A stretch of 60,582 bases of DNA from Candidatus Levyibacteriota bacterium (GTDB lineage Bacteria; Patescibacteriota; Microgenomatia; Levybacterales; UBA12049), in contig JAJDCH010000006.1 of NCBI GenBank assembly GCA_029260905.1, forward strand, positions 1 through 60,582. Reading direction: 5' to 3'. Position 1 is the first letter of the stretch, and the number at the start of each line of letters is the position of its first letter. Positions 1-60,582 of the stretch are shown here, piece after piece. The notes below the pieces were generated by a model. The model was not told the DNA's origin. It saw nothing but the letters and a program-made list of their open reading frames with translations, and did not search any database. Made by a program: the position numbers and the translations under genes.

Positions 1-146
1 ACCAATAAGAATCTTTACTGGTTATAAAACCTTTAACTTCTCTTGTATTTGCTCCCAGAAAAGGAAAAATCATAATCAATAATCCACTCAAAAAAATAAG
101 CGCAATTATCTGAAATTTTAACTTCGATGTGATAAAATTAAAATCC

Positions 147-1268
147 ATGAATCTCAAAAAGAAAAACGTTTTTTTGTTTACAGGAGCTGGTTTTTTATTG
201 ATTCTTTCTTTCTTTGCTTTCATAAAAACAGATACTCAAAAAGTTAGCATAAATAATAACACAAATAGCCTTGTAAAGACAGAACCAACAGCCACCAATA
301 CGCCAAACGCAAAACTTTTGCTACAAAAGCCAGAAGAACAAAAAATACTACCTACTAACTATCATGTTTTTCAATCCTTCAATAACTGCGGTCCAGCATC
401 TCTTTCAATGGCGCTCAGGTTTTATGGAATTGAAAAATCTCAAACAGAGCTGGGTCAATCTCTCAGACCATATCAAGTAGCAGGCGGTGATAATGACGAC
501 AAATCAGTCACCCTTGAAGAGTTAGCTGAGAAATCAAAAGAATTTGGATTTATCCCCTATCACAGACCAAATGGAGATATAGAAAAGGTAAAACTTTTTA
601 TAACATATGATATGCCTGTTATAACACGCACCTGGCTAAAACCAGATGATGATATCGGACATTATCGTGTCATCAAGGGCTACGACGAAACAACTGGAGA
701 ATTTATTCAGGATGATTCATTGCAAAACAAAAATCTGCGCTATACATATGCGCAGTTCAATGAAATCTGGGGAAAATTTAATTATGAATACTTGATACTT
801 GTTCCTGAGGACAAAAAAGAAATAGCTGATGCTATTCTTGGCGATGATACCAACTTTGAATCAGCTTGGCAAAATGCAGTGAAAAATGCAGAAAAAGAAC
901 TGCAGTCAAATCCGAACAACATTACAGCCAGATTTAATCTCTCAGTTGCCTACTATAATACAGGTGAATATCAAAAATCTGTTGACGAATTTGAAAAAAT
1001 AGAAAACCAATTAACTTTTCGCGCTCTTTGGTATCAGATCGAGCCGATTGAGGCTTATTATGAACTGGGAAATTATGACAGGGTCTTTGAGATAACTGAT
1101 AAAATTCTCAATAACCAAAACCGCGCCTTTTCAGAGCTGTATGTAATAAGGGGAAATATTTACAAACAAAAAGGACAACTGGATTTGGCAAAATCAGAAT
1201 ACGAAAAAGCTGTTCTCTACAATCAAAACCTCCAATCAGCAAAAGACGCCCTTGAATCCATTTATTGA
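147..1268 (+). CDS. C39-like cysteine peptidase with C-terminal TPR repeats, N-terminal membrane anchor
   Basis: QSFNNCGPASL (Cys), GHYRVIKGYD (His) and QDDS (Asp) motifs; helical TPR-like C-terminus. Start moved to ATG 147, which follows a TG-TAAAAT -10 box. Confidence 0.8.
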   Translation: MNLKKKNVFLFTGAGFLLILSFFAFIKTDTQKVSINNNTNSLVKTEPTATNTPNAKLLLQKPEEQKILPTNYHVFQSFNNCGPASLSMALRFYGIEKSQTELGQSLRPYQVAGGDNDDKSVTLEELAEKSKEFGFIPYHRPNGDIEKVKLFITYDMPVITRTWLKPDDDIGHYRVIKGYDETTGEFIQDDSLQNKNLRYTYAQFNEIWGKFNYEYLILVPEDKKEIADAILGDDTNFESAWQNAVKNAEKELQSNPNNITARFNLSVAYYNTGEYQKSVDEFEKIENQLTFRALWYQIEPIEAYYELGNYDRVFEITDKILNNQNRAFSELYVIRGNIYKQKGQLDLAKSEYEKAVLYNQNLQSAKDALESIY

Positions 1269-1286
1269 CATTTCTGTCCTTCTTCT

Positions 1287-1706
1287 CTACATCAACCCCA
1301 AAACTATTCCCATGGCTACCAGGGAAACAAGTTGATATCCGGTGTTAATGAAAAATAATTTTCCTGATCTGCCACCAAATATAACATCAGTCATTTGAAC
1401 TGGCGCTACAAAACCAAGCCACATCCAAAAAGCTGTTGTAAGACCTGTTTGAAGTCTTGGCAAACCAAAATAATTTTCAGAAAACACCATCACGTGTGTG
1501 AGTACATATGCCATGACTATCGCGCCGACAAATGATAAGGCATACATCGGTCCCATTTTTTTCTGAGCTTTCTTAATTGACTCAGGAGTATAACCCATCT
1601 CTTTCATCCATGGGTTGCCCAAAAATCCTGGCATATACCAAACAAACCCGATTATCATACTAACAACTGCTGCGATAATAACTGCAATAAAATTAACATC
1701 TATCAT
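1287..1706 (-). CDS. DUF1761-like four-TM membrane protein
   Basis: Four hydrophobic segments; IGFVWY...FLGNPWMKEMG and W(M/L)WLGFVAP motifs; strong SD (GGGGAGGTGA) upstream. Confidence 0.75.
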   Translation of the reverse strand: MIDVNFIAVIIAAVVSMIIGFVWYMPGFLGNPWMKEMGYTPESIKKAQKKMGPMYALSFVGAIVMAYVLTHVMVFSENYFGLPRLQTGLTTAFWMWLGFVAPVQMTDVIFGGRSGKLFFINTGYQLVSLVAMGIVLGLM

Positions 1707-1793
1707 ATTCTAATCACCTCCCCTCGTTGAATAACTCTTTTAAGAGTATCAATTAAATAATAGAACAAATATCTCAATCTTTGCAATACATAT

Positions 1794-4442
1794 TTAGTGC
1801 ACATGATGAAGAAAAAATTGATTTTTATTATTGTAAGCCTTGAAAATATCGAAAAATCCTGTTACTACAAAAACCGCGCCAAATGCCAAAAGCCAACTCT
1901 CAATCCCAAGAGGCACTGTTTCAAAAACTTTATTAAGAGGTGTGTAGATAATTAGAATTGATGCTAGAACCGAAGTCAAGCTTGCAAAGACTAAATACTT
2001 ATTGACAAAGATGCTACTCCCAAATACCTGATGACGGAAAGAGCGGAATGTATAAGCATTGGCAATCTGCACCAAAATCATACTCAGGAGAACTGTTGTT
2101 CTGGCTGTTTCAGGTGGGAATTTGATTATATTAAAGGAAAGATATGCAACCACAAAGGCTACAATTCCCATAATTGAGCCGTTCAAAATAATAATATTTA
2201 TAAATTCATTAGTCAAAATTTTGGCATTTTTTCTCGGCCTTTCTTTCATAATGTCTTTTGAAGAAGGATTAAATCCAAGAGTGAGCGCAGGGATATTATC
2301 AGTCACAATATTCATAAATAAAATCTGGAGCGCTGTAACAACTGGTGTGTACCAGCCAAGAAAAGGCGCAACAAGCATACCCATAAAAATAATATAAATA
2401 TCAGAAAAATTACACGCCAGCTGATAAGTCACGAACTTACGGATATTGTTAAAAATAGTTCTTCCCTCTTTAATGGCAAGAACAATTGTCGCGAAGTTAT
2501 CGTCTTTTAATGTAATATCCGCAACTGAACGAGATACATCAGTACCATTTATTCCCATAGCTACACCTATGTGTGCCTCCTTGAGAGCTGGCGCGTCATT
2601 TACACCGTCTCCTGTCATAGTCACTATCTCATCATTTTCTTTTAATGCCTTTATAATCCTGAGCTTGTCTTCTGGCTTAACGCGCGCAAAAACTCCTATT
2701 TCATTAACAATTTTTGAAAGCTCCGAATCCGTCATTTCGTCAAGCTCATAACCTGTAACTGTTTTTCCAACAATACCAATTTGACGGGCAATTGCCTCAG
2801 CTGTTTCCTTATTATCTCCTGTTATCATCTTGACCTTTATCCCACTTGCCCTACAAAGCTCAATCGCCTCTGCCACTTCTTCGCGTGGACTGTCCTCCAT
2901 GCCAGCAATTCCAAGAAATGTTAGATCGTCTTCTGTGTAAGATTTGCTTTTATTTTCTTTATAGGCAAAACTCAATGTCCGAAGCGCTTTTGCTGAAAAT
3001 TTCTGATTTGCTGCCACTTGTTCTTTTCTTTTCTTATCAGTAAGTTTCTCGCGTTTACCATTAATAAGAATATGCGTACATTTTGGAAGAACGACTTCAA
3101 TTGCGCCTTTCACATAAAGTAGATTGGTATCTTTTTCTGGATAAAGAACTGACATCATTTTACGCTTGGAATCAAATGGTATCTCCTCAATACGTGACTT
3201 GAGGTAATTTTCCCTGAAAATATCAAGCTTTGCTGCAAGAACCAAAAGAGCGCCCTCAGTTGATGAGCCTATCACTTTATATTCTCCATCCTCTCCTTCT
3301 CTTTCGATATTTGAATCATTACAAATAACTGCTGTTTTTAAAATCATACTCAGGGCATTCTCCCATGCAAGAGAAATCTTTTTTCCATTTCCTGTTATAT
3401 TTCCCTGGATGTCATAACCAACGCCTGAAACGTGATAAGTCTTTCCATCTGCAAAAAGCGTCTCGACTGTCATCTCGCCTTTTGTCAAAGTACCAGTCTT
3501 GTCAGAGCAAATTACTGATGTCTCACCAAGAGTTTCAATAATTGACATCCTATTCACAACAGCATTTTGCTTTGACATGCGGCTCACGCCTGCTGCAAGG
3601 GTGGTTGTCAGAACAACCGGAAATCCTTCAGGAAATGAAGAAACAGCAAGCGCTATGATAATAATAAAAATCCCAACCAGCACATCAGGAGTAATTGCAT
3701 CAGCGCGAAGAAACAAAATAACACCAGTCAAAACTGCGGCAGTCATACTCACTACCACCATATATTTGGAAATGTTATTTATCTTATCCTGAAGTGGCAG
3801 ATGTTTTTCCGCGCCAGATATCATTCCTGCTATTTCTCCAAATTTGGTATTCATCCCTGTATGGAGAACTCTTGCAAAAGCCCGTCCGCTGACCACATAT
3901 GATCCCATAAACAGTAAATTTTCATCCAATAGTTCTTTTTCAAGATCAGTTGCCCTAATCTTTCTGATATCAGAAGACTCCCCTGTGAGAATTGACTCAT
4001 TTACACTTAGACTTGATTCTCTTACCACCACACAATCTGCTGGTATTTTATCACCCGTTCTCAGGACCACTATGTCCCCTGGAACAATCTCGCTTGATGG
4101 AATCTCTTTTTCGCGTCCATCTCTTATCACGCGTGAGACAGGCATAATCAATTTTTTCAAAGCGCTAATTGCCTTCTCCGCCTTATATTCCTGGATAAAC
4201 CCTGTAATCACAACAAGAGCAATAACGATCAATACCACCCAGCCAGTAAAACCTTTATCGATAGCAAAGGATGCAATCGCAGTAAGCGCAAGCAAATAAA
4301 CAACAAAGTTTTTTTTCACTTGCCTGAAGAGGATCTGAAGAGGCGAAACTTTATTCTTCTCCTTGATTTCATTTAGACCAAACTCTTTTAATTTTTCTTT
4401 GGCTTGTATGACTGTCAGTCCATCAAGTATATTTTTGGGCAT
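1794..4442 (-). CDS. Cation-transporting P-type ATPase (type IIA, Ca2+-like)
   Basis: DKTGTLT phosphorylation site, TGES, PEGFP, KGA, TGDGVNDAPAL motifs. Start placed at MPKN (4442) behind a TATCAT -10. Confidence 0.95.
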   Translation of the reverse strand: MPKNILDGLTVIQAKEKLKEFGLNEIKEKNKVSPLQILFRQVKKNFVVYLLALTAIASFAIDKGFTGWVVLIVIALVVITGFIQEYKAEKAISALKKLIMPVSRVIRDGREKEIPSSEIVPGDIVVLRTGDKIPADCVVVRESSLSVNESILTGESSDIRKIRATDLEKELLDENLLFMGSYVVSGRAFARVLHTGMNTKFGEIAGMISGAEKHLPLQDKINNISKYMVVVSMTAAVLTGVILFLRADAITPDVLVGIFIIIIALAVSSFPEGFPVVLTTTLAAGVSRMSKQNAVVNRMSIIETLGETSVICSDKTGTLTKGEMTVETLFADGKTYHVSGVGYDIQGNITGNGKKISLAWENALSMILKTAVICNDSNIEREGEDGEYKVIGSSTEGALLVLAAKLDIFRENYLKSRIEEIPFDSKRKMMSVLYPEKDTNLLYVKGAIEVVLPKCTHILINGKREKLTDKKRKEQVAANQKFSAKALRTLSFAYKENKSKSYTEDDLTFLGIAGMEDSPREEVAEAIELCRASGIKVKMITGDNKETAEAIARQIGIVGKTVTGYELDEMTDSELSKIVNEIGVFARVKPEDKLRIIKALKENDEIVTMTGDGVNDAPALKEAHIGVAMGINGTDVSRSVADITLKDDNFATIVLAIKEGRTIFNNIRKFVTYQLACNFSDIYIIFMGMLVAPFLGWYTPVVTALQILFMNIVTDNIPALTLGFNPSSKDIMKERPRKNAKILTNEFINIIILNGSIMGIVAFVVAYLSFNIIKFPPETARTTVLLSMILVQIANAYTFRSFRHQVFGSSIFVNKYLVFASLTSVLASILIIYTPLNKVFETVPLGIESWLLAFGAVFVVTGFFDIFKAYNNKNQFFLHHVH

Positions 4443-4500
4443 TGAATCTATGATAACAAATTTGAGGGCAAACAGTCTAGGCTTATGATAAAATAAAATC

Positions 4501-4644
4501 ATGTCAGAAGAAACAACCAAAACAGGTCAAGACCTGAGAGATGCAATAGTAGATAAATTCAACACTCCTGAAAAAACCTTTAAAGGTGGTTACTCTATCA
4601 GTCAGCAAATTGCTTATCGGCAAACCAGAGTACAAATTATTTAA
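4501..4644 (+). CDS. Unannotated 47-aa small ORF (MSEETTKTGQDLRDAIVDKFNTPEKTFKGGYSISQQIAYRQTRVQII)
   Basis: Read directly from sequence; extended -10 TG-A-TAAAAT lies 6 nt before the ATG; divergent from the ATPase. Confidence 0.5.
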   Translation: MSEETTKTGQDLRDAIVDKFNTPEKTFKGGYSISQQIAYRQTRVQII

Positions 4645-4900
4645 AAATCTGACTCAGTATTCGATAAATATCTTTTCTATGACCAATGAGCACTATAAAG
4701 ATCTCATTTACCCGCTCGCGGTAAATGATCCTGTAATCACCCACTCGTACCCTATAAATATCTTTATATCCTGAAAGCTTTTCTTTTTTCAATTTCTCAT
4801 CAACAGGGAAAGATCTTATCTTTTTGACAATTGCGATTTGGTGAATTTTGGAAATTTTCTTGAGTGTTTTTTCCGCACGGGGTGAAATTTTCAGCTTCAT
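4637..4900 (-). CDS. relE: RelE/ParE-family toxin
   Basis: 87 aa, basic; KLSGYKDIYRVRVGDYRIIY motif; 4-nt overlap with the upstream antitoxin. Confidence 0.9.
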   Translation of the reverse strand: MKLKISPRAEKTLKKISKIHQIAIVKKIRSFPVDEKLKKEKLSGYKDIYRVRVGDYRIIYRERVNEIFIVLIGHRKDIYRILSQIFK

Positions 4901-5136
4901 AGATTAAGCTCTTTAGCTACATCTTCAAAATCATGACCTTTACTAAAATTTGTATCCTTAATATCCTTGCGGTCTATAAAATCCTCTATATATGAAACAA
5001 GCTTTTCATAAAGCTCACTGCCCACCAAGTATGCCTCGATTTTATTTCTATTCTCAACAGCCAAGGGAAAATCTGCTGCTTCCCTTATAGCTTTTGCAGG
5101 GTTTGTCTTCAATTGTGAAATAGACACTGAACTCAT
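4897..5136 (-). CDS. Phd/YefM-family antitoxin
   Basis: VSISQLKTNPAKAI...PLAVENRNKIEAYLV Phd-like N-terminus; acidic C-terminus; upstream of toxin. Confidence 0.85.
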   Translation of the reverse strand: MSSVSISQLKTNPAKAIREAADFPLAVENRNKIEAYLVGSELYEKLVSYIEDFIDRKDIKDTNFSKGHDFEDVAKELNL

Positions 5137-5145
5137 AGCAAAAAC

Positions 5146-5192
5146 ATAATACCAATCTATTGGTCTTTTGTCAAGACCTGTTAAAAGGTCTT
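5146..5192 (-). promoter_or_regulatory. TA operon promoter with palindromic operators
   Basis: Minus strand TTGACA-N17-TATTAT; overlapping palindromes ACCAAT-CT-ATTGGT (5151-5164) and AAGACCT-N6-AGGTCTT (5173-5192), as expected for TA autoregulation. Confidence 0.65.
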
Positions 5193-5307
5193 TCTAATGT
5201 ACTATTTCGCCGATCAAGCTTAAGCGTATGAAAAAATAAAAAAGTGATGAAATAAATTCTAGATCTTATTCTTTGTATAAAAACCGCCTAAGTTCTATAA
5301 TTAAATT

Positions 5308-5898
5308 ATGTACACGTGTCCCATGCACCCTGAAATAAAAAGCAGCAAATCAGGAACCTGTCCCAAATGCAACATGATGCTTGTGACAGTCAAAGACCTC
5401 AAAATAGAAAAAGAAGAAAACTCATTCACTCCTTTTTTTATTATTATTGGCTTGATACTTATCACATCACTTGCTATATCTTTTAAAGATTTTCAAGTAT
5501 CCAATTTTGTCTTAAATAGCTTCTTGTCAAATTTCATGGCCGGTTTTTTCATCGTCTTTGCTGGATTTAAACTGCTTGACCTAAAAGGCTTTGCAGATGG
5601 CTACTTCACTTACGATTTACTTGCAAAAAGATGGTATACATATGGATACATCTATCCATTTATCGAGCTTTTCTTTGGGCTTTCTATGATTCTTAATTTT
5701 ATGACTCGCGAAGTACTGATCGCTGAGATAATCGTCATGACTTTTAGTGGATTTGGAGTTTTGATAAAGCTTTTGAAAAAAGAAAAATTCAGCTGCGCGT
5801 GTCTTGGCACCTTTTTCAAACTTCCCCTCACCAAAGTAACTTTGATTGAGGACTTCGGCATGGCCGTCCTCGCCCTTGTTTTATTGTTTAATATATAA
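5308..5898 (+). CDS. Heavy-metal-binding (CPMHP) domain fused to MauE/DoxX-like membrane domain
   Basis: MYTCPMHPEI...GTCPKCNMML; GFADGYFTYDLLA, YPFIEL and CACLG motifs. Confidence 0.8.
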   Translation: MYTCPMHPEIKSSKSGTCPKCNMMLVTVKDLKIEKEENSFTPFFIIIGLILITSLAISFKDFQVSNFVLNSFLSNFMAGFFIVFAGFKLLDLKGFADGYFTYDLLAKRWYTYGYIYPFIELFFGLSMILNFMTREVLIAEIIVMTFSGFGVLIKLLKKEKFSCACLGTFFKLPLTKVTLIEDFGMAVLALVLLFNI

Positions 5899-5901
5899 TC
5901 A

Positions 5902-6771
5902 TTAGTTGCAAATACTTTCACAGGGTACGCCGTCATGATCCGCATCAAGCCTATCCAAACCGCAGGAATTAAGATAAAATTTGGCTTCCTCACAACCACT
6001 CATATCACCACAATACTTCTTACTTCCACAGGAAGAATTATTTGAATTTTGGGACGAGCTGGTTTGGGAACTTGAATTTTTTAAAACAGGTTCTGACACA
6101 TCTCCCGAACATGCGCCATCTGCCCAGAGACCTTTTTTATTTTTTTCAGCCTCAATTTGTGCCGATCTAAACTCTTCCTGATATTTATACTTGTTATCAT
6201 AAGTATATTCATAAGCAAAACCCTCCCTTATCATAAGCTTATTAAAACTTGTCCCATCAGCCAAAAATATATAACTAAGTCTTCTGTTGTATTTATCATA
6301 AGTTCCCTGACTCGGATCAAATTCCAGATAAACTATTTTCCCATCCAAAATTTCTTTTGCTTTATTTGATGCTTCACGTCCAAAACATTCAACTGGCTTT
6401 CTGGGATCAACTGTTTCGGGAGTATTTATCCCTATCAGTCTTAAAGTCTGAGTCTGTCCGTTTAACAAAACCTGCACAGTATCGCCATCTATTACTTTTA
6501 CAACTTTTACTTCTTGCCCTAATTGTTTAAGATTAGTCTTTTCTTCTGTTTTTTCTGACAAAACTTTTTTCCTTTCAAGCTCATCAGATTCTACCTCATC
6601 CTCAAGTAATATATAATTTGTAGGCGTTATTTCTGCGTAGTCACTATCTCCTTGTAAACGTGTAGAAACATTATCTTTTGTTAACAAATTTCCAACGATT
6701 ATTAGAAAAATTGAAACAGCAAAAAATATTAATTTATTTTTTCCTGAAAGCCTTTTGAAAAAAGTAATCAT
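5902..6771 (-). CDS. Thermonuclease (SNase-like) with C-terminal Excalibur Ca-binding domain
   Basis: VIDGDT, RLIGINTPE, DKYNRRL, KGLW; C-terminal KYCGDM-SGCEEA...LDADHDGVPCESIC. Confidence 0.9.
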   Translation of the reverse strand: MITFFKRLSGKNKLIFFAVSIFLIIVGNLLTKDNVSTRLQGDSDYAEITPTNYILLEDEVESDELERKKVLSEKTEEKTNLKQLGQEVKVVKVIDGDTVQVLLNGQTQTLRLIGINTPETVDPRKPVECFGREASNKAKEILDGKIVYLEFDPSQGTYDKYNRRLSYIFLADGTSFNKLMIREGFAYEYTYDNKYKYQEEFRSAQIEAEKNKKGLWADGACSGDVSEPVLKNSSSQTSSSQNSNNSSCGSKKYCGDMSGCEEAKFYLNSCGLDRLDADHDGVPCESICN

Positions 6772-7745
6772 GAGCTTTGTTTTAATAAACTTGCAGTCTT
6801 ATTAATTCCTATCTGAACTAGAATTGTCGGAATCAAAACAGCTAGAGAAAACGAATAAAAGCTCCAATTAAATTTATCAAGAAAAGGCGTAAGGCCAATC
6901 AAGATAATGTAGTGGATAAAATATATCGGATAAGAATAAATACTAAAAAAACTAACTATCCAATCTATGTATTTGTTTTTAGACATTTTTTGAAATCCAA
7001 AATACAAAAGACTTATCATAAAGATCCCAAAAGATGAAAAGAAAAGATTTGGCGGATACTTATTGTTCCTAAGAAGCAGATCTCTCCCCTCACCCAAAAG
7101 AAAAATATAAAGCAAAACAAAAACAAAAAGTGATCCAAAAATACTTATATTTCTAAACCATTTTTTATTTTCATAAAGCACAAAAAGAAATGCAAAAATA
7201 GCAGTCAAAGAATAAAAAAACCACATACTCCATTTGTAATTAAGCGGGATTTTATAAAAAATAATTGCGATTGATCCAAGAAAAGCTACAAGAGAATAAA
7301 GCCAAAACAACATTTTGTTTTTATTATAAAAAATCGCTATCAAAGGAAAAACAATTGTCAGCTGGATAAATAAAAGCACTAACCAGTTGATATCCACTCC
7401 GCCTGCTACAATCAGACTTTGCCAAAGATATTTGGGACTAAGTCGTAAAGGTTCGACAAGATAAAAAACAGGCAAGAAAAACAAAAGAAAAATATAATAA
7501 GGCTTCAAAAGTCTTATGAGGCGTTTTTTAAAATAATTTAAACTAACTAATTTTAAATCCTTTGCCTTTTGGAAAAAAAGATAAGCTGAGCAAAAAATAA
7601 AAACAGGTACAGAAAACTGTGCCCAGTTCCAGATAAACGCGGCAATTTTACTTGATCCTATAAAATAATAAGTGGTGTGAATAAGGATGATAGCAATCAT
7701 CGAGAAGCCTTTTAAAAGATCTATTTCCTGATATCTTTTCTTCAT
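6768..7745 (-). CDS. Acyltransferase family 3 (OafA-like) membrane protein
   Basis: IDLLKGFSMIAIILIH, VPVFIFCS, KRLIRLLKPY and SYPIYFIH motifs; about 10 TM segments. Confidence 0.85.
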   Translation of the reverse strand: MKKRYQEIDLLKGFSMIAIILIHTTYYFIGSSKIAAFIWNWAQFSVPVFIFCSAYLFFQKAKDLKLVSLNYFKKRLIRLLKPYYIFLLFFLPVFYLVEPLRLSPKYLWQSLIVAGGVDINWLVLLFIQLTIVFPLIAIFYNKNKMLFWLYSLVAFLGSIAIIFYKIPLNYKWSMWFFYSLTAIFAFLFVLYENKKWFRNISIFGSLFVFVLLYIFLLGEGRDLLLRNNKYPPNLFFSSFGIFMISLLYFGFQKMSKNKYIDWIVSFFSIYSYPIYFIHYIILIGLTPFLDKFNWSFYSFSLAVLIPTILVQIGINKTASLLKQSS

Positions 7746-8644
7746 GCAGATTTGAATTGATTACTCAGATATTCTTCCCTGCATTCTTTTTTACAAAAAG
7801 CTAATTGCAAATCTTGATCCAGACAATCCATGCAGCTTATATAATGGTAGTGACAGATGTCGTATTCACAATTCACATAATTATCTGATGAAGCTCCGCA
7901 ATGATAGCACTTGCCGACAATCTCGTGCTCCTTTGAATCCGTATTAAATCCAAGCGTCAACCGATTATCAAATACATACAATTTGCCCAAAAAATGCTGA
8001 TTTGGGTATTTTTCCATATATGTCTGGATGCCGTCCTTGAGTTGATAAACATCACGAAACCCGTTCTCCACCAAAAATCCTGACGCCTTCTCACATCTGA
8101 TTCCTCCTGTACAAACAGTCACTATTGTTTTATCTTTCAAATGCGCCAAACGTGGAAGAACATCTGGCAAATCGTAAAAATTATGGATTCCAGACGGGAT
8201 GAAATTTTCAAAATAACCAGATTCATACTCATAATCATTTCGCATATCAACTATGTAAAATTCTTTCTTTTTTTCAAACCAGCTATGAAGTTTTTCAGCG
8301 GTTATATACTTGCCGGTTGTTGTCAGAGGATCTATCTTTATTCTGGCTGTCACCACCTCAGGCCTCGCGCGGACGATTTGTTTGGAAAATGCTTTTCCAG
8401 TTCCTGCACTTTTTTTATATGAAATGCCACGGAATTTCTTCTGCGACTCCATCCATGCCATGTACTTTTGTGTATCCTCTGTTAACCCCTCAAGCGTGCC
8501 ATTAATTCCCTCTGGAGCGACAATGATCCTCCCCTTGAGGTTCAAAACCTCGCAAGCCAAGCGCTGCGCATCTCGCACTTTTTCAGGGTTTTTGAGCCGT
8601 ACGTATTTATAAAAAAGTAGCACTTGGTGTTTTTCAGATCTCAC
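7742..8644 (-). CDS. trhO: Rhodanese-domain protein, YceA/TrhO (tRNA U34 hydroxylation) family
   Basis: LLFYKY, LKGRIIVAPEGINGT, DMRNDYE, CTGGIRCEK, YQLKDGIQTY, GKLYVFDNR. Confidence 0.85.
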   Translation of the reverse strand: MRSEKHQVLLFYKYVRLKNPEKVRDAQRLACEVLNLKGRIIVAPEGINGTLEGLTEDTQKYMAWMESQKKFRGISYKKSAGTGKAFSKQIVRARPEVVTARIKIDPLTTTGKYITAEKLHSWFEKKKEFYIVDMRNDYEYESGYFENFIPSGIHNFYDLPDVLPRLAHLKDKTIVTVCTGGIRCEKASGFLVENGFRDVYQLKDGIQTYMEKYPNQHFLGKLYVFDNRLTLGFNTDSKEHEIVGKCYHCGASSDNYVNCEYDICHYHYISCMDCLDQDLQLAFCKKECREEYLSNQFKSA

Positions 8645-8677
8645 AGACTAATTATAACAAATTTTGAGGCAATTTTA

Positions 8678-8938
8678 CTATAAAAGAACTCGCCATGCTA
8701 CAAAAACAACAATTGCCGCAAGTACAGTAACAAGTGACAAGAGGACACTAAACCTTACCAGATTTCTTATAAAAAGTGGTGTCACCTGTCCAAATCCCCG
8801 ATCACCTTTTCGCACACCATGATAAAGATAAAACCAGTTGTAGCCTGTCAAAAGCACTGCCACTCCCAGATATCCAAAAAGCAAAACTGATTTCATGGCT
8901 GTACTATTTAGCAAACTATCAATTATTTCAATATTCAT
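8678..8938 (-). CDS. Hypothetical two-TM membrane protein
   Basis: ORF coupled by 4-nt overlap to the upstream gene; two hydrophobic segments. Confidence 0.55.
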   Translation of the reverse strand: MNIEIIDSLLNSTAMKSVLLFGYLGVAVLLTGYNWFYLYHGVRKGDRGFGQVTPLFIRNLVRFSVLLSLVTVLAAIVVFVAWRVLL

Positions 8939-9537
8939 ACTGCAGGCAAAGAAGAAGCAACCCTACTTCTTACCCATATCACCTCCTCTGCTTTATCGTC
9001 CAAATCTCGATCCATAAGTTTCTGGGTTAAAAATCTTGCTAAATTATGACAGTCTCCCACATCACTAAAGACAAATTCATCTTGGTGGGTGGGTCTATCA
9101 AATGTGATTGCTACATCTCCAACCCCTATCAGTTCGTGAAAAAACCCTTTTGATACTAAATCAATCTCAGTACAGTTTATCTTGTCCAAAAGCACATCTG
9201 TTACAACGTGTGAAAAAAGTGGAGTATAGTTAACAATCATTATTTTTTTATTGGTAAGTACGTGGAGATTGAAGTACCAGCGGACGATTATTTGGGCTGC
9301 GAAACTCGCACCAATCGTTGCAAGAAGTAATGTAGAAATGGTAAAAAGTGAAATAGATTTGATGACATATGAGTACAAATAATAATTCGCCGCGATCAAG
9401 ACGGCCATCACAAAACTAAGAAATAAAAGCGGAAGTACAAGAACAAATATGTGTCTTCTTCCAACGTATAAAAGCTTCTCGTTGGTAAGAGTCAGGAAAC
9501 TCTCCCAATTCCCCTTGATCAAGCGTGAATCTTCCAT
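8935..9537 (-). CDS. Membrane protein with bacterial PH-like domain
   Basis: Two TM helices then WY...LTNKKI...GVGDVAITF pattern typical of bPH domains; SD upstream. Confidence 0.65.
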   Translation of the reverse strand: MEDSRLIKGNWESFLTLTNEKLLYVGRRHIFVLVLPLLFLSFVMAVLIAANYYLYSYVIKSISLFTISTLLLATIGASFAAQIIVRWYFNLHVLTNKKIMIVNYTPLFSHVVTDVLLDKINCTEIDLVSKGFFHELIGVGDVAITFDRPTHQDEFVFSDVGDCHNLARFLTQKLMDRDLDDKAEEVIWVRSRVASSLPAV

Positions 9538-9707
9538 TTCTACTCACCCCCTCCCTTCCATCGCCAAATGCGCGATGTAGTCGGGTGGGCTGAAAATCAT
9601 CCAAAACTCTTACTTTGCTTTTCATATTAACTGCAGTATAAACTTTATTTATAAGGAGCAGATGAGGGATACATAAGAAAAGCGTAAGAGATGAAAAGTG
9701 AGAAAAA

Positions 9708-10088
9708 TCATCCCTCTAGATACTCTTTCATCGGGTTCATGTAGTAATCAACCCATCCTTTTTCAATCTCATCCAATTCATTATCAGGCACATCTATTTG
9801 AGAAAGATCCACCTTTGTACCAGAACCCTTTTTACTAAATGTGAAAGTAACAACTGATGGCTTATCCCATTTGCCACCAAACCATTCCTGAACCAATCTC
9901 TTCTGAGGTATAACTTCAATATTTTTTCCCCAAATATCTCCACCCCAAAGCTCAAATTCAAAACCATTCTCATCACTTATTTTCGCAGGCCCACCGCCCC
10001 AGCTGTTTATTTCTTTTGAATCAACAAATGCTTTCCAGACATCCACAACTGGCGCATCAATTACATAAGTTTGTTTTAGTTTTTTCAT
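9708..10088 (-). CDS. SRPBCC/AHA1-like domain protein
   Basis: IDAPVVDVWKAF, WGG, LVQEW, GWVDYY motifs. Confidence 0.85.
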   Translation of the reverse strand: MKKLKQTYVIDAPVVDVWKAFVDSKEINSWGGGPAKISDENGFEFELWGGDIWGKNIEVIPQKRLVQEWFGGKWDKPSVVTFTFSKKGSGTKVDLSQIDVPDNELDEIEKGWVDYYMNPMKEYLEG

Positions 10089-10193
10089 ATCTCACGACGT
10101 GGAACAAACAGTCTAGAACAAAACAAAAGATAAGACAATACCTTTTGTCCGTTGTCATTCTGATTTTTGTCTGTTAAACTAAAAAAGTTGCCC

Positions 10194-11477
10194 ATGGGTT
10201 TTATTAAAAACTACGATCAATTAGCCACCAATGACAACCGTAAAATCATACTAAGCCTCATTGAAGAAGCCTACAAATCAATCCAACCCAAACAAATTTT
10301 TGATGAACATTTCAAACTTACCGGAAATCAACTAGAAATTAAAGGTCAGGCTTTTGATCTCTCTAAATTTGAACAAATCAAGCTAGTCGGCTTTGGCAAA
10401 GGCTCTGCTGAAATGTGCAGGATTATCGAAGAAACACTTGGCGACAGACTACACGAGGGGTTTGATATCGATGTTATAGATGAGCAAAAATTCTCCAAAA
10501 TTAACTACACCAAGGGCACCCATCCCCTTCCCTCTGTAGAAAATATCGAATACACAAAAAAAGCGCTTAATTATCTTGAAGGAACAACTGAAAAAGATCT
10601 GGTACTCATAGTTGTATGCGGTGGTGGATCAGTACTTTTTGAAGCACCATATAAAATAGATTTGGAAACATTGACCAAGGTAAATGATACGCTTTTAGAT
10701 TCAGGCGCCAACATTACCGAGATGAATGTAATAAGACGCCATCTTTCTCGTGTCAAGGGAGGAAACTTAGCAAAAACCCTCTACCCATCAACTGTTGCAG
10801 CACTGCTCTTCTCAGATGTACCAGGAAATGACTTGTCAGTCATTGCATCAGGCCCAACTGTCAAAGACCATACCACTATGGCTGATGTAAAAAATATTCT
10901 TGATAAATACCAAATACTTGAAAAGGTGCAAATCACACCTGATGATTTTCTTGAAACCCCGACTGATGATAAATACTTTGAAAAAGTCCACAACATTCTC
11001 ATGCTCAGCAATCACACAGCTCTTAATGCAATGGAGAAAAAAGCAAAAGAACTTGGCAGGCAGGCTTTTGTCATGACTGATAGACTTCAAGGAGATGCAA
11101 GAAAGCTTGGTGAAAAATTGATTCTTGAAACAGCACCTGGACAAATACTTCTGGCAGGCGGTGAAAGTACGATTAAGATAACAGGTGATGGAAAAGGTGG
11201 TCGTAATCAGGCGCTGGTTCTTTGCTCTCTTCCCTATCTGAACGACAAAACAGCAATTGCCAGCTTTGGCTCAGATGGCTGGGATTTTTATCATTTTGCA
11301 GGAGCTATAGCTGATCAAGACACTTTAAAGAAAATAGATGATATGGAACTTGACGTAGAAGAATATTTGTCGGATGATAATAGTTACGGGTTTTGGGAAA
11401 AAACAGGTGACGGAATCGACACAGGAAAAATGGAATCAAACGTGTCAGATTTATTTATTGTCTATAAATCAAATTAA
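10194..11477 (+). CDS. Glycerate 2-kinase (DUF4147/MOFRL, GckA/TtuD family)
   Basis: GFGKGS, HPLP, CGGGSVL, RRHLSRVKGG, SDVPGNDLSVIASGPT, GGE, GGRNQ, SDGWD motifs. Confidence 0.9.
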   Translation: MGFIKNYDQLATNDNRKIILSLIEEAYKSIQPKQIFDEHFKLTGNQLEIKGQAFDLSKFEQIKLVGFGKGSAEMCRIIEETLGDRLHEGFDIDVIDEQKFSKINYTKGTHPLPSVENIEYTKKALNYLEGTTEKDLVLIVVCGGGSVLFEAPYKIDLETLTKVNDTLLDSGANITEMNVIRRHLSRVKGGNLAKTLYPSTVAALLFSDVPGNDLSVIASGPTVKDHTTMADVKNILDKYQILEKVQITPDDFLETPTDDKYFEKVHNILMLSNHTALNAMEKKAKELGRQAFVMTDRLQGDARKLGEKLILETAPGQILLAGGESTIKITGDGKGGRNQALVLCSLPYLNDKTAIASFGSDGWDFYHFAGAIADQDTLKKIDDMELDVEEYLSDDNSYGFWEKTGDGIDTGKMESNVSDLFIVYKSN

Positions 11478-11482
11478 CAATT

Positions 11483-12376
11483 ATGAATAGCAACCAACTA
11501 AAAGATTTAAAACTCAAAGCCAATGAAATTCGTCGTCTTATTATCGAGGCGCTTGATGGCGCCAATCACAACACAGGCTCAGGACATACAGGCGGCCCGC
11601 TTGGCATGGCTGATGTGTTTGCCGCGCTTTATTTCAATTTCATGAAACACGATCCCCAAAATCCTGATGATCCAGATCGCGACAGGCTTCTTCTCTCCAA
11701 TGGTCATATTTGCGCAGTTCTCTACTCAAGCCTTGCTTTATCTGGCTATTTTCCAACTAGTGAGCTAAAAACATTTAGAGGTTTTGAAACACGTCTTCAG
11801 GGGCATCCTCACCGAGGCGTTCTCCCCGGTCTTGAGAACACATCAGGACCACTTGGTGAGGGACTTTCTCAAGCAATTGGCATTGCTCTTGCACGAGACA
11901 TTGATAAAAAGACCTACACTGTTTACTGCGCAACATCTGACGGTGAACACCAGGAGGGAAACATCTGGGAAGCTGTGATGCTTGCAGGCAAATTAAAAAT
12001 CAATAACCTAATTCAAATAATTGACTTTAACAACATCCAGATTGATGGACCGGTTGATAAGACCATGCCGCTTGAGCCTTTCCGCGCAAAATATGAATCA
12101 TTCAATTGGCATGTGATTGATATTGATGGCAATGATATGAAAGAGATAGTTGATGCAATCAGTCAAGCAAAGGAAATAAAAGACAAACCTGTTATCATAA
12201 TTGCGCGTACTATCCCTGGTAAGGGAGTCAGCTTTATGGAGGGTGATTACAGATGGCATGGGATGCCACCTGGCCTCAAAGATGTAAGCGGCGCGCCGCC
12301 AAAAGACGAACAGGTAGCAGTCGCATTTAAAGAGATTGAAGAAGAACGGAAAAAAATTATAATGGGGAAAGCGTGA
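11483..12376 (+). CDS. tktA: Transketolase, N-terminal (TPP-binding) subunit
   Basis: SGHTGGPLG, DRDRLLLSNGH, LQGHP, SGPLGEGLS, SDGEHQEG, NNIQIDG. Confidence 0.95.
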   Translation: MNSNQLKDLKLKANEIRRLIIEALDGANHNTGSGHTGGPLGMADVFAALYFNFMKHDPQNPDDPDRDRLLLSNGHICAVLYSSLALSGYFPTSELKTFRGFETRLQGHPHRGVLPGLENTSGPLGEGLSQAIGIALARDIDKKTYTVYCATSDGEHQEGNIWEAVMLAGKLKINNLIQIIDFNNIQIDGPVDKTMPLEPFRAKYESFNWHVIDIDGNDMKEIVDAISQAKEIKDKPVIIIARTIPGKGVSFMEGDYRWHGMPPGLKDVSGAPPKDEQVAVAFKEIEEERKKIIMGKA

Positions 12377-12782
12377 AGGGTGAAGGGTAAAGATAAAATA
12401 GATGGTAAAATCATATAAAGAACTCATTGTTTGGAAAAAATCAATGGAGATGGTAAGATTTATTTATCAACTAACAGAAAGCTTTCCAAAAGACGAGCTA
12501 TATGGTTTACGGTCTCAGATGGAAAGATCTGCTGTTGCAATCCCAAGCAATATTGCAGAGGGATATTTGAGACGACATCGCAAAGAGTATGTTCAGTTTT
12601 TATCAATATCCCTCAGCTCTGCAGCTGAACTTGAAACACAAATTCTTGTTTGTAAATCATTAAAAAAGTTTAAACATATAGATTTTTCTGAAACAGAATC
12701 ATTACTAAATGAGGTATTAAAAATGTTATTTGTTATGATAAATAAGATGGCTTGACGCTTAACCCTTAACGCTTTACGCTTA
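12368..12782. mobile_element. Four-helix-bundle gene enclosed by inverted heptamer arrays (full element)
   Basis: Left arm AAAGCGT-GAAGGGT-GAAGGGT-AAAG (12368-12392, contains the tktA stop); right arm CTTG-ACGCTTA-ACCCTTA-ACGCTTT-ACGCTT (12751-12782) is its near reverse complement. Mobility is inferred. Confidence 0.65.
12402..12755 (+). CDS. Four-helix-bundle protein (23S rRNA IVP / TIGR02436 family)
   Basis: SYKELIVWKKS, FPKDELYGLRSQMERSAVAIPSNIAEG, SAAELETQ signature. Confidence 0.92.
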   Translation: MVKSYKELIVWKKSMEMVRFIYQLTESFPKDELYGLRSQMERSAVAIPSNIAEGYLRRHRKEYVQFLSISLSSAAELETQILVCKSLKKFKHIDFSETESLLNEVLKMLFVMINKMA

Positions 12783-12785
12783 AAT

Positions 12786-13778
12786 ATGTTAAATCCAAAC
12801 TTAAAACTAAATACAAAATTATTTGACGTAGACGTTGAAAAAAAACCAACCCGCGCAGGCTTTGGCACAGGCCTTCTTGCTCTTGGCAAAAAAGACAAAA
12901 ATGTAGTCGGGCTTTGTGCTGATCTCACAGAGTCAACCCAAATGAACCTTTTTGCTGATGCATTTCCTGAGAGATTTTTCCAAGTCGGTGTTGCTGAGCA
13001 AAATATGGCAGCAGTTGCAGCAGGACTAGGAGTTACTGGCAAAACAGCTTTTATTTCCAGTTATGCTACTTTCTCCCCTGGTAAAAATTGGGAAACAATC
13101 AGAACCACAATTGTTTACAACAAAGCAAATGTCAAAATAGCAGGCCATCATTCAGGAATCATGACAGGTCCTGATGGAGCAACTCACCAAGCAACTGAGG
13201 ATATAGCCATAACACGCTGCTGGCCGGGTATTGAAGTATATGTTCCATGTGATGCAATTGAAGCAGAAAAAGCAACTATTGCGTCTGCTAAAACACAAAA
13301 ACCAGTTTATCTTCGCTACTCAAGAGACAAAACTCCGCTAATCACAACTGCAGATACACCTTTTGAGGTAGGCAAACTACAGGACTTCTGGGTCAGTGAA
13401 AATCCGCAAGTAACTATCTTTGCAACAGGCTATATGCTTTACTATGCATTAGTTGCCGCAAAAGAGCTTGAAGATGAAGGCATAAATACAATAGCTGTAA
13501 ATGTCGCAACCATTAAACCACTTGACTCAAATGAAGTTCTCAAATTTACCAATCAAACAAGCGCTGTTGTAACAGTTGAAGATCATCAAATAACAGGCGG
13601 CATGGGCAGTGCAATTGCTGAATCTCTGGCCAAAACCAATCCCCTGCCGATTGAGTTTGTCGGCATGCAAGACGTATTTGGCGAAACAGGAACACCAGCC
13701 CAACTCTTAAAGAAATACAAAATGAATCCTGAAGCAATCAAAGAAGCTGTAAAAAGAGTGATACGTAGAAAGCGTTAA
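12786..13778 (+). CDS. tktB: Transketolase, C-terminal subunit
   Basis: TRAGFG, ADLTES, GVAEQNM, GPDGATHQ, PVYLR, IKPLD, VEDH, GMGSAIAE. Confidence 0.95.
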   Translation: MLNPNLKLNTKLFDVDVEKKPTRAGFGTGLLALGKKDKNVVGLCADLTESTQMNLFADAFPERFFQVGVAEQNMAAVAAGLGVTGKTAFISSYATFSPGKNWETIRTTIVYNKANVKIAGHHSGIMTGPDGATHQATEDIAITRCWPGIEVYVPCDAIEAEKATIASAKTQKPVYLRYSRDKTPLITTADTPFEVGKLQDFWVSENPQVTIFATGYMLYYALVAAKELEDEGINTIAVNVATIKPLDSNEVLKFTNQTSAVVTVEDHQITGGMGSAIAESLAKTNPLPIEFVGMQDVFGETGTPAQLLKKYKMNPEAIKEAVKRVIRRKR

Positions 13779-13840
13779 GGGTAAAGCGTCAAGGGTGAAG
13801 TTTTTTTCTTTCCCCTTAGCGCTTAGCGCTTTCCCCTTAA
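13769..13840. repeat. Empty inverted heptamer-array hairpin (AAAGCGT/AAGGGT class)
   Basis: AAAGCGT-TAAGGGT-AAAGCGT-CAAGGGT-GAAG, T7 loop, CTTT-CCCCTTA-GCGCTTA-GCGCTTT-CCCCTTA. Confidence 0.85.
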
Positions 13841-13845
13841 ATATT

Positions 13846-15501
13846 ATGGATCAAAACCTGCTCACAGAATTAAAAGAACTTATCTCAGGTGATGTGGAAA
13901 CATCAGAAGAGGTACTAAGCAAATATTCACACGACGCAAGTATTTTTGAGATACGTCCTCAAGTCGTTGTCTTCCCCAAAACAGATGCCGACATCCAAAA
14001 TCTCATAAAATTCGTTGCCAAACACAAAAAAGAACACCCAGATCTCAATATCACAGCACGGGCTGCCAGCACCTGCATGTCAGGAGGAGGACTTGGCACA
14101 TCAATTATTGTTGCTTTCCAGAAATATTTTAACCATCAGCCAAAAATTGTGGGCAAAATAGCCTCAACTCAGCCTGGTGTTTTTTATCGTGATTTTGAGA
14201 AAGAAACCCTCAAACATGATCTAATTTTTCCCTCTTTCCCCTCCTCCCGTGAGATTTGCGCAATGGGCGGAATTGTCAATAACAACGCAGGCGGTGAAAA
14301 ATCTCTAGAGTATGGCAAAACTGAAGATTATATCCATTCACTACAAATGATCCTTGCTGATGGTAATGAATACGAAATAAAACCACTAAACAAAAATCAG
14401 CTTGAAGAAAAAATGGCGCAAGATAACTTTGAAGGCATAGTTTATAAAAAAACCTACGAACTTATAACTAATAACTTAGAGCTTATAACCAAAGCCAAGC
14501 CAAAGGTTAGCAAAAACTCAAGCGGCTATTTCCTCTGGAATGTCTGGGATCCTGAAAAAAAGGTCTTTGATCTTTGTAAATTATTTACCGGCGCGCAGGG
14601 AACTCTAGGCATCATGACTGAGGCTAAGCTCAAACTCGTGTCAACCAAAAAACACCGTGAAATGATGATTATTTTTCTTCATGACTTCAAACACTTAGCA
14701 GAAATCATCAATAAAGTCTTGCCTCTTGAACCTGAAAGTTTTGAGGCTTACGATGACAAAACGCTTAAGCTTGCTCTCAAATTCTTTCCCGCATTTTCCA
14801 AAAAACTTGGCACCAGATCTGTTCTGACAACTGCGCTCGAATTTTTGCCTGAAATGCAAATGTACAAAGATCACAAACTCCCCAAGCTCGTCATGCAAAT
14901 TGATTTTGCTGATGATCACCTATCAGTTCTTAAAGAGAAAATAAATGATCTGACTGAGAAACTCCAATCAATTCATCCGAATGATGTCAAAGTAGCAATT
15001 GATACTGAAGAAAAAAAATACTGGCTGATCAGACGAGACAGCTTCGGCCTTCTGAGAAAACACGTTGAGAATATGTATTCTTCCCCTTTTATTGATGACA
15101 TCGTTGTTAATCCTGAACATCTGCCTGAGTTTTTACCACAATTTAATCAGATTTTGGATAAATATCCATCTGTAATTGGCACTTTTGCAGGACACGTCGG
15201 AAACGGCAATTTTCACTTTATCCCGCTTGTCGATCTCAAAGATCCCAAAGAACAAAAACTAATTCCCCAAATCTGTGATGAAGTTTTTAAGCTTGTCATC
15301 AAATACGGTGGCTCAACATCTGGCGAGCATAATGATGGCTGGATAAGAACACCTTTTATGAAATATCAGTTTGATGAGAAGATCCTAAAGCTTTTTGAGG
15401 AAACCAAAAATATTTTTGATCCAGATGGGATATTTAACCCACACAAAAAAGTCAACGGAGATCTGGATTTTGCTATGAAGCATGTAAGAACTAGTTGGTA
15501 G
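13846..15501 (+). CDS. FAD-binding oxidoreductase (GlcD/D-lactate dehydrogenase-like)
   Basis: YSHDASIF, PQVVVFP, MGGIVNNNAGG, GAQGTLG, GHVGNGNFH, GEHNDG, DPDGIFNP. Start at ATG 13846 after the hairpin. Confidence 0.88.
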   Translation: MDQNLLTELKELISGDVETSEEVLSKYSHDASIFEIRPQVVVFPKTDADIQNLIKFVAKHKKEHPDLNITARAASTCMSGGGLGTSIIVAFQKYFNHQPKIVGKIASTQPGVFYRDFEKETLKHDLIFPSFPSSREICAMGGIVNNNAGGEKSLEYGKTEDYIHSLQMILADGNEYEIKPLNKNQLEEKMAQDNFEGIVYKKTYELITNNLELITKAKPKVSKNSSGYFLWNVWDPEKKVFDLCKLFTGAQGTLGIMTEAKLKLVSTKKHREMMIIFLHDFKHLAEIINKVLPLEPESFEAYDDKTLKLALKFFPAFSKKLGTRSVLTTALEFLPEMQMYKDHKLPKLVMQIDFADDHLSVLKEKINDLTEKLQSIHPNDVKVAIDTEEKKYWLIRRDSFGLLRKHVENMYSSPFIDDIVVNPEHLPEFLPQFNQILDKYPSVIGTFAGHVGNGNFHFIPLVDLKDPKEQKLIPQICDEVFKLVIKYGGSTSGEHNDGWIRTPFMKYQFDEKILKLFEETKNIFDPDGIFNPHKKVNGDLDFAMKHVRTSW

Positions 15502-15522
15502 TTAGGATGCTTAGGAGGCCTT

Positions 15523-16575
15523 TTAGTGTGCTGGAACAGGGAATCCGTTCTGTTTGCACCATTCAGCAAACTCATCAGCAGGCATTGTTTGCTTTCTTAC
15601 ATCATACTGAATTTGCTTAGCATCAACTTCTACTTTTACATCTACATCTGAATCTCCACCTTCAGCATTAGCTTTTGCATCTCCGCCCTCTGCTTTTGCA
15701 TCTGAGTTTGCGCTTGAGTTTGCTTCTGATTTTGAAGTTCCAATTCCATCGTTGTTTGATGTTGCTTTTCCGCCTTCAGCTGTGATATCACCTATTTCTA
15801 CAAGTCCATTAGGAAGCTCTGTTATGCCTTCTGTTTCTTCAGTTGTCTTGATTCTAGCATTTGGACTCCTGAAGTTAACATCTCTTGATCCAACCACTGA
15901 ATCGGTAATAGTAGTAGTTTTGCCCAGGTTACAGACATCTCCTTTTCCTACTGAAATTGTATCACCCTTGACTATGCAGATTTCTTTTTGTTTCTGCTTT
16001 GAAAATACAGAACCTTCTCCGCTTATTTGTCCCTGTGAACCATCTCCGCTAACATCTACTGACTTGTCACCAAATGATAAGTTTTTCAAATCATCTAAGT
16101 TTATATGAGTTGTATTTGGACCTGCAATTATCTGTATTCCTCTTTCATTTTCACCTACTTGAACACTTTTTACTTCAAATGATGGTTTTGCTGGACGATA
16201 TGATGTTCTTTTTGGTGCTGCTGGTTTTGCTGGAGACTCTTTCTTGCCGTGGTGTGCTGGATCTCCACATGCACAGTCCTGAAGCTCAGCAACTGCTGCT
16301 GTCAATCCATTTATTTGTGTCGTAAGTGCTGATAAATGTGCTGTTGTGTCTGATGATGCCAACTGGGCTTCTAAACTTCCTTGAAGAGCTGATACTTCAC
16401 CATGTAGTGCTTCCATATTCCCTTTGTATTGTTCTCCGGCAAGATGTGCGCCTGTAACTCCTCCAGTTGCTGCGAGCGCAACCGCTCCTATAACTGTTCC
16501 AATTTTTCCTTGCCCTGTTTCGCCAGAAAATTTGGAAGGTGTTCTGTGTTTTGGTTGATATTCTTTATTGCTCAT
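15523..16575 (-). CDS. Hypothetical membrane-anchored protein with coiled coil and repetitive beta-rich C-terminus
   Basis: Long ORF; hydrophobic anchor, heptad region, AEGG repeats; no family recognised. Confidence 0.65.
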   Translation of the reverse strand: MSNKEYQPKHRTPSKFSGETGQGKIGTVIGAVALAATGGVTGAHLAGEQYKGNMEALHGEVSALQGSLEAQLASSDTTAHLSALTTQINGLTAAVAELQDCACGDPAHHGKKESPAKPAAPKRTSYRPAKPSFEVKSVQVGENERGIQIIAGPNTTHINLDDLKNLSFGDKSVDVSGDGSQGQISGEGSVFSKQKQKEICIVKGDTISVGKGDVCNLGKTTTITDSVVGSRDVNFRSPNARIKTTEETEGITELPNGLVEIGDITAEGGKATSNNDGIGTSKSEANSSANSDAKAEGGDAKANAEGGDSDVDVKVEVDAKQIQYDVRKQTMPADEFAEWCKQNGFPVPAH

Positions 16576-16693
16576 ATTTTTATAAAATTAATTATTTTGT
16601 TGGGACAGATTTTTATTTTTATTTTCGGGGCAGAAAATTTATTTATATTTATTTATATTTATTTTGGCAGTGATAAGCATTATAGGGTGTCAT

Positions 16694-16721
16694 TGTAAGT
16701 TTTATGTAAGAAGCATGTAAG
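16694..16721. promoter_or_regulatory. Three TGTAAG direct repeats at 11-bp period (possible OmpR/PhoB-type box)
   Basis: TGTAAG at 16694, 16705 and 16716. Confidence 0.45.
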
Positions 16722-16885
16722 AGTTCGTGCCTGAATGATTTATTTTTTTCGTTTTTATTTCTTATTTCTTTCTAGTTTTGTATCCTCTAGGTAATTATTA
16801 TAACACTTATTTTATATCAAGACGAACTATTTTCTGATTAAAAGCAGTCCTTGAATTTTAATAAAATAATGTTTAAGATAGATTT

Positions 16886-17926
16886 ATGTCTGATAATTTA
16901 GCTGATATTGCAAGATCGCTTGTCGCAAAAGGCAAAGGCATTCTTGCAGCAGATGAATCATCCCCCACCTGCGCGAAGCGCTTTGACTTAGTTGGTATCG
17001 AATGTACCGAAGAGACACGTCGTGAGTACAGAGAGCTGCTTTTGACTACACCTGAGGCAAGTCAGCATATGAGTGGTGTGATTCATTTTGATGAGACTTT
17101 CTGGCAATCAACAGACTCGCAGACCTTCCCCGAATATCTTAAATCCCAAAACATCATACCAGGCATCAAAGTAGACAAAGGCCTCATCCCACTTGATAAA
17201 TTTGAGGGTGAGAAGATCAGCCAGGGTCTTGACGGACTAAAAGAACGCATGGATAAATACTTTGAATCAGGCGCTAGATTTGCTAAATGGAGATCGGTTA
17301 TCGCAATTGGCGATGGCATTCCGACCCCCCAATGCATACAAGCCAACGCATTTGTCCTCACCCGCTATGCCGCCATCTGCCAGGCAGCCGGGATAGTGCC
17401 AATCGTTGAACCCGAAGTATTGTACGATGGTACACATACTATAGATAGTTGCTATGAAACCATTATCAAGGTTTATGATGCCCTCTTTGGCTCACTCAGA
17501 GAATACAGAGTAGATATGTCAGGGGTGATCCTTAAGACAAGTATGGTTCTTCCTGGAAAAACATCAGGAATATCCATAAATTATGATGAAGTCGCCGAAA
17601 AAACAGTCAAAGCGCTTCACGAACATCTACCACAAGACCTGGGAGGTGTGGTTTTCCTATCAGGAGGTCAAACCAGCAACGATGCATTTATAAACTTAAA
17701 TAGAATCGCAAAACTTGGTCCACACCCATGGGGTCTTACCTTCTCCTACTCAAGAGCGCTTCAAGATCCAGTCCTCAAACTCTGGGCCAAAGACAGAGAA
17801 AACAAAAAAGCAGTTCAGGAGCTTTTTGCAAATCAACTCAGGCTGGCTGGAGCTGCAAGCCTTGGCGAACTGAACGAATCTGAGCTACACGATAATACTG
17901 AGGCTACCAAATCCCAAGACCTCTAG
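16886..17926 (+). CDS. Fructose-bisphosphate aldolase class I
   Basis: KGILAADES, IPGIKVDKG, GARFAKWR, IVPIVEPEV, FLSGGQ, TFSYSRALQ. Confidence 0.95.
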   Translation: MSDNLADIARSLVAKGKGILAADESSPTCAKRFDLVGIECTEETRREYRELLLTTPEASQHMSGVIHFDETFWQSTDSQTFPEYLKSQNIIPGIKVDKGLIPLDKFEGEKISQGLDGLKERMDKYFESGARFAKWRSVIAIGDGIPTPQCIQANAFVLTRYAAICQAAGIVPIVEPEVLYDGTHTIDSCYETIIKVYDALFGSLREYRVDMSGVILKTSMVLPGKTSGISINYDEVAEKTVKALHEHLPQDLGGVVFLSGGQTSNDAFINLNRIAKLGPHPWGLTFSYSRALQDPVLKLWAKDRENKKAVQELFANQLRLAGAASLGELNESELHDNTEATKSQDL

Positions 17927-17927
17927 A

Positions 17928-18278
17928 AAATAACCCAATACTACCAATAACCCAATCAGCAAATCAATGCAGAATACCAGATGTAGAATAATTTGTTTCT
18001 TTACCTTCTTTTCTAACTATTGCATATTTTGCAATAAAATCTTTTCTGCTATCTGTTCCGTCTGCTTCTTGATCGTTTGCTCCCATTGAAGTAGCTGAGC
18101 GTGTTATCTGAGTTATTATAATAATATTCTCAGGAGTCTTTGGAAGTTGTTTTACTAATTTTAAAATCCTTATTATAAATTGATAAATTCTTTCATGAAT
18201 ATCCTGAATCTTTTCTGTGTTTTGCATTGGATTATTGATTAGTAGTATTTGTAGTATTGGTTTATTTGTTTATTTATT
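17928..18278. mobile_element. Inverted octamer arrays enclosing a truncated four-helix-bundle gene
   Basis: Arm 17928-17981 (AATAACCC/AATACTACC/AATCAGCA) and arm 18214-18278 (reverse complement AATAAACA/AATACTAC/AATAATCC). Mobility is inferred. Confidence 0.6.
17964..18227 (-). pseudogene. Four-helix-bundle (IVP family) gene lacking its C-terminal helix
   Basis: DIHERIYQF...LPKTPEN...QITRSATSMGANDQEADG...DFIAKYAIVRKEGKETNY then abruptly STSGILH*; roughly 30 aa shorter than the 117-aa paralogue. Confidence 0.75.
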
Positions 18279-19253
18279 AACCATCTCCTCCATCTCATCT
18301 CTTGTCAGAAGCCCTGCTTCAGCGCCTATGTGGCCAACCACTGATGAGGAATTGACAGCTCCCCAACCCATCGCATCAGGAATATTCATTCCCTGAACAA
18401 TTGCAGCCAAGAAGCCTGAAGCATATGCATCCCCTGCTCCTGTCCGCTCTATCGGCTCTCCAGGAATCAATCCGCGAAGGTAAAAATTACCATCCATATC
18501 AAGCGCGCTTGATCCTTCCTTGCCATTTGTTATTACCACAACACGTGGTCCCAATTTCTGCAACTCTTTGGATAATTTACGGATATACTCCTCACTATCA
18601 TCATCTGTTTTTTTATAGTGACCATAAAGAATACGCTCAGCCTCCTCTTTGTTTACAAAAAGAGCTTCAGTATTTCTAATTACTTCTTCGAATACTTCTC
18701 CTTGATCTTTAAGCTGGGTACTTCCAGGATTAAATGCTATTTTGGCTTTTTGCTTTTTGACAAAATCAAGAACTGTTTTATAAGGCTTTTCCCATTCTCT
18801 TCCTAGACTAGTCAGATAAATCCAACCTGCCTCTACATCCTCTAAATGAAAATCATGCTCCTGCTCACGCTCTTCAGCAAAAATAGTCCGATCTCCTGCA
18901 AAATTTATAATAACCGACAGGTTTGATGGCGCGTTTCTCTTCTCAACCATCAAAAGCCTTTCAATATTTTCTTTAGCAAGGCTATTTCTGATTTTAATTG
19001 AAAATTCATCATCCCCAACCTCTGCAACAATAGTTGCCTTGACACCAAGTCTAGACAAACCAACAGCCACATTAGCAGCATTTCCACCCATTTGAAATAC
19101 ATATTCATCAACCACTATCTTTTCACCAAGGCGAAAACAAACCCCGCCTGCATGTACACTGTCCTTATGCAATTCTTTTTGAGAATCATGAATTTTCATG
19201 TAGGCATCCAGCCTGGCAGTTCCAACTGTTATCACATCATATTTTCTGACCAT
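18270..19253 (-). CDS. PfkB-family carbohydrate kinase
   Basis: GGNAANVAVGLSRLG, FNPG, NKEE, VITNGKEGS, ERTGAGDAYASGF. Confidence 0.92.
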   Translation of the reverse strand: MVRKYDVITVGTARLDAYMKIHDSQKELHKDSVHAGGVCFRLGEKIVVDEYVFQMGGNAANVAVGLSRLGVKATIVAEVGDDEFSIKIRNSLAKENIERLLMVEKRNAPSNLSVIINFAGDRTIFAEEREQEHDFHLEDVEAGWIYLTSLGREWEKPYKTVLDFVKKQKAKIAFNPGSTQLKDQGEVFEEVIRNTEALFVNKEEAERILYGHYKKTDDDSEEYIRKLSKELQKLGPRVVVITNGKEGSSALDMDGNFYLRGLIPGEPIERTGAGDAYASGFLAAIVQGMNIPDAMGWGAVNSSSVVGHIGAEAGLLTRDEMEEMVNK

Positions 19254-19396
19254 ATATTCAGATTACAGGAAAATAACACTTAAGCGCAAGCAGAACTAGT
19301 AAATAAAAAGGGGTTAAAAAACTACAAGCATAAAAGCATATCTGGCGCTAAGCCTTATTTGCTCTTTTTTCACTTAAAATTTATAATTAACTCTCT

Positions 19397-20602
19397 ATGA
19401 AAAAACTGCTCATCATATCATCTCTTACTATAATAGTACTTGCTGGCATCTGGTTTTATTTTGCGTCAAACTATCCTGACACAAGCCCTCTCAAGTCTGT
19501 ACAGTTTTATATAGAGAAAATTATCAATCCAAGACCCAATCTTAAAAAAGAAACTTTTGGCTTTCTACCTTACTGGAGAGTAAACGAAACAAAAAATATC
19601 AAACTTCAATACATTTCGCATGTTGACTACTTCGGACTGGTTGTTGATGCAGATGGAGAATTTATTCAAGAAACAAATACTGAAACTGAACCTGGATATC
19701 GTGAATGGCAGACTCAAAAAGTAAAAGATTTTATGACAAAAGCTCAAATATTTGGTAGCAAAACATCACTTAGCATCATCTCACACGTCAATAGCACGAC
19801 TGAGGCGCTACTTGATCACCCTCAAGCCCAAGACAAGCTAATTGCAAATATTCTCAAAGAAGTAAAGACAAGAAAACTAGATGGAATAAATATTGACTTT
19901 GAATATTTGGGTGATGCTGATCCTGAATACAAAGCCAAATTTTCGGAATTTAGCAGGAATCTTAAAGAAGAGCTGACCAAACAAAACCCAGATAGCAAGC
20001 TCTACCTCAGCGTCATGCCCTATTCTGTGCGAAGTGATGACATTCTTGATTTAGTAAAACTTGAACCTATATATGATCGATTTATCGGTATGTCCTATGA
20101 TTTCTATGGAATATCAAGTGAAATCGCAGGACCAATTGCCCCTCTCACAGGCTATAAAGAAAACAAATATTACTTTGATGTAGCAACAATGTATGAAGAT
20201 CTTACCAAGCAAATCCCAAAAGAAAAAATCCTGATGGGTGTTGCTCACTATGGCTGGGACTGGACAGTTGAGGATGGAGAAACCATCCAAAGCCCAACTT
20301 TTCCGTCAGACCATGAAAATAATTACGCGGCTGTTATGTCTTATGCCAGAGCCCAAACTGATGAAAACATCAATCCTGAGAACTGTTCATGGGATGAATT
20401 CGCTTTTGAAACATGGTGCTGGTATACAGATACAGATGGAGTCGATCATCAGGTCTGGCTAGCAGATAACAAAACCATAAAATCACGCTACGATTTTGCA
20501 AAAAGTAATGATTTCACCGGCATCGCCATCTGGGTACTGGGATACGAAGGAGAAAATTCTAGTATTTGGGGTTTGATGAAGGATGGGTTTGGGAGAAATT
20601 AA
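19397..20602 (+). CDS. Glycoside hydrolase family 18 protein, membrane anchored
   Basis: LDGINIDFE catalytic DxxDxDxE-like motif, MSYDF, KILMGVAHYG, GIAIWVLGYE. Confidence 0.88.
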   Translation: MKKLLIISSLTIIVLAGIWFYFASNYPDTSPLKSVQFYIEKIINPRPNLKKETFGFLPYWRVNETKNIKLQYISHVDYFGLVVDADGEFIQETNTETEPGYREWQTQKVKDFMTKAQIFGSKTSLSIISHVNSTTEALLDHPQAQDKLIANILKEVKTRKLDGINIDFEYLGDADPEYKAKFSEFSRNLKEELTKQNPDSKLYLSVMPYSVRSDDILDLVKLEPIYDRFIGMSYDFYGISSEIAGPIAPLTGYKENKYYFDVATMYEDLTKQIPKEKILMGVAHYGWDWTVEDGETIQSPTFPSDHENNYAAVMSYARAQTDENINPENCSWDEFAFETWCWYTDTDGVDHQVWLADNKTIKSRYDFAKSNDFTGIAIWVLGYEGENSSIWGLMKDGFGRN

Positions 20603-21153
20603 ATATAACTTGCGTCAGCAGCTACTCGGGGTAAGTCCGGATCTGTTGCACCTTGCTTGACAGAAACAAGACCCCAAGCAGTAGGATTTCCCACAACCTT
20701 AGGCATATTCCTTAAATCAATAGGCTCTGGCATCATCCCAAGTAGATCACTATAAACTTTTCTTCCTACTACTCTGAAGTCTGCATCTTTTCCTTCCTCT
20801 ACTATTTTTAAATTAAAAAGCTTTGCCACCAGGTCTTCAACCAGCTTTGAATGTCCTCTATATTCTTTATCTCCTCTTGCATTCTTGATTCTTGCCTCAA
20901 TTTGGTCACGGCGGTTTTGATCACGCTCTATATGAATTGAACCAAACCTGCTGAAAATGTCCCGAAATGCGTTTCCTGCTACTCCCAGGTCTGCTCCATA
21001 AGCTTCTAATTCTTCTATGATCTGACCTCTTTTAACAGGCTCGCTGCTGGGAACTAGCTCAAAACTTTCTCTCCTCCTTACTCCCCTTGCGATATCCCAT
21101 TTTTTCTGAGCAGGGTTTTCTTCCGAAAACGATTTGGGATTAAATTCTCCCAT
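20599..21153 (-). CDS. Hypothetical protein
   Basis: 184-aa ORF; ends PRVAADASYI. Confidence 0.6.
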   Translation of the reverse strand: MGEFNPKSFSEENPAQKKWDIARGVRRRESFELVPSSEPVKRGQIIEELEAYGADLGVAGNAFRDIFSRFGSIHIERDQNRRDQIEARIKNARGDKEYRGHSKLVEDLVAKLFNLKIVEEGKDADFRVVGRKVYSDLLGMMPEPIDLRNMPKVVGNPTAWGLVSVKQGATDPDLPRVAADASYI

Positions 21154-21229
21154 ATAGATCTAGCAAAACATCAATTTTTACCTTTTCAAAAGTAAATTTA
21201 ACTCTATCTCTCCAAAGACATATATAAAA

Positions 21230-21688
21230 CTAATAATAATCTCGCATGTCAGCAGCTACTCTTGGATAATGAGGAGCAAGACACCCCGAGGAATTATGGG
21301 GTATCAAGCTCACAACTGTTACTTCAGGACCTGTTAATTTATCAGGTTTTTTGGGTTCTGGAAGTCTAATTCTTTCTGCAGGTGGCAAAATACCACTAGG
21401 CAACTCGGGATCCTTACCTGTAATTTTTTTTATTGTATCCATATTATCTCTTAATGCATTCTGATCCTGTGCCCACAATGGCCCTATAAAATGAGCACCA
21501 TCTTGTGGCTGCCTAAGCCTTCTCGTTTCTCTTGCAGTTCTCATCAAACCACCTTCTGCTCCCTGCAGCTTAAACCAATCTGGCAAAGAACCAGTGGAAG
21601 GAAAATTAACAACTACTCTTCCTGCCAAACCATCAGGAGGCCTTTGCAAACCTCCCCCTTGTCTTATTAGCTCTGCAGACCCAGCCAT
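21230..21688 (-). CDS. Hypothetical protein
   Basis: 152-aa ORF; ends PRVAADMRDYY. Confidence 0.6.
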   Translation of the reverse strand: MAGSAELIRQGGGLQRPPDGLAGRVVVNFPSTGSLPDWFKLQGAEGGLMRTARETRRLRQPQDGAHFIGPLWAQDQNALRDNMDTIKKITGKDPELPSGILPPAERIRLPEPKKPDKLTGPEVTVVSLIPHNSSGCLAPHYPRVAADMRDYY

Positions 21689-21813
21689 ATATTTACCGTA
21701 GCAACTGAATCAAACCTTGTCAATAGATATATATAGCGGTCATATCACTCAAACACACTAAATAAGCAATTTTCTCTCAAGGCTTAGCCTCACTATCTAT
21801 CACTTTCAAAAAC

Positions 21814-21842
21814 TTGACAAGAAACTTTATCCCTGATACATT
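21814..21842 (+). promoter_or_regulatory. Sigma70-type promoter
   Basis: TTGACA (21814-21819), 17 nt, TACATT (21837-21842). Confidence 0.65.
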
Positions 21843-21880
21843 TATATATAGATTTTAGATACTTATAGTTTCTGCCTTTT

Positions 21881-21979
21881 ATGATTTACTTAATACTTAT
21901 CGGAGCTTTAGTTTTTATCCCATTTCAGTTGTGGAAAATTCTCAAACCCCAACCAGCCAAAACACCCTCTAACAAATAA
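21881..21979 (+). CDS. Unannotated 32-aa single-TM peptide (MIYLILIGALVFIPFQLWKILKPQPAKTPSNK)
   Basis: Read directly; hydrophobic N-half and basic tail; lies just downstream of a near-consensus promoter. Confidence 0.55.
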   Translation: MIYLILIGALVFIPFQLWKILKPQPAKTPSNK

Positions 21980-21982
21980 CTC

Positions 21983-22100
21983 TCTAATTTTAATATCTAA
22001 ACACCAAATAAATCCAAAATATAAATATCTAATTTGTTTTGGAATTTGTACTTTTACTATTTGGTATTGTTTAGGATTTAGAATTTAGAGCTTAGGATTT
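21983..22100. repeat. Empty inverted heptamer-array hairpin (TCTAAAT class)
   Basis: AATATCT-AAACACC-AAAT...AAATATCT then GGAATTT...AGGATTT-AGAATTT-AGAGCTT-AGGATTT; overlaps the msrB stop. Confidence 0.75.
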
Positions 22101-22511
22101 ATCTTCCTTTTTCTTGAACTCAAGAGCTGCGGAGTTGATACAATAGTGCTGATTGGTTGGAGAAGAATTATCGTCAAACAAATGCCCCAGATGACCGCCA
22201 CACGTTTTACAAACTACTTCCGTTCGGGACATTCCCAAACTATTATCTTGGACTAGCTCAACCGTGTCCCTACTTGCCACATCAGCAAAGCTCGGCCAGC
22301 CCTCGAGTCCAGGAACATCTGATTCATACTTGGCATCACTCTTAAAAAGCACGCTCCCACAACCAGCACACGTATAGTCGCCTGTTTGACTATTTTGCAA
22401 AAGCTCTCCTGTCCCCGGGCGCTCCGTTCCCTTCTCTCGCAGTACTTTATACTGCTCAGGCGTCAGTCTTTCCTTCCAATATTTGTCGTCCTTGTCCCGC
22501 ATGTTGCCCAT
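22092..22511 (-). CDS. msrB: Peptide methionine-R-sulfoxide reductase
   Basis: LTPEQYKVLREKGTERP, CAGC, GWPSF, RTEVVCKTCGGHLGHLF, YCINS. Confidence 0.95.
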   Translation of the reverse strand: MGNMRDKDDKYWKERLTPEQYKVLREKGTERPGTGELLQNSQTGDYTCAGCGSVLFKSDAKYESDVPGLEGWPSFADVASRDTVELVQDNSLGMSRTEVVCKTCGGHLGHLFDDNSSPTNQHYCINSAALEFKKKEDKS

Positions 22512-22571
22512 GAATTTATTATATCAAAAAACTATAGATATTTTTGATACAGTCTGATATAATCGCCCGGC

Positions 22572-23015
22572 ATGGGAGTTGAAAATGAAACTAGAAAACT
22601 AGATGTGAGAGTCTTGGATAATCTTACTCCTGCCGACTTCGAGAATATAGATAATGTGCTGGGGAAAGGAAAGATTGCAGCACATTTTGGAACTAGTGGT
22701 TTACAAAGTGTGGTTATCTCATCAGGAGATAGACAACGTATAGTTTCTATCTACGCAGGTATTGTGCTTGAAGAAAAGAAAATTATAATAGCTTCACCTT
22801 CAATAAAGATTGATTCTAGCTCTCCAAGTGCTCACGATATTTACACATTAACAAAAGAAGAAACTTATCATAGAAAAATAATTGACTCGTCTCCTTCAGA
22901 TTATGGAAAAGTTCGGGAGGGAAAATTCATTGAGGCAGGTCTTGACGAAGCAACCAAAGCAGCAATCAAGGCTTCTATGAAACCGCGCACCCACGAAAAC
23001 CTTCAAAACATTTAG
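22572..23015 (+). CDS. Hypothetical protein
   Basis: 147-aa ORF with TATAAT 8 nt before ATG. Confidence 0.6.
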   Translation: MGVENETRKLDVRVLDNLTPADFENIDNVLGKGKIAAHFGTSGLQSVVISSGDRQRIVSIYAGIVLEEKKIIIASPSIKIDSSSPSAHDIYTLTKEETYHRKIIDSSPSDYGKVREGKFIEAGLDEATKAAIKASMKPRTHENLQNI

Positions 23016-23042
23016 CTTTGTGCTAAAATATAATCTCCTCAT

Positions 23043-25247
23043 ATGAAAAATCTATTTGGCATCAGGTGGAGAGAGATTGATCTCAAACTTGAACTGAAAA
23101 AGTTTTATAAAAAGCACAAAAGGCTTGTTTTTTTTGCTGGTTTGGCAGTATTTATATTTCTTCTTCTGATTCCTCCACTCACCTATCTCTACTTTGCAAA
23201 AGATCTCAAAGACAAAGAAACAATCATTAACCGTGGCAAAACAGGACTTACCCTACTTGACCGCGATGGACAGCAATTCTTTACATTCTTCCAGCCCAAG
23301 GAAATAAAATACGTAACAATTGACCAAATACCCAAACATACGCAAGAAGCAGTCATCGCAGCAGAGGATAAAAATTTCTATACAAATCCTGGATTTTCAA
23401 TCCGTGGGATAGCTCGAGCTTTTGTGGCCAATCTTTTTGCCGGACGTATAGTCGAGGGCGGATCAACCATTACCCAGGAGTTGGCCAAAAACGTCTTTCT
23501 TAACTCCAGGCGCAATTATCTGAGAAAATATCAAGAGCTTGTGCTGGCAGCAGAGCTAAATAGAAGATTCAGCAAAGAAGACATACTGGAGATGTATCTT
23601 AACTCTGTTTACTTCGGCGAGGGCGCGTTTGGGATTGAAAATGCCGCGCTTTCTTATTTTGGCAAATCTGCATCTGATCTGACTCTTGAAGAATCAGCAC
23701 TCCTTGTTGCTATACTTCCCGCCCCATCTGCTTTTTCTCCTCTTTCCAATGATGATTCTGAAGCGCTCAGACGTCAAAAAATAGTACTTAATGAAATGGT
23801 TGAAGATGGCTACATCACACAAAATGAGGCAGATACTACATCAAACATAGAGCTCAACTACAATCCTCAAGATATAACAGATCCCAGCATCCTCGCGCCT
23901 CATTTTGCTATCTTTATCAAGAACCAGCTTATCGAAAAATACGGCGAGGAACGTGTAACTAGAGAAGGATTCAGAGTGACAACAACAATTGATATTGAAA
24001 AGCAAGAATTTGCAGAAAAGACTGTCAAAAACCAAGTGCAAAATCTCAAGTTTAATGACGCCAGCAACTCAGCTGCAATTGCAATCAATCCTGAAAACGG
24101 GGAAGTAATCGTGATGGTCGGGTCTTATGACTGGTCTGATGAAAACTATGGAAAAACAAATATGACCCTCATCCCCCGTCAGCCTGGCAGCTCTTTCAAA
24201 CCAATTATCTATGCTGATGCACTTGAACGCAAACTGATAACACCTGCAACCATACTTGAAGACAAAGAAACTACTTTTGAGGGAGGCTACAAACCACAAA
24301 ATTATGACGAGCGTTTCCGTGGACCAGTTACTGTCAGACGCGCTCTTGCAAACTCACTAAACATACCTGCAGTTAGGACAATAGATATGGTAGGTATTAA
24401 AAATAGCCTTGAGAGAGCCGATGATTTTGGCATTACCACACTTGGGAAAGATAGCACAAAGTATGGTCTTTCACTTGTTTTGGGAGCAGGTGAGGTCCCA
24501 CTTATTGAGATGACCAGTACTTATGCAGCCTTTGCCAACAAGGGCGTCTGGCATGAACCAAAAACCATAATAAAAATTGAAAATAAATATGCTGAAACCG
24601 TGGATGAAAAAAACTGGTTCCAATCCCTCTTCAGCTTTATAAACGATCCTCAAAGTCATGAGGCCATTTCTGAAGAAACAGCTTTTCTCATTTCCAGTAT
24701 TCTATCTGATAATAAGGCGCGAGCTGAAACATTTGGCGGATCTCTCACTATCAATAGAGCTGCCGCAGTCAAGACAGGAACAACTGAAGATTATCGTGAC
24801 TCATTGACCATTGGCTATACACCAAATCTGGTTGTAGGTGTTTGGGTCGGCAATAATGACAACAGCCCCATGGATCGGGTGGCTGGATCAACTGGCGCAG
24901 GGCCAATCTGGAGAACTTTAATGAATAATTTCCTCTCAAATCTTGAAGTTATTGAATTTAAAAAACCAGCATTTGTGGTGGAGCAGGAAGTTTGTCTGGG
25001 CGCCAATTTCCCATACAAAGAATTTTTCCTAAGTGGTACTCAGCCTGAAGAATGCAACAGACCCACTCCTACGCCGACATCTACCCTGTCACCAACACCG
25101 ACCCAAACTCCTGATGAAAATAATGAAGAAAATGAAGAAAATAATCCGACTCCGACCCCAAGCCCTATCCCTACCAACGCGCCTATTCCAACAGTCCAAC
25201 CAACACCAACGACAATCACACTTCCTACAGTGACACTAAATCCATAA
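23043..25247 (+). CDS. Class A penicillin-binding protein (PBP1A family)
   Basis: GT51 motifs EDKNF, GGSTITQELAK, LEMYLN; transpeptidase SSFK, SLN, KTGT; Pro/Thr-rich tail. Confidence 0.95.
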   Translation: MKNLFGIRWREIDLKLELKKFYKKHKRLVFFAGLAVFIFLLLIPPLTYLYFAKDLKDKETIINRGKTGLTLLDRDGQQFFTFFQPKEIKYVTIDQIPKHTQEAVIAAEDKNFYTNPGFSIRGIARAFVANLFAGRIVEGGSTITQELAKNVFLNSRRNYLRKYQELVLAAELNRRFSKEDILEMYLNSVYFGEGAFGIENAALSYFGKSASDLTLEESALLVAILPAPSAFSPLSNDDSEALRRQKIVLNEMVEDGYITQNEADTTSNIELNYNPQDITDPSILAPHFAIFIKNQLIEKYGEERVTREGFRVTTTIDIEKQEFAEKTVKNQVQNLKFNDASNSAAIAINPENGEVIVMVGSYDWSDENYGKTNMTLIPRQPGSSFKPIIYADALERKLITPATILEDKETTFEGGYKPQNYDERFRGPVTVRRALANSLNIPAVRTIDMVGIKNSLERADDFGITTLGKDSTKYGLSLVLGAGEVPLIEMTSTYAAFANKGVWHEPKTIIKIENKYAETVDEKNWFQSLFSFINDPQSHEAISEETAFLISSILSDNKARAETFGGSLTINRAAAVKTGTTEDYRDSLTIGYTPNLVVGVWVGNNDNSPMDRVAGSTGAGPIWRTLMNNFLSNLEVIEFKKPAFVVEQEVCLGANFPYKEFFLSGTQPEECNRPTPTPTSTLSPTPTQTPDENNEENEENNPTPTPSPIPTNAPIPTVQPTPTTITLPTVTLNP

Positions 25248-25571
25248 AGCTGCTAATTTGAGATTTTTAACTTTTGCTTCAGGTTTCAATATCCGTTCTT
25301 CATGTTCATCGGCTTTCTCTTTCAAAACTTTGACTTCATGATCTTGAAAAATTCGATCCTCTCTGCCCTGGTCCAGCTCTCCCATGGCCTCATCCATTCT
25401 AGTAAAGATATCACTTCGGAATTCTATGAATTGATCTTTTATATCCCGCATCAAAGCTTCATTGCTTAGCTCTAAGGCAATCTTCGAGTCTTTCTTTGTC
25501 GGATAATTATCATGCGCTTCTTTTAGCTTCTCTTCTGTAACAGGCTTATCATTTGCGTATTTTTTCGTCAT
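25236..25571 (-). CDS. Hypothetical coiled-coil protein
   Basis: Charged helical ORF from MTKKYAND; start chosen at ATG 25571. Confidence 0.55.
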   Translation of the reverse strand: MTKKYANDKPVTEEKLKEAHDNYPTKKDSKIALELSNEALMRDIKDQFIEFRSDIFTRMDEAMGELDQGREDRIFQDHEVKVLKEKADEHEERILKPEAKVKNLKLAALWI

Positions 25572-25650
25572 GAACCAAAGTATAGTAAAGTGGTTTCTAA
25601 AAGAGAAGATAACAAACTGCAACAAAATCCAAATCTCTGCAAATTATCAC

Positions 25651-26391
25651 CTATTTCCCAAACCTCCTCTGTCTTCCCGCGAACTCTTGAAGAATGTCGC
25701 GAAATTCTTCCTTGCCAAAATCTGGCCATAATGTAGGTGTATGCTCCCACTCACTATATGCGCCTTTCCACATCTGAAAACCGCTTGTGCGAATTTCTCC
25801 GCCTGTTCTGATAATTAAATCGGGGTTGGGCTGATCGGGGAGATAGGTCTTATTTGTTATATGTTCTTCTCTGATTCGTCCTGTCATTCTTCTCCATAAA
25901 GGCGCTTTATTTACAGCATCTACAATTTCTGCTCTGCCACCATAATTAAGCGCGAAATTAACTGTAATTGACGTTCCGTTTTTACTTCTCTTTTGAACAT
26001 CTTCTATGCTTTCCACAATATCTTCTGGGAATTTTTTCCATCTCCCAACAGCTCTGACCTGCACTCCTTTTTCGATAAGCTGATTCATGTCTTCACTGTT
26101 AAAATATTCTCTAAAAACATCAAAAAGCTCTCCTACTTGCTCCTTTCCTCTTTTCCAATTTTCAGTTGAAAATGCCCAAAGAGTTAATTCTTTTATTCCT
26201 TGACTAGCCGCAAAATCAACAATTTCCTGAACATTTTTAGCGCCAATCCTGTGACCATCTATTCTTTCTCTACCGTTTTTTTCTGCGTATCTTCTGTTCC
26301 CATCCATGATTATCGCAACATGCTGAGGAACACGAGGTTCAAGATTTTCTCCTGCTTCTGGTGATCTTGGGTTACTTTCAGTAGCTACCAT
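25651..26391 (-). CDS. uppS: Undecaprenyl diphosphate synthase
   Basis: PQHVAIIMDGNRR, FSTENWKR, NYGGRAEI, PDLIIRTGGEIRTSGF. Confidence 0.96.
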   Translation of the reverse strand: MVATESNPRSPEAGENLEPRVPQHVAIIMDGNRRYAEKNGRERIDGHRIGAKNVQEIVDFAASQGIKELTLWAFSTENWKRGKEQVGELFDVFREYFNSEDMNQLIEKGVQVRAVGRWKKFPEDIVESIEDVQKRSKNGTSITVNFALNYGGRAEIVDAVNKAPLWRRMTGRIREEHITNKTYLPDQPNPDLIIRTGGEIRTSGFQMWKGAYSEWEHTPTLWPDFGKEEFRDILQEFAGRQRRFGK

Positions 26392-26429
26392 TGTCCGATA
26401 TTAACACATTTGAGGCCGATAATAAAGTC

Positions 26430-27854
26430 TTATGCTTTGCGGACCCTTGCTCCCTTTTTCCCATCTTCGACTATGTAGCCAAGCTTCTCTATTTTTTTGC
26501 GGGCAAGATCAGCAAGATTGAAGCGTTTTTCTCTTCGAAGCTTTTCTCTTTCTCTGAGCATTTCTTTTATATGCTCAGGCACAACCCCCTCCTCTTTTTT
26601 TATTTCAAAACTTCGATTCTTTATATCAAGACCCAATATCTCATCCATCTTAAAAAGAAGACGAGACTTGGCGCCAGTTGGATTGTCTGATTTCACAAGC
26701 TCCCACATCACGCCCAGGGCTTTTGACATATTCAGATCATCATTAACAGCCTCCATAAAAACTTCTTCATAGTCCTTAAAATCTTTCTCCAATGGACGAT
26801 CGCTTTCGGCTGGATCTTCCCAACTCGATACATCCTGCCAAAGTTTTTTTAATGCAGTTTGAGCTGCATCGAGTGAAGCAAATGTGAAATTCAACTCTTT
26901 TCTATAATGAGTCTGAAGATATAAATATCGAAGCGCTAAGGGATCATACCCTTCTTTCTGAAGATCATAAAGCTTGTAATTATTGCCAAGGCTTTTACTC
27001 ATACGCTCCCCAGCAACAAGTATGAATGCGCCGTGTATCCAGTAATTTACAAATTTTTTGCCTGTTGCAGCCTCGCTCTGTGCAATTTCATTTGGATGAT
27101 GAGTTGATTTAAGATCCACCCCACCTGTGTGAATATCAAACGTTTCTCCCAGATATTTCATACTCATAGCAGAGCATTCCAAGTGCCAGCCTGGGAATCC
27201 GACACCCCAAGGACTATCCCACTCCATTTGTCTTTTTCCTTGTCCTGAGCTTGCCGAAGGGCTAAATTTCCAAAGAGCAAAATCACGCTTGTTTTTTTTG
27301 TCCTTATTTATCTGGATCCTTGCGCCCTGTTCAATCTTATCCAAATCTGATAAAGCTCCATAATCTTCAAACTGTGAGGTATCAAAATATATTCCATCAG
27401 TAATGATATATGTAAAACCCTTTTCTTCAAGTCTTTGAATCAGCTCAATCTGTTCTCTGATGTGATCTGTTGCTCTGACAAATCTCTTGGGTTTGGTCAG
27501 ACCTAGAAGTTCATAGTCCTTGAAAAACGCATCAGTATAAAATTTTGCCACCTCCCAGGCGCTGCGACCTTCTTTGGCTGCTGTTTTTTCCATCCTATCA
27601 TCACCAAGATCTGCATCACCGAGATTATCCCCAGTCAGATGACCAACATCTGTAAGGTTCATAACGTAATCAACATCATAATTATTATATTTGAGAACTC
27701 TTACTAAAAGATCAGATGTATTATATGTACGGAAATTTCCGATATGAGCAAAATCATATACAGTTGGTCCACAAGCATACACACCAACGGTTGTTGGACT
27801 GATCGGCTTAAAAGATTCAAGCTTGCGGGTGAGAGAATTGTAGAGTTTTAACAT
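26430..27854 (-). CDS. cysS: Cysteine--tRNA ligase
   Basis: CGPTVYDFAHIGN, PGWHLECSAMS, DIHTGG, HHPNEIAQS, RMSKSLGN. Confidence 0.97.
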   Translation of the reverse strand: MLKLYNSLTRKLESFKPISPTTVGVYACGPTVYDFAHIGNFRTYNTSDLLVRVLKYNNYDVDYVMNLTDVGHLTGDNLGDADLGDDRMEKTAAKEGRSAWEVAKFYTDAFFKDYELLGLTKPKRFVRATDHIREQIELIQRLEEKGFTYIITDGIYFDTSQFEDYGALSDLDKIEQGARIQINKDKKNKRDFALWKFSPSASSGQGKRQMEWDSPWGVGFPGWHLECSAMSMKYLGETFDIHTGGVDLKSTHHPNEIAQSEAATGKKFVNYWIHGAFILVAGERMSKSLGNNYKLYDLQKEGYDPLALRYLYLQTHYRKELNFTFASLDAAQTALKKLWQDVSSWEDPAESDRPLEKDFKDYEEVFMEAVNDDLNMSKALGVMWELVKSDNPTGAKSRLLFKMDEILGLDIKNRSFEIKKEEGVVPEHIKEMLREREKLRREKRFNLADLARKKIEKLGYIVEDGKKGARVRKA

Positions 27855-27912
27855 AATCCACTTCTATGTATTATAGCTGATGAGGGTAATTATTGAAAGA
27901 AAAATCCATCCG

Positions 27913-28578
27913 TTATCCCTTATTTCCTCGTCCTGTTTCTCTTTTTCTAACTGCCTGATCACGCTCCATGCTTGATGCTTTCTTTCCCCCAGGCATTCCC
28001 ATTCTGTTTCTACCCTTTGACTGTGCAGGCGTAAATGCCTGTTTTTTTCTCTCCTCCTCTTCTTTTTTTCTTTTTTCTTCTTCCTCTTCTTCCTGCTTTC
28101 TTTGCTGATCTTCCTGCTCTACTTTTCTCTGTTCTTTCTTAACAGTATCCTCAAGCGTTCCGAGAGTATCATCATAATAATGCTGCATGTGATGCATAGC
28201 ATGCTCTGCGCCTTTATGATCGCCTTTGGCAAGATATTGCTGTCTGATCCGATACTTTGCATGATCTGAGACATTGGCCATTCCTCCCAGCTTGTGCATA
28301 GCCTTTCCCTGTTGAACAGGGGGCACGACAGACGCGCTTTGCTGCTTTTGTTGCTGCTGTTTTAACTGCTGTTGAGCTTGTGGATCATCGGGATTGATGT
28401 CTTTTTGTTCTGGAGATTTTTCTGTCTTACCATAAAGCTGGGCAACTATATCTTCATTTAGCTGTTTTCTGACAGCCTGAGCAGCAGCCGTTGTCTGACC
28501 TGCTGTTTTTTTTACTGATCTAATGACATTTTCTATGCCACCCTCAAAAGGGCTTCTTTTATACGGATTCCCCGCCAT
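27913..28578 (-). CDS. Hypothetical low-complexity Q/K/E-rich protein
   Basis: 221-aa ORF with poly-Q and EK-rich coiled coil; TATCAT 6 nt before ATG. Confidence 0.65.
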   Translation of the reverse strand: MAGNPYKRSPFEGGIENVIRSVKKTAGQTTAAAQAVRKQLNEDIVAQLYGKTEKSPEQKDINPDDPQAQQQLKQQQQKQQSASVVPPVQQGKAMHKLGGMANVSDHAKYRIRQQYLAKGDHKGAEHAMHHMQHYYDDTLGTLEDTVKKEQRKVEQEDQQRKQEEEEEEKRKKEEEERKKQAFTPAQSKGRNRMGMPGGKKASSMERDQAVRKRETGRGNKG

Positions 28579-28631
28579 GGTTCTATGATACTATTTTGGG
28601 AACAAATTGCAAAATGGGGAAAAATAGCTTA

Positions 28632-29804
28632 TCAACTCGCCTTCGAGGTCGGTAAATTATAAACCGCAGCTCTTGAACCATCTTCAGAATCACCACCTAC
28701 CGGGAAATACTTTTTTATTCTTCCTACTACCTCCACACTCAAAGTTTCATCCCCGCCCTTTCTATCTCTAATTCCACGTAGTATTTCTCTAATCCGTCCC
28801 ACGGAGTAATCAGTTCCAAGCATTTTTGAAACCTCCCCTGCAAGTTCTTTTGCAGTAATGCCAGAATTTTCTTTAATCAAAACAAGAAGAGCATTTTCCA
28901 CCTCTTTCTTTTTGCGCGCATGGGCAGCGCTTGATGACTCATATGCCTTAGCAAGCAATTTAGAAAACCTATCTGAATCATTTACAATCTTAGACGCTGT
29001 ATTTTTCCCGTGTGTAAGATAATCAGCAAAATCCTGCTCTGCAAACCCACCAACTATATCAACATATCCTCCAATCATCTCTCTTTGCTTTTCATCAAGT
29101 TCATAGCCAATTCTTTTCGAGTCAGTTCCATTTACTTCATTGATTAAATTATTCGTTACCAATCTTTCCAGATGAGAAACCAATTGAGATCTGTCTTTTT
29201 CTTCCCCTACCTTATACTTATAGTCTCCTCCATAAACAGTTGACATTGACTTAAGAAGATCAGCCTCAGAAACAGGTGGGCTTGCTGATACAAGTCTCTG
29301 AAGCATTCTTAAAACTGTAACTGAACTATCCATAGACTCTTTACTATTTCCATCATTATTGTCTACTTTTCGTACTCTTGGCGAACCGTTTAATTTTTCC
29401 AACGAAAATTCTGGAAATTTTTCTGAATGCCCAAGTAAACGACCCCACAGCTCGACAGAACGAACTCCATCAGGGGTAAGCTTATATTCTTTGCCTGATT
29501 TCCTGCTTGAACTTCCCCCAGCTCTACTCTCAGCTAATCCGTGATTCTCTGCTGCTACTATCCAATTCCTAGGGGTATCCCTACCCATATTTGGCCATGC
29601 AGTTCCAAGCGGATCTCTCGTATCTACCAACATTTTTAATTCAGGTCCTGAATACCAATTTCGTGAACCCATTGCTGAAATAAGAAGCCCTGACGCTTCA
29701 GAGTGTCCACCTACTGCAAGTGTATTCCCAAGCTGATACTCATTAAGAGGTTCTCTTCTTTTATCTTCAACACCCGTTCGTCCGATTTGTCCTTCATTTT
29801 CCAT
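28632..29804 (-). CDS. Hypothetical protein with probable tandem winged-helix domains
   Basis: Three segments ending in wing-like motifs (KEYKLTPDG, IGYELDEKQ, IKKYFP); TTGACA-N16-TATAAT promoter. Confidence 0.55.
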   Translation of the reverse strand: MENEGQIGRTGVEDKRREPLNEYQLGNTLAVGGHSEASGLLISAMGSRNWYSGPELKMLVDTRDPLGTAWPNMGRDTPRNWIVAAENHGLAESRAGGSSSRKSGKEYKLTPDGVRSVELWGRLLGHSEKFPEFSLEKLNGSPRVRKVDNNDGNSKESMDSSVTVLRMLQRLVSASPPVSEADLLKSMSTVYGGDYKYKVGEEKDRSQLVSHLERLVTNNLINEVNGTDSKRIGYELDEKQREMIGGYVDIVGGFAEQDFADYLTHGKNTASKIVNDSDRFSKLLAKAYESSSAAHARKKKEVENALLVLIKENSGITAKELAGEVSKMLGTDYSVGRIREILRGIRDRKGGDETLSVEVVGRIKKYFPVGGDSEDGSRAAVYNLPTSKAS

Positions 29805-29878
29805 ATAATAATTATAACAGATTTTATTTCAATGTCAACTATAGGATGTAAGAGTTTTGAAAGAGAATTTTTCTCTCT

Positions 29879-30487
29879 TTAATACTCACTTCTCCCACTT
29901 AACGCCTGGTCAAGAGTCGTGCTGTCAGCGTATTCTATATCTGCACCTGTCGGCAAACCTCTACCGATTCGCGTAATTTTAAGTTCTTGGTTCAAGGTTT
30001 TGAGTTGTTTCGAAAGAAACATAGCTGTTGCCTCACCCTCCATCGTCGGATTCGTAGCCAGGATAATCTCGCGGATTTCTGATTCTTGGTTCTTGATTCT
30101 CTCCATCAATTCGCTGATCCTTATCTCCTCCGGCCCGATATTATTCAGCGGATCAATCCTCCCATGAAGCACGTGATAGACTCCTTTGTATTTTCCTGAC
30201 TTTTCAATTGCCAGTACGTCTAGGGGCTCCTCCAGAACACAAATCATCGTCCTATCCCGTCTTTCATCACTGCAAATACTGCATGGATCTGTTTCATCAA
30301 TTGCTTGACAAACTGAACAAATAACTGTATCGATCTTTAGTTTTTGGATTGAGGAAGCGAATTTATCAAGCTCGCCCTGTGGAACATGCAAAAGATAAAA
30401 AGTAAGCCTTTGGGCTGACTTTGGACCCACGCCAGGAAGACGTTCAAAACTTTCAACTAGATTGGTAATAGCTTTTGGTATACGCAT
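29879..30487 (-). CDS. recR: Recombination mediator RecR
   Basis: LPGVGPKSAQRL, C4 zinc finger, YHVLHG, EIILATNPTMEGEATA, TRIGRGLPTG. Confidence 0.97.
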   Translation of the reverse strand: MRIPKAITNLVESFERLPGVGPKSAQRLTFYLLHVPQGELDKFASSIQKLKIDTVICSVCQAIDETDPCSICSDERRDRTMICVLEEPLDVLAIEKSGKYKGVYHVLHGRIDPLNNIGPEEIRISELMERIKNQESEIREIILATNPTMEGEATAMFLSKQLKTLNQELKITRIGRGLPTGADIEYADSTTLDQALSGRSEY

Positions 30488-30595
30488 AATTCTAAACTCT
30501 AAATACTAATATCTAAATCCTAAATAATTTCAAAATTCTAATTTAGAAATCATATTGTTTTGTACTTTTACTTTCGGTCATTTGATATTATTTAA
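30488..30595. repeat. Empty inverted heptamer-array hairpin (TCTAAAT class)
   Basis: AATTCT-AAACTCT-AAATACT-AATATCT-AAATCCT arm and GTACTTT-TACTTTC...GATATTATTT arm between the prs stop and recR start. Confidence 0.75.
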
Positions 30596-31657
30596 CTCCT
30601 CAGCTATCATCTCCGCAACACTGAGTGTTTCAAGTTTTTCAAATCTCTTTTCCTCTGGCACAAATACAGAATCTGTTACAAAAACCTTTTCAACATCTGA
30701 TCTTTGCAAAAGTATTGGCGCATCTGATGAAAAAATCGGATGAGTAACAAATGCAAAAAATCTCTCAAACCCCTTTTCTTTCAAGAGCTTAATCGCTTCA
30801 ATAATTGTCTTGCCGCTTGATGTCATATCATCAACTATAAATGCAGTTTTTGCCGTATCTGGCAGCTCGCCTTCTATTCTGTTGGTCTGTATCTCACCTG
30901 TTGCCAGATCACGATCCTTAACTGTTGCAATCCAGGGCATACTGTCCAAGTCGCTTGATATCATCTTTATCCGCCTCAGACCACCCATATCTGGGGAAAC
31001 GAGAACAGCATTTTCAAAAAAGTGGGATGACTGTCCACTTGCAGATGAATTGAAAACCGATTTGTTCTCATTATCATTATTCAAATCTGCTCCTGATCGT
31101 TTTTCGCTTAGCGAGGATTGTTCTAAGTCTGAATCTTCATCCGCGAAAGGCCGAGCGCCATCTGCAACGTGCGACAGACTTCCCACTCCCATCAAGCCTT
31201 TTATCTTCTCTGCAAACATCGGCAATGCCGAAAGCTCAATCTGAGGAATATGAAAAAACTCAGGGATTTTGATACTGTGAAGATCAAGCGTGATGATGCG
31301 ATCAACTTTCAAGGACTCCAAAATCTTTATCATTACCTTCAGGGAAACTGCCTCACCATCTCGAAAGACATGATCCTGTCTCTGATAGCCAACATATGGC
31401 ATCACAACTGTCACAGATCTAGCGCCAGACCTTTTTAGCGCATCAATGATAAAAAATAATTCTGTGTAGCTATTGTCAACTGGCGTAGCTGTTGATTGGA
31501 CAACAATTGTGTCATCGTCTACTACTCTTTCATTTAATTTAATTCTTCGCTCTCCATCAGGAAAAACAAATACTTCAACAGGACTAAGAATCAAACCTAA
31601 ATGATCCGCAATTTTTTCTGCCAAAGGTTTATTAAAACTCCCGCTAAATATCTTCAT
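30578..31657 (-). CDS. prs: Ribose-phosphate pyrophosphokinase paralogue 1, with ~55-aa insertion
   Basis: FPDGE, YQRQD, DLHS, VSPDMGG, VDDMTSSGKT; extra segment before ENAVLVSPD. Confidence 0.9.
   Translation of the reverse strand: MKIFSGSFNKPLAEKIADHLGLILSPVEVFVFPDGERRIKLNERVVDDDTIVVQSTATPVDNSYTELFFIIDALKRSGARSVTVVMPYVGYQRQDHVFRDGEAVSLKVMIKILESLKVDRIITLDLHSIKIPEFFHIPQIELSALPMFAEKIKGLMGVGSLSHVADGARPFADEDSDLEQSSLSEKRSGADLNNDNENKSVFNSSASGQSSHFFENAVLVSPDMGGLRRIKMISSDLDSMPWIATVKDRDLATGEIQTNRIEGELPDTAKTAFIVDDMTSSGKTIIEAIKLLKEKGFERFFAFVTHPIFSSDAPILLQRSDVEKVFVTDSVFVPEEKRFEKLETLSVAEMIAEELNNIK
31021..31187. mobile_element. In-frame miniature inverted-repeat element inside prs
   Basis: Terminal IR AGTGGGA-TGA-CTGTC-CAC-TTGCAGATG / CATCTGCAA-CGTG-C-GACAG-ACT-TCCCACT plus internal hairpins. 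Confidence 0.6.
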
Positions 31658-31701
31658 TTGAGTTTATTTTACTATTTTGAAGCTTGAGGAGCAATAAACA
31701 G

Positions 31702-32694
31702 TTACAGGATCAGATCACGGCTTAAGGATTCTCCTGTTTGAATTCTTCTAATTGCCTCAGCAAGAAGCGGTGCTATGGTTACAATCTTTACTTTTTTATT
31801 TTTTGCAACCTCTACTCTTTGCTTTAGCGTATCAGTTATTATGACCTCTTTTATGGGAGATTTGTTGATTATATCCATTGCTTTTCCAGAAAAAAGCCCA
31901 TGAGTTACGGCCACCCTTACAGACAAAGCGCCTCTCCGCTTTAAATACTCCGCTGCCTTTACAATCGTTCCTCCAGTATCAAGCATATCATCTACTAGTA
32001 AAATTCTCTTTCCCCCAACTTTTCCAATCATTCCCATTGCCTCAGACTTATTATTAACTGCTATATCCCGCTCTTTATAAACAAGAGCAACACCCTCTGC
32101 GCCCAAGAGCTTGGCATATGCTGTAGCTCTCACCAATCCCCCTTTATCTGGTGAGGCAACCACCAATCCTTCCAGTTTTTCTGACTTGATTGCGGGAAGA
32201 AGTGCAAATGATCCGTATAAATTATCCCATGGAATTTGCGTAAATCCTTGCTGTTGCTCTGAATGAATATCAAGCGTGAGAATCCTTGAAGCACCAGCAT
32301 TTGTAATCATATTGGCAACAACTGATGAAGAAATAGGAACTCTTGGCATTTCTTTTCTATCCTGCCTACTGTAGCCAAAATATGGAATTACAGCAGTTAT
32401 CTCAGCTGCGCTAGAACGCCTTACTGCATCTATCATAAGAACCAACTCCATTATATTGTCATTGACCGGAACGCTAGTTGGCTGGATTATAAAAACATGA
32501 CGTCTTCGCATGTTTTGTGGAATTCTAACTCTTATCTCACCATCTGAAAAGCTGGTAATTGGTTCATAAAGTTTTTGCCCCAAAAGCTTTGCAATATCTC
32601 GTGCTAGTTGAGGATGAGATCTTCCTGTCAAAAGAATAGAATCTTCAACAAATTTTGATAATGTTTTTCTGATTGATGTTCTTGAAATAGTCAT
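31702..32694 (-). CDS. prs: Ribose-phosphate pyrophosphokinase paralogue 2
   Basis: FSDGEI, PYFGYSRQDR, DIHS, ASPDKGG, VDDMLDTGGT, THGLFS. Confidence 0.95.
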   Translation of the reverse strand: MTISRTSIRKTLSKFVEDSILLTGRSHPQLARDIAKLLGQKLYEPITSFSDGEIRVRIPQNMRRRHVFIIQPTSVPVNDNIMELVLMIDAVRRSSAAEITAVIPYFGYSRQDRKEMPRVPISSSVVANMITNAGASRILTLDIHSEQQQGFTQIPWDNLYGSFALLPAIKSEKLEGLVVASPDKGGLVRATAYAKLLGAEGVALVYKERDIAVNNKSEAMGMIGKVGGKRILLVDDMLDTGGTIVKAAEYLKRRGALSVRVAVTHGLFSGKAMDIINKSPIKEVIITDTLKQRVEVAKNKKVKIVTIAPLLAEAIRRIQTGESLSRDLIL

Positions 32695-32697
32695 TAT

Positions 32698-32780
32698 GTA
32701 ATCAACAAATCATCTAACTCCAAATCAACTAATAATCCACTTAATCAAATTTGTTTATTAGTTGATTTACTACTTCTTGA
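32698..32780. repeat. Empty inverted octamer-array hairpin
   Basis: Perfect 14-bp IR AAATCAACTAATAA (32722-32735) / TTATTAGTTGATTT (32755-32768) inside 8-mer periodic arms. Confidence 0.8.
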
Positions 32781-32781
32781 T

Positions 32782-33069
32782 TTACTTTCCGCCCAACATT
32801 CCTGCAAGTCCACCCATGCCCCCAGCCATGCTTTGCATTTTTTTAGCTGCTACTTCTTGAGATTTCTTAACAGCTTCATTAATAGCTTTTCTTATGTCAT
32901 CATCAGATTTGCCGTTTGATTTTATTTCCCTTATCTCTTGATCACCTGATATCCGTACATATACTCCGTGCTTGCTTATTTCAACTTCTTCAGCTTTTAG
33001 CTGCTTCTGAATCGCCATCGCCTGATCACGCATTTTTTTCAATTCTCCGAGTTGTGAAAATGGATTCAT
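32782..33069 (-). CDS. ybaB: YbaB/EbfC nucleoid-associated protein
   Basis: QAMAIQKQL, VRISGDQEI, AINEAVKKSQ; located between dnaX and recR. Confidence 0.88.
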   Translation of the reverse strand: MNPFSQLGELKKMRDQAMAIQKQLKAEEVEISKHGVYVRISGDQEIREIKSNGKSDDDIRKAINEAVKKSQEVAAKKMQSMAGGMGGLAGMLGGK

Positions 33070-33096
33070 AATAAAATCACCTACCTTTCATTTTTA

Positions 33097-34641
33097 CTAT
33101 TTCAATTCTACAACAATATCTACACTATTTCCAGTAAGCATTTTCGCAGCTCTTGAAAGACTTTCCTGCACTTTTACATCATCTAGTCTTTCTTTGTGAA
33201 ATTTAAATTTTGATTCAATTAAAAGCATTTTTTTATCATAACTTTTTAATCTGCAACCCCGCAAGACTCCTGCAATTGTATGATTGTGATTTTTCATTTC
33301 ATCTATTAGACTATTCCAGAGAGTATCAAGCCACTCAGGTGTTATCTCAGAGCTTGATGTATGCATTAACTCAATTGAAGGCTTGGTATTTACCTTTTCA
33401 GTATTTGTTGCTTTTTTAGAAATGGATCCATTTATGGCATTTTCCTTTGCGATATTACCAATCTTTTTTTTAAAATCTCCTATATTGCCAGTACCGTATT
33501 TTGACTGACTTTTAACCCCTTCTACTCCTTTATCAACTTCCAAATTTTCAGCTGTTGCTTCACGTGTTTTTATAGAATACTCAATCACTGCAAGCTCCAG
33601 CGGAAGCTGTGGAAGAACTGAGTATTTCATCTCCTGATATGATTTTGAGAGAATATCAAAAAGCAAAGCAATCTCAGCTATTTCAAAATTAGCACCAGGT
33701 ATTTCAAATACCTCTTGGGTTGCATTTGTTTTGGAGAGAAGAAGTTTGTGGAGCGTTTCTATAACCTGCTGCAAAAAATATCTAAAATCAATTCCCGTTT
33801 CAGTTAATTTTGAAATTGTTTTCATGCCTTCCCCACTATCTTTTTTATAAAGTGAAGCAAGAAGCGCTATAACATAATGATTTATACTTGTAACTCTGTA
33901 TTTTTCCTCAATCATTTCTCCTGTTATCTTCTTGCCGTTTGACTGCATCACAATCTCCTCCAATATCTTTGTCCCATCCCTAAATCCGCCATCCGACAAA
34001 TGAGCAATTGATAAAAGAGCCTCATCATCAATAGCAACCCTCTCGCCTTTTGTTATACGTTTGAATGAACGAATCAGCTCCATGTCAGTTGCCAAATGAA
34101 AAGAAATATGAAAACATCGCGATACAATTGTTGATGGAACTTTTTCAAGAGCGGTCGTACAAAGTATAAATATGGCATGATTCGGTGGCTCTTCAAGTGT
34201 CTTAAGAAGTGCATTAAATGCCTCAGTTGTTAGCATATGAACCTCATCTATTATATAGACCTTCTTGCTTGCGGAAATAGGCGAAAGCCCAATTTTTTCC
34301 TTTAGATCACGTATCTCATCTATCCCCCTATTACTTGCCCCATCTATCTCCAGAATATCCATATTTGTTCCTTCAGTAATTGATAGACATTGATCACATT
34401 TATTACAAGGCTCTATTTCCCTCCCCTTTACGCTTTCCCCCTTACGCTTTTTGTCAGTACAATTAAGGACTTTAGCTACAATTCTGGCTGTTGATGTTTT
34501 ACCAAGACCCTTTGGGCCTGTGAAGAGAAATGCATGCGGAGTATTTTCCTGATTTTTTAGAACCGATAAAAGACTTTCCCTTACCTTTTCACTATCTAAA
34601 TCATCAATAATCTGTGGTCTGTATTTTCTATAAAAAACCAT
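33097..34641 (-). CDS. dnaX: DNA polymerase III subunit gamma/tau
   Basis: FYRKYRPQ, GPKGLGKTS, EIDGASNRGID, IIDEVHML, FNALLKTLEEPP, TIVSRC. Confidence 0.97.
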   Translation of the reverse strand: MVFYRKYRPQIIDDLDSEKVRESLLSVLKNQENTPHAFLFTGPKGLGKTSTARIVAKVLNCTDKKRKGESVKGREIEPCNKCDQCLSITEGTNMDILEIDGASNRGIDEIRDLKEKIGLSPISASKKVYIIDEVHMLTTEAFNALLKTLEEPPNHAIFILCTTALEKVPSTIVSRCFHISFHLATDMELIRSFKRITKGERVAIDDEALLSIAHLSDGGFRDGTKILEEIVMQSNGKKITGEMIEEKYRVTSINHYVIALLASLYKKDSGEGMKTISKLTETGIDFRYFLQQVIETLHKLLLSKTNATQEVFEIPGANFEIAEIALLFDILSKSYQEMKYSVLPQLPLELAVIEYSIKTREATAENLEVDKGVEGVKSQSKYGTGNIGDFKKKIGNIAKENAINGSISKKATNTEKVNTKPSIELMHTSSSEITPEWLDTLWNSLIDEMKNHNHTIAGVLRGCRLKSYDKKMLLIESKFKFHKERLDDVKVQESLSRAAKMLTGNSVDIVVELK

Positions 34642-34661
34642 ACTTCTCCTTTCAGTCGAAG

Positions 34662-34763
34662 AATACTACAAATAAACAAATAAGCCAATAAACAAATTTA
34701 TTGGAGATTTTTAATTGAGTTATTGATTGGTAGTATTTGCATATTGGGTTATTGATAGTATTT
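34662..34763. repeat. Empty inverted octamer-array hairpin
   Basis: AATACTACA-AATAAACA-AATAAGCC-AATAAACA versus ATTGAGTT-ATTGATTG-GTAGTATTTG...TAGTATTT. Confidence 0.8.
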
Positions 34764-35148
34764 ACTCGTGGTGCAGGCCGAGCAGATGATGCATACTGTG
34801 TCTGACCAACTCATCCACTTTCTCATCCACCAACACCTCATCTCTTGACGCCTCTTTTATAACCATTGGGTAAGATATCACAATATCTCCAAGCCTTACT
34901 ACACCTGCTGGCAGATGAGTCTCCTCTCCCTCACCAAGCGGAAATGATAAAACATTGGTTGTTCCGTCTTTATCACGATACTTTTTATTCAGGAGCGTCA
35001 TTTTCCGATCTCCTACTATTGCAATAGAAACTTCAACTGGACTTTTTACCTCTTGTTCTTCAAGCACCTGAGAAACCGCGAACTTTATTTTCTTCCGGTT
35101 CACTTTATACCTGCTCTCAACGTAAATAAGTACTTTGATATTTTCCAT
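34762..35148 (-). CDS. ybeY: rRNA maturation endoribonuclease YbeY
   Basis: LNKKYRDKDGTTNVLSFP, LGDIVIS, HSMHHLLGLHH. Start at MENIK. Confidence 0.93.
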   Translation of the reverse strand: MENIKVLIYVESRYKVNRKKIKFAVSQVLEEQEVKSPVEVSIAIVGDRKMTLLNKKYRDKDGTTNVLSFPLGEGEETHLPAGVVRLGDIVISYPMVIKEASRDEVLVDEKVDELVRHSMHHLLGLHHE

Positions 35149-35151
35149 TAC

Positions 35152-35229
35152 AATCGACAAATCAACTAATTACTCACCATCTCTTATTTAGTAATTGGCT
35201 GATTGGATAATTTGTATATTGGTTGATTA
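35152..35229. repeat. Empty inverted octamer-array hairpin
   Basis: AATCGACA-AATCAACT-AATTACTC versus ATTGGCTG-ATTGGATA-ATTTGTAT-ATTGGTTG-ATT. Confidence 0.75.
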
Positions 35230-35415
35230 TGTTAGCTTTACTCTCGCTGCTTCTTCTTGCTTGAGCTTTTTCTTCAGCTTTTTTGCAAGCGAAGGCTTGA
35301 GATAAAACTGTCTCCTCTTTGCTTCCTGCACGATCCCTGCATCCATTACTTTTCTGGAAAAATTTCTGATTACCTGATCGTCTGACTGACCAGGCATTTT
35401 CTTAACATGTACCAT
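35227..35415 (-). CDS. rpsU: 30S ribosomal protein bS21
   Basis: 62 aa; VIRNFSRKV...EAKRRQFYLKPS...KKK. Confidence 0.88.
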   Translation of the reverse strand: MVHVKKMPGQSDDQVIRNFSRKVMDAGIVQEAKRRQFYLKPSLAKKLKKKLKQEEAARVKLT

Positions 35416-35554
35416 AAATTAAAAAACACCACCTTTCTATTTCCCTTATTTTACTCCAAATCCCGCCTGCTGTAAACTGCCACAAAGTCACAAAAGCCAA
35501 AAAATACTACAGGATTGACAACCCCTTATAAAGACTGCTAGAATTAATCTATCT

Positions 35555-36532
35555 ATGGAGACGGATACACCGGAAGCACAGGAAACACCACGACTAACAG
35601 AAAAAAAAGAACCAACAACTCTTGAACTTATAACAAAAGCTAAGGAGCTGTTTTTAGAAATCCCTCCTGATTTTATATTAGGCCAAGATGCAAGAGTATT
35701 AATTAATTTTAAAGAAAATGATCCTACTAATAGTGTTTCTCTAACTATATTAAAAGAACATTCCAAAATGAACACCAAGTGGGATCTTACACGAATAACG
35801 CTCTTTTCTAATGCCGAAACAGGCGAAGAAGGTGGATCTTTAGAGAAGGGAAAATTTAATCCCCTTAATGGCAATGAGGACATAGACAAAGATCCAAGCC
35901 AGAATGGAAGGTCAGAATTGGAGAAACAAAATCATCTTAAGCAAAAATTTTCTGGAATCTTAAGATCTATTAAAGACAAACTTACTTCTAGTGATCAAGT
36001 AGCACCAGAAGACACAGAAAGTGATCCTGTTTCTTCTCCGGAATTTAATGTGAAAAATACAATTTCTGAATTACTTGTTTTAGCAAGAAAATTAATCAAA
36101 AAAATACCTGATGTAAAACAATCAGACTATGATGCTGATGGGCAAGGTGAGAGAAATCTTTCGGGAGATTTTTATATTGCTGGGAAAGAAGCGTCTGTAG
36201 ATCTTGACGTTATACTTGATGATAAGGGGCAACCTCTTCCAGGAACAGAAAATTTTTCGCTTGCAGTCCCCTTTGGAAGAGGACCAACTGGCAGAATTGA
36301 AATCGAGATACTTCAAATACCTGCGCTTGGCATAAATTATCGAAGAATAGAAAACACACAAGGTAAGAATGGAAGTTTTCTAAAAAAAGAACCAACTACC
36401 CCTAGTAAAGAAAATAATAATTACCAAGAGCATATTACAGATGAAAATATGTTAGACAAAGGACCAGACGCAGGGGTAGCTAAAATTAAAACTGTTCTAA
36501 ACGGCCTAAATACAATGTTTAGTGATAGATAA
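35555..36532 (+). CDS. Hypothetical protein, possible internal domain duplication
   Basis: 325-aa ORF; TTLELITKAKELFLEIP resembles TISELLVLARKLIKKIP. Confidence 0.6.
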   Translation: METDTPEAQETPRLTEKKEPTTLELITKAKELFLEIPPDFILGQDARVLINFKENDPTNSVSLTILKEHSKMNTKWDLTRITLFSNAETGEEGGSLEKGKFNPLNGNEDIDKDPSQNGRSELEKQNHLKQKFSGILRSIKDKLTSSDQVAPEDTESDPVSSPEFNVKNTISELLVLARKLIKKIPDVKQSDYDADGQGERNLSGDFYIAGKEASVDLDVILDDKGQPLPGTENFSLAVPFGRGPTGRIEIEILQIPALGINYRRIENTQGKNGSFLKKEPTTPSKENNNYQEHITDENMLDKGPDAGVAKIKTVLNGLNTMFSDR

Positions 36533-36550
36533 ATCCCTCACAATAACTAA

Positions 36551-36877
36551 CTACATCCCGTCCGTCTTCTTCATAGGTCCCATGAGGTGGATGTGGAAAT
36601 GAGGGATCGCTTCTGCTCCTCCTGCATTGATACCAACTCGATAGCCTTTCCCGCCTGACAAGCCCTGCTCTTTGGCTACCTTTTTGACAACTTCCATCAA
36701 TTTCTGTAGCAAATCGGGTGCAACTTCTGATAATTCTGAAAGGTGTTTTTTGGGGATTGTTATCAAATGAACTGGTTTCACGGGGTGGATATCAGGAAAT
36801 ACCAGCACTTCTTCGTCTTCATAAACGATTTCTGCCGGCAACTCTTTTCTGATAATTTTACAAAAAACACAATCCAT
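36551..36877 (-). CDS. HIT-family nucleotide hydrolase
   Basis: DCVFCKI, FPDIHP, HLITIPKKH, HFHIH histidine triad. Start at MDCVF. Confidence 0.93.
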   Translation of the reverse strand: MDCVFCKIIRKELPAEIVYEDEEVLVFPDIHPVKPVHLITIPKKHLSELSEVAPDLLQKLMEVVKKVAKEQGLSGGKGYRVGINAGGAEAIPHFHIHLMGPMKKTDGM

Positions 36878-36880
36878 AGG

Positions 36881-36931
36881 TAATAAACCAATCAACTAAT
36901 TATCCAATGCAATTTGTTTATTAGTTGATTA
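36881..36931. repeat. Empty inverted octamer-array hairpin
   Basis: AATAAACC-AATCAACTAAT ... ATTTGTTT-ATTAGTTGATT. Confidence 0.8.
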
Positions 36932-37825
36932 TATCCTCTCAAGCACTTTAATAATATCTGTAAGTTTTAATTTGGTTGGTTTCATTTTGGGATTTTTGGA
37001 TGAACCATTAAGAAGCATTTTTTTGGAAACATGCAAATACCATGTTGCCTCAGGATCCATTTTGCTCAGCTGGTCGTGCGCTGACGTCAAATCAATTCCC
37101 GGATTATCTGGTGTCTCAGGAAGAGTTTTGATCGCCACATTGCCTCTTCTTGGATCTTTTTTAACCACCAGCACATATCCCATTTTTTGACCCAATTTTA
37201 ATACCTGCTCATTCATCGTCTCAACTCCCAACGCTCCCCCCTTGGACGTTTCAAATTCAATTCCTTTTTCTTTTATTTCTTTTTCTGCCCAAATCCTACT
37301 TTCAAATTCATGAAAAAGCGCGTCCAGACACTCCATCCCAAAAACCACATAATAACTATCCTGTCCTGGCTTTGCATATTTAAGACCCTCAAGAACTCCG
37401 ATTAAAGAAAATTCATACTGATCAGATGCAGGATCCGCCCAAAAAACCTCCCGAAAATGATCTATCTCAACTACTACTTTTACGATTCTTTGCAGCGATT
37501 CTTTATGCTCTTGTGTCAGATGTTGTCCGTTTTTTTCCAAAAAATCCAAAACATAATCCATTGTCCTGCTCATACCACAAACATCTCTATCTGATGTCTG
37601 ATGATGATCAAGCGGACCCATACCTGTATCAACCTGCAGCACCTCATCATCCCCGATAATCTCAATTGGATCTTTTACATCCTCACCCTTTACATTCCCC
37701 ACTCTACTTCCTGCAGGGACAAATTGAACATTGGCGTCTTGCCAGCCAGGAAAAAACTTCTTGATAATCCAAACAGACCCGATCGCATCCCAATCTGGTG
37801 AGACATGGGTGACAATAACTTTCAT
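36929..37825 (-). CDS. DHH/MYG1-like phosphoesterase
   Basis: THVSPDWDA, DTG and DHHQ motifs. Confidence 0.6.
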   Translation of the reverse strand: MKVIVTHVSPDWDAIGSVWIIKKFFPGWQDANVQFVPAGSRVGNVKGEDVKDPIEIIGDDEVLQVDTGMGPLDHHQTSDRDVCGMSRTMDYVLDFLEKNGQHLTQEHKESLQRIVKVVVEIDHFREVFWADPASDQYEFSLIGVLEGLKYAKPGQDSYYVVFGMECLDALFHEFESRIWAEKEIKEKGIEFETSKGGALGVETMNEQVLKLGQKMGYVLVVKKDPRRGNVAIKTLPETPDNPGIDLTSAHDQLSKMDPEATWYLHVSKKMLLNGSSKNPKMKPTKLKLTDIIKVLERI

Positions 37826-37909
37826 AGGGATAAGTATAGCACAGAAATAATTTTAATTTAAAATTATGAAATACTAATAACTAACACTAAAATACATAAA
37901 TTAATAAGA

Positions 37910-38008
37910 GGGGTGACGTGACTGGGGACCCCGTTCGAGTGCCCGCAACGTATGTGAGGACATCGGAGCGGGGTGAGGAGCGGCAGGACCCCGAAAAAAC
38001 TCAACCCC
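37910..38008 (+). ncRNA. Candidate structured RNA or palindromic element (unassigned)
   Basis: Markedly GC-rich island in AT-rich intergenic DNA; GGGGTGA...TCAACCCC ends; two GGGGTGA-N9-GGACCCCG units exactly 60 nt apart. Strand is inferred. Confidence 0.4.
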
Positions 38009-38055
38009 AATTACTTGACAAAATTCGGCAAATCCAAGAAGATATAAATACCATT

Positions 38056-38610
38056 ATGGATCCTCAATCTCTTAATAATCTTGATCCCAAACTCCGCGAA
38101 ACTTACGAACGCGTAATGGGTGGTGCGGCAAGCGCAGCCAGAGCAGCGGTCCCAGATCAAAATACATCAGAGGATACGAATTTACCTGATAATCCTCCGC
38201 CACCATCCTCATTTCAAGTCCCACAAGGACCCGAACTCACACCAAAACCATCTGATACGCTAGCTGTATCGCCTGATGATAACGATCAACAACCTATCCA
38301 AACCCAACCAGAACAACCCCAGCAGTCAACTGAACAGCCAGAACCAAAAGCAACTTTCTCAACTCCTCTTAGTCAGCAAAACCAACAGATTAATACTCCG
38401 CAGCCAACTGGCCCTGTTAATCTGCCTGATCTAAACAATGTCCCCAACCTGTCAGAAAACAAGAATGCGAACAATCAAGCGCATGAAGCTCAGGAAACGT
38501 CTCCTGTTCTTAAAATTCTATACATTTTCGGAGGAACTGTATTTTTCCTGATCTATATTTTTCTCTGGGCCAAAATCTTCAAACTCCCAATCCCCTTCCT
38601 ATCGTTCTAA
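38056..38610 (+). CDS. Hypothetical Pro/Gln-rich protein with C-terminal TM
   Basis: Start moved to MDPQSLNNLDPKLRETYERVMG (TATAAA 7 nt upstream); disordered middle; C-terminal TM. Confidence 0.65.
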   Translation: MDPQSLNNLDPKLRETYERVMGGAASAARAAVPDQNTSEDTNLPDNPPPPSSFQVPQGPELTPKPSDTLAVSPDDNDQQPIQTQPEQPQQSTEQPEPKATFSTPLSQQNQQINTPQPTGPVNLPDLNNVPNLSENKNANNQAHEAQETSPVLKILYIFGGTVFFLIYIFLWAKIFKLPIPFLSF

Positions 38611-38697
38611 TTGGAATTAGAAATTAAGAATTAGGAAATTACATCTCTGTCTCACATATATTAAAACCGTCGCATTTTCCGCGTTCGCGGGATTTTG

Positions 38698-40440
38698 TTA
38701 CTTCTTAATTTTTTGAAGTATCTCGTCAAAACTCAGAAGCTTGGATTCTTTCTCAGTTCGTTTTTTAAATTCAATCTTTTCCCCTGCTTGCCCTGAGCCA
38801 TGCTGAAGGGTCTTTTCACTTACCACCAAACGCACAGGAATTCCGATCAAATCTGCATCTGCAAATTTGTTGCCAACTGATACCTCCCGGTCATCATACA
38901 AAACCTCTACTCCCACATCCTGCAATTTTTCGTAAATTTCATCTCCAAAATTTTTAACTTTTGAATTGTCATTTTGAGTTTTGACTTTTGAATTTTGAAT
39001 TATAATCAGATGCACATCAAACGGCGCAATTGACTCAGGCCAGATAATACCACGATCATCATTGCTTACCTCAACCACCGCAGCCAGTGTCCTCCCAATT
39101 CCTATTCCGTAGCAACCCATATAGTAAGGCTTTTCCGATCCATCTTCATCGATAAAAGTAGCGCCTTTCATTTTTTTACTGTAATGATATCCAAGCTGGA
39201 AAATATTTCCAACTTCAATTCCTCGGAATACCTCGTAAGGTTCGCCTGTTTCAGGATAGAGATCTCCTGCTCTGGTTTCTTTAAAGTCATAAAATTTTTC
39301 AGGTAGTGGCAAGTCCCGCTCAAAGTTTACATTTATTACATGGACGTCTGTTTTATTTGATCCCATTTCAAAATTAACTCTTCCTCTCATTGAATCATCC
39401 AGAAACACTTTCACCTCTTTTGGTAGATTGAGAATTCCTGCATATCCGACCTCTGCCCCGGTCAGCTCCTTAATTTTCTCAGACGCAATCAATGTCAAGC
39501 TCTGACAGCCAATGATTCTTTTAAGTTTTATTTCATCAATATCGTATTCTCCACGCAGTGCTGCTGCGATAACATCTCCTTTTTCTGTTTCAAAAAGAAT
39601 TGTTTTTGTCGTTTTCTCAACTGGAATATTTAAGAATTTTGCCAGTGCCTCAACTCCGATAATTCCTTTTCCAACAACATCCTCCATTGGTTTTGGCTCT
39701 TCCCCTTTCTGGTCAAATGGTGTTGCCATGGTTGGTGCAATTTCTTTATTAAAATACATCTTTTTCGATGGAACATAAAAAATAGTATCCTCTCCTGCAT
39801 TTGATTTGACCTGAAATTCGTGCGCATAATCCCCACCTATGTCACCATTGTCTGCACCCACCATGAATGTATTAAGTCCGACTCGCTCAAATATTTTTGT
39901 GTAAGTTTTTGACATTTTTTCATATTCTTTCTTAAAATCATCCTCTGATGCGTGAAATGAATATCCATCTTTCATGATAAACTCCCTAACCCTCAGAAGT
40001 CCCCCTCGAGCTCTTAGCTCGTCTCGGAATTTGGAAGCAAACTGATAAAGCTGAAAAGGCAAATCTTTATAGCTAATTTGAAACTTACGAACCAAATCAA
40101 CAAGCATTTCCTCAGCCGTCCCGCCGAGAACAAATTCCATATCACGTCGGTCTTTTATTTTAAGTAGGCCAAAATCAGCCTTGTCACGGTTGGTTTCTTT
40201 CCACAAATCAAGCGGATGGAGAATTGGAACGAGGATTTCCTGGGCACCTGCTCTATCCATTTCTTCTTTAACTACTTTTATAATTTTCTGCTGCACTCTC
40301 TGTCCTAGAGGCAGGAAATAATATCTTCCCGCTGTACTTTCCCTTATAAATCCTGCTTGATACAAAAGCTGATGCGATTTCAGAGTTGCATCTTTTGGTA
40401 TGTCTTTAATTGTCTTTCCAAAAAGGTGTGAATATTTCAT
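38698..40440 (-). CDS. proS: Proline--tRNA ligase (bacterial type with editing domain)
   Basis: SHQLLYQAGFI, FRDELRARGGLLRVREFIMKDGYSF, GIEVGNIFQLG, MGCYGIGIGR. Confidence 0.96.
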   Translation of the reverse strand: MKYSHLFGKTIKDIPKDATLKSHQLLYQAGFIRESTAGRYYFLPLGQRVQQKIIKVVKEEMDRAGAQEILVPILHPLDLWKETNRDKADFGLLKIKDRRDMEFVLGGTAEEMLVDLVRKFQISYKDLPFQLYQFASKFRDELRARGGLLRVREFIMKDGYSFHASEDDFKKEYEKMSKTYTKIFERVGLNTFMVGADNGDIGGDYAHEFQVKSNAGEDTIFYVPSKKMYFNKEIAPTMATPFDQKGEEPKPMEDVVGKGIIGVEALAKFLNIPVEKTTKTILFETEKGDVIAAALRGEYDIDEIKLKRIIGCQSLTLIASEKIKELTGAEVGYAGILNLPKEVKVFLDDSMRGRVNFEMGSNKTDVHVINVNFERDLPLPEKFYDFKETRAGDLYPETGEPYEVFRGIEVGNIFQLGYHYSKKMKGATFIDEDGSEKPYYMGCYGIGIGRTLAAVVEVSNDDRGIIWPESIAPFDVHLIIIQNSKVKTQNDNSKVKNFGDEIYEKLQDVGVEVLYDDREVSVGNKFADADLIGIPVRLVVSEKTLQHGSGQAGEKIEFKKRTEKESKLLSFDEILQKIKK

Positions 40441-40551
40441 GTTTTTAGTATAGCATGATTAAAAATCACCTGAACATACTTTCAGTCTAATTTGCCTTGA
40501 CTGCAAGCTCAAAACTTCTTGCTAACCCATGCCCTGCTCCTTTGAACACAC

Positions 40552-40600
40552 AAAAAAACCCTTGTAAAAACACCAACAGTTAGTTGATGATCTTACAAGG
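40552..40600 (-). terminator. Rho-independent terminator
   Basis: Minus strand CCTTGTAAGATCATCAAC-loop-GTTGGTGTTTTTACAAGG followed by G-T7, downstream of the YggT-like gene. Confidence 0.7.
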
Positions 40601-40636
40601 ACCCTTGGATAAACGCATGTCAATCAGGTTTTAGAC

Positions 40637-41095
40637 TTATACCTCATCAACCGTTTGTTCGACCTCGTGGCGGTCAACGGGTTTGGCCATCTGGAGAAGT
40701 TGGATTATCCCAAATGCGACCAAAACATAAACAGCTGCAGCAATCATGCTTGACCATTCAATTACCGAATTTGCTGTAATTGTCGTCCCGAATAACCCGC
40801 TGAATGGAATTGCAAAAGGACTACTCAGGGCATAAATTAATACGGCAAATCCGCTTGACGGATTTGCGCCAAGCGCTTTGAGAACTACTCTAAGCGCAAG
40901 CAGCACTTCGATAACTCCCAATACGTACCAGATCCATTGATAAGTCCTGAATAATGTTTTCTTTTTATTAAAAACTTTTTGTGGATGTTCAGCGTGTCCA
41001 GCTGGGTCAGCAACTGTTTTTGTAGTTCGTACAACTTGTTGTGGTGCAACAGTTGAGGAAGTGGTTACTGTTTCTTCTGTTTGCTTCTCTTCCAT
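40637..41095 (-). CDS. YggT-like membrane protein
   Basis: IWYVLGVIEVLLALRVVLKALGANPSSGF...PFSGLF pattern; start likely MEEKQ. Confidence 0.65.
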   Translation of the reverse strand: MEEKQTEETVTTSSTVAPQQVVRTTKTVADPAGHAEHPQKVFNKKKTLFRTYQWIWYVLGVIEVLLALRVVLKALGANPSSGFAVLIYALSSPFAIPFSGLFGTTITANSVIEWSSMIAAAVYVLVAFGIIQLLQMAKPVDRHEVEQTVDEV

Positions 41096-41280
41096 ATTAT
41101 TTAATAAGTTCATCTTTATTATCACACATAATATATGTGTAACGTGTAAGAAATTAAGATTGTTGATTTTCTTTAGTGCTTTCGATTTGCTGGCTCCCTA
41201 ATCCCAACACATCACCTAGACCATACCTACTATCAACTAGACCCTTGACTAAATCAGACTTATAATGCAGTATCTCTCTC

Positions 41281-41547
41281 ATGAACGAAGCGGCAAAACC
41301 AACCGTAGTTGACTTACTAACGGAAACTTACAAAACCTCAAAAAGAATTGATGGAATAGTACCAGCCCTTAATGTCCTTCTAGGAGGTCTTGTTTTTTTT
41401 AAACCATTCACTTCACAAACTCGTGAAGGTTTTTTTAGAGATCACGCTCTTTCTGAATTAAATAATCCTGAACTATCAGAAGATCAGAGAAAAAAAATTA
41501 CAGATTTGCTTGAGAAAAACTTCAAAATCAATAACCCTACAAGCTAA
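41281..41547 (+). CDS. Hypothetical protein
   Basis: 88-aa ORF with TAGACC-N17-TATAAT upstream. Confidence 0.5.
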   Translation: MNEAAKPTVVDLLTETYKTSKRIDGIVPALNVLLGGLVFFKPFTSQTREGFFRDHALSELNNPELSEDQRKKITDLLEKNFKINNPTS

Positions 41548-41639
41548 TTTACCAAATCTAAATATTCTTTAAGAAAAAGATCTCAATCCCCCATTGAAAT
41601 CAAGAATCTTTGCCTGTATACTAAATACTACTTTAACAA

Positions 41640-42920
41640 ATGAACAACACTAGTGTTTATCAAAAATCACGTGAAGACATACTTGAAATTGGCGAAAAAT
41701 ACGGCCTCTCATTAAATAAGCTTGAAAATCTTCTCGAACCAGATAGAATAGTTGAAATAACTATTCCTATTCAAATCGGATCTGAAACAATAACTTTTAA
41801 AGGCTATCGCTCTCAACACAGCAATCTGCTCGGACCATACAAGGGAGGTCTTCGCTTTCATCCAAGTGTCACCAAAGATGAGGTCAAAGCGCTTTCCCTC
41901 TGGATGACACTAAAAGCTGCGATTATTGGCGTCCCGCTTGGCGGTGGCAAAGGAGGAGTTGCAGTTGATCCCAAAGTCTTAACTGAGGCGCAAATCGAAG
42001 AAATATCACGTGAGTATGTAAGAAAAGTTTATGATGTTATCGGACACGACAAAGACATCCCAGCACCAGATGTAAATACCAATTCCAAAATCATGGATTG
42101 GATGACAGATGAATACATAAAAATTGCAGAAAAGAAAAATCCCGAAACAGCAAATCACAAACATTTCGCAACATTTACTGGTAAAGGCAAAAAAGGTCTT
42201 GCAGGACGCATAGAAGCAACTGGTTTTGGCGGAGTTTCTATTCTTAAGGAACTATCAAAAAAACTCAAATTAAAGCCAAGCGAAACAACAATTGCAGTTA
42301 TGGGTTTTGGAAATGTAGGATTTTATTTTGCCAAACTCGCAGAAGAACTTGGCTTTCAAGTAGTTGCTGTATCTGATTCCAAAGGAGGCATAGTCAAAAA
42401 AACAGCAGATGGAAAATTTTTACCGCTTGATATTGACCTTGTTTATGAGTGCAAACAGGAAAAAGGAAGTCTCAATGGATGCTACTGCTCAGGTGGTGTT
42501 TGTGACACCAGAGGCGGTCAGCTCATCACCAATGAAGAACTGCTCTCACTTCCAGTTGACATACTTGTACCATCCGCTCTTGAAGACGTGATAAATGATA
42601 ACAATATGCAAAATGTAAAATCAGGTGTCATAATTGAGATGGCCAATGGCCCAGTCAGTCCAAAAGCGCACCACTTTCTAACAAGCAAAAAAACAATAAT
42701 CGTTCCTGATATCCTTGCCAACTCTGGCGGAATTGCAGGATCATATCTGGAATGGATGCAGAACCTAGAAAATAAGGTTTATGAAAAAGACGTTGTACTG
42801 AAAAAAATTGATGAAATGATGATCAAAGCTTTTGATGCAGTCTGGAATGAATCAGAAAAAGCCAAAACAAATCTAAGAGAAGCATCCTACCTCGTTGCTC
42901 TTAAAAAGCTTCTTATATAA
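41640..42920 (+). CDS. gdhA: Glu/Leu/Phe/Val dehydrogenase (glutamate dehydrogenase-like)
   Basis: GPYKGGLRFHP, PLGGGKGG, DIPAPDVNT, ATGFG, GFGNVG, EMANGP, PDILANSGG. Confidence 0.92.
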   Translation: MNNTSVYQKSREDILEIGEKYGLSLNKLENLLEPDRIVEITIPIQIGSETITFKGYRSQHSNLLGPYKGGLRFHPSVTKDEVKALSLWMTLKAAIIGVPLGGGKGGVAVDPKVLTEAQIEEISREYVRKVYDVIGHDKDIPAPDVNTNSKIMDWMTDEYIKIAEKKNPETANHKHFATFTGKGKKGLAGRIEATGFGGVSILKELSKKLKLKPSETTIAVMGFGNVGFYFAKLAEELGFQVVAVSDSKGGIVKKTADGKFLPLDIDLVYECKQEKGSLNGCYCSGGVCDTRGGQLITNEELLSLPVDILVPSALEDVINDNNMQNVKSGVIIEMANGPVSPKAHHFLTSKKTIIVPDILANSGGIAGSYLEWMQNLENKVYEKDVVLKKIDEMMIKAFDAVWNESEKAKTNLREASYLVALKKLLI

Positions 42921-43215
42921 CAAATCTGCTTAAGATGAACCATAGCGCAACTAGACAAACAAGCGTTGCGATAAGAACCATTACTGATTCCTGAGGATTC
43001 AAATCAGTAAACATTTTTTCAAACTTTATCCATTTTTCAACTATATTCTTGACCCATGGAATTTGCATCAAATGCTCGTGTCGGATGCGAGAAATGGCTT
43101 GATTTATTTCCTCTTCAGAATAACCCTTGGAAAAAAGAATCTCAGTGATACTTTGTCTGCTCTCGCCATTTTTAAAGCGTTCTGTTATCTCTTGAACCAA
43201 TTCTTGCTTTGGCAT
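42913..43215 (-). CDS. Hypothetical protein with C-terminal TM
   Basis: 100-aa ORF; TATACT 9 nt upstream. Confidence 0.55.
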   Translation of the reverse strand: MPKQELVQEITERFKNGESRQSITEILFSKGYSEEEINQAISRIRHEHLMQIPWVKNIVEKWIKFEKMFTDLNPQESVMVLIATLVCLVALWFILSRFVI

Positions 43216-43266
43216 ATTAATATCAGTATATCAAGTGCAAAAGACTGAGGCAATTATTCATTTAAT

Positions 43267-44475
43267 CTACTTAAAAAAGACTTGCGCTAGGTCCTTGAAG
43301 GTAACGACAATAATAAGCCCAATCAAAATAAGTATCCCAATTGAATTTGCATATGCTTCAAATTTAGGATTTAGCTTTCTCCTCGTCACTGCCTCAATCG
43401 CTATGAAAAATAGCCGTCCCCCATCAAGACCTGGAATTGGTAGAACATTGAAAAAAGCAAGTGATATTGACAAAACTCCTGCGAGATTAAGAATTTGTAA
43501 AATTACAAATCTGAGATCAGGAATCTCTATAATCTGTCCCACCACATTAAAAATCAAAACAGGCCCACCCACACTATCACTAAGTGGTTTTACTGTTTTC
43601 TCCTGAACTGATTTATTTATTAACTCACCAAAACCGCCAATACTGTAAAGAAAGGTATTGTAGGTATGCGAGAAACCCGAAAATGCAATTTGAGTCGGAG
43701 TGTTGTAGTTTACAATAACAGTATTCAAATCATTATAGCCAAAAGATATTCCAAGCGCTCCCTCTCCCTCTGGCGGATCTTTTCTTGGAATCATCGTCTT
43801 TACAAAGTTTTTATCAGCTTTGAAGTCATACCACTCTATTGCTATTTCCTTTCCCAGATTTTTATCAATCAGATCAATTATGTCTTTTTCGCCCTCAAGT
43901 CGCACGCCCTGAATAGTCAAAATAACAGCTGGCGCTTCCATCCCTGCATCCTGCGCCGGTGAACCATCTGCCACCTCGCCAACAGCTATTCCCTTTGGAA
44001 TAAATCTCTTTTCAGCTCCGATAAAACCTGGATCTTTTTCTCCTAGAACAGGAAGAGGTGTCACAAAACCTGAGATGAATAAAAACAGATAAAAAACAAC
44101 AACTGCCAAAAGCGTATTCATCACTACTCCCGCACCAACCACTGATGCTCTTTGCCAGATAGGACGGGCAAAATAAGCCCTTTTCATATCCTTAAAGTTC
44201 TTGGATCTTAACTCTTGGTTCTTGGTAGGCGCAGCAACTGCGCCTCTTCCTGCTTCATCTTCTCCATAAAGCTTTACAAATCCGCCAATTAAAGCTGGAT
44301 AGAAAGAATACTTAGTCTCACCTTTTTTTATTGAAAAAAGAGGCTTTGTCAGTGGCAATCCAAACCCAAACTCCTCTACCTTTATCCCAAATTTCTTGGC
44401 CACAAAAAAATGCCCTGCTTCATGAATAAGAACAAGAACTGAAAGAATAAGAAGAAAAATAAGTGCCGTCAGCAT
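43267..44475 (-). CDS. rseP: Site-2 (M50) intramembrane zinc metalloprotease with PDZ domain
   Basis: HEAGH, GGFVKLYGE, GAGVVMN, PDZ region, NVLPIPGLDGGR. Confidence 0.94.
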   Translation of the reverse strand: MLTALIFLLILSVLVLIHEAGHFFVAKKFGIKVEEFGFGLPLTKPLFSIKKGETKYSFYPALIGGFVKLYGEDEAGRGAVAAPTKNQELRSKNFKDMKRAYFARPIWQRASVVGAGVVMNTLLAVVVFYLFLFISGFVTPLPVLGEKDPGFIGAEKRFIPKGIAVGEVADGSPAQDAGMEAPAVILTIQGVRLEGEKDIIDLIDKNLGKEIAIEWYDFKADKNFVKTMIPRKDPPEGEGALGISFGYNDLNTVIVNYNTPTQIAFSGFSHTYNTFLYSIGGFGELINKSVQEKTVKPLSDSVGGPVLIFNVVGQIIEIPDLRFVILQILNLAGVLSISLAFFNVLPIPGLDGGRLFFIAIEAVTRRKLNPKFEAYANSIGILILIGLIIVVTFKDLAQVFFK

Positions 44476-44564
44476 AAAATTTATTATAACAGGAATTTGG
44501 CAAATAGCATATAGCCTATGGCATCACCCTTGCAAACTCTCGCCAATTTAAGTAATCTAAATAT

Positions 44565-45656
44565 ATGGCTGAAGACTCTCCAGAAACAGACGGCGGTATT
44601 GATGGTTCTGAGCTGACCGAATTCCTGAAAGATAACTTTGGAAAAACAACAGACGGATCAAAACCTGAATACAGACCGCCCGATGTATTTAGCACATTTA
44701 AAGATCCATTTGACAAATTCGCTGCCGCCCCGAAAAGTTTTGGTTTGGTAATTAAAGATGAAGATGGGAAATTGAGACAAGTAAAAGAAGCGCCACATGA
44801 AAAATCTCTAAAAGAAAGAACGCCTGTTTCACTCGAAGTTCCAGATGATATACGACAAGAGTTTAAACGCCACAAAAATGCTTTAGCAATTCTTGACCGG
44901 ATGGGAATCAGTCATGATCAAATTGGGAAGAAAACACTCGAAGAAATTTCAAATTCCGCGAGCTTAGAAGATCTTAAAACTTATCTCGTTGAGTCCCAAA
45001 ACGAATTAAAAAAGCTTGATAAAGAATTTAAAGAAAATCTATCAGATGAAAACAAAAGAAGGCTATATGTGGCAAACGTTGCTCGTGAAGCCTTTGATTT
45101 ATTCCCTCCAGATAGAAACGAGGTGCCTATTTACAAGATAGAAGAGTTTGGGGAAATGCGATATACTGCGTTTGATAAGCCAGGCTCAGTAAAAGTCCGC
45201 AATGTAACAAGAGACGAAATCACGCCTGACAAAATAAATCCTCTGGCTACTCATCAAGAATCTCTTGGTGAAATAATAAAACCGCTTAAAAAAATTATTG
45301 AAGTCAAAAAACGTCTTGATGAAGGCGTAGATCTGGGAGAATTGGCTGACAACCCTTTGTCTCTTGATGCTGACTTGACAGAGGTATGGGCATATCTGCA
45401 GACAGAACAAACCGAATGGTTCCCGCTTGAAAACAGCAAAACAGGGGGGGGGCAACAAGCTCTTGATGCTGTAAATTATGCACAATTTGACGGACTTACT
45501 GATAGGATAAATGAAGTCATGACAAAGTTAGGAAATCATACTTCTTTAGGAGATGAATCAGATTTTTTCGATCCTTTTGACGGTGGTGTAGATCCTGAGA
45601 CAGCCCGATTAAATGCTTTATTAGTTGGATATGACCCGACCGCCCGAATTGACTAG
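44565..45656 (+). CDS. Hypothetical protein
   Basis: 363-aa charged helical ORF; no family recognised. Confidence 0.65.
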   Translation: MAEDSPETDGGIDGSELTEFLKDNFGKTTDGSKPEYRPPDVFSTFKDPFDKFAAAPKSFGLVIKDEDGKLRQVKEAPHEKSLKERTPVSLEVPDDIRQEFKRHKNALAILDRMGISHDQIGKKTLEEISNSASLEDLKTYLVESQNELKKLDKEFKENLSDENKRRLYVANVAREAFDLFPPDRNEVPIYKIEEFGEMRYTAFDKPGSVKVRNVTRDEITPDKINPLATHQESLGEIIKPLKKIIEVKKRLDEGVDLGELADNPLSLDADLTEVWAYLQTEQTEWFPLENSKTGGGQQALDAVNYAQFDGLTDRINEVMTKLGNHTSLGDESDFFDPFDGGVDPETARLNALLVGYDPTARID

Positions 45657-45700
45657 ATTCCCTTGCATTTCACCCACAAATCCGCTACACTACAGGCTCT

Positions 45701-46285
45701 ATGAATACTGAAAGAACTTATCCAGTTATTGCTACCATCTTCAGTCGCGGAGGAATCGAAACACCAACCATACCACAAAGTGGTAAAGATTTTTTCGTGA
45801 GTCTGATTGACAAAGTCGGAACAACACCTCCTCGAGTAAGATACAATCTTGAACAAAACCCAAATCTTATTGGTTTTCAGGATTTACAAAAAATGATCTC
45901 TGCTGACCAAGAATACTTACAGGGTTTTGCCCAAACCATAAAAGCTATGCCGCCAAATCCAAAAGCACCTATTGATGCAGACATCAACCTAATGTCAGAT
46001 CTTATTATGTATCTGGAGGAAGTTTCACAAGTACAGGTAGGACTTGATGCCCTGAAGGCAACTCAAGATGTTGTCCAAGACATGATTGATGGAGAAAGAG
46101 TAACGAAGAGAAAAAGAATGGATCTTGTGGGAGGTTATCTCGAGAGAAAAATAAATTTATGCAAAAGTGGATCTGAACAACAAGAAAATAGAAATACCAA
46201 AGGAATTTATGGCGCGGTTATTGTAGTTTTTGAAGACCTACTCGCAAAAACTCAAAACTACAAACCAAAACCCGCAAATAAATAA
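45701..46285 (+). CDS. Hypothetical protein
   Basis: 194-aa ORF; no family recognised. Confidence 0.6.
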   Translation: MNTERTYPVIATIFSRGGIETPTIPQSGKDFFVSLIDKVGTTPPRVRYNLEQNPNLIGFQDLQKMISADQEYLQGFAQTIKAMPPNPKAPIDADINLMSDLIMYLEEVSQVQVGLDALKATQDVVQDMIDGERVTKRKRMDLVGGYLERKINLCKSGSEQQENRNTKGIYGAVIVVFEDLLAKTQNYKPKPANK

Positions 46286-46837
46286 CTAGATCTGCATCAG
46301 TTCTTCTTCTTTCTGCTTTCCCCACTGATCAATAGTCGTAACCGTTTCATCAACCATTTTTTGCACTTCTTTTTCCAGTCTTTTGATATCATCTTCCATT
46401 CCTTCAAGTTCTTTTTTGATTCTTTCCATCGCTTCATGCCGCGCCTGCCTGACCATTATTTTACCGTTTTCTAGCTTTTGCCTCATTGCCTTTATCAACT
46501 CACCACGTCTTTCCTGTGAAAGAGGTGGGATAGCAATCCTCAAAAGAGTTCCATCAATTGCTGGTGCAAGCCCAACATTGGCGCCCTCTATCCCCTTTTG
46601 CAACTCATTAATAATACTTGCATCAAAAGGCGTAACAACAAGTGTCTTAGTATCAGATGTGGTGATTGTTGCTAACTCCTTTACCTTTAGATTTGTACTA
46701 CCACCATAAACACTAACAACTATATTTTCAACAAGTGATGGAGTTGCCCGTCCTGTGCGGACTGTGTCGAGGTCTTGCTTGAGGACATCAAGTATTTTAT
46801 CTATCCTTTTTTGTGTATCCTTTGCAATCTGATCCAT
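46286..46837 (-). CDS. frr: Ribosome recycling factor
   Basis: VRTGRATPSLV, GLAP, IPPLSQERR, KQKEEELM. Confidence 0.96.
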   Translation of the reverse strand: MDQIAKDTQKRIDKILDVLKQDLDTVRTGRATPSLVENIVVSVYGGSTNLKVKELATITTSDTKTLVVTPFDASIINELQKGIEGANVGLAPAIDGTLLRIAIPPLSQERRGELIKAMRQKLENGKIMVRQARHEAMERIKKELEGMEDDIKRLEKEVQKMVDETVTTIDQWGKQKEEELMQI

Positions 46838-46846
46838 ATTTTGAAA

Positions 46847-46956
46847 ATTTCTAAGCTCTAATTTCTAATTACCTAATCAAATCCTAATTATAAATTTATA
46901 AATTAGGTTTTAGACATTTTTTAGAAATTAGGTTAATTTAAGTCAATTAGGAATTA
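46847..46956. repeat. Empty inverted heptamer-array hairpin (TCTAAAT/TTCTAAT class)
   Basis: ATTTCTA-AGCTCTA-ATTTCTA-ATTACCTA versus TAGAAAT-TAGGTTAAT...TAGGAAT between the tsf stop and frr start. Confidence 0.8.
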
Positions 46957-46962
46957 CAAAAA

Positions 46963-47418
46963 TTATATCTCATATCGAATAAATCTTTTAACTGTGATAT
47001 TTTCTCCCAATTTCCCAATTGTTGCTTTTACCAACTTCTCAATAGTCTGGGATCCATCTCTAATATACTCTTGCTTGAGCAATGCGTCAACGTCTTTGGG
47101 ATTCATAGCAGATACCTGCATTGCCACTTCATGAGCAAGCGATTTGAACTCATCTGTCTTGGCGACAAAATCCGTCTCGCAAGAAAGCTCGACCAAAACT
47201 CCAATTTTTCCTTCCCCATGAATATATGCTTCAATTAAACCCTGGGATGTTTCTCTGTCTGATTTTTTTTCAGCTTTCTCAAGTCCTCTTTTCTGAATCC
47301 ATTCAACTGCTTTTTTGTAGTCATTATCAGTTTCTGCCAATGCTTTATTGCAATCAGAAATGCTAGCGCTTGTCTCAAGTCGGAGTTTTTTTAGTAGATT
47401 TAGATCAACGCTTGCCAT
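46963..47418 (-). CDS. tsf: Elongation factor Ts (short form)
   Basis: LKKLRLETSASISDCNKAL, CETDFVA, GENITVKRFIRYE. Confidence 0.96.
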   Translation of the reverse strand: MASVDLNLLKKLRLETSASISDCNKALAETDNDYKKAVEWIQKRGLEKAEKKSDRETSQGLIEAYIHGEGKIGVLVELSCETDFVAKTDEFKSLAHEVAMQVSAMNPKDVDALLKQEYIRDGSQTIEKLVKATIGKLGENITVKRFIRYEI

Positions 47419-47421
47419 AAG

Positions 47422-48261
47422 CTATTTGCTCTCCTTTTTTACTTTCGGTTTTTCGGCCAGTTTTTCAACTGATTTTTCTTCAGTTTTCTTCTCTTTTTCT
47501 GCTGCTTTTTTCTCTTCTTTTTGTTTTGCTGCCTCTGCCTTTTTTGCTTCTTCACCCTTTAACTTATTTCCTTCAAGCCATGCATCAATAATATAGCTTG
47601 TGATTAATCTCAATGAACCAACAGCATCATCATTTGCTGGAATCGGATATGAGATGATCATAGGATCTGAATTGGTATCAGTTATACCAACAGTTGGAAC
47701 TCTCATCTTTAGCGCCTCACCTGCTGCTACGTGCTCATTGTGAGTATCGATTATAAAAATAGCAGCTGGCGCATCAGTCATATCACCTATTCCGCCATAA
47801 AAAGATTCTAATTTTGCTCTTTCTTTATCCCATTTACTGACTTCTTTTTTTGTGTATGTTGCTCGAGCGTGCTTGTCTTGAAGTTTTTCTTTGAGGTCTT
47901 TGAGTTTTTTGAAGTTCTTAGCAACTTCCTGAAAATTGGAAAGCGTACCACCAATCCATCTCTTGGTCACAAAATACATATTGTGTCCATCTACTTCGTC
48001 TATCTTTTTCCTCTCATCACGAAGTATTTCTTGAGCTTGCCTCTTGGTACCAACAACGAGAAGTTTTCCGTTTTTCCTTGCAACCTCTTTAAGAAAATTC
48101 GCAGCATCTTCAAGTCCTTCTTTGGTTTTCTCAAGATCAATAATGTGGATTCCGTCTCTTGCCTCAAATATAAATTCACGGGCTTTGGGGTTGGCACGCT
48201 GTACCTGATGTCCGAAATGGCAACCTGCCTCCAATAATTCTTCAAGTGAAATAGTTTTCAT
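47422..48261 (-). CDS. rpsB: 30S ribosomal protein uS2
   Basis: LLEAGCHFGH, IHIIDL, VGTKRQA, RWIGGTLSNF, DTNSDP, PANDDA. Confidence 0.97.
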   Translation of the reverse strand: MKTISLEELLEAGCHFGHQVQRANPKAREFIFEARDGIHIIDLEKTKEGLEDAANFLKEVARKNGKLLVVGTKRQAQEILRDERKKIDEVDGHNMYFVTKRWIGGTLSNFQEVAKNFKKLKDLKEKLQDKHARATYTKKEVSKWDKERAKLESFYGGIGDMTDAPAAIFIIDTHNEHVAAGEALKMRVPTVGITDTNSDPMIISYPIPANDDAVGSLRLITSYIIDAWLEGNKLKGEEAKKAEAAKQKEEKKAAEKEKKTEEKSVEKLAEKPKVKKESK

Positions 48262-48330
48262 AATTGTCCTTTAAACCTCCACCTAACCAATGTATCTAAA
48301 ATGCAAGGACAAAGTTAGATGTGTAAGATT
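48262..48330 (-). ncRNA. rpsB (S2) leader RNA, t44-like pseudoknot
   Basis: Minus strand CACA-TCTAAC-TTT-GTCCTT-GC...GTTAGG-TGGAGG-TTT-AAAGGAC. The crossed stems and TGGAGG match the architecture of the E. coli S2 autoregulatory leader; TATAAT just upstream. Confidence 0.7.
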
Positions 48331-48408
48331 GAACATATTATACAAAAAATTAGATCCTTATGCAAGGCTCAATTGACAAAAATCAGTCAATTCTATACGC
48401 TGAGATTG

Positions 48409-48660
48409 GTGAAAGAATTTGTTAAAAAGCTCAAAAAGATAAACCTACAAAAAGGTGGTATGGGCGCAGGATTTGGCTACATTCTTATTATCATGATCAT
48501 GCTGACACTTGGCTCATGGCTGATGGTCGGAGCCTTTCCACCTGATAATCCATCCACCAATCCTCCCACAGGCACACCTCCACCTGGAGTGCAACTTGAC
48601 TCAGGAACAGTTGCTACTTCATCTGCTGACACGGCTACCGATTCAGCTACCACTCCTTGA
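48409..48660 (+). CDS. Small pilin-like membrane protein
   Basis: TTGACA-N17-TACGCT then GTG; basic leader ending QKG, hydrophobic helix, Pro/Thr/Ser tail. Confidence 0.5.
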   Translation: MKEFVKKLKKINLQKGGMGAGFGYILIIMIMLTLGSWLMVGAFPPDNPSTNPPTGTPPPGVQLDSGTVATSSADTATDSATTP

Positions 48661-48672
48661 CCAACATAAAAC

Positions 48673-49644
48673 ATGAACTTGAAACAAGCTAAAAGCAAAG
48701 GCAAACGTCCACCGCCCTGGCGCGGGACAGGATATCTTTTTATCCTTCTTATTCTTGGTTTTTCAATTGCATTTGGCAATGTCATGACTGGCGGATCAAG
48801 TTTGCCAGTTGACCCAAACGGGCCAGATGGAGCGCCAACTCTTGCTCCAGGAGAAGAAACAGATACCTCAAACCAAAAAGTAATAATCCCTCCTGATGTA
48901 AATCTCAAAAACGACAAAGGCAATCTTCAACTCTACACATTTCAAGTTTGCAACCCCAAAACAGCAATTTATTTTCTTATTGATGTTTCTGGATCAATGG
49001 ATTATAAAAATGGAATAAAAAGAAAAAACGAACAAAAAGCTCTTAGGAGATTTACAGAAAAAATGAAATCTACCTCAGTTATCGGTTTTCAAACTTTTAG
49101 TGATAATAGAAACAACAACATTCAAACCCTTATTGATCTTACCCAGTTTACATCGGATGCTAAATCCGACACGTCAGGAGCAATTGATCAACTTAAATCC
49201 AATGGCGCCACTTATACTCGTGATGCCATGATTGTCGCAAGAGACAACTTAGCCAATGCTATAAATTCTAATAAATTTCCAGGATACAAATACTCGCTTA
49301 TATTTCTCACAGATGGTGTACCAGAAATAAATGATAACGATCCGTCAATCTCAGATAAAAGCTGCCGAATTGACTACAAACCTGCTGATCGATGTTTTGC
49401 AAATGGCCAAGACCCTCGTATTCCAAATAATATTGCAACTGAAATAAAAAATCTGGGAGTTGATATTTATTCAATCGTTTTAACAACTGATGTCCCAAGC
49501 GATATATTTATGCAGCCACATCTTGAAGAACTTTTAAAAGACGTTGCTTCCAAACCCCTATCTCAATACTACTCAGTTAGCCGTGACGGAACAAACCTGG
49601 AAAGTATATTAAATGGAGTTTTTGAAAACATTTGCGGACAATAA
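48673..49644 (+). CDS. Membrane-anchored von Willebrand factor A domain protein
   Basis: MIDAS motif DVSGS...T...LTDG; N-terminal TM. Confidence 0.85.
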   Translation: MNLKQAKSKGKRPPPWRGTGYLFILLILGFSIAFGNVMTGGSSLPVDPNGPDGAPTLAPGEETDTSNQKVIIPPDVNLKNDKGNLQLYTFQVCNPKTAIYFLIDVSGSMDYKNGIKRKNEQKALRRFTEKMKSTSVIGFQTFSDNRNNNIQTLIDLTQFTSDAKSDTSGAIDQLKSNGATYTRDAMIVARDNLANAINSNKFPGYKYSLIFLTDGVPEINDNDPSISDKSCRIDYKPADRCFANGQDPRIPNNIATEIKNLGVDIYSIVLTTDVPSDIFMQPHLEELLKDVASKPLSQYYSVSRDGTNLESILNGVFENICGQ

Positions 49645-49645
49645 C

Positions 49646-50971
49646 TCAGGGTACGGGGTATTTGAAACAAAATTTCCTAACTTCACCAGCTATTAACTTC
49701 AATTTTTTATTGGCAAGTATTTCTTTTTTCATCTTTTTCCAAATCTCGCGCCTTTTTTCTTTATCAGCCGGCAAGTCCTCACCTGCCACCTCGTCAATTG
49801 CCTGTGCCATCCAAGAAGCTACTTTTTTCATATCCTTTTCTTTCATGCCTCGAGTTGTGATCGCTGGTGTTCCAAGCCTTATTCCAGATGGATAAAAAGG
49901 CGGATTGGTATCAAAGGGCACGCCGTTTTTGTTAAGAACTATTCCAGCCATCTCCAGAGCGAGTGCTGCTGGGGCGCCGTTGACTTTTTTGTTACGCAAA
50001 TCAATAAGAATCAGGTGATTATCCGTCCCTCCACTAACCAAGTCAAACCCAAGACGCGTCAACTCTGAGGCCAAGGCTTTGGAATTTTTGACAATTTGTG
50101 CTCCGTACTTCTTAAATGCTGGCTTACCTGCTTCAAGAAGTGCAACAGCAATTGCCGCTGTTTGATTGTCGTGCGGCCCTCCCTGAAGACCAGGAATTAT
50201 TGCCCGTTCGATATCTGCAGGCATGTCAGGATTACGCTTCAAGCCCTTATCCGTTACCATTATCATCGCACCTCTTGGACCCCTGAGTGTCTTATGAGTT
50301 GTTGTCATCACAACATCTGCGTATTTCACAGGTGACTCGTGCTCTTCTGCAATTATCAGACCAGTAATATGTGATATATCAGCCAGTAGATATGCACCCA
50401 CCTTTTCTGCAATCTTTGCAAACCTTTTAAAATCAATTTTTCGAGGATATGCGGTAAATCCTGCCACAATTATCTGTGGTTTTTCCTTAATTGCCTGCTT
50501 CTCAATCGCCTCATAATCAAGCAAGCCATCCTTCCCAAGTGTGTATGGAATTGCCTTATAAAAAGTACTAGACATATTAAGTTTTGCTCCATGTGTCAGG
50601 TGCCCGCCAAAAGAAAGCGACATTCCCATTATCTTGTCTCCAGGTTTTAGTAGCGCGAAGTAAATTGCAGCATTTGCTGGGCTGCCTGAGTAAGCTTGCA
50701 CATTAGCATACGGAACACCAAAAAGCTTCTGCGCCCTCTCTTGAGCCGTTATCTCAACACTATCTGCAACCGCATTTCCCTGATAATATCTTTTCTTTGG
50801 AAAACCTTCTGAATATTTATTGGTCAAGACAGTTCCCAGTGCCTCCATCACCGCGCGTGATGTGTAATTTTCTGAAGGGATCATCTCGAGTACATCTTTT
50901 TGTCTTTGCTCTTCCTGTTTTATCAAATTATAAATCTGCGGATCTGTCTTTTTGAGATTTTGCACGTCCAT
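49646..50971 (-). CDS. glyA: Serine hydroxymethyltransferase
   Basis: IPSENY, NKYSEGFPKKRYYQG, GGHLTHG, TTTHKTLRGPRG, SGIRLGTPAITTRG. Start at MDVQN. Confidence 0.97.
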   Translation of the reverse strand: MDVQNLKKTDPQIYNLIKQEEQRQKDVLEMIPSENYTSRAVMEALGTVLTNKYSEGFPKKRYYQGNAVADSVEITAQERAQKLFGVPYANVQAYSGSPANAAIYFALLKPGDKIMGMSLSFGGHLTHGAKLNMSSTFYKAIPYTLGKDGLLDYEAIEKQAIKEKPQIIVAGFTAYPRKIDFKRFAKIAEKVGAYLLADISHITGLIIAEEHESPVKYADVVMTTTHKTLRGPRGAMIMVTDKGLKRNPDMPADIERAIIPGLQGGPHDNQTAAIAVALLEAGKPAFKKYGAQIVKNSKALASELTRLGFDLVSGGTDNHLILIDLRNKKVNGAPAALALEMAGIVLNKNGVPFDTNPPFYPSGIRLGTPAITTRGMKEKDMKKVASWMAQAIDEVAGEDLPADKEKRREIWKKMKKEILANKKLKLIAGEVRKFCFKYPVP

Positions 50972-51216
50972 ACTATACAAACTTTTTCCCTCCATTGCAA
51001 GGTTTAATAATTCGAGGATTTAAAGTGATATCTAGCAGAGTGAAGGAGTAAATTTTTTCGCCAGGACGAATGGCTGATCTGATTTTTAAATAACAATAAA
51101 AGGTAATCGCCCACAATAAGAGGACAACATCATAAACGCCAAAAGGTGGGTCCAAGAAAAAATTATATTCCTGAGCTCAAAATCAGAATAGAATGCCGTG
51201 ACAAGACCTGCAAGGC

Positions 51217-51717
51217 TTATTTTTCAAGCGTTAGAAATTTGTATTTGTATCCATCTGCTTCACGATCTATCTCCTCAATTACTTTTGTAAATTTTGAATA
51301 ATTTGGGAAAAATACATCTGCTCCATAATCTCCCTCAACAACAGTCAGATACAATCTATCAATCATGTTCTTATCAAGCGCTTCCTTGAAAATCTGTCCT
51401 CCACCAAAAACAATTATCTCATCCGCTCCCTCACTTCTTTTTGCTATTTCCAGACCCTCCTCAAGCGAGGCGACCACAACTGCTCCTGAAATTTTGTATT
51501 TGGGATCACGGGTGATGATGACATTTGTGCGATCGGGAAGAACCCGACCAATTGATTCAAAAGTTTTTCTCCCCATCACAACTGGATGATCGGTGGTCAA
51601 CTCCTTCATGCGTTTAAAATCCTCAGGAATCCTAAAAAGAAGATCATTATTTTTCCCAATCCCCTTCTTCTCATCAATTGCCACAACTATCGAAACCCTT
51701 TGCTTATTCATAATCAT
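51217..51717 (-). CDS. folA: Dihydrofolate reductase
   Basis: GIGKNNDL, PEDFKRMK, VMGRKTFESIGRVLPDRTNVI, FGGGQIF, DVFFP. Confidence 0.96.
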   Translation of the reverse strand: MIMNKQRVSIVVAIDEKKGIGKNNDLLFRIPEDFKRMKELTTDHPVVMGRKTFESIGRVLPDRTNVIITRDPKYKISGAVVVASLEEGLEIAKRSEGADEIIVFGGGQIFKEALDKNMIDRLYLTVVEGDYGADVFFPNYSKFTKVIEEIDREADGYKYKFLTLEK

Positions 51718-51800
51718 TTATCTCTCAAGCTTCAAACACAGTATACCACTTTGTAAAATAAAATTGATAAATTAATAAAATTGTTTTTTATGAAAAGCTT

Positions 51801-52795
51801 TTATTTTTTATTTTTGGGTCTTCTCTTCTCTCCTGCCTTAAGCTTTGGTAAAGGGTCATAATATCCGCCGGCCACAGTCAGCTCTGCCTTGATAGTCGGG
51901 TGTGGTTCGTAGCCGATCAACTCAACGTGTTCGGGTCGAAAATCTGACAAACCCTTGAATTTGCCAAGTTTTAGCTTTGGAAAAGACTTTGGTTTTCTTT
52001 TCAGCTGCTCTTTAACTTGTGCTACATGATTTTCATAAATATGCGCATCACCATATGTATGGATAAACTCCCCGGGTTTATAACCCAAGATTTTGGCAAG
52101 TATCACAGCAAGAAGTGAATAACTGCCGATATTAAAAGGCACACCAAGAAACATATCACAACTTCTCTGATACAGATGCAGCGACAACTTGTTGTCTTTG
52201 ACACTTACCTGATACATATTGTGACAAATTGGAAAATATGATGTCTCATCTTTCTCCGCCATACTGTAGAGATATTCAGGATTCCAGCTGTTAACTATTG
52301 CGTTTCTGGCATCAGGGTCTTCACTCAATTCTTTAATTACCCATGAGAGCTGATCAATTGTCTTCCCTTTTTTCCTTGTCGGCCATCTCCTCCACATCTC
52401 TCCATAAATACGCGGCAGCTCTCCCCATTTCTTGGCAAACTTCGCATCTGTCCTAATCTTTTCTATAAACTCCTCTTTTGTCAGCTTTTTGCTTTTTGCT
52501 TTTTGCTATATATCTTATATGGGTAGTCATCCCAGATGTGGACATTGTTATCAACTAGATATTTGATGTTGGAGTTACCTGACAAGAACCAATACAGCTC
52601 CTTGAGAACTCCGTTCCAGTACACTCTTTTGGTTGTCAAAAGCGGAAAACTTTCTGACAAATCATACCTAGACTGTCTACCAAAAACGCTGTATGATTTG
52701 ACCCCAGTCCCTCGATCTACATTGACAACTCCATTTTTGAGGATGTCTTTGAGAAGATCTAAATATTGATGCTCTTGATGTTTGTCTCCTGCCAT
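51801..52795 (-). pseudogene. thyA: Thymidylate synthase split by a frameshift in a (GCAAAAA)3 repeat
   Basis: N-part: QYLDLL, DRGTG, FPLLTTKRV, ELYWFLSG, IWDDY. C-part in another frame: LTKEEFIEK...WGELPRIYG, PICH, QRSCDMFLGVPFN, DAHIYENH. Confidence 0.85.
52486..52506. repeat. Perfect heptamer tandem repeat (TTTTTGC)3
   Basis: Read directly at the thyA frame break. Confidence 0.9.
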
Positions 52796-52854
52796 AATAT
52801 CTACCCAATACTACCAATAACCAAGTAAACAAATCAAGCAATAAATTTTCCACC

Positions 52855-52892
52855 ACACATCTTTTTACAACGATCGTTTCAAAAAGATGTGT
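52855..52892. repeat. 38-bp imperfect palindrome
   Basis: ACACATCTTTTT-ACA-ACGATCGT-TTC-AAAAAGATGTGT. Confidence 0.85.
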
Positions 52893-52968
52893 AATCCGAT
52901 ATCACTTTTTATTAATTTTGGGGGTTGCAAAAATTAATAATAAATCAGTTTTACTATTTATAACCTGC

Positions 52969-54015
52969 TCAAAGCTGATCGTTAATCAAAAATGCCAGAA
53001 CTAGTGAAACTGCCAGGCCAAATCCTGCTCTCAAAAGATCTTTTCTCACTAACTTCAACGTATGTGAGTAAGGTTTTTTCTTATGAAGTGTTGCACGTAG
53101 CGCAATCTCCCGCCCTGCAAGTAGGCCCAGGAATACCCAAGTCGTACTCATCGGCAAATCATTTATCCATTTGAAATAAACCAAGACCAAACCATATACA
53201 AAATCTATAATTGTTGCAGATTTTACATATAAAACATCTGTTTTCTCTGTAACAACTTTCTGAATCTCTCCTCCCCTGCGAGAGATGATATATCCAAGCG
53301 CAAAAAACATAAACAGCAAAACAACAATTGCCTCAAATCCGCTCAAGACTCGGGGTAAATATACTGTAGCATTGGCTGCATCTTGAGTAAGCCAAGCGCT
53401 CCACAGAAATCCTGTTGACAACCATTGCAGTATGCGCCACTTTCTTTCTTGTTTTTTGGTAAGCTTTCGATCAAGCTTTTGCTGTCTTTTTTTGACTAAA
53501 TATCCAATGGCTCCCCAGACAAGAAGCGCCACCAGGAACGAAAGGATATATCCAGTAATGGTTTTGTTTATCATGCCGGTTATTGTTTTTGAGGAAGAAA
53601 ATGTGGCAAGAATCAAAAAAGTAGTTGACACAGGCATCCTATATCTCGTCAATGAAATCAATATAATCGGTGCCAGAAGCTGAAGAAAAGAAAAATCACT
53701 TGGCTGAGGGATTCTATTTAACCTGTCAAAACTCACACTCCCTGCATTTGCAAACCAACCATATCCAAGAGTCACAAGCATAATCCCACCCATAAAAAGC
53801 CAGAGGATTTTCCAGGGAGTATTTCTATTGGAAGATAAAAAAGTACCTAGCGTCTGAATACTGTCATTACTAACTGTTGAAAACGCGGCTACCGCAAATC
53901 CAAACCACATTGCTAAAATCGGCTGATCAAATATAATCCCAGCTGTCAGAATTAGAACTGACATTATAGAAATAAAAACTACGTTGTTGCCGAAAAACGC
54001 ACGAGCTGCTCTCAT
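52969..54015 (-). CDS. Multi-pass membrane protein, distantly PiT/PHO4 (phosphate/sulfate permease)-like
   Basis: SNDSIQTLGTF, MPVSTT, QDAANATV and PMSTTWV resemble the duplicated PiT signatures. Confidence 0.55.
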   Translation of the reverse strand: MRAARAFFGNNVVFISIMSVLILTAGIIFDQPILAMWFGFAVAAFSTVSNDSIQTLGTFLSSNRNTPWKILWLFMGGIMLVTLGYGWFANAGSVSFDRLNRIPQPSDFSFLQLLAPIILISLTRYRMPVSTTFLILATFSSSKTITGMINKTITGYILSFLVALLVWGAIGYLVKKRQQKLDRKLTKKQERKWRILQWLSTGFLWSAWLTQDAANATVYLPRVLSGFEAIVVLLFMFFALGYIISRRGGEIQKVVTEKTDVLYVKSATIIDFVYGLVLVYFKWINDLPMSTTWVFLGLLAGREIALRATLHKKKPYSHTLKLVRKDLLRAGFGLAVSLVLAFLINDQL

Positions 54016-54142
54016 AAATAACTATAAATAACTATTTCTTTGTAACGGTTCTAAAAGAGCATAACTAAAAAATTATCAATACGCAATGCCCCCAGATTAG
54101 GGTTATTTTGGAAATTCTACAGATACGAAATATAACCAACCC

Positions 54143-54180
54143 ACACATTTTTTATACACGATCGTGTATAAAAAATGTGT
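54143..54180. repeat. Perfect 38-bp palindrome
   Basis: ACACATTTTTTATACACGATCGTGTATAAAAAATGTGT equals its own reverse complement. Confidence 0.92.
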
Positions 54181-54326
54181 ATTATTTCTGAGCTGGTTAA
54201 AGCCTCTATTGGAAAATTTTTTATAAAAAAAGCATCGACAGATAAATTTTAAACTGGAATAATCAATGAATGAAAAGCAATTAATATTGAAACACAAATG
54301 TACAACCTCTGCTTGTCTGATCTAGA

Positions 54327-54866
54327 CTAAACCTGCTTCTCTTTCTTCGTCGTTGTCACCCGGCCGCCCTGCCACTGGCCCCGGTACATATTGCCCCCAC
54401 CTGCGACTTCATGGAATTGGATGTGGACTATTCGCGCGCCAAGTTCTATCGTCACCGGAACTGGTCCTTCGTTTTTCAAACCAAAGTTCAAACCGCCACA
54501 ATATCCCGGTGGGACATTTCCTGTCCGAATAAATAAACCGCTGCGGTAAGTGGTGGAACGAGGCGTAATACTTGCAGTTAAATCTGGAGGCATATTGACA
54601 TTTTCTATGGTTTTGACAAGATAAAACTCACCCGGCTTGATGACCACTTTTTGTACTCTTTTTTCATCATACGCCTTGATGAGACTAACCTCAGCGGTGT
54701 GCCGTTCTGTGACACCCAGGAATGCTTTTCCAGATATTTTATAAACCTCACCAAGTCGCAGATCAAAACCTGCGCCCTCAGGATTTGTCAGCTCCCGCTC
54801 AGACAAGCTCTCAACAAGCTTTAGCTTTTTAACTAATTGTAATAATTTTTTCGGACCTAAAACCAT
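54327..54866 (-). CDS. Trimeric dUTPase/dCTP deaminase family protein
   Basis: GFDLRLG, PRSTTYRSG, PPGYCGGL, GARIVHIQF. Confidence 0.8.
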   Translation of the reverse strand: MVLGPKKLLQLVKKLKLVESLSERELTNPEGAGFDLRLGEVYKISGKAFLGVTERHTAEVSLIKAYDEKRVQKVVIKPGEFYLVKTIENVNMPPDLTASITPRSTTYRSGLFIRTGNVPPGYCGGLNFGLKNEGPVPVTIELGARIVHIQFHEVAGGGNMYRGQWQGGRVTTTKKEKQV

Positions 54867-54871
54867 AAATT

Positions 54872-54941
54872 AAATAAATCAGCAAATCAACTAATTCCCA
54901 ATCATCTAATTATCCAATTAACTTGCTGCTTGGTTGATTGC
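54872..54941. repeat. Inverted octamer-array hairpin with one arm inside the tmk 3' end
   Basis: AATAAATC-AGCAAATC-AACTAATT-CCCAATCA-TCTAATTA versus ACTTGCTG-CTTGGTTG-ATTGC (encodes AINQAAS*). Confidence 0.65.
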
Positions 54942-55589
54942 TTTTACAATCTCCCCCGCGACTTCCTCAACGCTCTTTCCAGCATCAATTATCTTAAACT
55001 CCTCAGAAAATTCTTTCAAGAGCCATTCATAACCATGGCAAACCTTCTCTATTTTATTTTTTTCCTCATAAATCTCTTTCTCTCCTCCCTTTTCTGAAAG
55101 TCTTTCTAGTGCTGTTTCTAAAGGCAGCTGAAGATAAAAAGTCTGATCAGGTATGGTAAAAGGCAACGCATGTCCAATCAGAAATTGATATGCCAAGGAA
55201 TAATCATATTCTCCATTCATCCGGTCAAGGATGCCATAAACAATCGCTGACCAAAAAGCCCTATCTGTTATTACAACTTTACCAGCTTTCAAGGCGGGCA
55301 CAATCAACTCTTCATGTTTTATTGCCCTATCTGTTGAAAAAAGATACTGATTGGCAATATCAGGAATTTTTATCTCGCCTGTTAAAACTTTTTCTACAAT
55401 ATCGCCAATTAAGCCTTCTTTTCTAGGCTCTCTCGTAGTTACAACAACACGTCCTTTTTCCTCAAAAAATCTTTTCAACTCATTAACTTGTGTAGTTTTT
55501 CCAGACCCATCTATGCCCTCAAGCGCAATATAAAGCCCCTCGTGGGGATTTCGTTTAAATTCAATGCCAAAATCAATGTGATACTTCAT
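54918..55589 (-). CDS. tmk: Thymidylate (dTMP) kinase
   Basis: EGIDGSGKTTQ, TREP, LFSTDRA, VITDRA, PDQTFYL. Confidence 0.94.
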   Translation of the reverse strand: MKYHIDFGIEFKRNPHEGLYIALEGIDGSGKTTQVNELKRFFEEKGRVVVTTREPRKEGLIGDIVEKVLTGEIKIPDIANQYLFSTDRAIKHEELIVPALKAGKVVITDRAFWSAIVYGILDRMNGEYDYSLAYQFLIGHALPFTIPDQTFYLQLPLETALERLSEKGGEKEIYEEKNKIEKVCHGYEWLLKEFSEEFKIIDAGKSVEEVAGEIVKAINQAAS

Positions 55590-55593
55590 AAAA

Positions 55594-55689
55594 AATCAAC
55601 TAATTTCCAATTAACCAATCATCTAATTATAAACCCTCAAAATGTATTGTTTAATTTGTTGATTGGTTTATTAGATGATTTGTTTATTA
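55594..55689. repeat. Empty inverted octamer-array hairpin
   Basis: AATCAACT-AATTTCC-AATTAACC-AATCATCT-AAT versus ATTGTTTA-ATTTGTTG-ATTGGTTT-ATTAGATG-ATTTGTTT-ATT. Confidence 0.85.
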
Positions 55690-55692
55690 CAA

Positions 55693-56262
55693 CTATTTCT
55701 CCTCGTGAATTCTTGACTCTTCAGGTCCTTTTTGAAATCTGTACTTGGCATATCTTTTCTTGGAATAAGGATTGGTTGACTCACTGCTTAGTTCTTCAAA
55801 AGTCATAGCGCAAATCCGCATCCCAACTGTTAGCTTCAAGGCCATTCTGCCCAAATTTCCAAGCTCAAGAACAGGATTCCCATCCCATCCTGGATCAAAA
55901 ATACTAGCAGTTGAGTGAACAACTAGACCCAAACGACCAAGTGACGAACGCCCCTCAAGCCTACCCATCAGATCAGATGGAATTTTTACTGATTCAAGCG
56001 TGACAGCAAGCACAAATTCCCCAGGTTGCATAATAAAGCTACCATTTTGGGGCACTTTGATAACTTTTGTAATTTCATTGCTGTAGTCTTTCTGCGAAGG
56101 GTCTATGTAGGCGTGTCTCGAATGATCAAAAACCCGAAATGTGTCACCAAGCCTCAAATCAATTGAGCAACTACCAAGCTGTTTGTTCAAATCTGGCTTT
56201 GGTTTTATGAGAATTCTTTTTGAATCCAAAGCTTTTTTGATGTCCTGATCCGATAAAACCAT
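55693..56262 (-). CDS. dcd: dCTP deaminase
   Basis: MVLSDQDI, SIDLRLG, QPGEFVLA, EGRSSLGRLG, DPGWDG, LELGN, RICAM. Confidence 0.94.
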   Translation of the reverse strand: MVLSDQDIKKALDSKRILIKPKPDLNKQLGSCSIDLRLGDTFRVFDHSRHAYIDPSQKDYSNEITKVIKVPQNGSFIMQPGEFVLAVTLESVKIPSDLMGRLEGRSSLGRLGLVVHSTASIFDPGWDGNPVLELGNLGRMALKLTVGMRICAMTFEELSSESTNPYSKKRYAKYRFQKGPEESRIHEEK

Positions 56263-56328
56263 GATAGAAAGTTTACCACGGCTTGGGTATATTGACAATG
56301 CCTTATACATCTAATACGCTTAATTTGT

Positions 56329-58644
56329 ATGCGAAAAAATCTCAAATTCAGGCAAAGACTAAAAAAAATGCTTTTTTTTTCACTTATATTTCTCGGGGTC
56401 ATTGCGCTTAGCCTCACCCCTCTTCCTAAATCCACAATAAACAATCATCTGACTACCATCCTTCTTGCCCAGACAACTGGATCCAGTGGTGGTGATGGTC
56501 CAAATAACGCAGGAAGCGGCGGAAAAGGAGGAGTAAATGGCCAAGCTGGCGAAAAAGGAGAAAACAGCAATACAGCATCTGGTGGAAATGGTGGAAGCGC
56601 AAATGGTGGTGCGGGAGGCAATGGTGGCAATTCCAACTTGTCAACTGGAAAACAAGGCTTTGGCGCAGGTGGCGGTGGCGGTGGCGCATCACTTACAGGC
56701 TTAGGTGGAAGAGGCGGTAACGGTGGCAAAGGTCAAGGCACTGCAGGCGGACAACATGGATTTGGTGGTGGTGGCGGTGGCGGTGGCGCAGGACTAACTG
56801 GCGGACTAGGAGGTAATGGTGGAGAGGGAGCAGGTGGCGGAGGAGGCGCAGATGGGAATGGAGGCGGTGGAGGAACTGGAGGTGCTGGTATAAATGGTGG
56901 AAACGGTGGACAAGGTGGAAATGGAGGCAATGGAAATGGAGGAGGAGGGGGTGCAACTGCCAGAGGCGGTGCAGGAGGAAGCGGAGGTCCTGGCAGCCCA
57001 GGAATCAATAACGGACCAGCTGGACGAGGTGGCACGGGAGGACGCGGAGGCGATATTGACAGCGATAGAAACGGTGGTCGTCCGGGTAGAGGCGGTACAG
57101 GCGGGCGAGGAGGCGATGCTTGTGGCGGACCAGGACTTCCTGGAATAAGCGCAACTGATCCCTCCCCAGGGTCAAGAGTAGGCACAGATGGCGGAACTGG
57201 TGGAATTGGAGGACCAGCGTGTTCTCCACCAACTCCCAGTTGCAATCCCGCAACAGGAACAGTCACATGGACATGGGGAGAGATCAATGGCAGTAGCAAT
57301 GCAACTCTTAGGGTTTACAATCAAGACACTGGAGATTTCTTAAGCGAACAAACAGGACCATCTCCACAACAAACAACCCATCTTGTTCTCAATACTGAAG
57401 GAGAAATAGCATATAATGGCTCGACAGTTTTTTCAACCAGAACAGCTATACAATGTATTCCTCCTACATATACTATTTCAGGAAATATCTTCAACGACAC
57501 AAACAAAAACCGCATAAAAGATTCAACTGAATCAAACTATCTTAAAGCCCCAAACATTTCAATTTCGCCAGACAGAGGCATTATTACAACAAACCCAAAT
57601 GGCACATATAACATCTCAGGAATTTACGCAGGAACTTATACAGTTTCCTATGGATCAATACCTATTTCTGAGGGGTATGTGATGATCCACCCCAAACCAC
57701 CCTCTTTTCAAGTAAAAGTTGGCGCGGGTTGTTTGGTCACAGATCCATCAACTGGTGGTACCTGTACAGCATTAAATAACGTAAACAACCTTAACTTCGC
57801 GATATCCAATTCTTTCCCTTGGATGCAAACATATGATCTGGATATTAGGGTTGACAGTGGTTACAGCAACTTATTGCCAAATCTCAAATATGCATCAGCA
57901 ATTTCCGCATCCGCAACAACACCAGGTATCATATTCACAGGAAATATAAATGCTGATTTTGGAATCGGACAGGCATCAACCAAAAATTGGGTTGTTGGTG
58001 GTGCTGCATATCCTGAAACCTACAGAAAATCAGGAAGCAGCCTCCAAACATCCTACAAATATCTACTTGATAAAGCAATAAGGTCTGGTTCTGAAATAAA
58101 AGATCTTACAACAGTCTGCCCTGTTCTTAGTAACTGCACACTCCCAATCAGTTTACCCAAAGGCATTTATCATGCTGATGGAGATGTTGGTCTTAACGCA
58201 TACACGTTTCCTGCAAATAATCAAATAGTTATACTCGTGAAAGGAAAGATTACGATAAATGGCAATACTTCTACACCAAACAGTTCTTCGGTTGTTTTTT
58301 CAACAAGTGAAGATATAATAGTAGACGAAAACGTAGGAATCAACACTCCAACAAGTCCCCTTCTTCCGCCTGGACAACTACAAGGAATCTTTGTCGCAGG
58401 AAGAAACTTTATTATTAATGGAAATGGAACCAACTGCGCAACTAAAGATAAAATGTTAAATATTGATGGAGCTGTAATTATAAATGCTTTGGGCCTTGGC
58501 GGATCACTTCAAAACAAGCGCGACCTCTGTGGTGACAATGAATCATTTCCTGCTTTTTCAATCAGCCCTAGGCTTGATTTTCTTCTTAATGCGCCAAATT
58601 TTCTAATGCAGACAAATATTTCATCATATGAGGAGACTCCATGA
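56329..58644 (+). CDS. Large secreted/surface protein with long glycine-rich region and SdrD-B-like domain
   Basis: N-terminal TM; about 250 aa of GGxGGxGG repeats; YTISGNIFNDTNKN..KD motif; beta-rich C-terminus. Confidence 0.8.
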   Translation: MRKNLKFRQRLKKMLFFSLIFLGVIALSLTPLPKSTINNHLTTILLAQTTGSSGGDGPNNAGSGGKGGVNGQAGEKGENSNTASGGNGGSANGGAGGNGGNSNLSTGKQGFGAGGGGGGASLTGLGGRGGNGGKGQGTAGGQHGFGGGGGGGGAGLTGGLGGNGGEGAGGGGGADGNGGGGGTGGAGINGGNGGQGGNGGNGNGGGGGATARGGAGGSGGPGSPGINNGPAGRGGTGGRGGDIDSDRNGGRPGRGGTGGRGGDACGGPGLPGISATDPSPGSRVGTDGGTGGIGGPACSPPTPSCNPATGTVTWTWGEINGSSNATLRVYNQDTGDFLSEQTGPSPQQTTHLVLNTEGEIAYNGSTVFSTRTAIQCIPPTYTISGNIFNDTNKNRIKDSTESNYLKAPNISISPDRGIITTNPNGTYNISGIYAGTYTVSYGSIPISEGYVMIHPKPPSFQVKVGAGCLVTDPSTGGTCTALNNVNNLNFAISNSFPWMQTYDLDIRVDSGYSNLLPNLKYASAISASATTPGIIFTGNINADFGIGQASTKNWVVGGAAYPETYRKSGSSLQTSYKYLLDKAIRSGSEIKDLTTVCPVLSNCTLPISLPKGIYHADGDVGLNAYTFPANNQIVILVKGKITINGNTSTPNSSSVVFSTSEDIIVDENVGINTPTSPLLPPGQLQGIFVAGRNFIINGNGTNCATKDKMLNIDGAVIINALGLGGSLQNKRDLCGDNESFPAFSISPRLDFLLNAPNFLMQTNISSYEETP

Positions 58645-58692
58645 TAAACTATTGACAGGGTTTGATTTATTCTATACGATAAATATAAATCA

Positions 58693-59946
58693 ATGAACAA
58701 GAAACTGATTCTAGGACTTATTCTGGCTGTTCTCGCAATAGGCATACCGCTTACGCTTTATGTGATGCAGACTCCACAAGAAACACGAACTCGTGCATCT
58801 GGCAATACCACTCTTACTTTTGAACCTTCATCAACTCAGTCAAATCCTATTCAAAAAAATTCAGGCGATAATGTAAATCTTGACATTTCAATTAATCCAG
58901 GCGGAAGCAACATAGGCTTTGTTCGTTTTGAAGTAAAATTTGATCCAACCAAACTAACCCCAGATACAAATCCTTTTACTTTAAACCAATCTGTATTTTC
59001 AACAATTGTTGAAGGGCCAGTCGTCGAATCAGGAAGAATCGCTGCATCAATCTCTGTTGGAGCAGATCCGACAAAAGTCGTAACACAAACTTCAAAAGTC
59101 GGAACAATTAATCTAAAAGCAATAAATGGTACAGGTGGCACTCCAACAAAAGTTGAATACGGACAACTATCGCAATCACTGTCAACTGGATCAAACGAGG
59201 AGTTTGGACAAGACACTTTGTCAGGAACTACTCCTGCGTATATTGCAATCGGAGGCGGATCCACAACCCCTCAACCAAGCCCAAACCCAACCGGTGATCC
59301 ATGTGGAGGACTAATTCCCGCAAGTGACTGTCCAAGCGTTACTCCCCCTGTGGCAGGTGATACAACAGTTCTTAACTTTGATCTTCTTCTTCATGGAATT
59401 GGAGCAGCAGGAGATAATCCAAATCCTTCTGGAAATAGTTTAAGCAACAAAAACCCGCTTACACCACAAAGACTTATGTCTATTCAGATATATAACAGTA
59501 GCAACCAACTTGTAGCAAGTGAGGCAGGATTTGTTAACTACGACAGTAATGCAGGTTCGTTTAGGGGAGGGATAGATCTAGGTCCTGACTTTCCTGATGG
59601 AAGTTATATCCTAAAAATACAAACAGGAAGATATCTAAAGAAACTTGTTCCTGGAATTCAATCAATAACAGCACTCCAGAATAACAATGTAAAACAAATT
59701 GATCTCGTAGCTGGTGATATAAATGGTGATAATCTCCTAAACGTGCTTGACTATAACGCATTTCTTAATTGTGGATATGGGGTACTCGAGCCACTTCCAA
59801 TTGCTGATCCCAACTCTTTATTTAACTCTTCCGAATGTCAAGTATTTACACCTATTGGCTATGTTGATCTTGATGATAACGGTATTGTAAATAACTTCGA
59901 CTACAATCTATTCTTGAGAGAATTATCCGTTCAAAACGGAGACTAG
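58693..59946 (+). CDS. Surface protein with cohesin-like domain and dockerin-like EF-hand pair
   Basis: VNLDISINPG...FEVKFDPTKL cohesin pattern; GDINGDNLLNVLDY and DLDDNGIVNNFDY repeats. Confidence 0.75.
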   Translation: MNKKLILGLILAVLAIGIPLTLYVMQTPQETRTRASGNTTLTFEPSSTQSNPIQKNSGDNVNLDISINPGGSNIGFVRFEVKFDPTKLTPDTNPFTLNQSVFSTIVEGPVVESGRIAASISVGADPTKVVTQTSKVGTINLKAINGTGGTPTKVEYGQLSQSLSTGSNEEFGQDTLSGTTPAYIAIGGGSTTPQPSPNPTGDPCGGLIPASDCPSVTPPVAGDTTVLNFDLLLHGIGAAGDNPNPSGNSLSNKNPLTPQRLMSIQIYNSSNQLVASEAGFVNYDSNAGSFRGGIDLGPDFPDGSYILKIQTGRYLKKLVPGIQSITALQNNNVKQIDLVAGDINGDNLLNVLDYNAFLNCGYGVLEPLPIADPNSLFNSSECQVFTPIGYVDLDDNGIVNNFDYNLFLRELSVQNGD

Positions 59947-59964
59947 ACAATCTAATTATTTATT

Positions 59965-60582
59965 ATGCAAAGACCTTCAAAAAATTCATTAATAACAATT
60001 GGTCTTATTGCCCTTCTTCTTGTCGGACTTCCGGCAGCTTTTTTTCTATCTCAAACCCCTCAAGACACAAGATCAAAAGCAGCTGGTGGAACAACTTGTA
60101 GTAGCGAACTTATTCAAGGCAATCTTAACGGAGACATTGTTGGAAACAATTGTAAAGTTGAAGGAAGCGTAAGGGGAAATGTACGTGGAAACAATAATAT
60201 AGTTGAGGGACATGTAACAAATGATGTTATAGGAGACAAAAATAGCATTGACGGAAACGTTTCAGGCTGTGTTAATGGAGATAAAAATAAGATTGAAGGA
60301 CATGTAAAAGGAACCGTTAGTGGCGTAGGAAACATAGTTGAAGGAAGTGTTCTTAATAGAAGTGAGAACTGTAACGGTGGTGGTAATGGTGGTGGACCGA
60401 CTCCCACCAATTCACCAACCCCTCGCTGCGCTGACAACATTGACAACGATAACAATGGTGTAAAGGATGCAGCAGATTCATCTTGTCACACTGATGGTAA
60501 TCCCAACAACCCCAACAGTTATGATCCCAACAAAAATGGTGAGAATGGAGGCGGTGGCACTTGTGCAGATTCAAAAGACAAT
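59965..60582 (+). CDS. Surface protein, partial (runs off window), with 15-aa beta-solenoid repeats and Cys/Asp Ca-binding repeats
   Basis: Hand translated: MQRPSKNSLITIGLIALLLVGLPAAFFLSQTPQDTRSKA...five GxVxGxVxGxxNxVE-type repeats...CADNIDNDNNGVKDAADSSC. Confidence 0.8.
   Translation, partial: MQRPSKNSLITIGLIALLLVGLPAAFFLSQTPQDTRSKAAGGTTCSSELIQGNLNGDIVGNNCKVEGSVRGNVRGNNNIVEGHVTNDVIGDKNSIDGNVSGCVNGDKNKIEGHVKGTVSGVGNIVEGSVLNRSENCNGGGNGGGPTPTNSPTPRCADNIDNDNNGVKDAADSSCHTDGNPNNPNSYDPNKNGENGGGGTCADSKDN

Follow-up and report, generated by a model that had tools for sequence, protein, structure and literature searches.

Results

Octamer arrays at four housekeeping junctions

The window, that is, the whole 60,582-nucleotide stretch of DNA from a Candidatus Levyibacteriota bacterium analysed here, contains a stretch of housekeeping genes that all lie on the minus strand, and the names prs, ybaB, dnaX, ybeY, rpsU and HIT were confirmed by Pfam. 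ORF298, which adjoins HIT, had been labelled DHH in an initial sequence-only reading, but it matches nothing in Pfam or NCBIfam and the label is therefore unverified. Four gaps between these genes are occupied by AAT-N5 octamer arrays in inverted orientation, all of them ORF-less and treated as unstranded: the palindrome H1 at ybaB|prs (32695-32781), the palindrome H2 at ybeY|dnaX (34662-34761), the array H3 at rpsU|ybeY (35150-35226) and the short palindrome H4 at ORF298|HIT (36879-36928). On the sense strand, each array starts in or right after the native TAA stop codon (GGK-TAA|ATCAAG, HHE-TAA|ATACTA, KLT-TAA|TCAACC and TAA|TCAACT), and each flanking gene pair is co-directional. These data bear out the sequence-only reading in that inverted octamer arrays fill all four gaps, abut or overlap the upstream stop codon and lie between co-directional genes. 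The junctions are not strictly consecutive as it had stated, because dnaX|ybaB (27 nt, with its own Shine-Dalgarno (SD) sequence) and prs|prs2 (44 nt) are array-free, leaving four of the six co-directional junctions of this stretch occupied. Likewise, the perfect cores of 11-14 bp that it had described are present in H1 (14 bp) and H4 (11 bp) but not in H2 (at most 8 bp) or H3 (less than 8 bp).

H1 extends from the ybaB TAA stop to 5 nt before the prs ATG, and H3 abuts the true start of ybeY, the ATG at 35149. A 20-nt SD module, CTTCGACTGAAAGGAGAAGT (34642-34661, minus strand), lies on the outer end of H2 immediately upstream of the dnaX ATG. The sequence GACTGAAAGGAG was found at five distinct sites in the 2.1 Mb of fetched loci searched, four of which (the window through its Logan copy L081, L176 and twice L142) follow an A-type G-arm 3-4 nt ahead of an ATG. 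The 21-mer AATCAACTAATAAACAAATT is present unchanged in both H1 and H4 but missing from the only octamer-type cassette of the window. Logan contigs from a biofilm metagenome run reproduced H1-H4 with zero differences, so assembly of the window did not create the arrays. All the public runs found to contain this sequence are DNA runs.

Periodicity, folding and placement

The motif AAT-N5-AAT-N5-AAT occurs 21 times on both strands, always in intergenic DNA, which makes up 8.1% of the window, compared with 4.07 +/- 2.1 times (maximum 11) in dinucleotide shuffles; AAT at periods other than 8 gave 1-6 matches. Further, AATCAACT occurs 11 times versus 4.9 expected, a count reached in none of 100 shuffles, and octamer arrays supply five of the window's ten longest short-range inverted repeats (I3 in H1, I10 in H2, I7 in H4, and I1 and I6 in H6). 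Folding energies of the inverted arms range from -12 to -23 kcal/mol; the z-scores are -3.6 for H1, -2.1 for H2, -2.0 for H4 and -1.2 for H3, the fold of H3 being no better than those of shuffles. There was no folding advantage for the sense strand, which folded better in 6 of 11 elements, the antisense strand being about equal. When the inter-arm duplex was compared with one in which the unit order of one arm was shuffled, no gain was seen in 12 of 14 elements, indicating that a specific stem is not what is conserved. The pairing of the arms stems from the units they share and not from a mirrored stem.

Counting arrays of all flavours described below, 16 of 40 co-directional or convergent spacers in the 60 kb carry one, versus 0-1 of 10 divergent spacers. 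Depending on whether none or one of the divergent spacers is counted, the hypergeometric estimate for this enrichment is ~0.01 or roughly 0.07; for octamers alone it is ~0.14. The enrichment is only suggestive in 60 kb, and the stop/start junctions proposed as targets may simply be places where insertions survive, the genome being 92% coding.

Other arrays and two PF05635 cassettes in the window

The octamer class comprises at least seven loci in the 60 kb, all intergenic and each with inverted arms. Beyond the four gaps, unstranded members were found at the tmk|dCTP-deaminase-like junction (H5, 54867-54940), where one arm codes for the final Tmk residues, and at the dCTP-deaminase-like|tmk junction (H6, 55590-55692). 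H7 (17927-18292, minus strand), the "17928 class" of the sequence-only reading, has a truncated PF05635 gene (17964-18227, 87 aa) between two octamer arms, at 17927-17975 and 18228-18292. H8 (52796-52852, unstranded) is a single octamer arm upstream of thyA that has 20 nt in common with the 3' arms of H7 and of a cassette on another contig, L094. A pure heptamer run lies inside thyA, and heptamer arrays also occur in frame inside dnaX.

Two other flavours of 7-8-nt arrays are present elsewhere in the window. A heptamer-flavour cassette between the genes for the N-terminal and C-terminal parts of transketolase (12365-12785, plus strand) is composed of a G-arm of AAGCGTG/AAGGGTG units (12365-12401), a full-length PF05635 gene encoding 117 aa (12402-12755, E 6e-36) and a C-arm of CGCTTAA/CCCTTAA units (12756-12785). 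About 1 kb downstream, the junction of the transketolase C-terminal and FAD oxidase genes holds an unstranded ORF-less hairpin (13769-13845, fold -28.7 kcal/mol), the units of which are identical in kind to those of the cassette. The third flavour, made of CTAAAT/CTAATT units, occupies the prs2|recR junction (30488-30577, unstranded), with further arrays at 21960-22100, 38608-38640 and 46838-46962. Both the 17964-18227 and the 12402-12755 genes matched PF05635, the 23S rRNA intervening-sequence (IVS) protein family.

Orthologous junctions in relatives

Three relatives, L082, L084 and L085, have their genes in the same order (ORF298-HIT-(opposite gene)-rpsU-ybeY-dnaX-ybaB-prs), and none of them has arrays at the orthologous junctions. 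Their junctions measure -1 to 12 nt (e.g. TAA AAT ATG) versus 50-120 nt in the window: 3-12 nt at the H1 site, 3-5 nt at the H2 site in L084 and L085, -1 to 5 nt at the H3 site and 1-3 nt at the H4 site. The exception is the ybeY|dnaX spacer of L082, which is 87 nt long but array-free and unrelated. At prs2|recR, the relatives have an overlapping ATGA where the window has its third-flavour array. In L176, another octamer hairpin sits at the same ybeY|dnaX junction as H2, and a heptamer hairpin, of a different flavour, lies upstream of HIT. Judged by a HIT-like downstream gene start, the apparent ORF298|HIT junction holds octamer hairpins in L124 and L127 as well as this heptamer hairpin of L176. 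These comparisons show that H1-H4 are lineage-specific insertions, and they argue against the arrays being ancient terminators fixed in all relatives, which the sequence-only reading had named as the contrary case.

PF05635 genes and their flanking arms

Inverted 7-8-nt arrays flank all ten PF05635 genes examined, two in the window and eight on other CPR contigs (one each on L002, L086, L090, L093 and L094 and three on L088). Most of these cassettes lie between housekeeping genes (tktN|tktC, ybaB|recR, mvk|mvd, sucC|sucD, trpS|ftsH, ruvC|ruvA and upstream of mreB), and their arms hold ~5 units. The 117-aa protein type is accompanied by AAGCGTN/AAGGGTN...CTTAACG arms (window, L086, L088 and L090) and the 87/120-aa type by AATNNNCN arms (window, L093 and L094), indicating that arm flavour co-varies with protein subfamily.

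L093 and L094 carry full-length cassettes with the H7 protein subfamily and the same arms as H7. The 5' arm of this type ends in ...AATCAAT(A/T)(A/T)TCCA|ATG, and the 3' arms of the window and L094 agree without a difference over 28 nt. Relative to these two cassettes, the H7 gene has lost ~126 nt of the 3' part of its ORF, about one third of the gene, which identifies H7, by sequence comparison, as a half-deleted intermediate. Full-length 120-aa homologues of the H7 type are 85-90% identical, and PF05635 protein homologues as a whole fall at 70-81% and 85-90%, while the best DnaX match is 58%. The contigs on which such genes were found are mostly ~1 kb long. With a nucleotide identity of 77-80%, arms included, the cassettes are far more conserved between genomes than the housekeeping genes.

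Gene-less copies

The empty arrays have exact strings of 11-20 nt in common with foreign cassette arms, whereas none of 26 control spacers exceeds 10 nt; the 5' arm of H2, for example, equals the L093 cassette 5' arm over 20 nt. Two of the shared strings span the arm-ORF boundary, namely AATTATCCA|ATGCA, retained at the apex of H4, and TTGA|TTTGCTGATT in H5. In the metagenome copies L107, L110, L111, L112 and L124, ATGCAGAAT...ATTCTGCATTGA is kept around a short loop. The shared strings, the boundary-spanning matches and the same arms in L093 and L094 sustain the earlier assignment of the empty arrays to the element class of the 17928 locus, and sequence evidence of this kind supports their derivation from the PF05635 cassette by deletion. 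The sequence-only reading had called them non-autonomous; mobilisation in trans would be one origin of such copies, gene loss in place another.

A search of metagenomes with one arm 19-mer gave 86 matches in 80 loci returned from 91 stretches. Only 7 matches adjoin a PF05635 gene. Most of the others belong to gene-less hairpins (13 by strict score, ~27 by eye) or to single arms that border a gene start (~17), and ~15 are chance or coding matches. Gene-less copies thus outnumber gene-bearing ones. Neither presence/absence polymorphism nor an excision joint was found in the reads, which therefore give no direct sign of current mobility. There was also no consistent direct target-site duplication at the stop/start borders, where the unit structure leaves the element ends ambiguous.

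Discussion

Origin of the arrays

We propose, with a probability of roughly 0.62, that each of the four arrays is a copy, lacking the gene, of a small palindromic insertion cassette in which a gene for a PF05635 four-helix-bundle protein is normally present. The complete cassette comprises ~5 units of 7-8 nt, the PF05635 gene and ~5 inverted units of complementary type, inserted between adjacent host genes of these ultrasmall (CPR) bacteria that are usually co-directional and translationally coupled, and H1-H4, H5, H6 and H8 would represent the remnant, or the copied form, when the gene is missing. We infer that the cassette is a selfish unit, spreading both inside a genome and from one genome to another, and that gene-less forms originate when the ORF is lost from between its inner inverted repeats, ATGCAGAAT...ATTCTGCAT, after which they may persist or be copied onward. 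The arrays are probably co-transcribed with the operon and could be tolerated in that the two arms would place the upstream stop next to the downstream start, and some copies, such as H2, seem to bring their own SD module for the downstream gene.

Among the alternatives, a fairly improbable one is that the arrays are relics only, a full PF05635 cassette having once been present at each junction and its gene having decayed in place, with the gene-less arrays never copied. H7 would then be caught mid-decay, and the boundary strings of H4 and H5 as well as the silence of the reads on mobility would be expected. However, the 21-mer common to H1 and H4 does not occur in the window's only octamer-type cassette, compact gene-less forms recur across many metagenome contigs in excess of gene-bearing ones, and at least seven octamer loci in 60 kb would demand equally many independent insertions and losses.

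It is still less probable that the arrays are domesticated RNA elements of operons, that is, intercistronic stem-loops which set mRNA stability, processing or translational coupling and are kept for this function whatever their origin. Such a role would suit their restriction to transcribed spacers, which they fill from the stop codon almost up to the next start, the lack of an own SD sequence for prs, ybeY and HIT, which are tightly coupled in relatives, and the SD module on H2-type copies. In E. coli, REP elements near stop codons are reported to influence mRNA stability and translation. But three relatives manage without arrays at the same junctions, unrelated flavours occupy one junction in different genomes, the sense strand has no folding advantage, the stem register is not conserved and no Rfam family matches.

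It is very unlikely that the arrays are simple sequences which arose locally, through slippage during replication of AT-rich TAA-AAT-ATG junctions, and never moved from one site to another. The units are indeed short (7-8 nt) and degenerate, the array starts coincide with the TAA and AAT of the junction, thyA has its pure heptamer run, and heptamer repeats, the commonest class of long simple sequences in bacteria, are in some genomes concentrated upstream of start codons (PMC4679880). Slippage, however, would not lead one to expect exact multi-unit strings of 14-28 nt common to different loci and to genomes at ~55% DnaX identity, nor an inverted two-arm architecture linked to one protein family in ten of ten cases. 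Finally, intrinsic transcription terminators or attenuators were rejected as scarcely credible despite the position of the hairpins directly after stop codons, since the stems are not G+C-rich and have no T-run, a terminator scan found no such site in any array, and the arrays split rpsU|ybeY and ybaB|prs, pairs that are coupled in relatives and have no promoter-like site between them.

Comparison with known systems

If the arrays are gene-less cassette copies, as we favour, they can be compared with the IVSs of 23S rRNA (Leptospira and Coxiella; S23p/PF05635 ORF), in which, as here, a protein of the same family is encoded in the loop between complementary ends, and the ORF-less IVSs of Salmonella and others would be the counterpart of H1-H4. 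The rRNA IVSs, with and without ORFs, are sporadically distributed and have apparently spread horizontally (PMC4990558), and the rRNA genes of CPR bacteria, too, contain PF05635 ORFs as well as short insertions that have no ORF (PMC11270868). In contrast, the 23S IVS sits in rRNA helix 25 or 45 and has ends forming a near-perfect 28-bp stem, whereas the present arrays sit between protein-coding genes and their ends consist of ~5 degenerate 7-8-nt units. Neither rRNA nor any other Rfam family was detected in the window.

REPIN-RAYT systems likewise have multi-copy short palindromic extragenic repeats and a protein gene flanked by the same repeats, and, as with the arrays here, several repeat flavours can coexist in a genome, each linked with a protein variant of its own (PMC3116915). 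Unlike the PF05635 four-helix bundle, the RAYT protein is an IS200-like HUH/Y1 transposase, and its gene is single-copy, whereas the PF05635 gene is multi-copy and itself looks mobile; REPIN repeats also differ from the periodic unit arrays described here. No RAYT was found among the array-flanked genes, all of which encode PF05635 four-helix bundles (part of the window's ORFs scanned). Bacterial MITEs and the REP/BIME elements of E. coli are likewise small non-coding palindromes, present in many copies in the transcribed spacers that follow genes, but the present arrays are distinguished by unit periodicity and an exact stop-to-start fit, and neither target-site duplication nor a parent transposase was found for them. 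The TAACTGA repeats of Beggiatoaceae and the cyanobacterial STRR are tandem 7-nt intergenic units that, as here, often end a few nt before a start codon (PMC4679880). They are, however, direct arrays of one unit, with one inverted case reported, while the present arrays have two inverted arms, mixed units and other sequences, and no link of TAACTGA/STRR to PF05635 has been described.

The PF05635 proteins here share a homologous fold with Avd, the accessory protein of diversity-generating retroelements (NF033474 DivGenRetAVD E 1e-6, Pfam bAvd 1e-5). Assignment as Avd was rejected, because the Avd model score is below cut-off (29 versus 80 bits) and no reverse transcriptase (Pfam) or obvious template/variable repeat pair lies beside the window's PF05635 genes, the neighbours of which are transketolase halves, an aldolase and a PfkB kinase.

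A possible protein-repeat system

To our knowledge, PF05635 has no known transposase activity and no known nuclease or recombinase motif. Binding of PF05635 proteins to the arrays is plausible by analogy, since the homologue Avd is an RNA-binding pentamer, the arms hold ~5 units and the PDB relatives 2gsc and 2rld have 5 chains each. The periodic units would then be putative binding sites of a pentameric protein and not strands of a precise stem, and the folded RNA might be cut by RNase III, as in rRNA IVSs. TRAP and PUF proteins are known to read periodic motifs, and the units could be read on single-stranded RNA or DNA in a TRAP- or PUF-like manner. The Avd pentamer itself is positively charged and binds its RNA over a segment of ~27 nt (PMC6182149). 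We tentatively suggest, as a possibility with the odds against it, that PF05635 proteins and their flanking arrays form a new type of protein-repeat system, in which a pentamer reads five tandem units, one per subunit, with a unit "language" of its own for each subfamily, and drives the copying, or controls the processing, of its own cassette and of the many gene-less arrays in operon junctions and in rRNA, where they are known as IVSs. If true, this would provide a function for the long-unexplained 23S-IVS protein family and would connect the housekeeping operons of CPR bacteria with a selfish protein that binds RNA.

Octamer arrays between housekeeping genes

The window, from a Patescibacteria (CPR) bacterium of a probably Microgenomates-type lineage, has a G+C content of 38% and carries on its minus strand prs2 (30578-31657; Pfam and ORF call), the Pfam-assigned genes prs (31702-32694), ybaB (32782-33069), dnaX (33097-34641), ybeY (34762-35149), rpsU (35227-35415) and HIT (36551-36878), and a 298-aa ORF (ORF298, 36929-37825), which has no Pfam or NCBIfam match to support the DHH label it had received in the sequence-only reading. 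AT-rich arrays occupy four of the six co-directional junctions of this stretch: ybaB|prs (H1), ybeY|dnaX (H2), rpsU|ybeY (H3) and ORF298|HIT (H4). Four junctions are thus filled as had been described, but they are not strictly consecutive; dnaX|ybaB, for example, has its own Shine-Dalgarno (SD) site in all genomes compared and no array. On either strand, each array consists of a G-poor arm with units such as AATCAACT, AATAAACA, AATTATCC, AATCATCT and AATACTAC, followed by a complementary C-poor arm. The 5' border lies within or directly after the upstream TAA, and the 3' border lies 1-15 nt short of the next ATG or, in H2, short of an SD module carried by this array (CGACTGAAAGGAG). Between HIT and rpsU, a 325-aa ORF without a Pfam or NCBIfam match lies on the opposite strand (35555-36532, +); the gene at this position in relatives is CofD-like or hydrolase-like.

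The motif AAT-N5-AAT-N5-AAT occurs at 21 sites in the window, against 4.1 +/- 2.1 expected from dinucleotide shuffles and 1-6 for other spacings, and all 21 sites fall within the intergenic 8%. They belong to seven loci, which are H1-H4, two further gene-less arrays (H5, 54867-54940; H6, 55590-55692) and both flanks of a gene at 17964-18227. When local inverted repeats across the window are ranked by length, octamer arrays account for five of the top ten; TRF at low score was too noisy for an array census. The arrays in the four junctions are confirmed: in independent Logan contigs from a public biofilm metagenome, H1-H4 are base-for-base identical. The public runs in which this sequence was found are all DNA runs; a search for RNA runs gave none. 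Breakage of public contigs at the hairpins was ruled out by a Logan contig running intact through H1 and H2, and reads at ~6x depth revealed no variants, joints or excisions.

Perfect cores of 11-14 bp, earlier attributed to the arrays as a group, were found in H1 (14 bp) and H4 (11 bp) only. Fold z-scores range from -3.6 for H1 (strongest) to -1.2 for H3 (weakest), and an Rfam search and tRNA scan of the window gave no match. In a test for RNA-level selection, sense and antisense folding were equal with no strand bias, and shuffling the unit order of one arm left the duplex between the arms just as stable in 12 of 14 elements; both results are evidence against a precisely selected RNA stem. 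Conservation is seen instead in which units are used, in their inverted orientation and in their number (~5 per arm).

Insertion, probably repeated, at the same junctions

The gene order around H1-H4 is retained in three relatives, in which the corresponding gaps are much shorter: 1-3 nt against 50 nt in the window at ORF298|HIT, -1 to 5 nt against 77 nt at rpsU|ybeY, 3-5 nt (with one unrelated 87-nt spacer) against 120 nt at ybeY|dnaX, and 3-12 nt against 87 nt at ybaB|prs. The genomes compared are relatives at about 55-58% DnaX identity, not sister genomes: a protein search placed the nearest DnaX proteins at 54-58% identity, with "Patescibacteria group" and "Levybacteria" among their names, and a DnaX scan of genome contigs returned only distant genomes (<=34% identity) and no sister genome. 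Beside the arrays, the C-termini and TAA stops are unaltered (YbaB GGK*, RpsU KLT*, YbeY HHE*). These comparisons show that H1-H4 are insertions. Fixed ancient terminators had been named as the alternative; the three relatives have gaps of -1 to 12 nt (apart from the 87-nt spacer) and no arrays there, so the arrays are not ancient conserved terminators. A terminator scan was also negative in the arrays, which have neither a G+C-rich stem nor a T-run, making intrinsic termination very unlikely.

Other genomes have hairpins at the same places. In L176, a locus whose DnaX is 56% identical to that of the window, an octamer hairpin lies at ybeY|dnaX and is followed by CTTCGACTGAAAGGAGAAGC, which matches the SD module of the window at 19 of 20 positions, and the spacer upstream of HIT holds a heptamer hairpin of another flavour (unit type). 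Two further loci (L124 and L127) have octamer hairpins immediately upstream of a HIT-like start. The same junctions are therefore filled in some lineages and vacant in others, with differing flavours, a pattern for which repeated insertion is a better explanation than one ancient event per junction. The string GACTGAAAGGAG has five distinct sites in the 2.1 Mb of loci compared, four of which come directly after an octamer G-arm and 3-4 nt ahead of an ATG; this placement suggests that some elements supply a ribosome-binding site for the downstream gene. Array enrichment outside divergent promoter spacers (16/40 vs 0-1/10) is suggestive only.

PF05635 cassettes and their gene-less forms

The gene at 17964-18227 (-) encodes a truncated 87-aa protein of PF05635/TIGR02436 (Pfam/NCBIfam) and, with its octamer arms, forms H7 (17927-18292). 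A full-length PF05635 gene (12402-12755, +; E 6e-36) lies between the two transketolase genes, with heptamer arrays in inverted orientation on either side (AAGCGTG AAGGGTG ... CGCTTAA CCCTTAA), and the next junction holds a gene-less hairpin with the same heptamers (13769-13845). This "four helix bundle" family was originally discovered inside 23S rRNA intervening sequences (IVSs) and is large and widely annotated as "23S rRNA intervening sequence protein"; we know of no role for it outside the Avd protein of DGRs. Inverted 7-8-nt arrays flank all ten PF05635 genes sampled, that is, the two of the window and every gene reachable in other CPR contigs (n=8). Most of these cassettes lie between housekeeping genes, including ybaB|recR, mevalonate-pathway kinase|decarboxylase, sucC|sucD, trpS|ftsH and ruvC|ruvA, or upstream of mreB. 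Relatives of the 117-aa protein have AAGCGT/AAGGGT heptamer arms and those of the 87-aa protein (full-length 120 aa) have AATNNNCN octamer arms, so that arm flavour goes with protein subfamily. In the 120-aa-type cassettes, the 5' arm ends in ...AATCAAT(A/T)(A/T)TCCA|ATG CAG AA and the 3' arm includes ATTGGGTTATTGGTAGTATTGGGTTATT, with 28 nt identical between the window and L094.

The full-length cassette (12365-12785) splits the genes for the N-terminal and C-terminal parts of transketolase, and similar cassettes in relatives split sucC|sucD and ruvC|ruvA, so that sites separating the subunits of a single enzyme are tolerated by the cassette, or even preferred. In a Gottesmanbacteria locus (L090; 8084-8170 and 12034-12095), an empty heptamer hairpin (AGTAGTA.../...CATGCTA) lies exactly at ruvA|ruvB; the neighbouring ruvC|ruvA junction carries a PF05635 cassette whose flavour is different, and the locus also has an octamer G-arm with the unit vocabulary of the window. 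Two PF05635 genes (L088, 1081-2488; L093, 9019-10363) adjoin genes for tyrosine recombinases (Phage_integrase); one of the two also has an apparent tRNA gene and a TrwB/DUF87-type ATPase gene next to it and may sit in an integrated element.

Descent of the empty arrays from the class represented by H7, as the sequence-only reading had proposed, is well supported by strings shared with cassette arms and by boundary remnants. Arms included, the window cassette aligns with L093 and L094 at 77-80% nucleotide identity, and its ORF has lost the last third through a ~126-nt deletion relative to both. Exact strings common to the empty arrays and foreign cassette arms measure 20 and 18 nt in H2, 20 in H8 (a single arm upstream of thyA, 52796-52852), 14 in H4 and H6, 13 in H3, and 11 in H1 and H5, against a maximum of 10 nt and a median of 8 for 26 other spacers of the window. 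H4 retains AATTATCCA|ATGCA, in which the arm runs on into the opening five bases of the ORF, and H5 retains TTGA|TTTGCTGATT, in which the ORF stop is joined to the arm; an identical 21-mer is common to H1 and H4.

When metagenomes were scanned for a 19-mer from the 3' arm, 91 stretches contained it, and there were 86 matches among the 80 loci returned. Sorted approximately, by local alignment and inspection (a strict unit regex misclassified clear hairpins), 7 of the 86 have the PF05635 gene 37-45 nt upstream, 13 (strict score) to ~27 (by eye) are compact gene-less hairpins, ~17 are single arms against a gene start and ~15 are chance or coding. Many of the gene-less hairpins retain ATGCAGAAT...ATTCTGCATTGA around a short loop. 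In four loci (L177 at ~900-1000, L154, L156 and L162), the G-arm string ATTGGGTTATTGGTAGTATTGG... lies within ORFs and encodes a hydrophobic IGLLVVLV-type N-terminal segment; these coding copies are chance matches or arrays absorbed into genes. There are signs of spread: Levy-, Gottesman- and Daviesbacteria-type genomes encode homologues of the window's two PF05635 proteins at 70-81% and 85-90% identity, against 58% for the best DnaX match anywhere. The contigs with these homologues are mostly ~1 kb long, as expected for repeats.

Other repeats in the window

The thyA gene (51801-52795) is in two ORFs: one at 52481-52795 covers positions 1-84 of Pfam Thymidylat_synt, and one at 51801-52397 covers positions 98-266. 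The former ends just past a perfect sense-strand heptamer run (GCAAAAA x3.4, 52484-52507), which points to a frameshift at this 7-nt repeat; thyA would then be a pseudogene or phase-switched, unless the assembly is wrong here. Two near-identical intergenic palindromes, ACACATnTTTTnnACACGA|TCGTGTnnAAAAnATGTGT (54143-54180 and 52855-52892; 19+19 nt, with 100% and 89% complementarity), form a repeat family of their own, possibly an operator. A third 7-8-nt flavour (CTAAAT/CTAATT/AATTAG units; 30488-30577, 21960-22100, 46838-46962 and 38608-38640) occupies junctions including prs2|recR, where the genes overlap by ATGA in relatives, and EF-Ts|RRF; neither PF05635 gene of the window has arms of this type.

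Relation to known systems and mode of action

DGRs were ruled out, as no RT gene was present among the neighbours scanned. TIGR-Tas arrays, which have ~36-nt units and are associated with Tas, were set aside on these features. Intergenic heptamer repeats beside start codons are already known (PMC4679880); those are known as direct arrays, with no link to a PF05635 gene described. The nearest systems are 23S rRNA IVSs and REPIN-RAYT. IVSs have the same ORF family as the window system, have complementary ends and exist in forms with and without the ORF (PMC4990558), also in CPR rRNA genes (PMC11270868), and in REPIN-RAYT palindromic repeats of its own flavour flank a protein gene and have many gene-less copies (PMC3116915). 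The window system does not lie in rRNA and its protein is not a RAYT, so that it fails defining features of each, and it adds periodic-unit arms and stop-to-start placement. In the literature outside subscription journals, we found no description of PF05635 cassettes with periodic arms in operon or mRNA junctions.

Avd, a PF05635 homologue, forms a pentamer with a positive charge, which binds ~27 nt within its RNA (PMC6182149), and the two PDB relatives have five chains each. We favour the hypothesis that the array units would be binding sites for the PF05635 protein, which would account for arm flavour tracking protein subfamily. We further infer that the arrays may be transcribed across, fold and be cleaved. 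On the 60 kb examined, gene-less forms may be copied in trans or may be relics only, and junctions may be targets or simply the sole places where insertions survive. Survivorship is favoured by heptamer arrays in frame inside dnaX: just ahead of the zinc module, DnaX of the window has an in-frame insertion of 7-9 residues (RKGESVKGR; 34420-34455) with AAGCGT/AAGGGG-type heptamers, and the same loop in L176 has a ~20-residue insertion with GCTAGAC-type heptamers (1790-1850). In two relatives, too, TRF reported heptamer arrays that fall inside dnaX.

Overall, the interpretation offered by the sequence-only reading is partly supported. H1-H4 are ordinary copies of a cassette system, and the interest lies in the system. 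From the window and about ten related loci, PF05635 gains a consistent genomic behaviour. The PF05635 cassette lacks a promoter, has periodic arrays specific to the subfamily at both ends, goes between tightly coupled genes, even the halves of one enzyme (transketolase, succinyl-CoA ligase), and leaves many palindromes with no gene in its wake. This connects rRNA IVSs with cryptic intergenic repeats of heptamers and octamers and with the genome architecture of CPR bacteria in one testable picture. In practice, the arrays interrupt assemblies, give rise to spurious small ORFs and to apparent TM helices and displace gene starts, and they may account for missing SD sites in CPR operons.

Follow-up and report, generated by a model that had tools for sequence, protein, structure and literature searches.

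An in-frame heptamer array in the DnaX zinc-binding loop of a Patescibacterium is probably a one-arm fragment of a dispersed hairpin repeat

In a 60,582-nt contig stretch of a Candidatus Levyibacteriota bacterium (the window, that is, the whole stretch analyzed), the zinc-binding loop of DnaX is partly encoded by a short tandem array of 7-nt units. We conclude that this array is probably a translated one-arm fragment of a hairpin repeat, dispersed in the genome and with arms built from tandem 7-nt units, and that it sits as selfish or neutral DNA in a loop that tolerates it. The array is most likely neutral and needs no function of its own, and the protein is presumably made with the insert. 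The window has neither a second arm nor a hairpin at this site, and the proposed derivation from a hairpin element thus leans on family resemblance, which spans about 28 nt, and on relatives with 54 to 67% identity in DnaX.

The 514-aa open reading frame that hosts the array scored 339 bits against TIGR02397 (cutoff, 250) and aligned with E. coli gamma with an E value of 1e-49. All four zinc-ligand cysteines were aligned, with a 9-residue gap opposite "dkkrkgesv," and the N-terminal AAA+ clamp-loader module, with its Walker A motif, and the four-cysteine module identify the product as DnaX. The gene order ybeY-dnaX-ybaB-prs-...-recR is common to the window and its relatives. The first two cysteines, C61 (34461-34459) and C79 (34407-34405), are followed by C82 and C85, and a spacing of x17 replaces the x8 of the E. 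coli C-x8-C-x2-C-x2-C module. The loop between them therefore has 17 residues in the window. In relatives its nearest state has 10 residues, and in E. coli it has 8 (CETGITATPC); the alignment with E. coli gamma bears out the shorter E. coli loop given in a first-pass annotation of this DNA.

On the minus strand from 34450 to 34416, the array reads AAAGCGTAAGGGGGAAAGCGTAAAGGGGAGGGAAA, five heptamers (AAAGCGT, AAGGGGG, AAAGCGT, AAAGGGG, and AGGGAAA) totaling 35 nt. Rereading the minus strand gave the sequence and coordinates already annotated, and the peptide KRKGESVKGRE was indeed found in frame between the first cysteine and PCxxC. Positions 34452 to 34417 encode K64, K65, R66, K67, G68, E69, S70, V71, K72, G73, R74, and E75. 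Tandem Repeats Finder (TRF) described the array as having period 14, 2.1 copies, 93% matches, and a score of 51. The two 14-nt copies lie in different frames, one being read as AAG CGT AAG GGG (KRKG) and the other as (GA)A AGC GTA AAG GGG ([E]SVKG). Repetition of the peptide is therefore not the cause of the repetition in the DNA, and the dnaX repeat is a DNA-level rather than a peptide-level feature. Two other possible features of this stretch were considered and rejected: a frameshift site (C AAA AAG, codons 63 to 65), which would be followed by truncation at about 70 aa, and a G-quadruplex, for which there are just three G-tracts.

The array is one arm of a repeat with units AAGCGT and AAGGGG, which we call the A family. 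Allowing up to two mismatches, AAAGCGTAAGGGG occurred 10 times in the window against an expectation of 0.92, and none of 100 shuffles attained 10. Five of the eight non-self matches fell in three intergenic arrays, namely, the two cassette arms listed in Table 1 and the hairpin at 13769 to 13840. The previously noted match to the arms of that hairpin is real but imperfect (23/28 over four units; 85% over 27 nt by blastn).

Table 1. Features of the window that bear on the dnaX array
Feature	Position	Strand	Remarks
Cassette upstream arm (GGGGAAAGCGTGAAGGGTGAAGGGTAAAG)	12364..12392	+	Holds stop codon (12374-12376) of transketolase N-terminal subunit gene; abuts start of four-helix-bundle gene
Cargo gene, PF05635 23S_rRNA_IVP / TIGR02436 four-helix bundle (Avd-like), 117 aa	12402..12755	+	E 6e-36
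Cassette downstream arm (GCTTGACGCTTAACCCTTAACGCTTTACGCTTAAA)	12750..12784	+	Complementary to upstream arm; holds cargo stop codon
Gene-less ("solo") hairpin, A family	13768..13840	+	-28.7 kcal/mol; z -3.6; 0/200 shuffles fold as well
dnaX (DNA polymerase III gamma/tau, 514 aa), host gene	33097..34641	-	TIGR02397; E. coli gamma alignment
DnaX zinc module C61-x17-C79-x2-C82-x2-C85	34387..34461	-	Alignments; AlphaFold model
In-frame heptamer array	34416..34452	-	5 units or 2.1 copies of a 14-mer; encodes K64-E75 (KKRKGESVKGRE)

The A-family units had been called transketolase class, which proved not to be so. They are the arms of an intervening-sequence-like PF05635 cassette at 12364 to 12784 and are not specific to transketolase. 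The cargo gene of this cassette separates the two parts of a split transketolase, and the downstream arm stops 1 nt short of the ATG that begins the C-terminal subunit gene. Joined by an artificial loop, the two arms folded at -26.8 kcal/mol. The left arm of the solo hairpin holds the stop codon of the transketolase C-terminal subunit gene, and the ATG of an FAD-linked oxidase gene follows downstream at 13846. Rfam holds no family for these hairpins, and there was no rRNA or Rfam match in the window. The dnaX array showed no complementary arm and no fold (z +1.2, versus z -3.6 for 13762-13845); since the copy here is a single arm, it is not a palindrome.

We then looked at the arm family across other genomes. 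The window array matched arms of PF05635 cassettes at 18/18 nt in one genome (L207) and at 18/19 nt in another (L204). For A-family dnaX inserts, 22 of 34 significant matches lay in arm zones, which make up 7% of the DNA searched; this figure counts L206:968-998 as an arm. Complementary termini form a stem in 23 of 34 related cassettes, and lag 7 was the best period in 45 of 66 PF05635 gene flanks (8 of 132 controls). Cassettes with 69 to 83% identical cargo and the same arms occupy different gene junctions in different genomes. Of 120 AACAATT-type arrays in other phyla, just 3 had an IVP-like ORF next to them by a narrow PF05635 HMM, so the link between cassettes and arrays is shown for the A family and PF05635 flanks rather than for every heptamer array.

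Of 226 tandem arrays in loci of Patescibacteria, 116 had a period of 7 or 14, versus 6 of the 163 from other bacteria. RecR, ProRS, and other sites in DnaX are further recurrent hosts of in-frame heptamer arrays; the ProRS array of the window itself adds 7 aa. Across loci, the coding strand of in-ORF arrays was purine rich in 47 of 62 cases, hydrophilic residues made up 66% of those encoded (53% in the background), and 34 of the 62 were stop free in all three frames, compared with 10 of 57 intergenic arrays.

The DnaX loop of relatives shows what the window loop departs from. The first-pass annotation had named, as an outcome that would count against it, the same loop conserved at the amino-acid level over non-periodic DNA in relatives. 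This was not found: in related Patescibacteria (Microgenomates) the base-state loop has 10 residues, TDKKKGEIEP or TDKKKGQIEP, encoded by non-periodic DNA, and the window loop is 7 aa (21 nt) longer. Loop length was 8 in all of the more than 70 non-Patescibacteria sampled but ranged from 7 to 56 in Patescibacteria, and 33 of 120 close DnaX homologues had loops of 17 to 56 residues. All long loops examined at the DNA level had period-7 DNA, mostly as hairpins, with period 7 the top lag in nearly all. The inserts measure 21 to 130 nt, with 7-nt units in all three frames and many lineage-specific unit sequences, and 22 of 22 long inserts are in frame.

Two of these relatives (L081 and L165) carry in this same loop, in frame, a left arm, a short loop, and a right arm of the A family; a third (L088) has a single arm, as in the window. 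Many other lineages carry other period-7 hairpins at this position. Long-loop DnaX proteins are dispersed amid short-loop neighbors in the tree. The DnaX proteins of L165 and L179 are 84% identical and have unrelated hairpins, and that of L088, with its array, is 76% identical to that of L171, which is in the base state. A self-versus-other test of the long dnaX inserts against their own 8-kb loci was no more than moderately positive: only 8 of 22 had a conspicuously similar copy there, with a rank among the top 5 of 43, and loci of this size are too short for a genome-level family test. Genomes were scanned by DNA pattern for EPCNxC[DE]QC; a whole-DnaX scan was swamped by the generic YIIDEVHM and yielded distant phyla only. 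We looked for a before-and-after state among close relatives (>60% full-length identity) and found none, and two metagenome scans for near relatives of the window loop returned first nothing and then one 57%-identical base-state gene.

In the AlphaFold model, residues 61 to 82 have no secondary structure, and pLDDT falls below 50 at residues 68 to 72, the sole low-confidence patch of domain I, into which the insert falls. The loop with its insert is predicted to be a solvent-exposed, disordered surface loop.

We considered whether the loop or its nucleic acid motif might instead be adaptive, through a basic, flexible segment that contacts DNA or the clamp loader or through mRNA regulation. The insert is basic (4 Lys and 2 Arg in 12 residues), the protein that holds it handles DNA, a quarter of relatives have an enlarged loop, and the full hairpins of some relatives could, by analogy with intervening-sequence stems, be RNase III targets. 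However, sequence, length, charge, and repeat family are all unconserved, to the point that unrelated inserts occur in DnaX proteins sharing 84% identity; 10 residues suffice for most relatives; and the window array has no RNA structure and encodes a segment that is disordered in the model. We therefore regard a selected function as very unlikely.

A second alternative is local microsatellite growth, in which a purine-rich native seed expanded by 7-nt slippage and the likeness to arms arose by convergence under a genome-wide heptamer bias. Several observations fit it. The gain is exactly 21 nt, or three heptamers, as it also is in the ProRS array of the window; just a tandem single-arm array is present; periods 7 and 14 abound in Patescibacteria; thyA in the window is one heptamer out of frame within a (GCAAAAA)n array; Coxiella strains differ in heptamer copy number (PMC4990558); and the base-state DNA AAAAAGAAAGGG resembles the unit. 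Yet slippage alone cannot make the inverted arms of L081 and L165 in the same loop, nor does it readily explain why the array matches cassette arms elsewhere at 18/18 and 18/19 nt, with a GCGT core that is absent from base-state loops. A 14-nt duplication, moreover, breaks the frame, and slippage would have to proceed through several coordinated steps. An argument from loop length was dropped because lengths in the 120 homologues are not visibly quantized in 7-aa steps. On balance, slippage as the whole explanation seems unlikely.

The array could also be an artifact, with a misassembly or chimeric join having placed an intergenic repeat in dnaX, and coverage of the organism is indeed low in its three runs (about 6x, 3x, and 2.5x). 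Contigs of these three independent public runs nevertheless span 34326 to 34604 with zero differences, the ORF is intact and in frame, and the phenomenon appears in dozens of independent assemblies, which makes an artifact extremely improbable. The same contigs, from low-coverage runs of a single study, showed no length polymorphism of the dnaX array.

Under the reading that we prefer, that of a translated one-arm fragment of the hairpin repeat, an ancestral lineage of this genome would have gained about 21 nt of arm sequence in the DNA for the loop that separates zinc ligands 1 and 2. It may have come by insertion or gene conversion from another copy, possibly aided by the purine-rich native KKKGE codons (AAA AAG AAA GGG ...), and/or by slippage in 7-nt steps, the frame being kept by multiples of three units alone. 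Insertion, gene conversion, and local slippage are all candidate routes. Native loop DNA is A/G rich, and part of the likeness to AAGGGG-type units could be convergent. Mobile repeats of the MITE and REP types have terminal inverted repeats, a target site duplication, and a cognate transposase (IS or RAYT) in the genome. Inverted arms are present in relatives and in the solo hairpin; inspection by eye of the borders of the L081 insert and of the window hairpin revealed no direct repeat, and no target site duplication was identified. The insert would have persisted because it is in frame and stop free, with a purine-rich coding strand that consequently encodes Lys, Arg, Gly, Glu, and Ser, and because the loop is solvent exposed and tolerant of length; the four cysteines and the AAA+ fold are untouched.

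The closest known anatomy is that of the 23S rRNA intervening sequences (IVS) of Coxiella, Leptospira, and Xanthomonas (PMC4990558). The Coxiella IVS, with its S23p (PF05635) ORF, has a terminal inverted-repeat stem and upstream tandem heptamers whose number varies by strain (PMC4990558). The window cassette likewise has a long stem of complementary termini, tandem heptamers directly upstream, a PF05635 ORF in the loop, and a tolerant site, and the dnaX array belongs to the same arm family as this cassette. The cassette itself, though, is located between protein genes and not in rRNA. The dnaX copy shares with an IVS the tandem heptamer arm but lacks stem-forming termini, an internal PF05635 ORF, and a location in 23S rRNA helix 25/45; it lies as one arm in a coding gene rather than in rRNA and would be translated instead of being excised by RNase III, and the arm units are unrelated to the Coxiella GACAGAT. 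It is thus at most a gene-less fragment of a cassette.

The first-pass annotation had also proposed that repeat arms invade surface loops of essential proteins, with an outcome similar to that of Rickettsia palindromic elements (RPE). The invasion itself is borne out by the hairpins of L081 and L165, by the other lineages, and by the RecR and ProRS arrays, but the window copy is a single arm and not a palindrome. The comparison holds for outcome, given loop invasion in relatives, recurrence in RecR and ProRS, and the low-confidence patch in the model. RPE are likewise selfish repeats that are translated in frame in unrelated housekeeping genes at sites that tolerate them without loss of fold (PMC10969869), and in relatives of the window full palindromes occupy this DnaX loop. 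RPE, however, are about 100 to 150 bp long, belong to defined families whose peptide is conserved, and occur in Rickettsia alone (PMC10969869), whereas the window copy is a 35-nt single arm, inserted in frame, that does not fold and resides in a Patescibacterium; the two are probably not homologous.

We found no description in the literature of in-frame heptamer arrays in Patescibacteria or in DnaX. Heptanucleotide tandem repeats of Cyanobacteria are known as STRR. Those reported from Cyanobacteria, Beggiatoaceae, and Bacteroidetes (TAACTGA; PMC4679880) are also tandem 7-nt units, mainly intergenic and often near start codons, with some 7-aa repeats in ORFs, and the AACAATT/AACAGTT family of DnaX-loop arrays occurs in those same phyla. 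The TAACTGA-type reports differ in describing direct repeats with proposed regulatory roles, with no inverted pairs around PF05635 genes and no recurrent loops of essential proteins (PMC4679880). The in-frame tandem repeats of Borgs are likewise fast-evolving in-ORF repeats that make new disordered hydrophilic segments, but the length of a Borg unit within an ORF is invariably a multiple of three, and the amino-acid repeats that result are perfect (PMC9879509). With the 7-nt unit found here, a given DNA unit falls in any of three reading frames, and total length alone is constrained.

A wider scheme, which we offer tentatively and hold to be rather doubtful, is that a widespread, uncharacterized selfish cassette has heptamer-array hairpins as its cis-acting ends and the classical 23S rRNA IVS as one of its landing sites. 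Its cargo would be an Avd-like PF05635 or a GxxExxY protein, and gene-less derivatives would have spread through Patescibacteria genomes, settling where tolerated (rRNA helices, gene junctions, and DnaX, RecR, and ProRS loops). If so, 7-nt arrays would be recognized by the cargo protein, which would promote their copying, and this activity would be continuously recorded in the hypervariable zinc loop of DnaX. Apart from this scheme, the findings bring heptanucleotide repeats, 23S rRNA intervening sequences, and the very abundant but functionless "four helix bundle" (PF05635/TIGR02436) genes, until now treated separately, into one testable element architecture.

As we read the evidence, Patescibacteria keep fast-turnover selfish DNA in frame within replication and translation proteins that are essential and evolve slowly, at a small number of recurrent loops, with consequences for annotation, for alignments and phylogenies of marker proteins, and for structure prediction. 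Beside Rickettsia, they offer a second, independent system in which to ask how repeat insertions are accommodated by proteins. At the thyA array of the window (52484 to 52507), where the gain of one unit would put the gene back in frame, the contigs of the public runs end. With a unit of 7 nt such arrays are potential frame switches, and thyA is one unit off.

On the minus strand (window 34450 to 34416), the dnaX array reads AAAGCGT AAGGGGG AAAGCGT AAAGGGG AGGGAAA. Its host ORF scored 339 bits against TIGR02397 (cutoff, 250) and matched the E. coli gamma/tau structures (E = 1e-49), with the four zinc ligands in register and a 9-residue E. coli gap facing "dkkrkgesv." Sequence, ORF, and zinc ligands all agree with the first-pass annotation that the heptamers lie in frame in the zinc-binding loop of DnaX, and the gap in this match bears out its remark that the E. 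coli loop (CETGITATPC) is shorter. TRF described the array as period 14, with 2.1 copies and 93% matches. Since the two 14-nt copies are translated in different frames, as KRKG and then ESVKG, the repetition is a property of the DNA and not of the peptide. Allowing up to two mismatches, we counted 10 occurrences of the 13-mer AAAGCGTAAGGGG in the window, where 0.92 would be expected; a count of 10 was not reached in any of 100 shuffles. That an assembly artifact put the array into dnaX is extremely improbable, since contigs of three independent public runs span it with zero differences and many independent assemblies show such arrays. In an AlphaFold2 model of the window DnaX built with 60 homologues (mean pLDDT, 83.5), residues 61 to 82 had no secondary structure; within domain I, pLDDT fell below 50 only at residues 68 to 72 (GESVK), and the blocks on either side were at 89 to 95. 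The insert is modeled as a disordered excursion, with the zinc ligands otherwise in place.

The best DnaX homologues of the window protein are just 51 to 58% identical to it and belong to the Microgenomates group of Patescibacteria (Levybacteria, Woesebacteria, and others). Among the best 120, the spacing between the first and second zinc-ligand cysteines varied from 8 to 56, with modes at 10 (T[GD]KKKGE[IV]EP) and 13, and was 17 or more in 33. Outside Patescibacteria, in matches to the pattern EPCNxC[DE]QC that included Desulfovibrionaceae, Ktedonobacteria, Thermotogae, and Myxococcota, it was 8 in all but two proteins with an extra Cys. A second dnaX, roughly 85% similar and from another organism of the same biofilm (run X1, contig record 4), aligns on either side of the zinc-loop region (window 34355 to 34642), with 168 nt there versus 177 in the window.

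We then examined 22 long loops at the DNA level. The strongest self-match period was a lag of 7 or 14 in nearly all of them, and the majority of the inserts are hairpins in which both arms are heptamer arrays. Two of the loci fetched for comparison (numbered L081 and so on, with coordinates within the locus) have both arms of the window array's own family, the A family (units AAGCGT/AAGGGG): L165 and L081, the latter reading AAAGGGT AAAAGGG AAAGTGT CAAGGGG ... CTTCACC (three times) CTTAACG. Single arms, as in the window, were found in L088, (GGGGAAA)x4, and L090, (GTCAAAA)x5, and other lineages have unrelated units (CAATTAA/CAGTTAA, GAACAAA, CCACGAG, CGACCTC, and GCTGGAG). With its four G-tracts, the L088 array (926 to 955) fits a G-quadruplex motif; the window array has only three tracts. 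Base-state loops of 10 residues are encoded by nonperiodic DNA, such as GAC AAA AAG AAA GGG CAG ATT GAG in L171 and GAT AAG AAA AAA GGT GAA ATT GAG in L203, and the window loop equals the base state plus 21 nt. All 22 long inserts are in frame, an outcome that would be essentially impossible had they been excised before translation.

Rough neighbor-joining trees, computed with the loop masked, placed long loops here and there among short-loop neighbors. Over domains I and II, L165 and L179 share 84% identity, yet they have unrelated hairpins in the loop; L088 (array) and L171 (base state) are 76% identical, and none of the four A-family carriers is the nearest relative of another. This scatter, together with unrelated inserts in near kin, indicates that the insert has been gained, replaced, or lost repeatedly. 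Aligning related DnaX sequences, as the annotation had suggested, thus revealed a hypervariable loop whose long forms have period 7; the same peptide encoded by nonperiodic DNA was looked for in relatives and not found. A close relative of the window genome was absent from the collections searched, and the insertion event itself was not observed.

A unit scan of the 60 kb found only four A-family arrays: the dnaX copy, which has no partner arm and no fold (z = +1.2), two arms enclosing a gene, and a gene-less hairpin (see the table below). The enclosed gene encodes a 117-amino-acid PF05635 "23S rRNA-intervening sequence protein" (TIGR02436; four-helix bundle, Avd related), and its arms, folded together through an artificial loop, gave −26.8 kcal/mol. 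This cassette, lodged exactly between the N-subunit stop codon and the C-subunit start codon of transketolase, is an rRNA-intervening sequence (IVS)-like cassette located outside rRNA. The solo hairpin lies exactly between the C-subunit gene and the gene that follows it. The annotation had called the dnaX heptamers "transketolase class." Their kinship with the solo-hairpin arms holds, but the label does not, because a PF05635 gene bracketed by complementary arrays identifies these arms as those of an IVS-like cassette. A second, A/T-rich family of intergenic hairpins (AATCAACTAATWATCC...) lies between minus-strand genes (window 32722 to 32768, 36890 to 36930, and 55606 to 55688), one copy being immediately downstream of ybaB.

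Heptamer features of the window and of comparison loci
Feature	Window position	Strand	Description
dnaX host ORF	33097..34641	−	514 aa; array is K64-E75 within CTDKKRKGESVKGREIEPCNKCDQC
Cassette	12364-12784		Between both transketolase subunit genes
Cassette upstream arm	12364-12392		Complementary to 12750-12784
Cassette downstream arm	12750-12784	Opposite	
Solo hairpin, gene-less	13769-13840		−28.7 kcal/mol, z = −3.6
ProRS array	38949-39001	−	Gene 38698..40440; in-frame (NTCAAAA)x7.6, IIQNSKVKTQNDNSKVKNF
thyA array	52484-52507	−	(GCAAAAA)x3.4; ORFs 52481..52795 and 51801..52397
RecR site 1			In-frame heptamer array before EVILATNPT
RecR site 2			In-frame heptamer array in Toprim loop, EGEATAMYIAK[array]ITRIGRGLP
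Recurrent array sites in ORFs			Three further DnaX sites; RecR; ProRS; unnamed ~300-aa protein
L204 cassette			Upstream of transketolase N-subunit gene
L205 cassette			Before metal ATPase
L206 and L207 cassettes			Between mevalonate kinase and diphosphomevalonate decarboxylase

We fetched 39 loci from many phyla encoding relatives of the four-helix-bundle protein (L204 to L241) and tested 34. Upstream and downstream flanks were complementary (z ≤ −2.7) in 23 of the 34. The best period was lag 7 in 45 of 66 flanks versus 8 of 132 control segments from the same loci; with at least 50% self-match, the counts were 32 and 0. The units are lineage specific, being GGGTATC in Syntrophaceae, CGTAAAT in Pyrinomonadaceae, GGGTCAA in Omnitrophota, and AAGCGT/AAGGGT in Patescibacteria. 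The downstream arm typically touches the ATG of the next gene. Cassettes with the same arms and cargo 69 to 83% identical occupy different gene junctions, a pattern that fits relocation. In L081, a GxxExxY gene (TIGR04256, PDDEXK_3) at 6340 to 6840, between recR and the next gene, lies within ~45-nt complementary flanks (−34.7 kcal/mol, artificial loop).

Among the nearest cassettes, the window dnaX array matched an arm of L207 at 18 of 18 nt (E = 3e-5 in 84 kb) and one of L204 at 18 of 19; L208 and L206 also matched. In the L081 and L165 dnaX hairpins, the left half resembles the cassette upstream arm (30 of 33 nt to L204) and the right half the downstream arm (19 of 19 to L206), so that these hairpins look like a cassette without its gene. 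Of 34 significant matches, 22 fell within arm zones making up 7% of the searched DNA (counting L206:968-998 as arm). This link between hairpin family and cassette was demonstrated for the A family only.

We consider it likely that the dnaX array is one arm of an IVS-like heptamer hairpin family, now loop-coding DNA that is tolerated and needs no function. Bearing on this are the family membership, the 21-nt gain seen by comparison, the full same-family hairpins in the same loop elsewhere, the rapid turnover, and the predicted disorder. One arm's worth of the family would have joined the zinc-loop coding DNA by insertion, by conversion at microhomology between the native AAAAAG-AAAGGG and the arm ...AAAG CGTAAGGGGGAAAGCGT AAAGGGG, or, equally, by slippage in 7-nt steps, with only changes of three units surviving. 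Being in frame, stop-free, and hydrophilic within an exposed, length-tolerant loop, it is tolerated and would then persist, translated and neutral. Pure in situ slippage accounts for the extra 21 nt and the single arm, but it is rather unlikely to have made the array, as it leaves unexplained both the inverted arms in relatives and the GCGT-containing identity with cassette arms. An adaptive loop or RNA element is a still fainter prospect, given that conservation between close relatives is totally absent and the window array has no fold.

The known architecture nearest to that of the family is the 23S rRNA intervening sequence that carries an S23p ORF; the dnaX copy lacks an ORF and a second arm and is not in rRNA. 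The IVS of Coxiella burnetii has a terminal inverted-repeat stem and an S23p (PF05635) ORF, with tandem GACAGAT heptamers of strain-variable copy number just upstream of the ORF, and RNase III cuts at the first repeat (PMC4990558). The likeness to Rickettsia palindromic elements, which are selfish repeats set in frame within housekeeping genes (PMC10969869), holds for the outcome but not for size, palindromy (in the window), taxon, or architecture. Borg in-ORF repeats have units divisible by three, unlike the 7-nt units here (PMC9879509). The heptanucleotide repeats of Cyanobacteria, Beggiatoaceae, and Bacteroidetes (PMC4679880) overlap with the present arrays: at least 120 DNA stretches (L243 to L362) contain the dnaX-loop family AACAATT/AACAGTT (array CAATTAACARTTAACAATT; L082 and L130), which is found in genomes including Cyanobacteria, Bacteroidota, Acidobacteriota, Planctomycetota, Parabeggiatoa, and Patescibacteria, and each of whose units departs at a single base from the published TAACTGA repeat (reverse complement). 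Full-text literature searches turned up no account of Patescibacteria heptamer arrays or of repeats inserted into the zinc loop of DnaX, nor any of heptamer arms as a feature common to PF05635 genes beyond Coxiella.

In 391 kb from 44 dnaX loci of Patescibacteria (short loci of 8 kb), 116 of 226 TRF arrays had a period of 7 or 14, versus 6 of 163 in 78 loci of other bacteria and 3 of 16 in shuffled sequence. About half of the Patescibacteria arrays lie within long ORFs, and homologous sites are affected repeatedly. That the zinc loop is a "hot spot" probably reflects, in the main, selection, with the loop serving as a permissive site. Other permissive loops are occupied too, and the families vary.

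The three extra DnaX sites are in the C-terminal half (L100, L101, L107, L111, L115, L202, and L203), for example, ...LLLVK.GV[array]..E.K.L..L and LELA..EWC[array], with peptides including QNSEFRIQNSEL and IPNTKYQIQNTKI. RecR arrays (window 30080-30100; L081:6225-6254, L101:138-168, L142:3526-3557, L165:4189-4219, and L200:2965-2998) substitute for a native segment of about equal length, with no net addition. The ProRS site, also occupied in L090 and L098, is in the anticodon-binding domain, at its first loop, and adds 7 amino acids compared with the solved structures of this enzyme. In thymidylate synthase, a frameshift within the array, where public contigs stop, splits the gene; one more or two fewer units would give a single ORF, and phase variation, a pseudogene, or an assembly error might explain the split.

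The coding strand was purine rich in 47 of 62 in-ORF arrays, which encode 66% hydrophilic residues versus a background of 53%. Thirty-four of the 62 were stop-free in all three frames, versus only 10 of 57 intergenic arrays on either strand. Such a compositional bias would be the expected residue of a selective filter acting on random entry.

Follow-up and report, generated by a model that had tools for sequence, protein, structure and literature searches.

The stretch of DNA analysed here, referred to as the window, spans 60,582 nucleotides of contig JAJDCH010000006.1 from a Candidatus Levyibacteriota bacterium, and carries on its minus strand a thymidylate synthase gene (thyA) that is broken at a short heptanucleotide tract amid intact neighbours. 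Directly downstream of thyA lies a full-length dihydrofolate reductase gene, folA (51217..51717; PF00186, E = 2.4e-47), followed by the serine hydroxymethyltransferase gene glyA (49646..50995; PF00464, E = 3.7e-155), and upstream lies a dcd-tmk-dcd group (54327-54866, 54918-55589 and 55693-56310; PF22769 and PF02223), all of them intact and on the minus strand. An earlier note, made from the letters of the window, had described folA, glyA, tmk and dcd as intact genes beside thyA, and the Pfam matches confirm this; the gene for a VWA protein and rpsB are also intact by Pfam. The order dcd-tmk-dcd-thyA-folA-glyA-VWA-rpsB is common to the window and to a 247-kb contig (JAJDCG010000002.1; locus L001, protein P0001) of 'Candidatus Levyibacteriota bacterium isolate OFTM197', which holds the closest homologue of the window's thyA product (91% amino acid identity). 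The best homologues in general are thymidylate synthases of CPR bacteria, assigned to Daviesbacteria, Microgenomates and 'Patescibacteria group'.

The two dcd genes encode dCTP-deaminase-like paralogues (54327-54866 and 55693-56310) on either side of tmk, a layout that OFTM197 shares. Between dcd and thyA, the window has a gene for a 348-aa membrane protein (52969-54015) with a weak PHO4 phosphate-transporter match that falls below the curated cut-off; this gene is missing from OFTM197, and a 40x contig in metagenome run X3 skips 52837-54334. OFTM197, for its part, has a Trp-repressor-like gene between thyA and folA.

On the minus strand, thyA contains TATATA(GCAAAAA)3GCTGAC and is read ...GAT GAC TAC CCA TAT AAG ATA TAT AGC AAA AAG CAA AAA GCA AAA AGC TGA.... 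The tract, A(GCAAAAA)3GC at 52484..52507, comprises three perfect units against four in the closest relatives, and is detected by TRF at 52484-52507 as GCTTTTT x3.4 with 100% matches. From its ATG at 52795, the N-terminal frame (52481..52795) runs for 104 codons to a TGA at 52483-52481, right behind the tract, and its 104-aa product ends in YSKKQKAKS. The C-terminal part of the enzyme lies in the -1 frame (51801..52505; 229 codons after the junction; TAA at 51803-51801), which is shut by a TAG at 52508-52506 just before unit 1, is then open to 51801, translates past the TAG as QKAKSKKLTKEEFIEK..., and contains the IYG motif and the catalytic-cysteine motif FPICHNM. Because the two frames overlap solely in the tract, a change of frame can join the halves nowhere else. 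The 7-nt unit is indivisible by three and sits inside the thyA open reading frame, which is interrupted at the tract; one more unit, four in all, yields a 333-aa product with a match along the whole PF00303 model (1-266 of 266; E = 1.1e-96). The earlier note had placed a frameshift of thyA exactly at (GCAAAAA)3, with frames that overlap only within the repeat and with one or four units restoring the frame. The minus-strand sequence and the translated frames agree with it on each point, and seven units would serve as well (n = 1, 4 or 7).

The tract exceeds chance expectation. It is the only perfect heptamer array of at least three units in the 60.6-kb window, no such array arose in 200 third-order Markov simulations, and the corresponding two-unit pattern has 4 matches in the window against 0.35 expected.

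The rest of thyA is undamaged. When repaired with one added unit, the window protein keeps 166 of the 167 columns that are invariant among 19 relatives (51/51 before the junction and 115/116 after it, the sole change being S180 for T), and dN/dS against the OFTM197 gene, for which synonymous sites are saturated, is 0.037 before the junction and 0.054 after it. The full-length PF00303 match and the retention of catalytic and invariant residues identify the repaired protein as a member of the ThyA family, with E. faecalis thymidylate synthase as its best PDB match (E = 6e-85). Signs of a decayed pseudogene, such as several lesions or relaxed downstream constraint, are absent: there is one lesion, and the additional inactivating mutations by which the earlier note would have recognised a plain pseudogene were not found. 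A single lesion in an otherwise undamaged gene must be very recent, not real, or bypassed, and does not make an old pseudogene.

Comparison with the closest relatives suggests how the lesion arose. In DNA alignments the window shows a clean 7-nt gap in the tract. The thyA of OFTM197 has a perfect (GCAAAAA)4 in frame, an allele matched without difference by ~40x contigs in run X3, and the next locus, L002, has three perfect units plus GTAAAAA, also in frame. The OFTM197 peptide across the tract, YSKKQKAKSKKLTKEEF, is identical to that of the window repaired with four units, and in the protein alignment the corresponding peptide of P0003 reads FSKKQKAKSKKLNKEEF; the third locus, L003 (88% amino acid identity to the window), has a different, AGAATTA-like unit. 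With four in-frame units in both of the closest relatives, the window has lost exactly one, and four units are the ancestral state. The idea of a slipped-strand change in unit number, which the earlier note had offered for the lesion, is right in this respect, as the closest relatives have exactly four units in frame. The longest run of identity between the window and OFTM197, 34 nt, lies across the tract; we dropped the notion that the tract DNA is conserved beyond neutral expectation, because the gene has identical runs of 32 and 29 nt at other sites.

A key finding from our comparative analysis is that period-7 arrays recur at the same site of thyA across the clade. We collected 83 related thyA loci, 80 fetched from metagenomes and 3 through exact-protein look-up, picked by best tblastn score, so that the sample is biased towards intact genes; with that ranking, the segment from HIWDD to IYG is in a single frame in 83/83. 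In 34 of the 83 loci, TRF finds a period-7, -14 or -21 array in this segment. Arrays most often begin 33-34 nt past the first base of the HIWDD histidine codon, as the window tract does, and a length of exactly 31 nt (4.4 copies) is shared by 13 of the 34. Units differ by lineage (AGCAAAA, AAATCTC, AAAATCA, AGTTCAA, TCAAAAG, AAACTCA, AAGCTCA x6.4 and others), and seven lineages have perfect arrays, again of differing units. Such arrays are thus conserved clade-wide in position and lineage-specific in unit. By sequence alignment with 3uwl and 1lca, the tract peptide comes after HIWDEWAFE, where the small-domain insert of the long-form enzymes begins; this region varies in length among thymidylate synthases.

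The presence of lineage-specific units at one site in 34 of 83 loci points to recurrent slippage there. Moreover, perfect arrays of a single 7-mer cannot be produced by in-frame 21-nt steps alone, from which we infer a history of out-of-frame states, or of frameshift plus compensation, in these lineages; units of 6 or 8 nt in some loci (L009, L060, L048, L065 and L086) look like traces of such compensation. The lesion in the window is a one-unit contraction of a clade-conserved, slippage-prone tract in a dispensable loop of an otherwise intact thyA. Literature searches on heptanucleotide repeats in CPR bacteria and simple sequence repeats in Patescibacteria, and on repeat-based thyA phase variation and Levyibacteria biofilm MAGs, found nothing relevant, and the clade-wide heptamer pattern in thyA appears to be undescribed so far.

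Broken alleles at this site are not confined to the window. Many short thyA products came up when the 104-aa fragment was used as the query, and four of those that end near the array lie mid-contig (L085-L088). In L087 (positions 1209-2034 of ENA ERZ27254732 k141_704997, a MEGAHIT contig from an assembly unrelated to that of the window), the frame changes inside an (AAATTCG)3.9 array: the N-terminal part is in frame 0 and the C-terminal part in frame 2, with ...RNSEQ...LSKEEF as in relatives, and the gene would be rescued by one more unit or two fewer, the same arithmetic as in the window. This is a second out-of-phase thyA array. In L086 (149-1132 of ENA ERZ27253376 k141_1349802), an in-frame TAA lies within a 6.9-unit TCAAAAC array that includes a 6-nt unit, and the gene caller split the gene into products of 98 and 185 aa. 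Disruption at the thyA tract is recurrent yet rare: on and off states are not both common among genomes, as 83 loci, in a sample biased to intact genes, are in frame and only L087 and L086 were found among truncated fragments.

The other two candidates were rejected as repeat frameshifts. L085 (1501-2517, Logan ERR5523205) has an in-frame TGA where relatives have glycine, in a K-G-E-L-P motif, which suggests that its organism reads UGA as a sense codon (code 25 type); the gene caller split this gene in two. L088 is a chimeric contig joined at the array.

The thyA tract is also far from the only short heptamer array in these genomes. In the window, TRF reports period 7 more often than any other, with 18 rows against 2.2 expected (maximum 6 in 50 Markov simulations), an enrichment of ~8-fold over the Markov expectation. 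When the window and the related loci are taken together (340 kb), 7 is again the commonest period, with 138 arrays, of which 51% lie inside long open reading frames, although these make up 86% of bases. The arrays are short, with a median of 4.3 copies and six or more in 10 of the 138, and have no common unit consensus. The earlier note had suggested that the thyA repeat may derive from a "heptamer system" of the genome, and this held in part: period-7 arrays are strongly enriched in the window and its relatives, but they share no unit. As the thyA tract is one of these general arrays, a mutational propensity acting on a tolerant loop fits better than a dedicated element. Perhaps the heptamer arrays may be footprints of a specific mechanism that generates 7-nt duplications in these genomes.

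Several of the individual arrays in the window deserve mention. Imperfect heptamer or 14-mer arrays lie at 12369-12392, 12750-12783 and 13769-13800, at the joins of the co-directional genes 11483-12376, 12786-13778 and 13795-15501. Together with a fourth array at 34422-34450, within a 514-aa open reading frame (33097-34641), they have related units of the type AAGCGTN or AAGGGTN and the reverse complement, and they could serve as a regulatory or spacer element. A/T-rich period-7 arrays of ~4-5.6 copies occupy short intergenic spacers at 22070-22101, 30488-30526, 38609-38641 and 46846-46870, either directly upstream of start codons (30487 and 46837) or at the 3' ends of genes. Within coding sequence, a degenerate AATTTTG x7.6 array (38949-39001, in the 580-aa open reading frame 38698-40440) and a degenerate GTTCTTG x4.3 array (44197-44226, in the 402-aa open reading frame 43267-44475) leave the frame unbroken and may be further cases of tolerant loops like that of thyA. 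In addition, the minus strand has a GCAAAAA-like array as in thyA at 18740-18759 (2.9 copies; one mismatch per unit pair), within a 327-aa open reading frame (18270-19253).

Whether the three-unit allele exists in nature depends on independent reads of the junction, and here the metagenomic evidence is mixed. We used Logan contigs (k = 31) from five public runs (X1-X5) of one biofilm-metagenome study, four of which hold parts of the window genome. In the best of them, X3, the window organism has a depth of ~5-8x, against ~40x for OFTM197; this sister species (~82% nucleotide identity in thyA) shares the samples and is ~5-8 times more abundant than the window organism in X3. An abundant sister in the same samples means that k-mer graphs are tangled in conserved genes, and over the repeat the two organisms have an identical core of 34-47 nt. 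The three-unit junction was present in no Logan contig and in no independent assembly searched. Exact-protein look-ups with the window's folA and the N-terminal thyA fragment gave no match in the searched assemblies, a flank-anchored DNA pattern with a variable gap retrieved only OFTM197 in genome contigs and nothing in metagenome contigs, and a junction-centred search of runs gave none that held all junction words.

The contigs that approach the tract are nevertheless informative. In X1, a left-flank contig ends at 52498, inside unit 2. In X2, a 420-nt contig matches 52094-52507 without differences, with the exception of its first six letters, which do not fit the window; on the OFTM197 locus it aligns from letter 1 at 6290, with the repeat ungapped and 49 differences further on. 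It starts (GCAAAAA)4GCTGAC... and so has at least four units on a window-type right flank, with the proviso that none of its first six 31-mers includes a base peculiar to the window and that a different organism with this repeat could be their source. Furthermore, the seven-k-mer cycle of pure GCAAAAA is complete, as a 37-nt unitig in X1 and as unitigs of 35 and 32 nt (depth 15-18) in X2; these were placed on 6289-6319 of the OFTM197 locus. A complete cycle implies that arrays of at least 37 nt (5.3 units) exist somewhere in the X1 and X2 samples, in one genome or another, and hence that the GCAAAAA repeat varies in length in this community.

The reading we prefer, at just under even odds (about 0.45), is that the three-unit form is a real and recent OFF allele, a slippage variant segregating with in-frame alleles. 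The array is prone to slippage and lies where the variable loop of the small domain begins in a thymidylate synthase of the long form (L. casei / E. faecalis type); relatives keep its units at n = 1 mod 3, normally four (31 nt), and so encode a Lys/Ser/Gln-rich loop peptide. Strand slippage between identical 7-mers would have removed one unit in the window, so that translation would halt after residue 104 and leave residues 105-333, including the IYG tyrosine and the catalytic cysteine, in the -1 frame. The resulting thyA-OFF allele would be recent, in principle reversible, and would segregate with in-frame alleles of at least four units in a low-abundance population, having been generated at a mutational hot spot without selection, and not as a regulated switch. 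OFF cells would rely on salvage of thymidine or dTMP, or on low spontaneous -1 slippage on AAA AAG. This reading is consistent with the pristine state of the repaired thyA and the four-unit allele of OFTM197 at ~40x, and with the out-of-phase array of L087, the in-array stop of L086 and the length variation in the community. It is weakened by the missing junction in independent assemblies and by the X2 contig, the only one to enter the tract from the window-type right flank, which fits four units and not three. The window organism is at ~5-8x next to a 40x sister with an identical repeat in the same samples, the 24 nt of the array are the shortest loop-free walk at k = 21, and a working thyA would be in keeping with its intact folA and dcd/tmk neighbours.

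The same observations make it quite possible that the assembly or its consensus miscounted the units, that the true allele has four (or seven), and that thyA is intact; the earlier note had listed such an assembly collapse among its explanations. In that case the repeat loop would have been walked one turn too few, or a spurious path would have been taken through the abundant sister that shares the repeat. The X2 contig, in which four or more units adjoin the window-type flank, and the failure to find three units in any contig argue for this, as do the low depth, a graph tangled by the 40x relative with its 34-47 nt identical core, and the otherwise perfect state of thyA and its neighbours. 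By our own reasoning, all 21-mers of the three-unit form also occur in reads of longer alleles and 24 nt is the minimal valid walk at k = 21, so that a miscount by the assembler is possible; L087, a MEGAHIT k141 contig, likewise has an array of minimal length (27 nt). Against a miscount, any read above 31 nt in length spans the tract, and the usual response of an assembler to such a loop is to break the contig, not to miscount. All 83 relatives, in a sample ranked towards intact genes, were assembled in frame, seven of them with perfect arrays, and the first six k-mers of the X2 contig could stem from another organism with the same repeat. Finally, a contig of 60 kb suggests that the source assembly had adequate depth, above 5-8x, which makes a purely low-coverage collapse less likely.

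It is tempting to speculate that the tract is instead a selected contingency switch, kept in the thyA of Microgenomates-type CPR bacteria so that slippage toggles thymidylate synthesis stochastically and an episymbiont alternates between making dTMP de novo and salvaging it from a host; the OFF state would save folate oxidation when the host supplies thymidine. If so, the window would be the first OFF state to be captured. We consider this unlikely, even though the tract position is kept in 34 of 83 loci and seven lineages have perfectly homogenised arrays of different units, which imply past out-of-frame states. Out-of-phase or stop-containing arrays recur, repeat length varies in the community, and short coding repeats can cause phase variation, as with (TTTA)n in S. 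aureus icaC (PMC4117637). However, the arrays are short (median 4.3 copies, with 10/138 at six or more) and OFF states are rare among assemblies. Period-7 arrays occur genome-wide and mostly between genes, as would fit mutational bias plus a tolerant loop, the 34-nt identity between the window and OFTM197 at the tract is unexceptional beside other runs of 32 nt, and thyA is no typical contingency gene. Of the phase variation proposed in the earlier note, then, the slipped-strand change in unit number stands, and the switching is putative at most, given a short tract and 83 relatives in frame, albeit in a sample ranked towards intact genes.

The remaining readings, an old pseudogene and a programmed frameshift, are highly improbable even when taken together. 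That thyA was lost long ago and is fixed as a pseudogene in this lineage would suit CPR bacteria, which often lack nucleotide biosynthesis, and scans of the 60-kb window for the thyX motif (RHRxxS) and for thymidine kinase gave only spurious matches, a scope that is uninformative either way for the whole genome. Yet there is one lesion only, the downstream frame is open for 229 codons with 115/116 invariant residues and a dN/dS of 0.054, folA is intact, and the same study has a contig in which four or more units occur; the reading is largely refuted already and we regard it as very improbable.

Least probable of all is that a programmed -1 ribosomal frameshift, or transcriptional slippage on the A-runs, gives full-length ThyA: the rescue direction is indeed -1, the 0 frame contains AAA AAG with an A_AAG slippery tetramer, and low-level spontaneous slippage is plausible by comparison with E. 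coli dnaX and IS elements, but the base ahead of AAA AAG is C, so that no full X XXY YYZ site exists in AGC AAA AAG CAA AAA GCA AAA AGC TGA and C AAA AAG would allow A-site slippage only; the 118 nt from the tract on have no stimulatory RNA structure (MFE -14.1 against a shuffle mean of -14.9, z = 0.29, with 118/200 shuffles folding at least as well), the arrangement is not conserved, given that 83/83 relatives examined, ranked towards intact genes, are in one frame, and A5 runs are too short for efficient slippage by RNA polymerase. The spontaneous -1 slippage on A_AAG that E. coli work makes plausible at a low level would not be programmed, and the frameshift on the A-runs that the earlier note had listed among its explanations is therefore unsupported. 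Two further routes to a functional product were rejected. Recoding of UGA (code 25) fails at a TAG six codons later, and in a split enzyme with re-initiation, the first canonical start in the C-terminal frame, M136 (52397), leaves residues 105-135, with the invariant IYG, untranslated.

Should the three-unit allele be real, a reversible one-step change has deprived some cells of a CPR population of thymidylate synthase, which would bear directly on the dependence of ultra-small cells on thymidine from a host or community. Real or not, dozens of lineages have a 7-nt array, with a unit peculiar to each, at one and the same codon position of a core metabolic gene. This conserved position with variable units, combined with the genome-wide excess of period 7, is a more novel result than the frameshift, which as a single event is of modest interest by comparison, and points to a distinctive and testable mutational process in these genomes. 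It also calls for caution in the annotation of MAGs, as this site of thyA can show up as a false "pseudogene".

Among known systems, the closest documented mechanism is slipped-strand frameshifting at short coding repeats, for example phase variation of S. aureus icaC through its (TTTA)n repeat (PMC4117637). Like icaC, and like the CTCTT repeats of Neisseria opa and the CAAT repeats of H. influenzae lic1A, thyA has a non-triplet repeat in its open reading frame at which a change of one unit toggles the frame, and like icaC it has few units. Unlike these three, thyA encodes a housekeeping enzyme, has a 7-nt unit and is known here from sequence and not from switching; its tract is, moreover, conserved in position across a clade and lineage-specific in unit.

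Loss of thyA itself has precedents in thymidine-dependent small-colony variants of S. aureus and in trimethoprim-selected thyA mutants of E. coli. Truncating and frameshift lesions of thyA are tolerated when thymidine is available from outside, and they remove the sole step that oxidises tetrahydrofolate to dihydrofolate. In those species the lesions are scattered and drug-selected, whereas the lesion in the window is tied to a conserved repeat hot spot. With the A AAA AAG site of dnaX and with IS911, the window shares an A-rich sequence with AAA AAG, and a -1 shift in the overlap would give the full protein; in contrast to both, it has no in-phase slippery heptamer, stimulatory structure or conservation. 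The best structural relatives of the enzyme are those of E. faecalis (3uwl) and L. casei (1lca), in which the tract peptide corresponds to the start of a ~50-residue small-domain insert. Unlike in 3uwl and 1lca, a tandem array in the DNA codes for the first ~10 residues of that insert in the window. The genome-wide pattern, finally, recalls the STRR sequences of cyanobacteria, which are dispersed short tandem arrays of 7-nt units that lie mostly outside genes and have no known function. The arrays described here are likewise dispersed, short and mostly outside genes, but STRR families have defined consensus units, whereas here the units vary by array and one class lies inside a conserved gene.

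Follow-up and report, generated by a model that had tools for sequence, protein, structure and literature searches.

PaaX proteins are established repressors, and the operators of these GntR-type repressors of phenylacetate catabolism in E. coli and Pseudomonas are the described sites that come closest to the two palindromes analysed here, Pal1 and Pal2. The E. coli PaaX operator reads TGATTC-N27-GAATCA, 39 bp in all (PMC9493321). Pal1 and Pal2 (ACACAT-N26-ATGTGT) are 38 bp long and likewise carry inverted outer hexamers approximately 26-27 bp apart. In related contigs, sites of the same family overlap the promoter of a PaaX-family gene, as in the autoregulation at E. coli Px. The outer blocks here are nnACAn/nTGTnn and not the TGATTC/GAATCA of E. 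coli, a mismatch that would require a different sub-family specificity. Other differences are that all 38 bp are palindromic, with A/T tracts and an invariant central ACGATCGT; that the putative targets comprise thyA, a PiT-fold transporter and housekeeping genes rather than aromatic catabolism; and that the sites are paired around a gene, approximately 0.9-1.3 kb apart. The window, by which we mean the whole 60.6-kb stretch of DNA that was analysed, also lacks a cognate regulator gene.

Other described systems share some of these properties. Integron attC sites, including those of CALIN arrays, are hairpin-capable sites that flank single genes, conserve structure over sequence and keep conserved bases near the stem base, and here too a relative has an empty site with one copy. 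Unlike attC sites, which are 57-141 bp long, the palindromes here are fixed at 38 bp, lack the RYYYAAC/GTTRRRY core and have no extrahelical bases (Pal2 is perfect). There are two sites only, with neither a cassette array nor a nearby integrase, and the enclosed gene has its own promoter-like boxes. The CIRCE operator of HrcA is also a long palindrome conserved across phyla in few copies per genome, and is a repressor operator that can fold in mRNA; it differs in sequence (TTAGCACTC-N9-GAGTGCTAA), regulator, regulon (heat shock) and position, which is between promoter and gene. REP/BIME elements and other small palindromic repeats are short, intergenic and sometimes paired, and can stabilise or insulate transcripts. 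They are species-specific, G+C-rich, present in high copy and tied to RAYT, whereas the palindromes here are low in copy number, orthologous and conserved across distant organisms. The outer ACAC.../...GTGT resembles the half-sites of NrdR boxes, with which a deoxynucleotide-pathway target is shared; the NrdR box was reportedly defined by Rodionov and Gelfand in 2005 as acaCwAtATaTwGtgt, a palindrome of 16 bp that mostly occurs in tandem. In Pal1 and Pal2, neither positions 1-16 nor positions 23-38 form a palindrome, and the NrdR box was rejected. The ARG box, BirA, dif/Xer, parS and protelomerase sites were rejected on sequence or position, and a lead to a LexA motif of Patescibacteria was abandoned. 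Searching the literature for the core strings gave nothing relevant. Rfam 15 returned zero matches at E<=1 over the window, and in six loci scanned only weak, below-cut-off leader matches overlapped family sites.

Pal1 (ACACATCTTTTTACAACGATCGTTTCAAAAAGATGTGT) and Pal2 (ACACATTTTTTATACACGATCGTGTATAAAAAATGTGT) bracket a gene for a PiT-like membrane protein (Table 1). As the first-pass annotation had described, the two have identical length, share ACACAT/ATGTGT ends, and are each preceded by CC and followed by A. The two mismatched pairs of Pal1 are at arm positions 13-14. Pal1 and Pal2 differ from each other at positions 7 and 12, with a symmetric change within Pal1, in agreement with the first-pass annotation. 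The pattern common to both has two matches in the window against 0.00 expected (100 shuffles), and no other zero-loop 38-bp palindrome with at least 15/19 symmetry occurs in it. Pal2 lies 127 nt from the ATG of the bracketed gene, as had been noted, and the dcd' stop codon precedes it by 146 nt. Between Pal1 and the stop of the bracketed gene there are 76 nt, not 77; on the other side, Pal1 is separated by 59 nt from the thyA ATG and by 17 nt from the putative thyA -35, lying upstream of both. In independent Logan contigs assembled from four runs of a single biofilm study, Pal1 and its flanks were identical and Pal2 was recovered in overlapping pieces; assembly breaks and one fold-back contig occur at Pal2, as expected of a perfect palindrome that exceeds the assembly word length. 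An AT-only inverted repeat directly 3' of the PiT-like gene is not a member of the palindrome family and possibly marks the gene's 3' end. Counts of GATC and CGATCG showed neither avoidance nor enrichment pointing to restriction-modification.

Table 1. Features of the palindrome-bracketed locus, in window coordinates.
Feature	Position	Strand	Description
thyA	51801..52795	-	two ORFs, split by frameshift
Putative thyA promoter	52808..52837	-	TTGATT 52832-52837, 18 nt, TAGTAT 52808-52813, 12 nt, ATG
Pal1	52855-52892	.	38-bp palindrome, 17/19 symmetric arm pairs
AT-only inverted repeat	52906..52943	.	14-nt arms, 10-nt spacer
PiT-like gene	52969..54015	-	348-aa multi-helix membrane protein, distant PiT/PHO4-fold transporter
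Putative -10 of PiT-like gene	54021..54026	-	TATAGT, 5 nt ahead of ATG; read from the sequence
Pal2	54143-54180	.	perfect 38-bp palindrome, 19/19 arm pairs
dcd'	54327..54866	-	dCTP deaminase/dUTPase-like, 179 aa

The bracketed gene interrupts a dTMP cluster, as had been claimed: Pfam places it inside dcd-tmk-dcd'-thyA-folA-glyA, and a syntenic relative has no such gene there. The name PiT-like applies to the fold only. Foldseek pairs an AlphaFold model of the protein (pLDDT 84) with 6L85, a PiT structure from Thermotoga, at an E of 1.7e-4, a TM of 0.58-0.60 and 17% identity. In sequence, the Pfam PHO4 (PF01384) score of 26.1 bits is under the gathering cut-off of 33.7, and the PDB gave no match by sequence or by profile. 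An exact-protein look-up found no record of this sequence. Homologues number in the thousands in Patescibacteria, in varied gene contexts, and the contexts of four that were examined contain no family palindrome site.

No further copy of the palindromes at 80% likeness or more was found in the contigs of the four source runs. A refined pattern with a covariance model found approximately 20 family members, mainly in contigs of Patescibacteria, with the architecture nnACAn-(A/T tract)-nnnnACGATCGTnnnn-(A/T tract)-nTGTnn. The 38-bp length and the block positions are fixed across contigs of 33-59% G+C. The sites are mostly in local pairs and occur in intergenic regions of every orientation type. 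In the metagenome collection the family was found at only six loci, of which 1-2 would be chance matches among perfect palindromes by a rough estimate, and some may be unrelated palindromes. The exact pattern of the first-pass annotation is too strict, because the orthologous copy in the syntenic relative L011 reads ACACAA; it returned zero matches in metagenome contigs and, in genome contigs, one match in Agrobacterium with arms at 14/19, approximately the chance number. In viral contigs the refined pattern found none; a looser one picked up a single G+C-rich quasi-palindrome, five times in contigs of giant viruses, which we take to be unrelated.

In five loci, representing four lineages, a PaaX-family regulator gene has a family site on each side. 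The first, L018, was found via the DNA pattern alone and has one site just 3' of the gene and another at the gene start. Homologues of this gene are flanked by the same up-and-down pair in L020 (89% identical), L021 (57%), L022 (56%) and L025 (49%), with the paired sites 922-957 bp apart centre to centre. The divergence is deep; between L018 and L021, SerS is 52% and RuvB 85% identical. The central octamer tracks the regulator lineage (ACGATCG, GCTATAGC or ATGATCGT). The upstream sites overlap the leaderless promoter of the PaaX-family gene itself, with TTGACG at the site centre, 17 nt, TATAGT or TAGAGT from site position 36, and 5-6 nt to the start; judged from its sequence, this overlap is the classic layout of autorepression. 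The downstream sites fall between the ends of converging genes. Both the sequence profile (E 1.1e-11) and the fold of the PaaX-like proteins match E. coli PaaX (8a39); their N-terminal DNA-binding domain was undetected by Pfam, and the predicted model is of low confidence there. An HMM search found no PaaX-like gene in the window, L011, L014-L017 or L019. Two other genes were considered as the cognate regulator, a TrpR-like gene beside thyA in L011 and a triple-HTH gene in L012, and neither recurs near other copies.

Paired palindromes around a gene can also suggest mobility. The first-pass annotation had offered site-specific recombination as one of its two interpretations, with the palindromes as crossover sites and the PiT-like gene as a cassette at a pre-existing site, comparable to attC or Xer/pdif. 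The proposed empty site does exist. L011 reads dcd'-one palindrome-thyA without the PiT-like gene, and the gene is absent from the outgroups L012 and L013 too. The repeat is sharply bounded at 38 bp, with unrelated sequence beyond; a staggered cut would fit its symmetric centre (AT within CGATCG); and L015 and L019 carry tandem copies with short spacers. Against these points, Pfam found no recombinase, integrase or transposase among window ORFs of at least 60 aa, and target duplications and attC core motifs are absent. The arms are not reciprocal hybrids, being 17-19/19 identical within one site and 14-15/19 between sites. No skip, circle, excision or inversion joints were seen in the four runs, as judged from assembled contigs at ~7x from which rare variants are dropped. 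The four PiT-like homologues examined elsewhere have no such site, and genes that relatives carry between thyA and folA come without these palindromes. The same bracket at PaaX-like genes is syntenic at a SerS identity of 52%, which shows it to be stable and not mobile, and bracketing is therefore not a sign of mobility. We regard recombination as very unlikely. A related view, to which we give the least credence, is that the 38-bp sites are both protein-binding and entry points for hairpin- or cruciform-based gene insertion in Patescibacteria, an integron-like cassette system with a novel type of site and no canonical integrase. Single genes, here the PiT-like transporter, would be captured beside a resident palindrome, perhaps aided by the Cas2-like domain of the PaaX-family protein.

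The locus in relatives also bears on whether the palindromes serve the neighbouring genes. The ortholog of Pal1 is copy c3 of L011 (L011:9904-9941), which is likewise 59 nt from the thyA ATG and has three symmetric double substitutions of the compensatory kind. Nucleotide homology between L011 and the window begins 2 bp before the palindrome and continues through a highly conserved thyA promoter region, with approximately 91% identity over 56 aligned nt between palindrome and thyA ATG. The left flanks of Pal1, Pal2 and c3 show no likeness (z below 1), so that the conserved flank is the Pal1-to-thyA side only. This orthologous conservation of the thyA site with compensatory change stands against a very small selfish palindromic element of the REP or MITE kind, without a role for the flanking genes. 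In another version of that explanation, the sites are solo ends of a ~970-bp site-gene-site unit encoding a PaaX-like protein. Selfish spread would fit intergenic sites in all orientation types, local clustering in pairs, sporadic presence (no family site is found upstream of thyA in L012 or L013), a degenerate copy adjoining an intact one in L015, and the near-identical arm TTTTTTGAGACGA in L011 and in the 59% G+C contig L017. Copy number is low, with two copies in 60 kb and the six metagenome loci, in addition to the negative search of the source runs; no target duplications were seen, and no RAYT or IS200-type gene was found in the window. The PaaX-like unit is single-copy and syntenic and encodes a protein of an established repressor family. 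A selfish origin is thus hardly probable.

The palindromes could instead work in folded form. As RNA, a hairpin with a stem of 17 bp and a GAUC loop could signal 3' ends or processing, or act as an insulator, between co-directional genes; as DNA, a cruciform or single-strand hairpin could be recognised by a structure-specific protein. Covariation is strong. In 10 copies, 94.7% of cells are paired and 10/17 pairs have changed on both sides, a level reached by 0/500 shuffles, and slid controls have at most 59% paired; these values are inflated, since both the pattern and the covariance model are biased towards symmetric copies. The three double changes between Pal1 and c3 add to this, the RNA folds are predicted at -14 to -21 kcal/mol (z-scores -3.7 to -8.9), and Pal1 is stabler on the thyA-sense strand via a G-U pair. 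Position is compatible with folding where Pal1 and Pal2 both lie between co-directional genes, where L011 copy c4 lies within a transcribed 16S-tRNA spacer, and where the sites 3' of PaaX-like genes are flanked by the ends of converging genes. An intrinsic (Rho-independent) terminator was rejected: the stem is A/U-rich, with a T-run inside the 5' arm and none after it, neither strand has a U-tract after the stem, and canonical terminators in the same loci differ in having an A-run 5' and a T-run 3' of a G+C-rich stem. A 'terminator-like' scan call at Pal2 equals the shuffle expectation. Pal1 is upstream of the putative thyA start and so outside the thyA mRNA, barring read-through. The sites in L017, L014, L018-B, L020 and L021 are in divergent promoter regions with no upstream transcript to terminate or process, which supports the operator reading, and no Rfam family matches. 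The regulator-linked sites have a symmetry of only 13-15/19. In L018-B and L021-up, A/T tracts are on the same strand in both arms, so that pairing is lost and tract composition kept at positionally conserved sites, which argues for recognition as double-stranded DNA. Hairpin stability alone also does not explain a palindromic loop, fixed blocks or a fixed length; fixed length and block positions point to a protein measuring the site. We judge folding unlikely but a serious alternative.

The overlap with promoters raises the explanation that the 38-bp unit is a bidirectional promoter core, in which two -35 boxes stand back to back in the middle and -10 boxes lie towards the outside, and not a regulator site. 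Both halves of L018-B, L020-up, L021-up, L021-down and L022 read TTGACG-17 nt-TA(T/G)AGT, and real genes or a T-box-like leader begin a few nt past those sites. Pal1 (GAAACG/TGTGGT), Pal2 (TACACG/TGTGGG) and most other members have no usable -35/-10 boxes, and thyA and the PiT-like gene have promoter-like boxes of their own beside their start codons. The invariant blocks (ACA, A/T tract, ACGATCGT) differ from the promoter consensus, and we find this explanation very unlikely.

The reading that we favour is that Pal1 and Pal2 form a predicted operator pair through which a PaaX-like repressor would control the PiT-like gene and thyA, and we give it about equal weight for and against. The first-pass annotation had named operators of one regulator controlling these two genes as its other interpretation, and it is this half that is favoured, by the Pal1-thyA conservation, the fixed architecture and the PaaX-linked pairs; its recombination half is weakly supported. 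A symmetric oligomeric regulator, likeliest a PaaX-family winged-helix repressor encoded elsewhere in the genome, would bind Pal1 and Pal2 as duplex DNA. It would read three symmetric blocks, namely the outer ACA/TGT, the A/T tract and the central motif, with the outer blocks 31 bp apart centre to centre, or approximately three helical turns. Because the window has no such regulator gene, we infer the PaaX link from other contigs, where family sites are associated with PaaX-like genes and their promoters; the same protein family may act here. Pal1 and Pal2 would then enclose the PiT-like gene just as paired sites in related organisms enclose the gene of the regulator itself. Proteins on the two sites might loop out the enclosed gene or, as a roadblock, stop read-through into and out of it, and the PiT-like transporter and thyA would thereby be coupled to one signal. 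Some observations count against operators. Pal1 is upstream of the putative thyA promoter and not over it, approximately 54 to 91 nt upstream of the likely transcription start; Pal2 is 127 nt from its gene; and the space between convergent gene ends is an odd operator position for the downstream sites of PaaX-like genes. The three double compensatory changes and the likeness of the arms (17-19/19 within one site against 14-16/19 between different sites, in the window and L011) would be expected from selection on pairing, and a plain operator model needs an extra mechanism to account for them. Quasipalindrome template-switch correction is an established process, and arm symmetry at positions that the regulator does not read may possibly come from it.

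On the sequence comparisons, the palindromes form a small conserved family and are most likely PaaX-type regulator sites in candidate-phyla bacteria, not mobile cassette ends. How transcription is controlled in the candidate phyla radiation is, to our knowledge, almost wholly uncharted. If correct, the present reading would provide a concrete regulatory motif and a candidate regulator family for this group, and a recurrent architecture in which one gene is bracketed by two sites. It would also tie thymidylate synthesis to an uncharacterised PiT-fold transporter, hinting at a role for that transporter. As a caution, paired palindromes around a gene even together with a one-copy empty site in a relative, do not on their own establish a mobile cassette.

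Some smaller observations concern the genes of the locus. The frameshift in thyA sits at a heptamer tandem, (GCAAAAA)x3, at 52484-52506. The leaderless-type layout of the PiT-like gene is common within the window, and the PiT-fold transporter is widespread in these nucleotide-scavenging organisms.

Every gene between 49.6 and 56.3 kb of the window lies on the minus strand. The first-pass annotation described two 38-bp palindromes here (Pal1 and Pal2), one perfect and the other with symmetric arm changes, and held that the membrane gene between them interrupts a dTMP gene cluster. Both points are borne out: Pal1 and Pal2 are unlike at arm positions 7 and 12, yet the change is symmetric inside Pal1, and the gene parts dcd-tmk-dcd' from thyA-folA-glyA. 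The pattern common to the two palindromes has 2 matches in the window against 0.00 expected from shuffles, and among zero-loop 38-bp palindromes these two alone reach 15/19 symmetry in its 60.6 kb. Four runs of a single biofilm study yielded Logan contigs in which Pal1, Pal2 and their flanks recur. Because Pal2 is a perfect palindrome, assembly broke contigs there and produced one that folds back; the latter, a run X3 contig turned back on itself at window 54142-54180 with an "opposite strands" joint, is an artefact and no evidence of inversion, since the perfect palindrome exceeds the assembly word length.

Features of the dTMP cluster, of the PaaX-family loci and of a second repeated word
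Feature	Source	Position	Strand	Remarks
dcd	window	55693-56310	minus	first in transcription order
tmk	window	54918-55589	minus	after dcd
dcd' (second dcd-like gene)	window	54327-54866	minus	after tmk; then Pal2
Pal2	window	54143-54180		ACACATTTTTTATACACGATCGTGTATAAAAAATGTGT; perfect, 19/19 arm pairs
membrane gene	window	52969-54015	minus	348 aa; between Pal2 and Pal1
Pal1	window	52855-52892		ACACATCTTTTTACAACGATCGTTTCAAAAAGATGTGT; 17/19 arm pairs, mismatches at arm positions 13-14
thyA	window	51801-52795	minus	after Pal1
folA	window	51217-51717	minus	after thyA
glyA	window	49646-50995	minus	after folA
PaaX-family gene	L018	4189-5043	minus	Pfam PaaX_M and PaaX_C
first site	L018	4131-4168		21 nt past the PaaX-family gene's stop
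second site	L018	5053-5090		10 nt ahead of its start
site pair	L018			reference protein; 922 bp centre-to-centre
site pair	L020			89% identical to L018 protein; 932 bp
site pair	L021			57% identical; 934 bp
site pair	L022			56% identical; 957 bp
site pair	L025			49% identical; 955 bp
ATTAGWTGATT clusters	window	32700-32767, 35160-35228, 36890-36930, 54885-54910, 55594-55680		five spacers

Relatives were retrieved with a read-through ThyA query. The syntenic contig L011 (247 kb, GCA_029260965.1; ThyA 91% identical) has the order dcd-tmk-dcd'-thyA-(TrpR-like gene)-folA-glyA-VWA-rpsB-tsf-frr, the same as in the window but for the missing membrane gene and a small regulator gene added between thyA and folA. 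Its 178-bp dcd'-thyA spacer holds a single palindrome, ACACAATTTTTTGAGACGATCGTCTTTAAAAATTGTGT (L011:9904-9941), 59 nt from the thyA ATG as is Pal1; an empty site with one palindrome, as envisaged earlier, is thus present. Nucleotide homology with the window begins 2 bp before the palindrome and spans the promoter region and thyA (promoter flank z = 13.6); to the left, the flanks of Pal1, Pal2 and the L011 site show no relationship to one another. This makes Pal1 and the L011 site orthologs and places the membrane gene and Pal2 in an insertion to the left of Pal1. Three arm pairs (6/33, 7/32, 15/24) are altered on both sides between the orthologs. Two other relatives (ThyA 88%) have thyA directly 3' of the preceding gene, with no palindrome there.

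As to further copies and what they flank, a question raised by the first-pass annotation, none lies elsewhere in the window; a second L011 copy, TGACAATTTTTGAAGACGATCGTCTCAAAAAATTGTCA, occupies a 16S rRNA-tRNA-Cys spacer, and the search pattern ACAnnTTTTnnnnACGATCGTnnnnAAAAnnTGT, comprising the positions invariant over four copies (Pal1, Pal2 and two in L011), retrieved six metagenome loci and had zero matches in viral contigs. Only free positions count as pairing evidence, because the pattern imposes symmetry at 11 arm positions; these unconstrained pairs are also symmetric, 7 or 8 of 8, in 5/6 metagenome loci. Across ten copies pairing holds in 94.7% of cells, and 10/17 pairs are changed on both sides, a pairing level equalled by 0/500 shuffles, with slid controls at ≤59%. 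The arm TTTTTTGAGACGA is common to L011 and locus L017 (59% G+C). A covariance model added more degenerate copies near those already known in L015 (at 79 bp), L018 (922 bp) and L014 (5.4 kb), and the two L019 copies are separated by 110 bp, so copies tend toward local pairs. They stand, among other places, in divergent promoter regions (L017, L014, L018-B), at convergent gene ends (L018-A) and in co-directional spacers.

Locus L018, retrieved via the DNA pattern alone, encodes a PaaX-family protein between two sites. That protein aligns with E. coli PaaX (PDB 8a39) at E 9.5e-7 (profile search, 1.1e-11), and 8a39 is the top structural match of the modelled L021 homologue; model quality is poor in the N-terminal part of the PaaX-like protein. 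The up-and-down site pair recurs around homologues of this gene. A ruvB / PaaX-like / serS context is common to L018 and L021 (SerS 52% identical), and their site bracket is old and stable. The central octamer varies by lineage (ACGATCG, GCTATAGC or ATGATCGT). Upstream sites hold the promoter of the regulator gene itself: a central TTGACG, 17 nt, TATAGT/TAGAGT from site position 36, 5-6 nt and the start codon. The mirror half of the L020/L021 site faces a T-box-like leader of the serS operon. This leader (L021 5648-5869, minus, and its L020 equivalent) is conserved, scores 35 bits, under the Rfam cut-off of 93, and stands upstream of a His_Phos_1-serS operon, divergent from the PaaX-like gene and pointing away from the common palindromic site.

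Regulator-linked sites are only 13-15/19 symmetric, which bears on whether the palindromes work as a hairpin. The surplus symmetry of the arms in the window and L011 is the chief argument for a hairpin. Quasipalindromes undergo template-switch correction, which could account for that extra symmetry without selection for pairing. In sites L018-B and L021-up, both arms carry their A/T tract on one and the same strand, so that pairing is lost and tract composition kept; this suits recognition of duplex DNA shape by a protein and is at odds with a hairpin, a rival that we keep as less likely.

The first-pass annotation also offered recombination sites, or operators of one regulator for the gene and thyA. 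The former reading has fared poorly: arm identity is higher within sites (17-19/19) than across them (14-16/19), which means that the two palindromes are not reciprocal hybrids; target duplications are absent; and neither excision joints nor circular junctions were seen in the assembled contigs of four runs (~7x only). Pfam hits among window ORFs of at least 60 aa included housekeeping genes such as rpsB-tsf-frr, proS, dnaX-ybaB-recR, prs and cysS, with none to a recombinase, a transposase or a classical transcription factor. The operator reading is favoured, as sites bracket PaaX-family genes in five loci and overlap the regulator's promoter. Sites, orthologous conservation, architecture and regulator-gene association in other loci are established.

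The best explanation, to which we give about an even chance, is that Pal1 and Pal2 are operators of a PaaX-like regulator. An oligomer would bind both and, by analogy with the bracket of the regulator's own gene, loop out the enclosed PiT-like gene or stop read-through at its two ends; Pal1 would act also on the adjacent thyA promoter. Many window genes have a -10 box 5-12 nt ahead of the start codon, a leaderless-type layout, and the thyA boxes (TTGATT-18 nt-TAGTAT-12 nt-ATG) leave 17 nt between Pal1 and the -35 downstream of it and put Pal1 ~54 to 91 nt ahead of the inferred transcription start. We infer the regulator's presence in this genome, its mode of action and its signal; an HMM search found no PaaX-like gene in the window, L011, L014-L017 or L019.

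The E. coli PaaX operator is TGATTC-N27-GAATCA (PMC9493321). Its rare wide-spaced layout is matched by the wide-spaced inverted boxes of the family sites, and its autoregulatory placement is seen at those near PaaX-like genes. The family sites differ in box sequence, a conserved GATC-centred core, full palindromy, the paired bracket and other target genes. No description of the motif was found in Rfam or the searched literature.

Other identities were rejected. For a terminator, the T-run sits in the 5' arm with none after the stem, and the canonical terminators of these loci are G+C-rich in the stem and run in the opposite polarity. Rfam gave zero matches to known RNA families, GATC and CGATCG show neither the avoidance nor the enrichment that would suggest a restriction-modification target, and the sites are without the hallmarks of attC, REP elements, intrinsic terminators and NrdR boxes. 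Five viral contigs (L006-L010, IMG/VR giant-virus; e.g. L006 1350-1385) conserve a G+C-rich quasi-palindrome, CACATGGTACACGAACGATCGTCGGTGTCCCATGTG (15/19); it has the ends and centre of the first-pass annotation's pattern, lacks the A/T tracts and was judged unrelated.

The "PiT-like" label of the membrane gene holds for predicted fold: its AlphaFold model (pLDDT 84) resembles the Thermotoga phosphate transporter 6L85 (E 1.7e-4, TM ~0.6). By sequence the likeness is weak, with Pfam PHO4 at 26 bits, under the cut-off of 33.7, and no PDB relatives by sequence or profile. Homologues number thousands across Patescibacteria, in varying gene contexts.

A frameshift at three tandem heptamers, (GCAAAAA)x3 (window 52484-52506), breaks thyA into two ORFs; one added base or heptamer would restore a full-length ThyA of ~330 aa (intact relatives, 325 aa). 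An independent Logan contig of run X2 (52094-52507) has the same sequence with zero differences, so the frameshift is not peculiar to this assembly; thyA may be either a pseudogene or a switch prone to slippage. Proteins of the dTMP cluster (window 49646-56310, L011 7850-13601) are 88-93% identical overall (Dcd 92.5, Dcd' 93, FolA 91.5, GlyA 93%; ThyA 88-94% over its two pieces), flanking housekeeping proteins 56-77% (RpsB 71, Tsf 77, Frr 71, RseP 56) and mid-cluster Tmk 62%. Strong constraint is one possible cause, mosaic horizontal exchange of the cluster another. A commoner relative in the same biofilm (runs X1 and X3, ~40x vs 7x), ~87% identical over folA, the thyA start and dcd (window 51217-51664, 52484-52711, 55694-56221), has an unlike tmk-dcd spacer of 36 bp in place of 102 bp.

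Single genes are repeatedly gained in dTMP-cluster spacers: between thyA and folA two relatives have small DNA-binding genes, L011 the TrpR-like one (11117-11506, 129 aa) and L012 one for a 257-aa protein with three HTH motifs (1278-2051), and the window spacer is 83 bp. Adjoining the cluster, a 771-aa protein (56329-58644) is Gly/Asn-rich and of low complexity throughout its long N-terminal half and is without Pfam matches; on the equivalent side L011 encodes a cohesin-like protein. The intergenic word ATTAGWTGATT, often in inverted pairs, has 18 matches vs 5.8 expected (0/100 shuffles reach 18), including the dcd-tmk and tmk-dcd' spacers, the latter also in L011; it may be a site of another regulator or a leader element. 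A ParE toxin / Phd-YefM antitoxin pair lies at 4637-5136. The 23S-rRNA-intervening-sequence-protein family (bAvd-like four-helix bundle) has two members in the window, at 12402-12755 and 17964-18227; the former is flanked by separate genes for the N-terminal and C-terminal halves of transketolase, and L025 has a gene of this family too.
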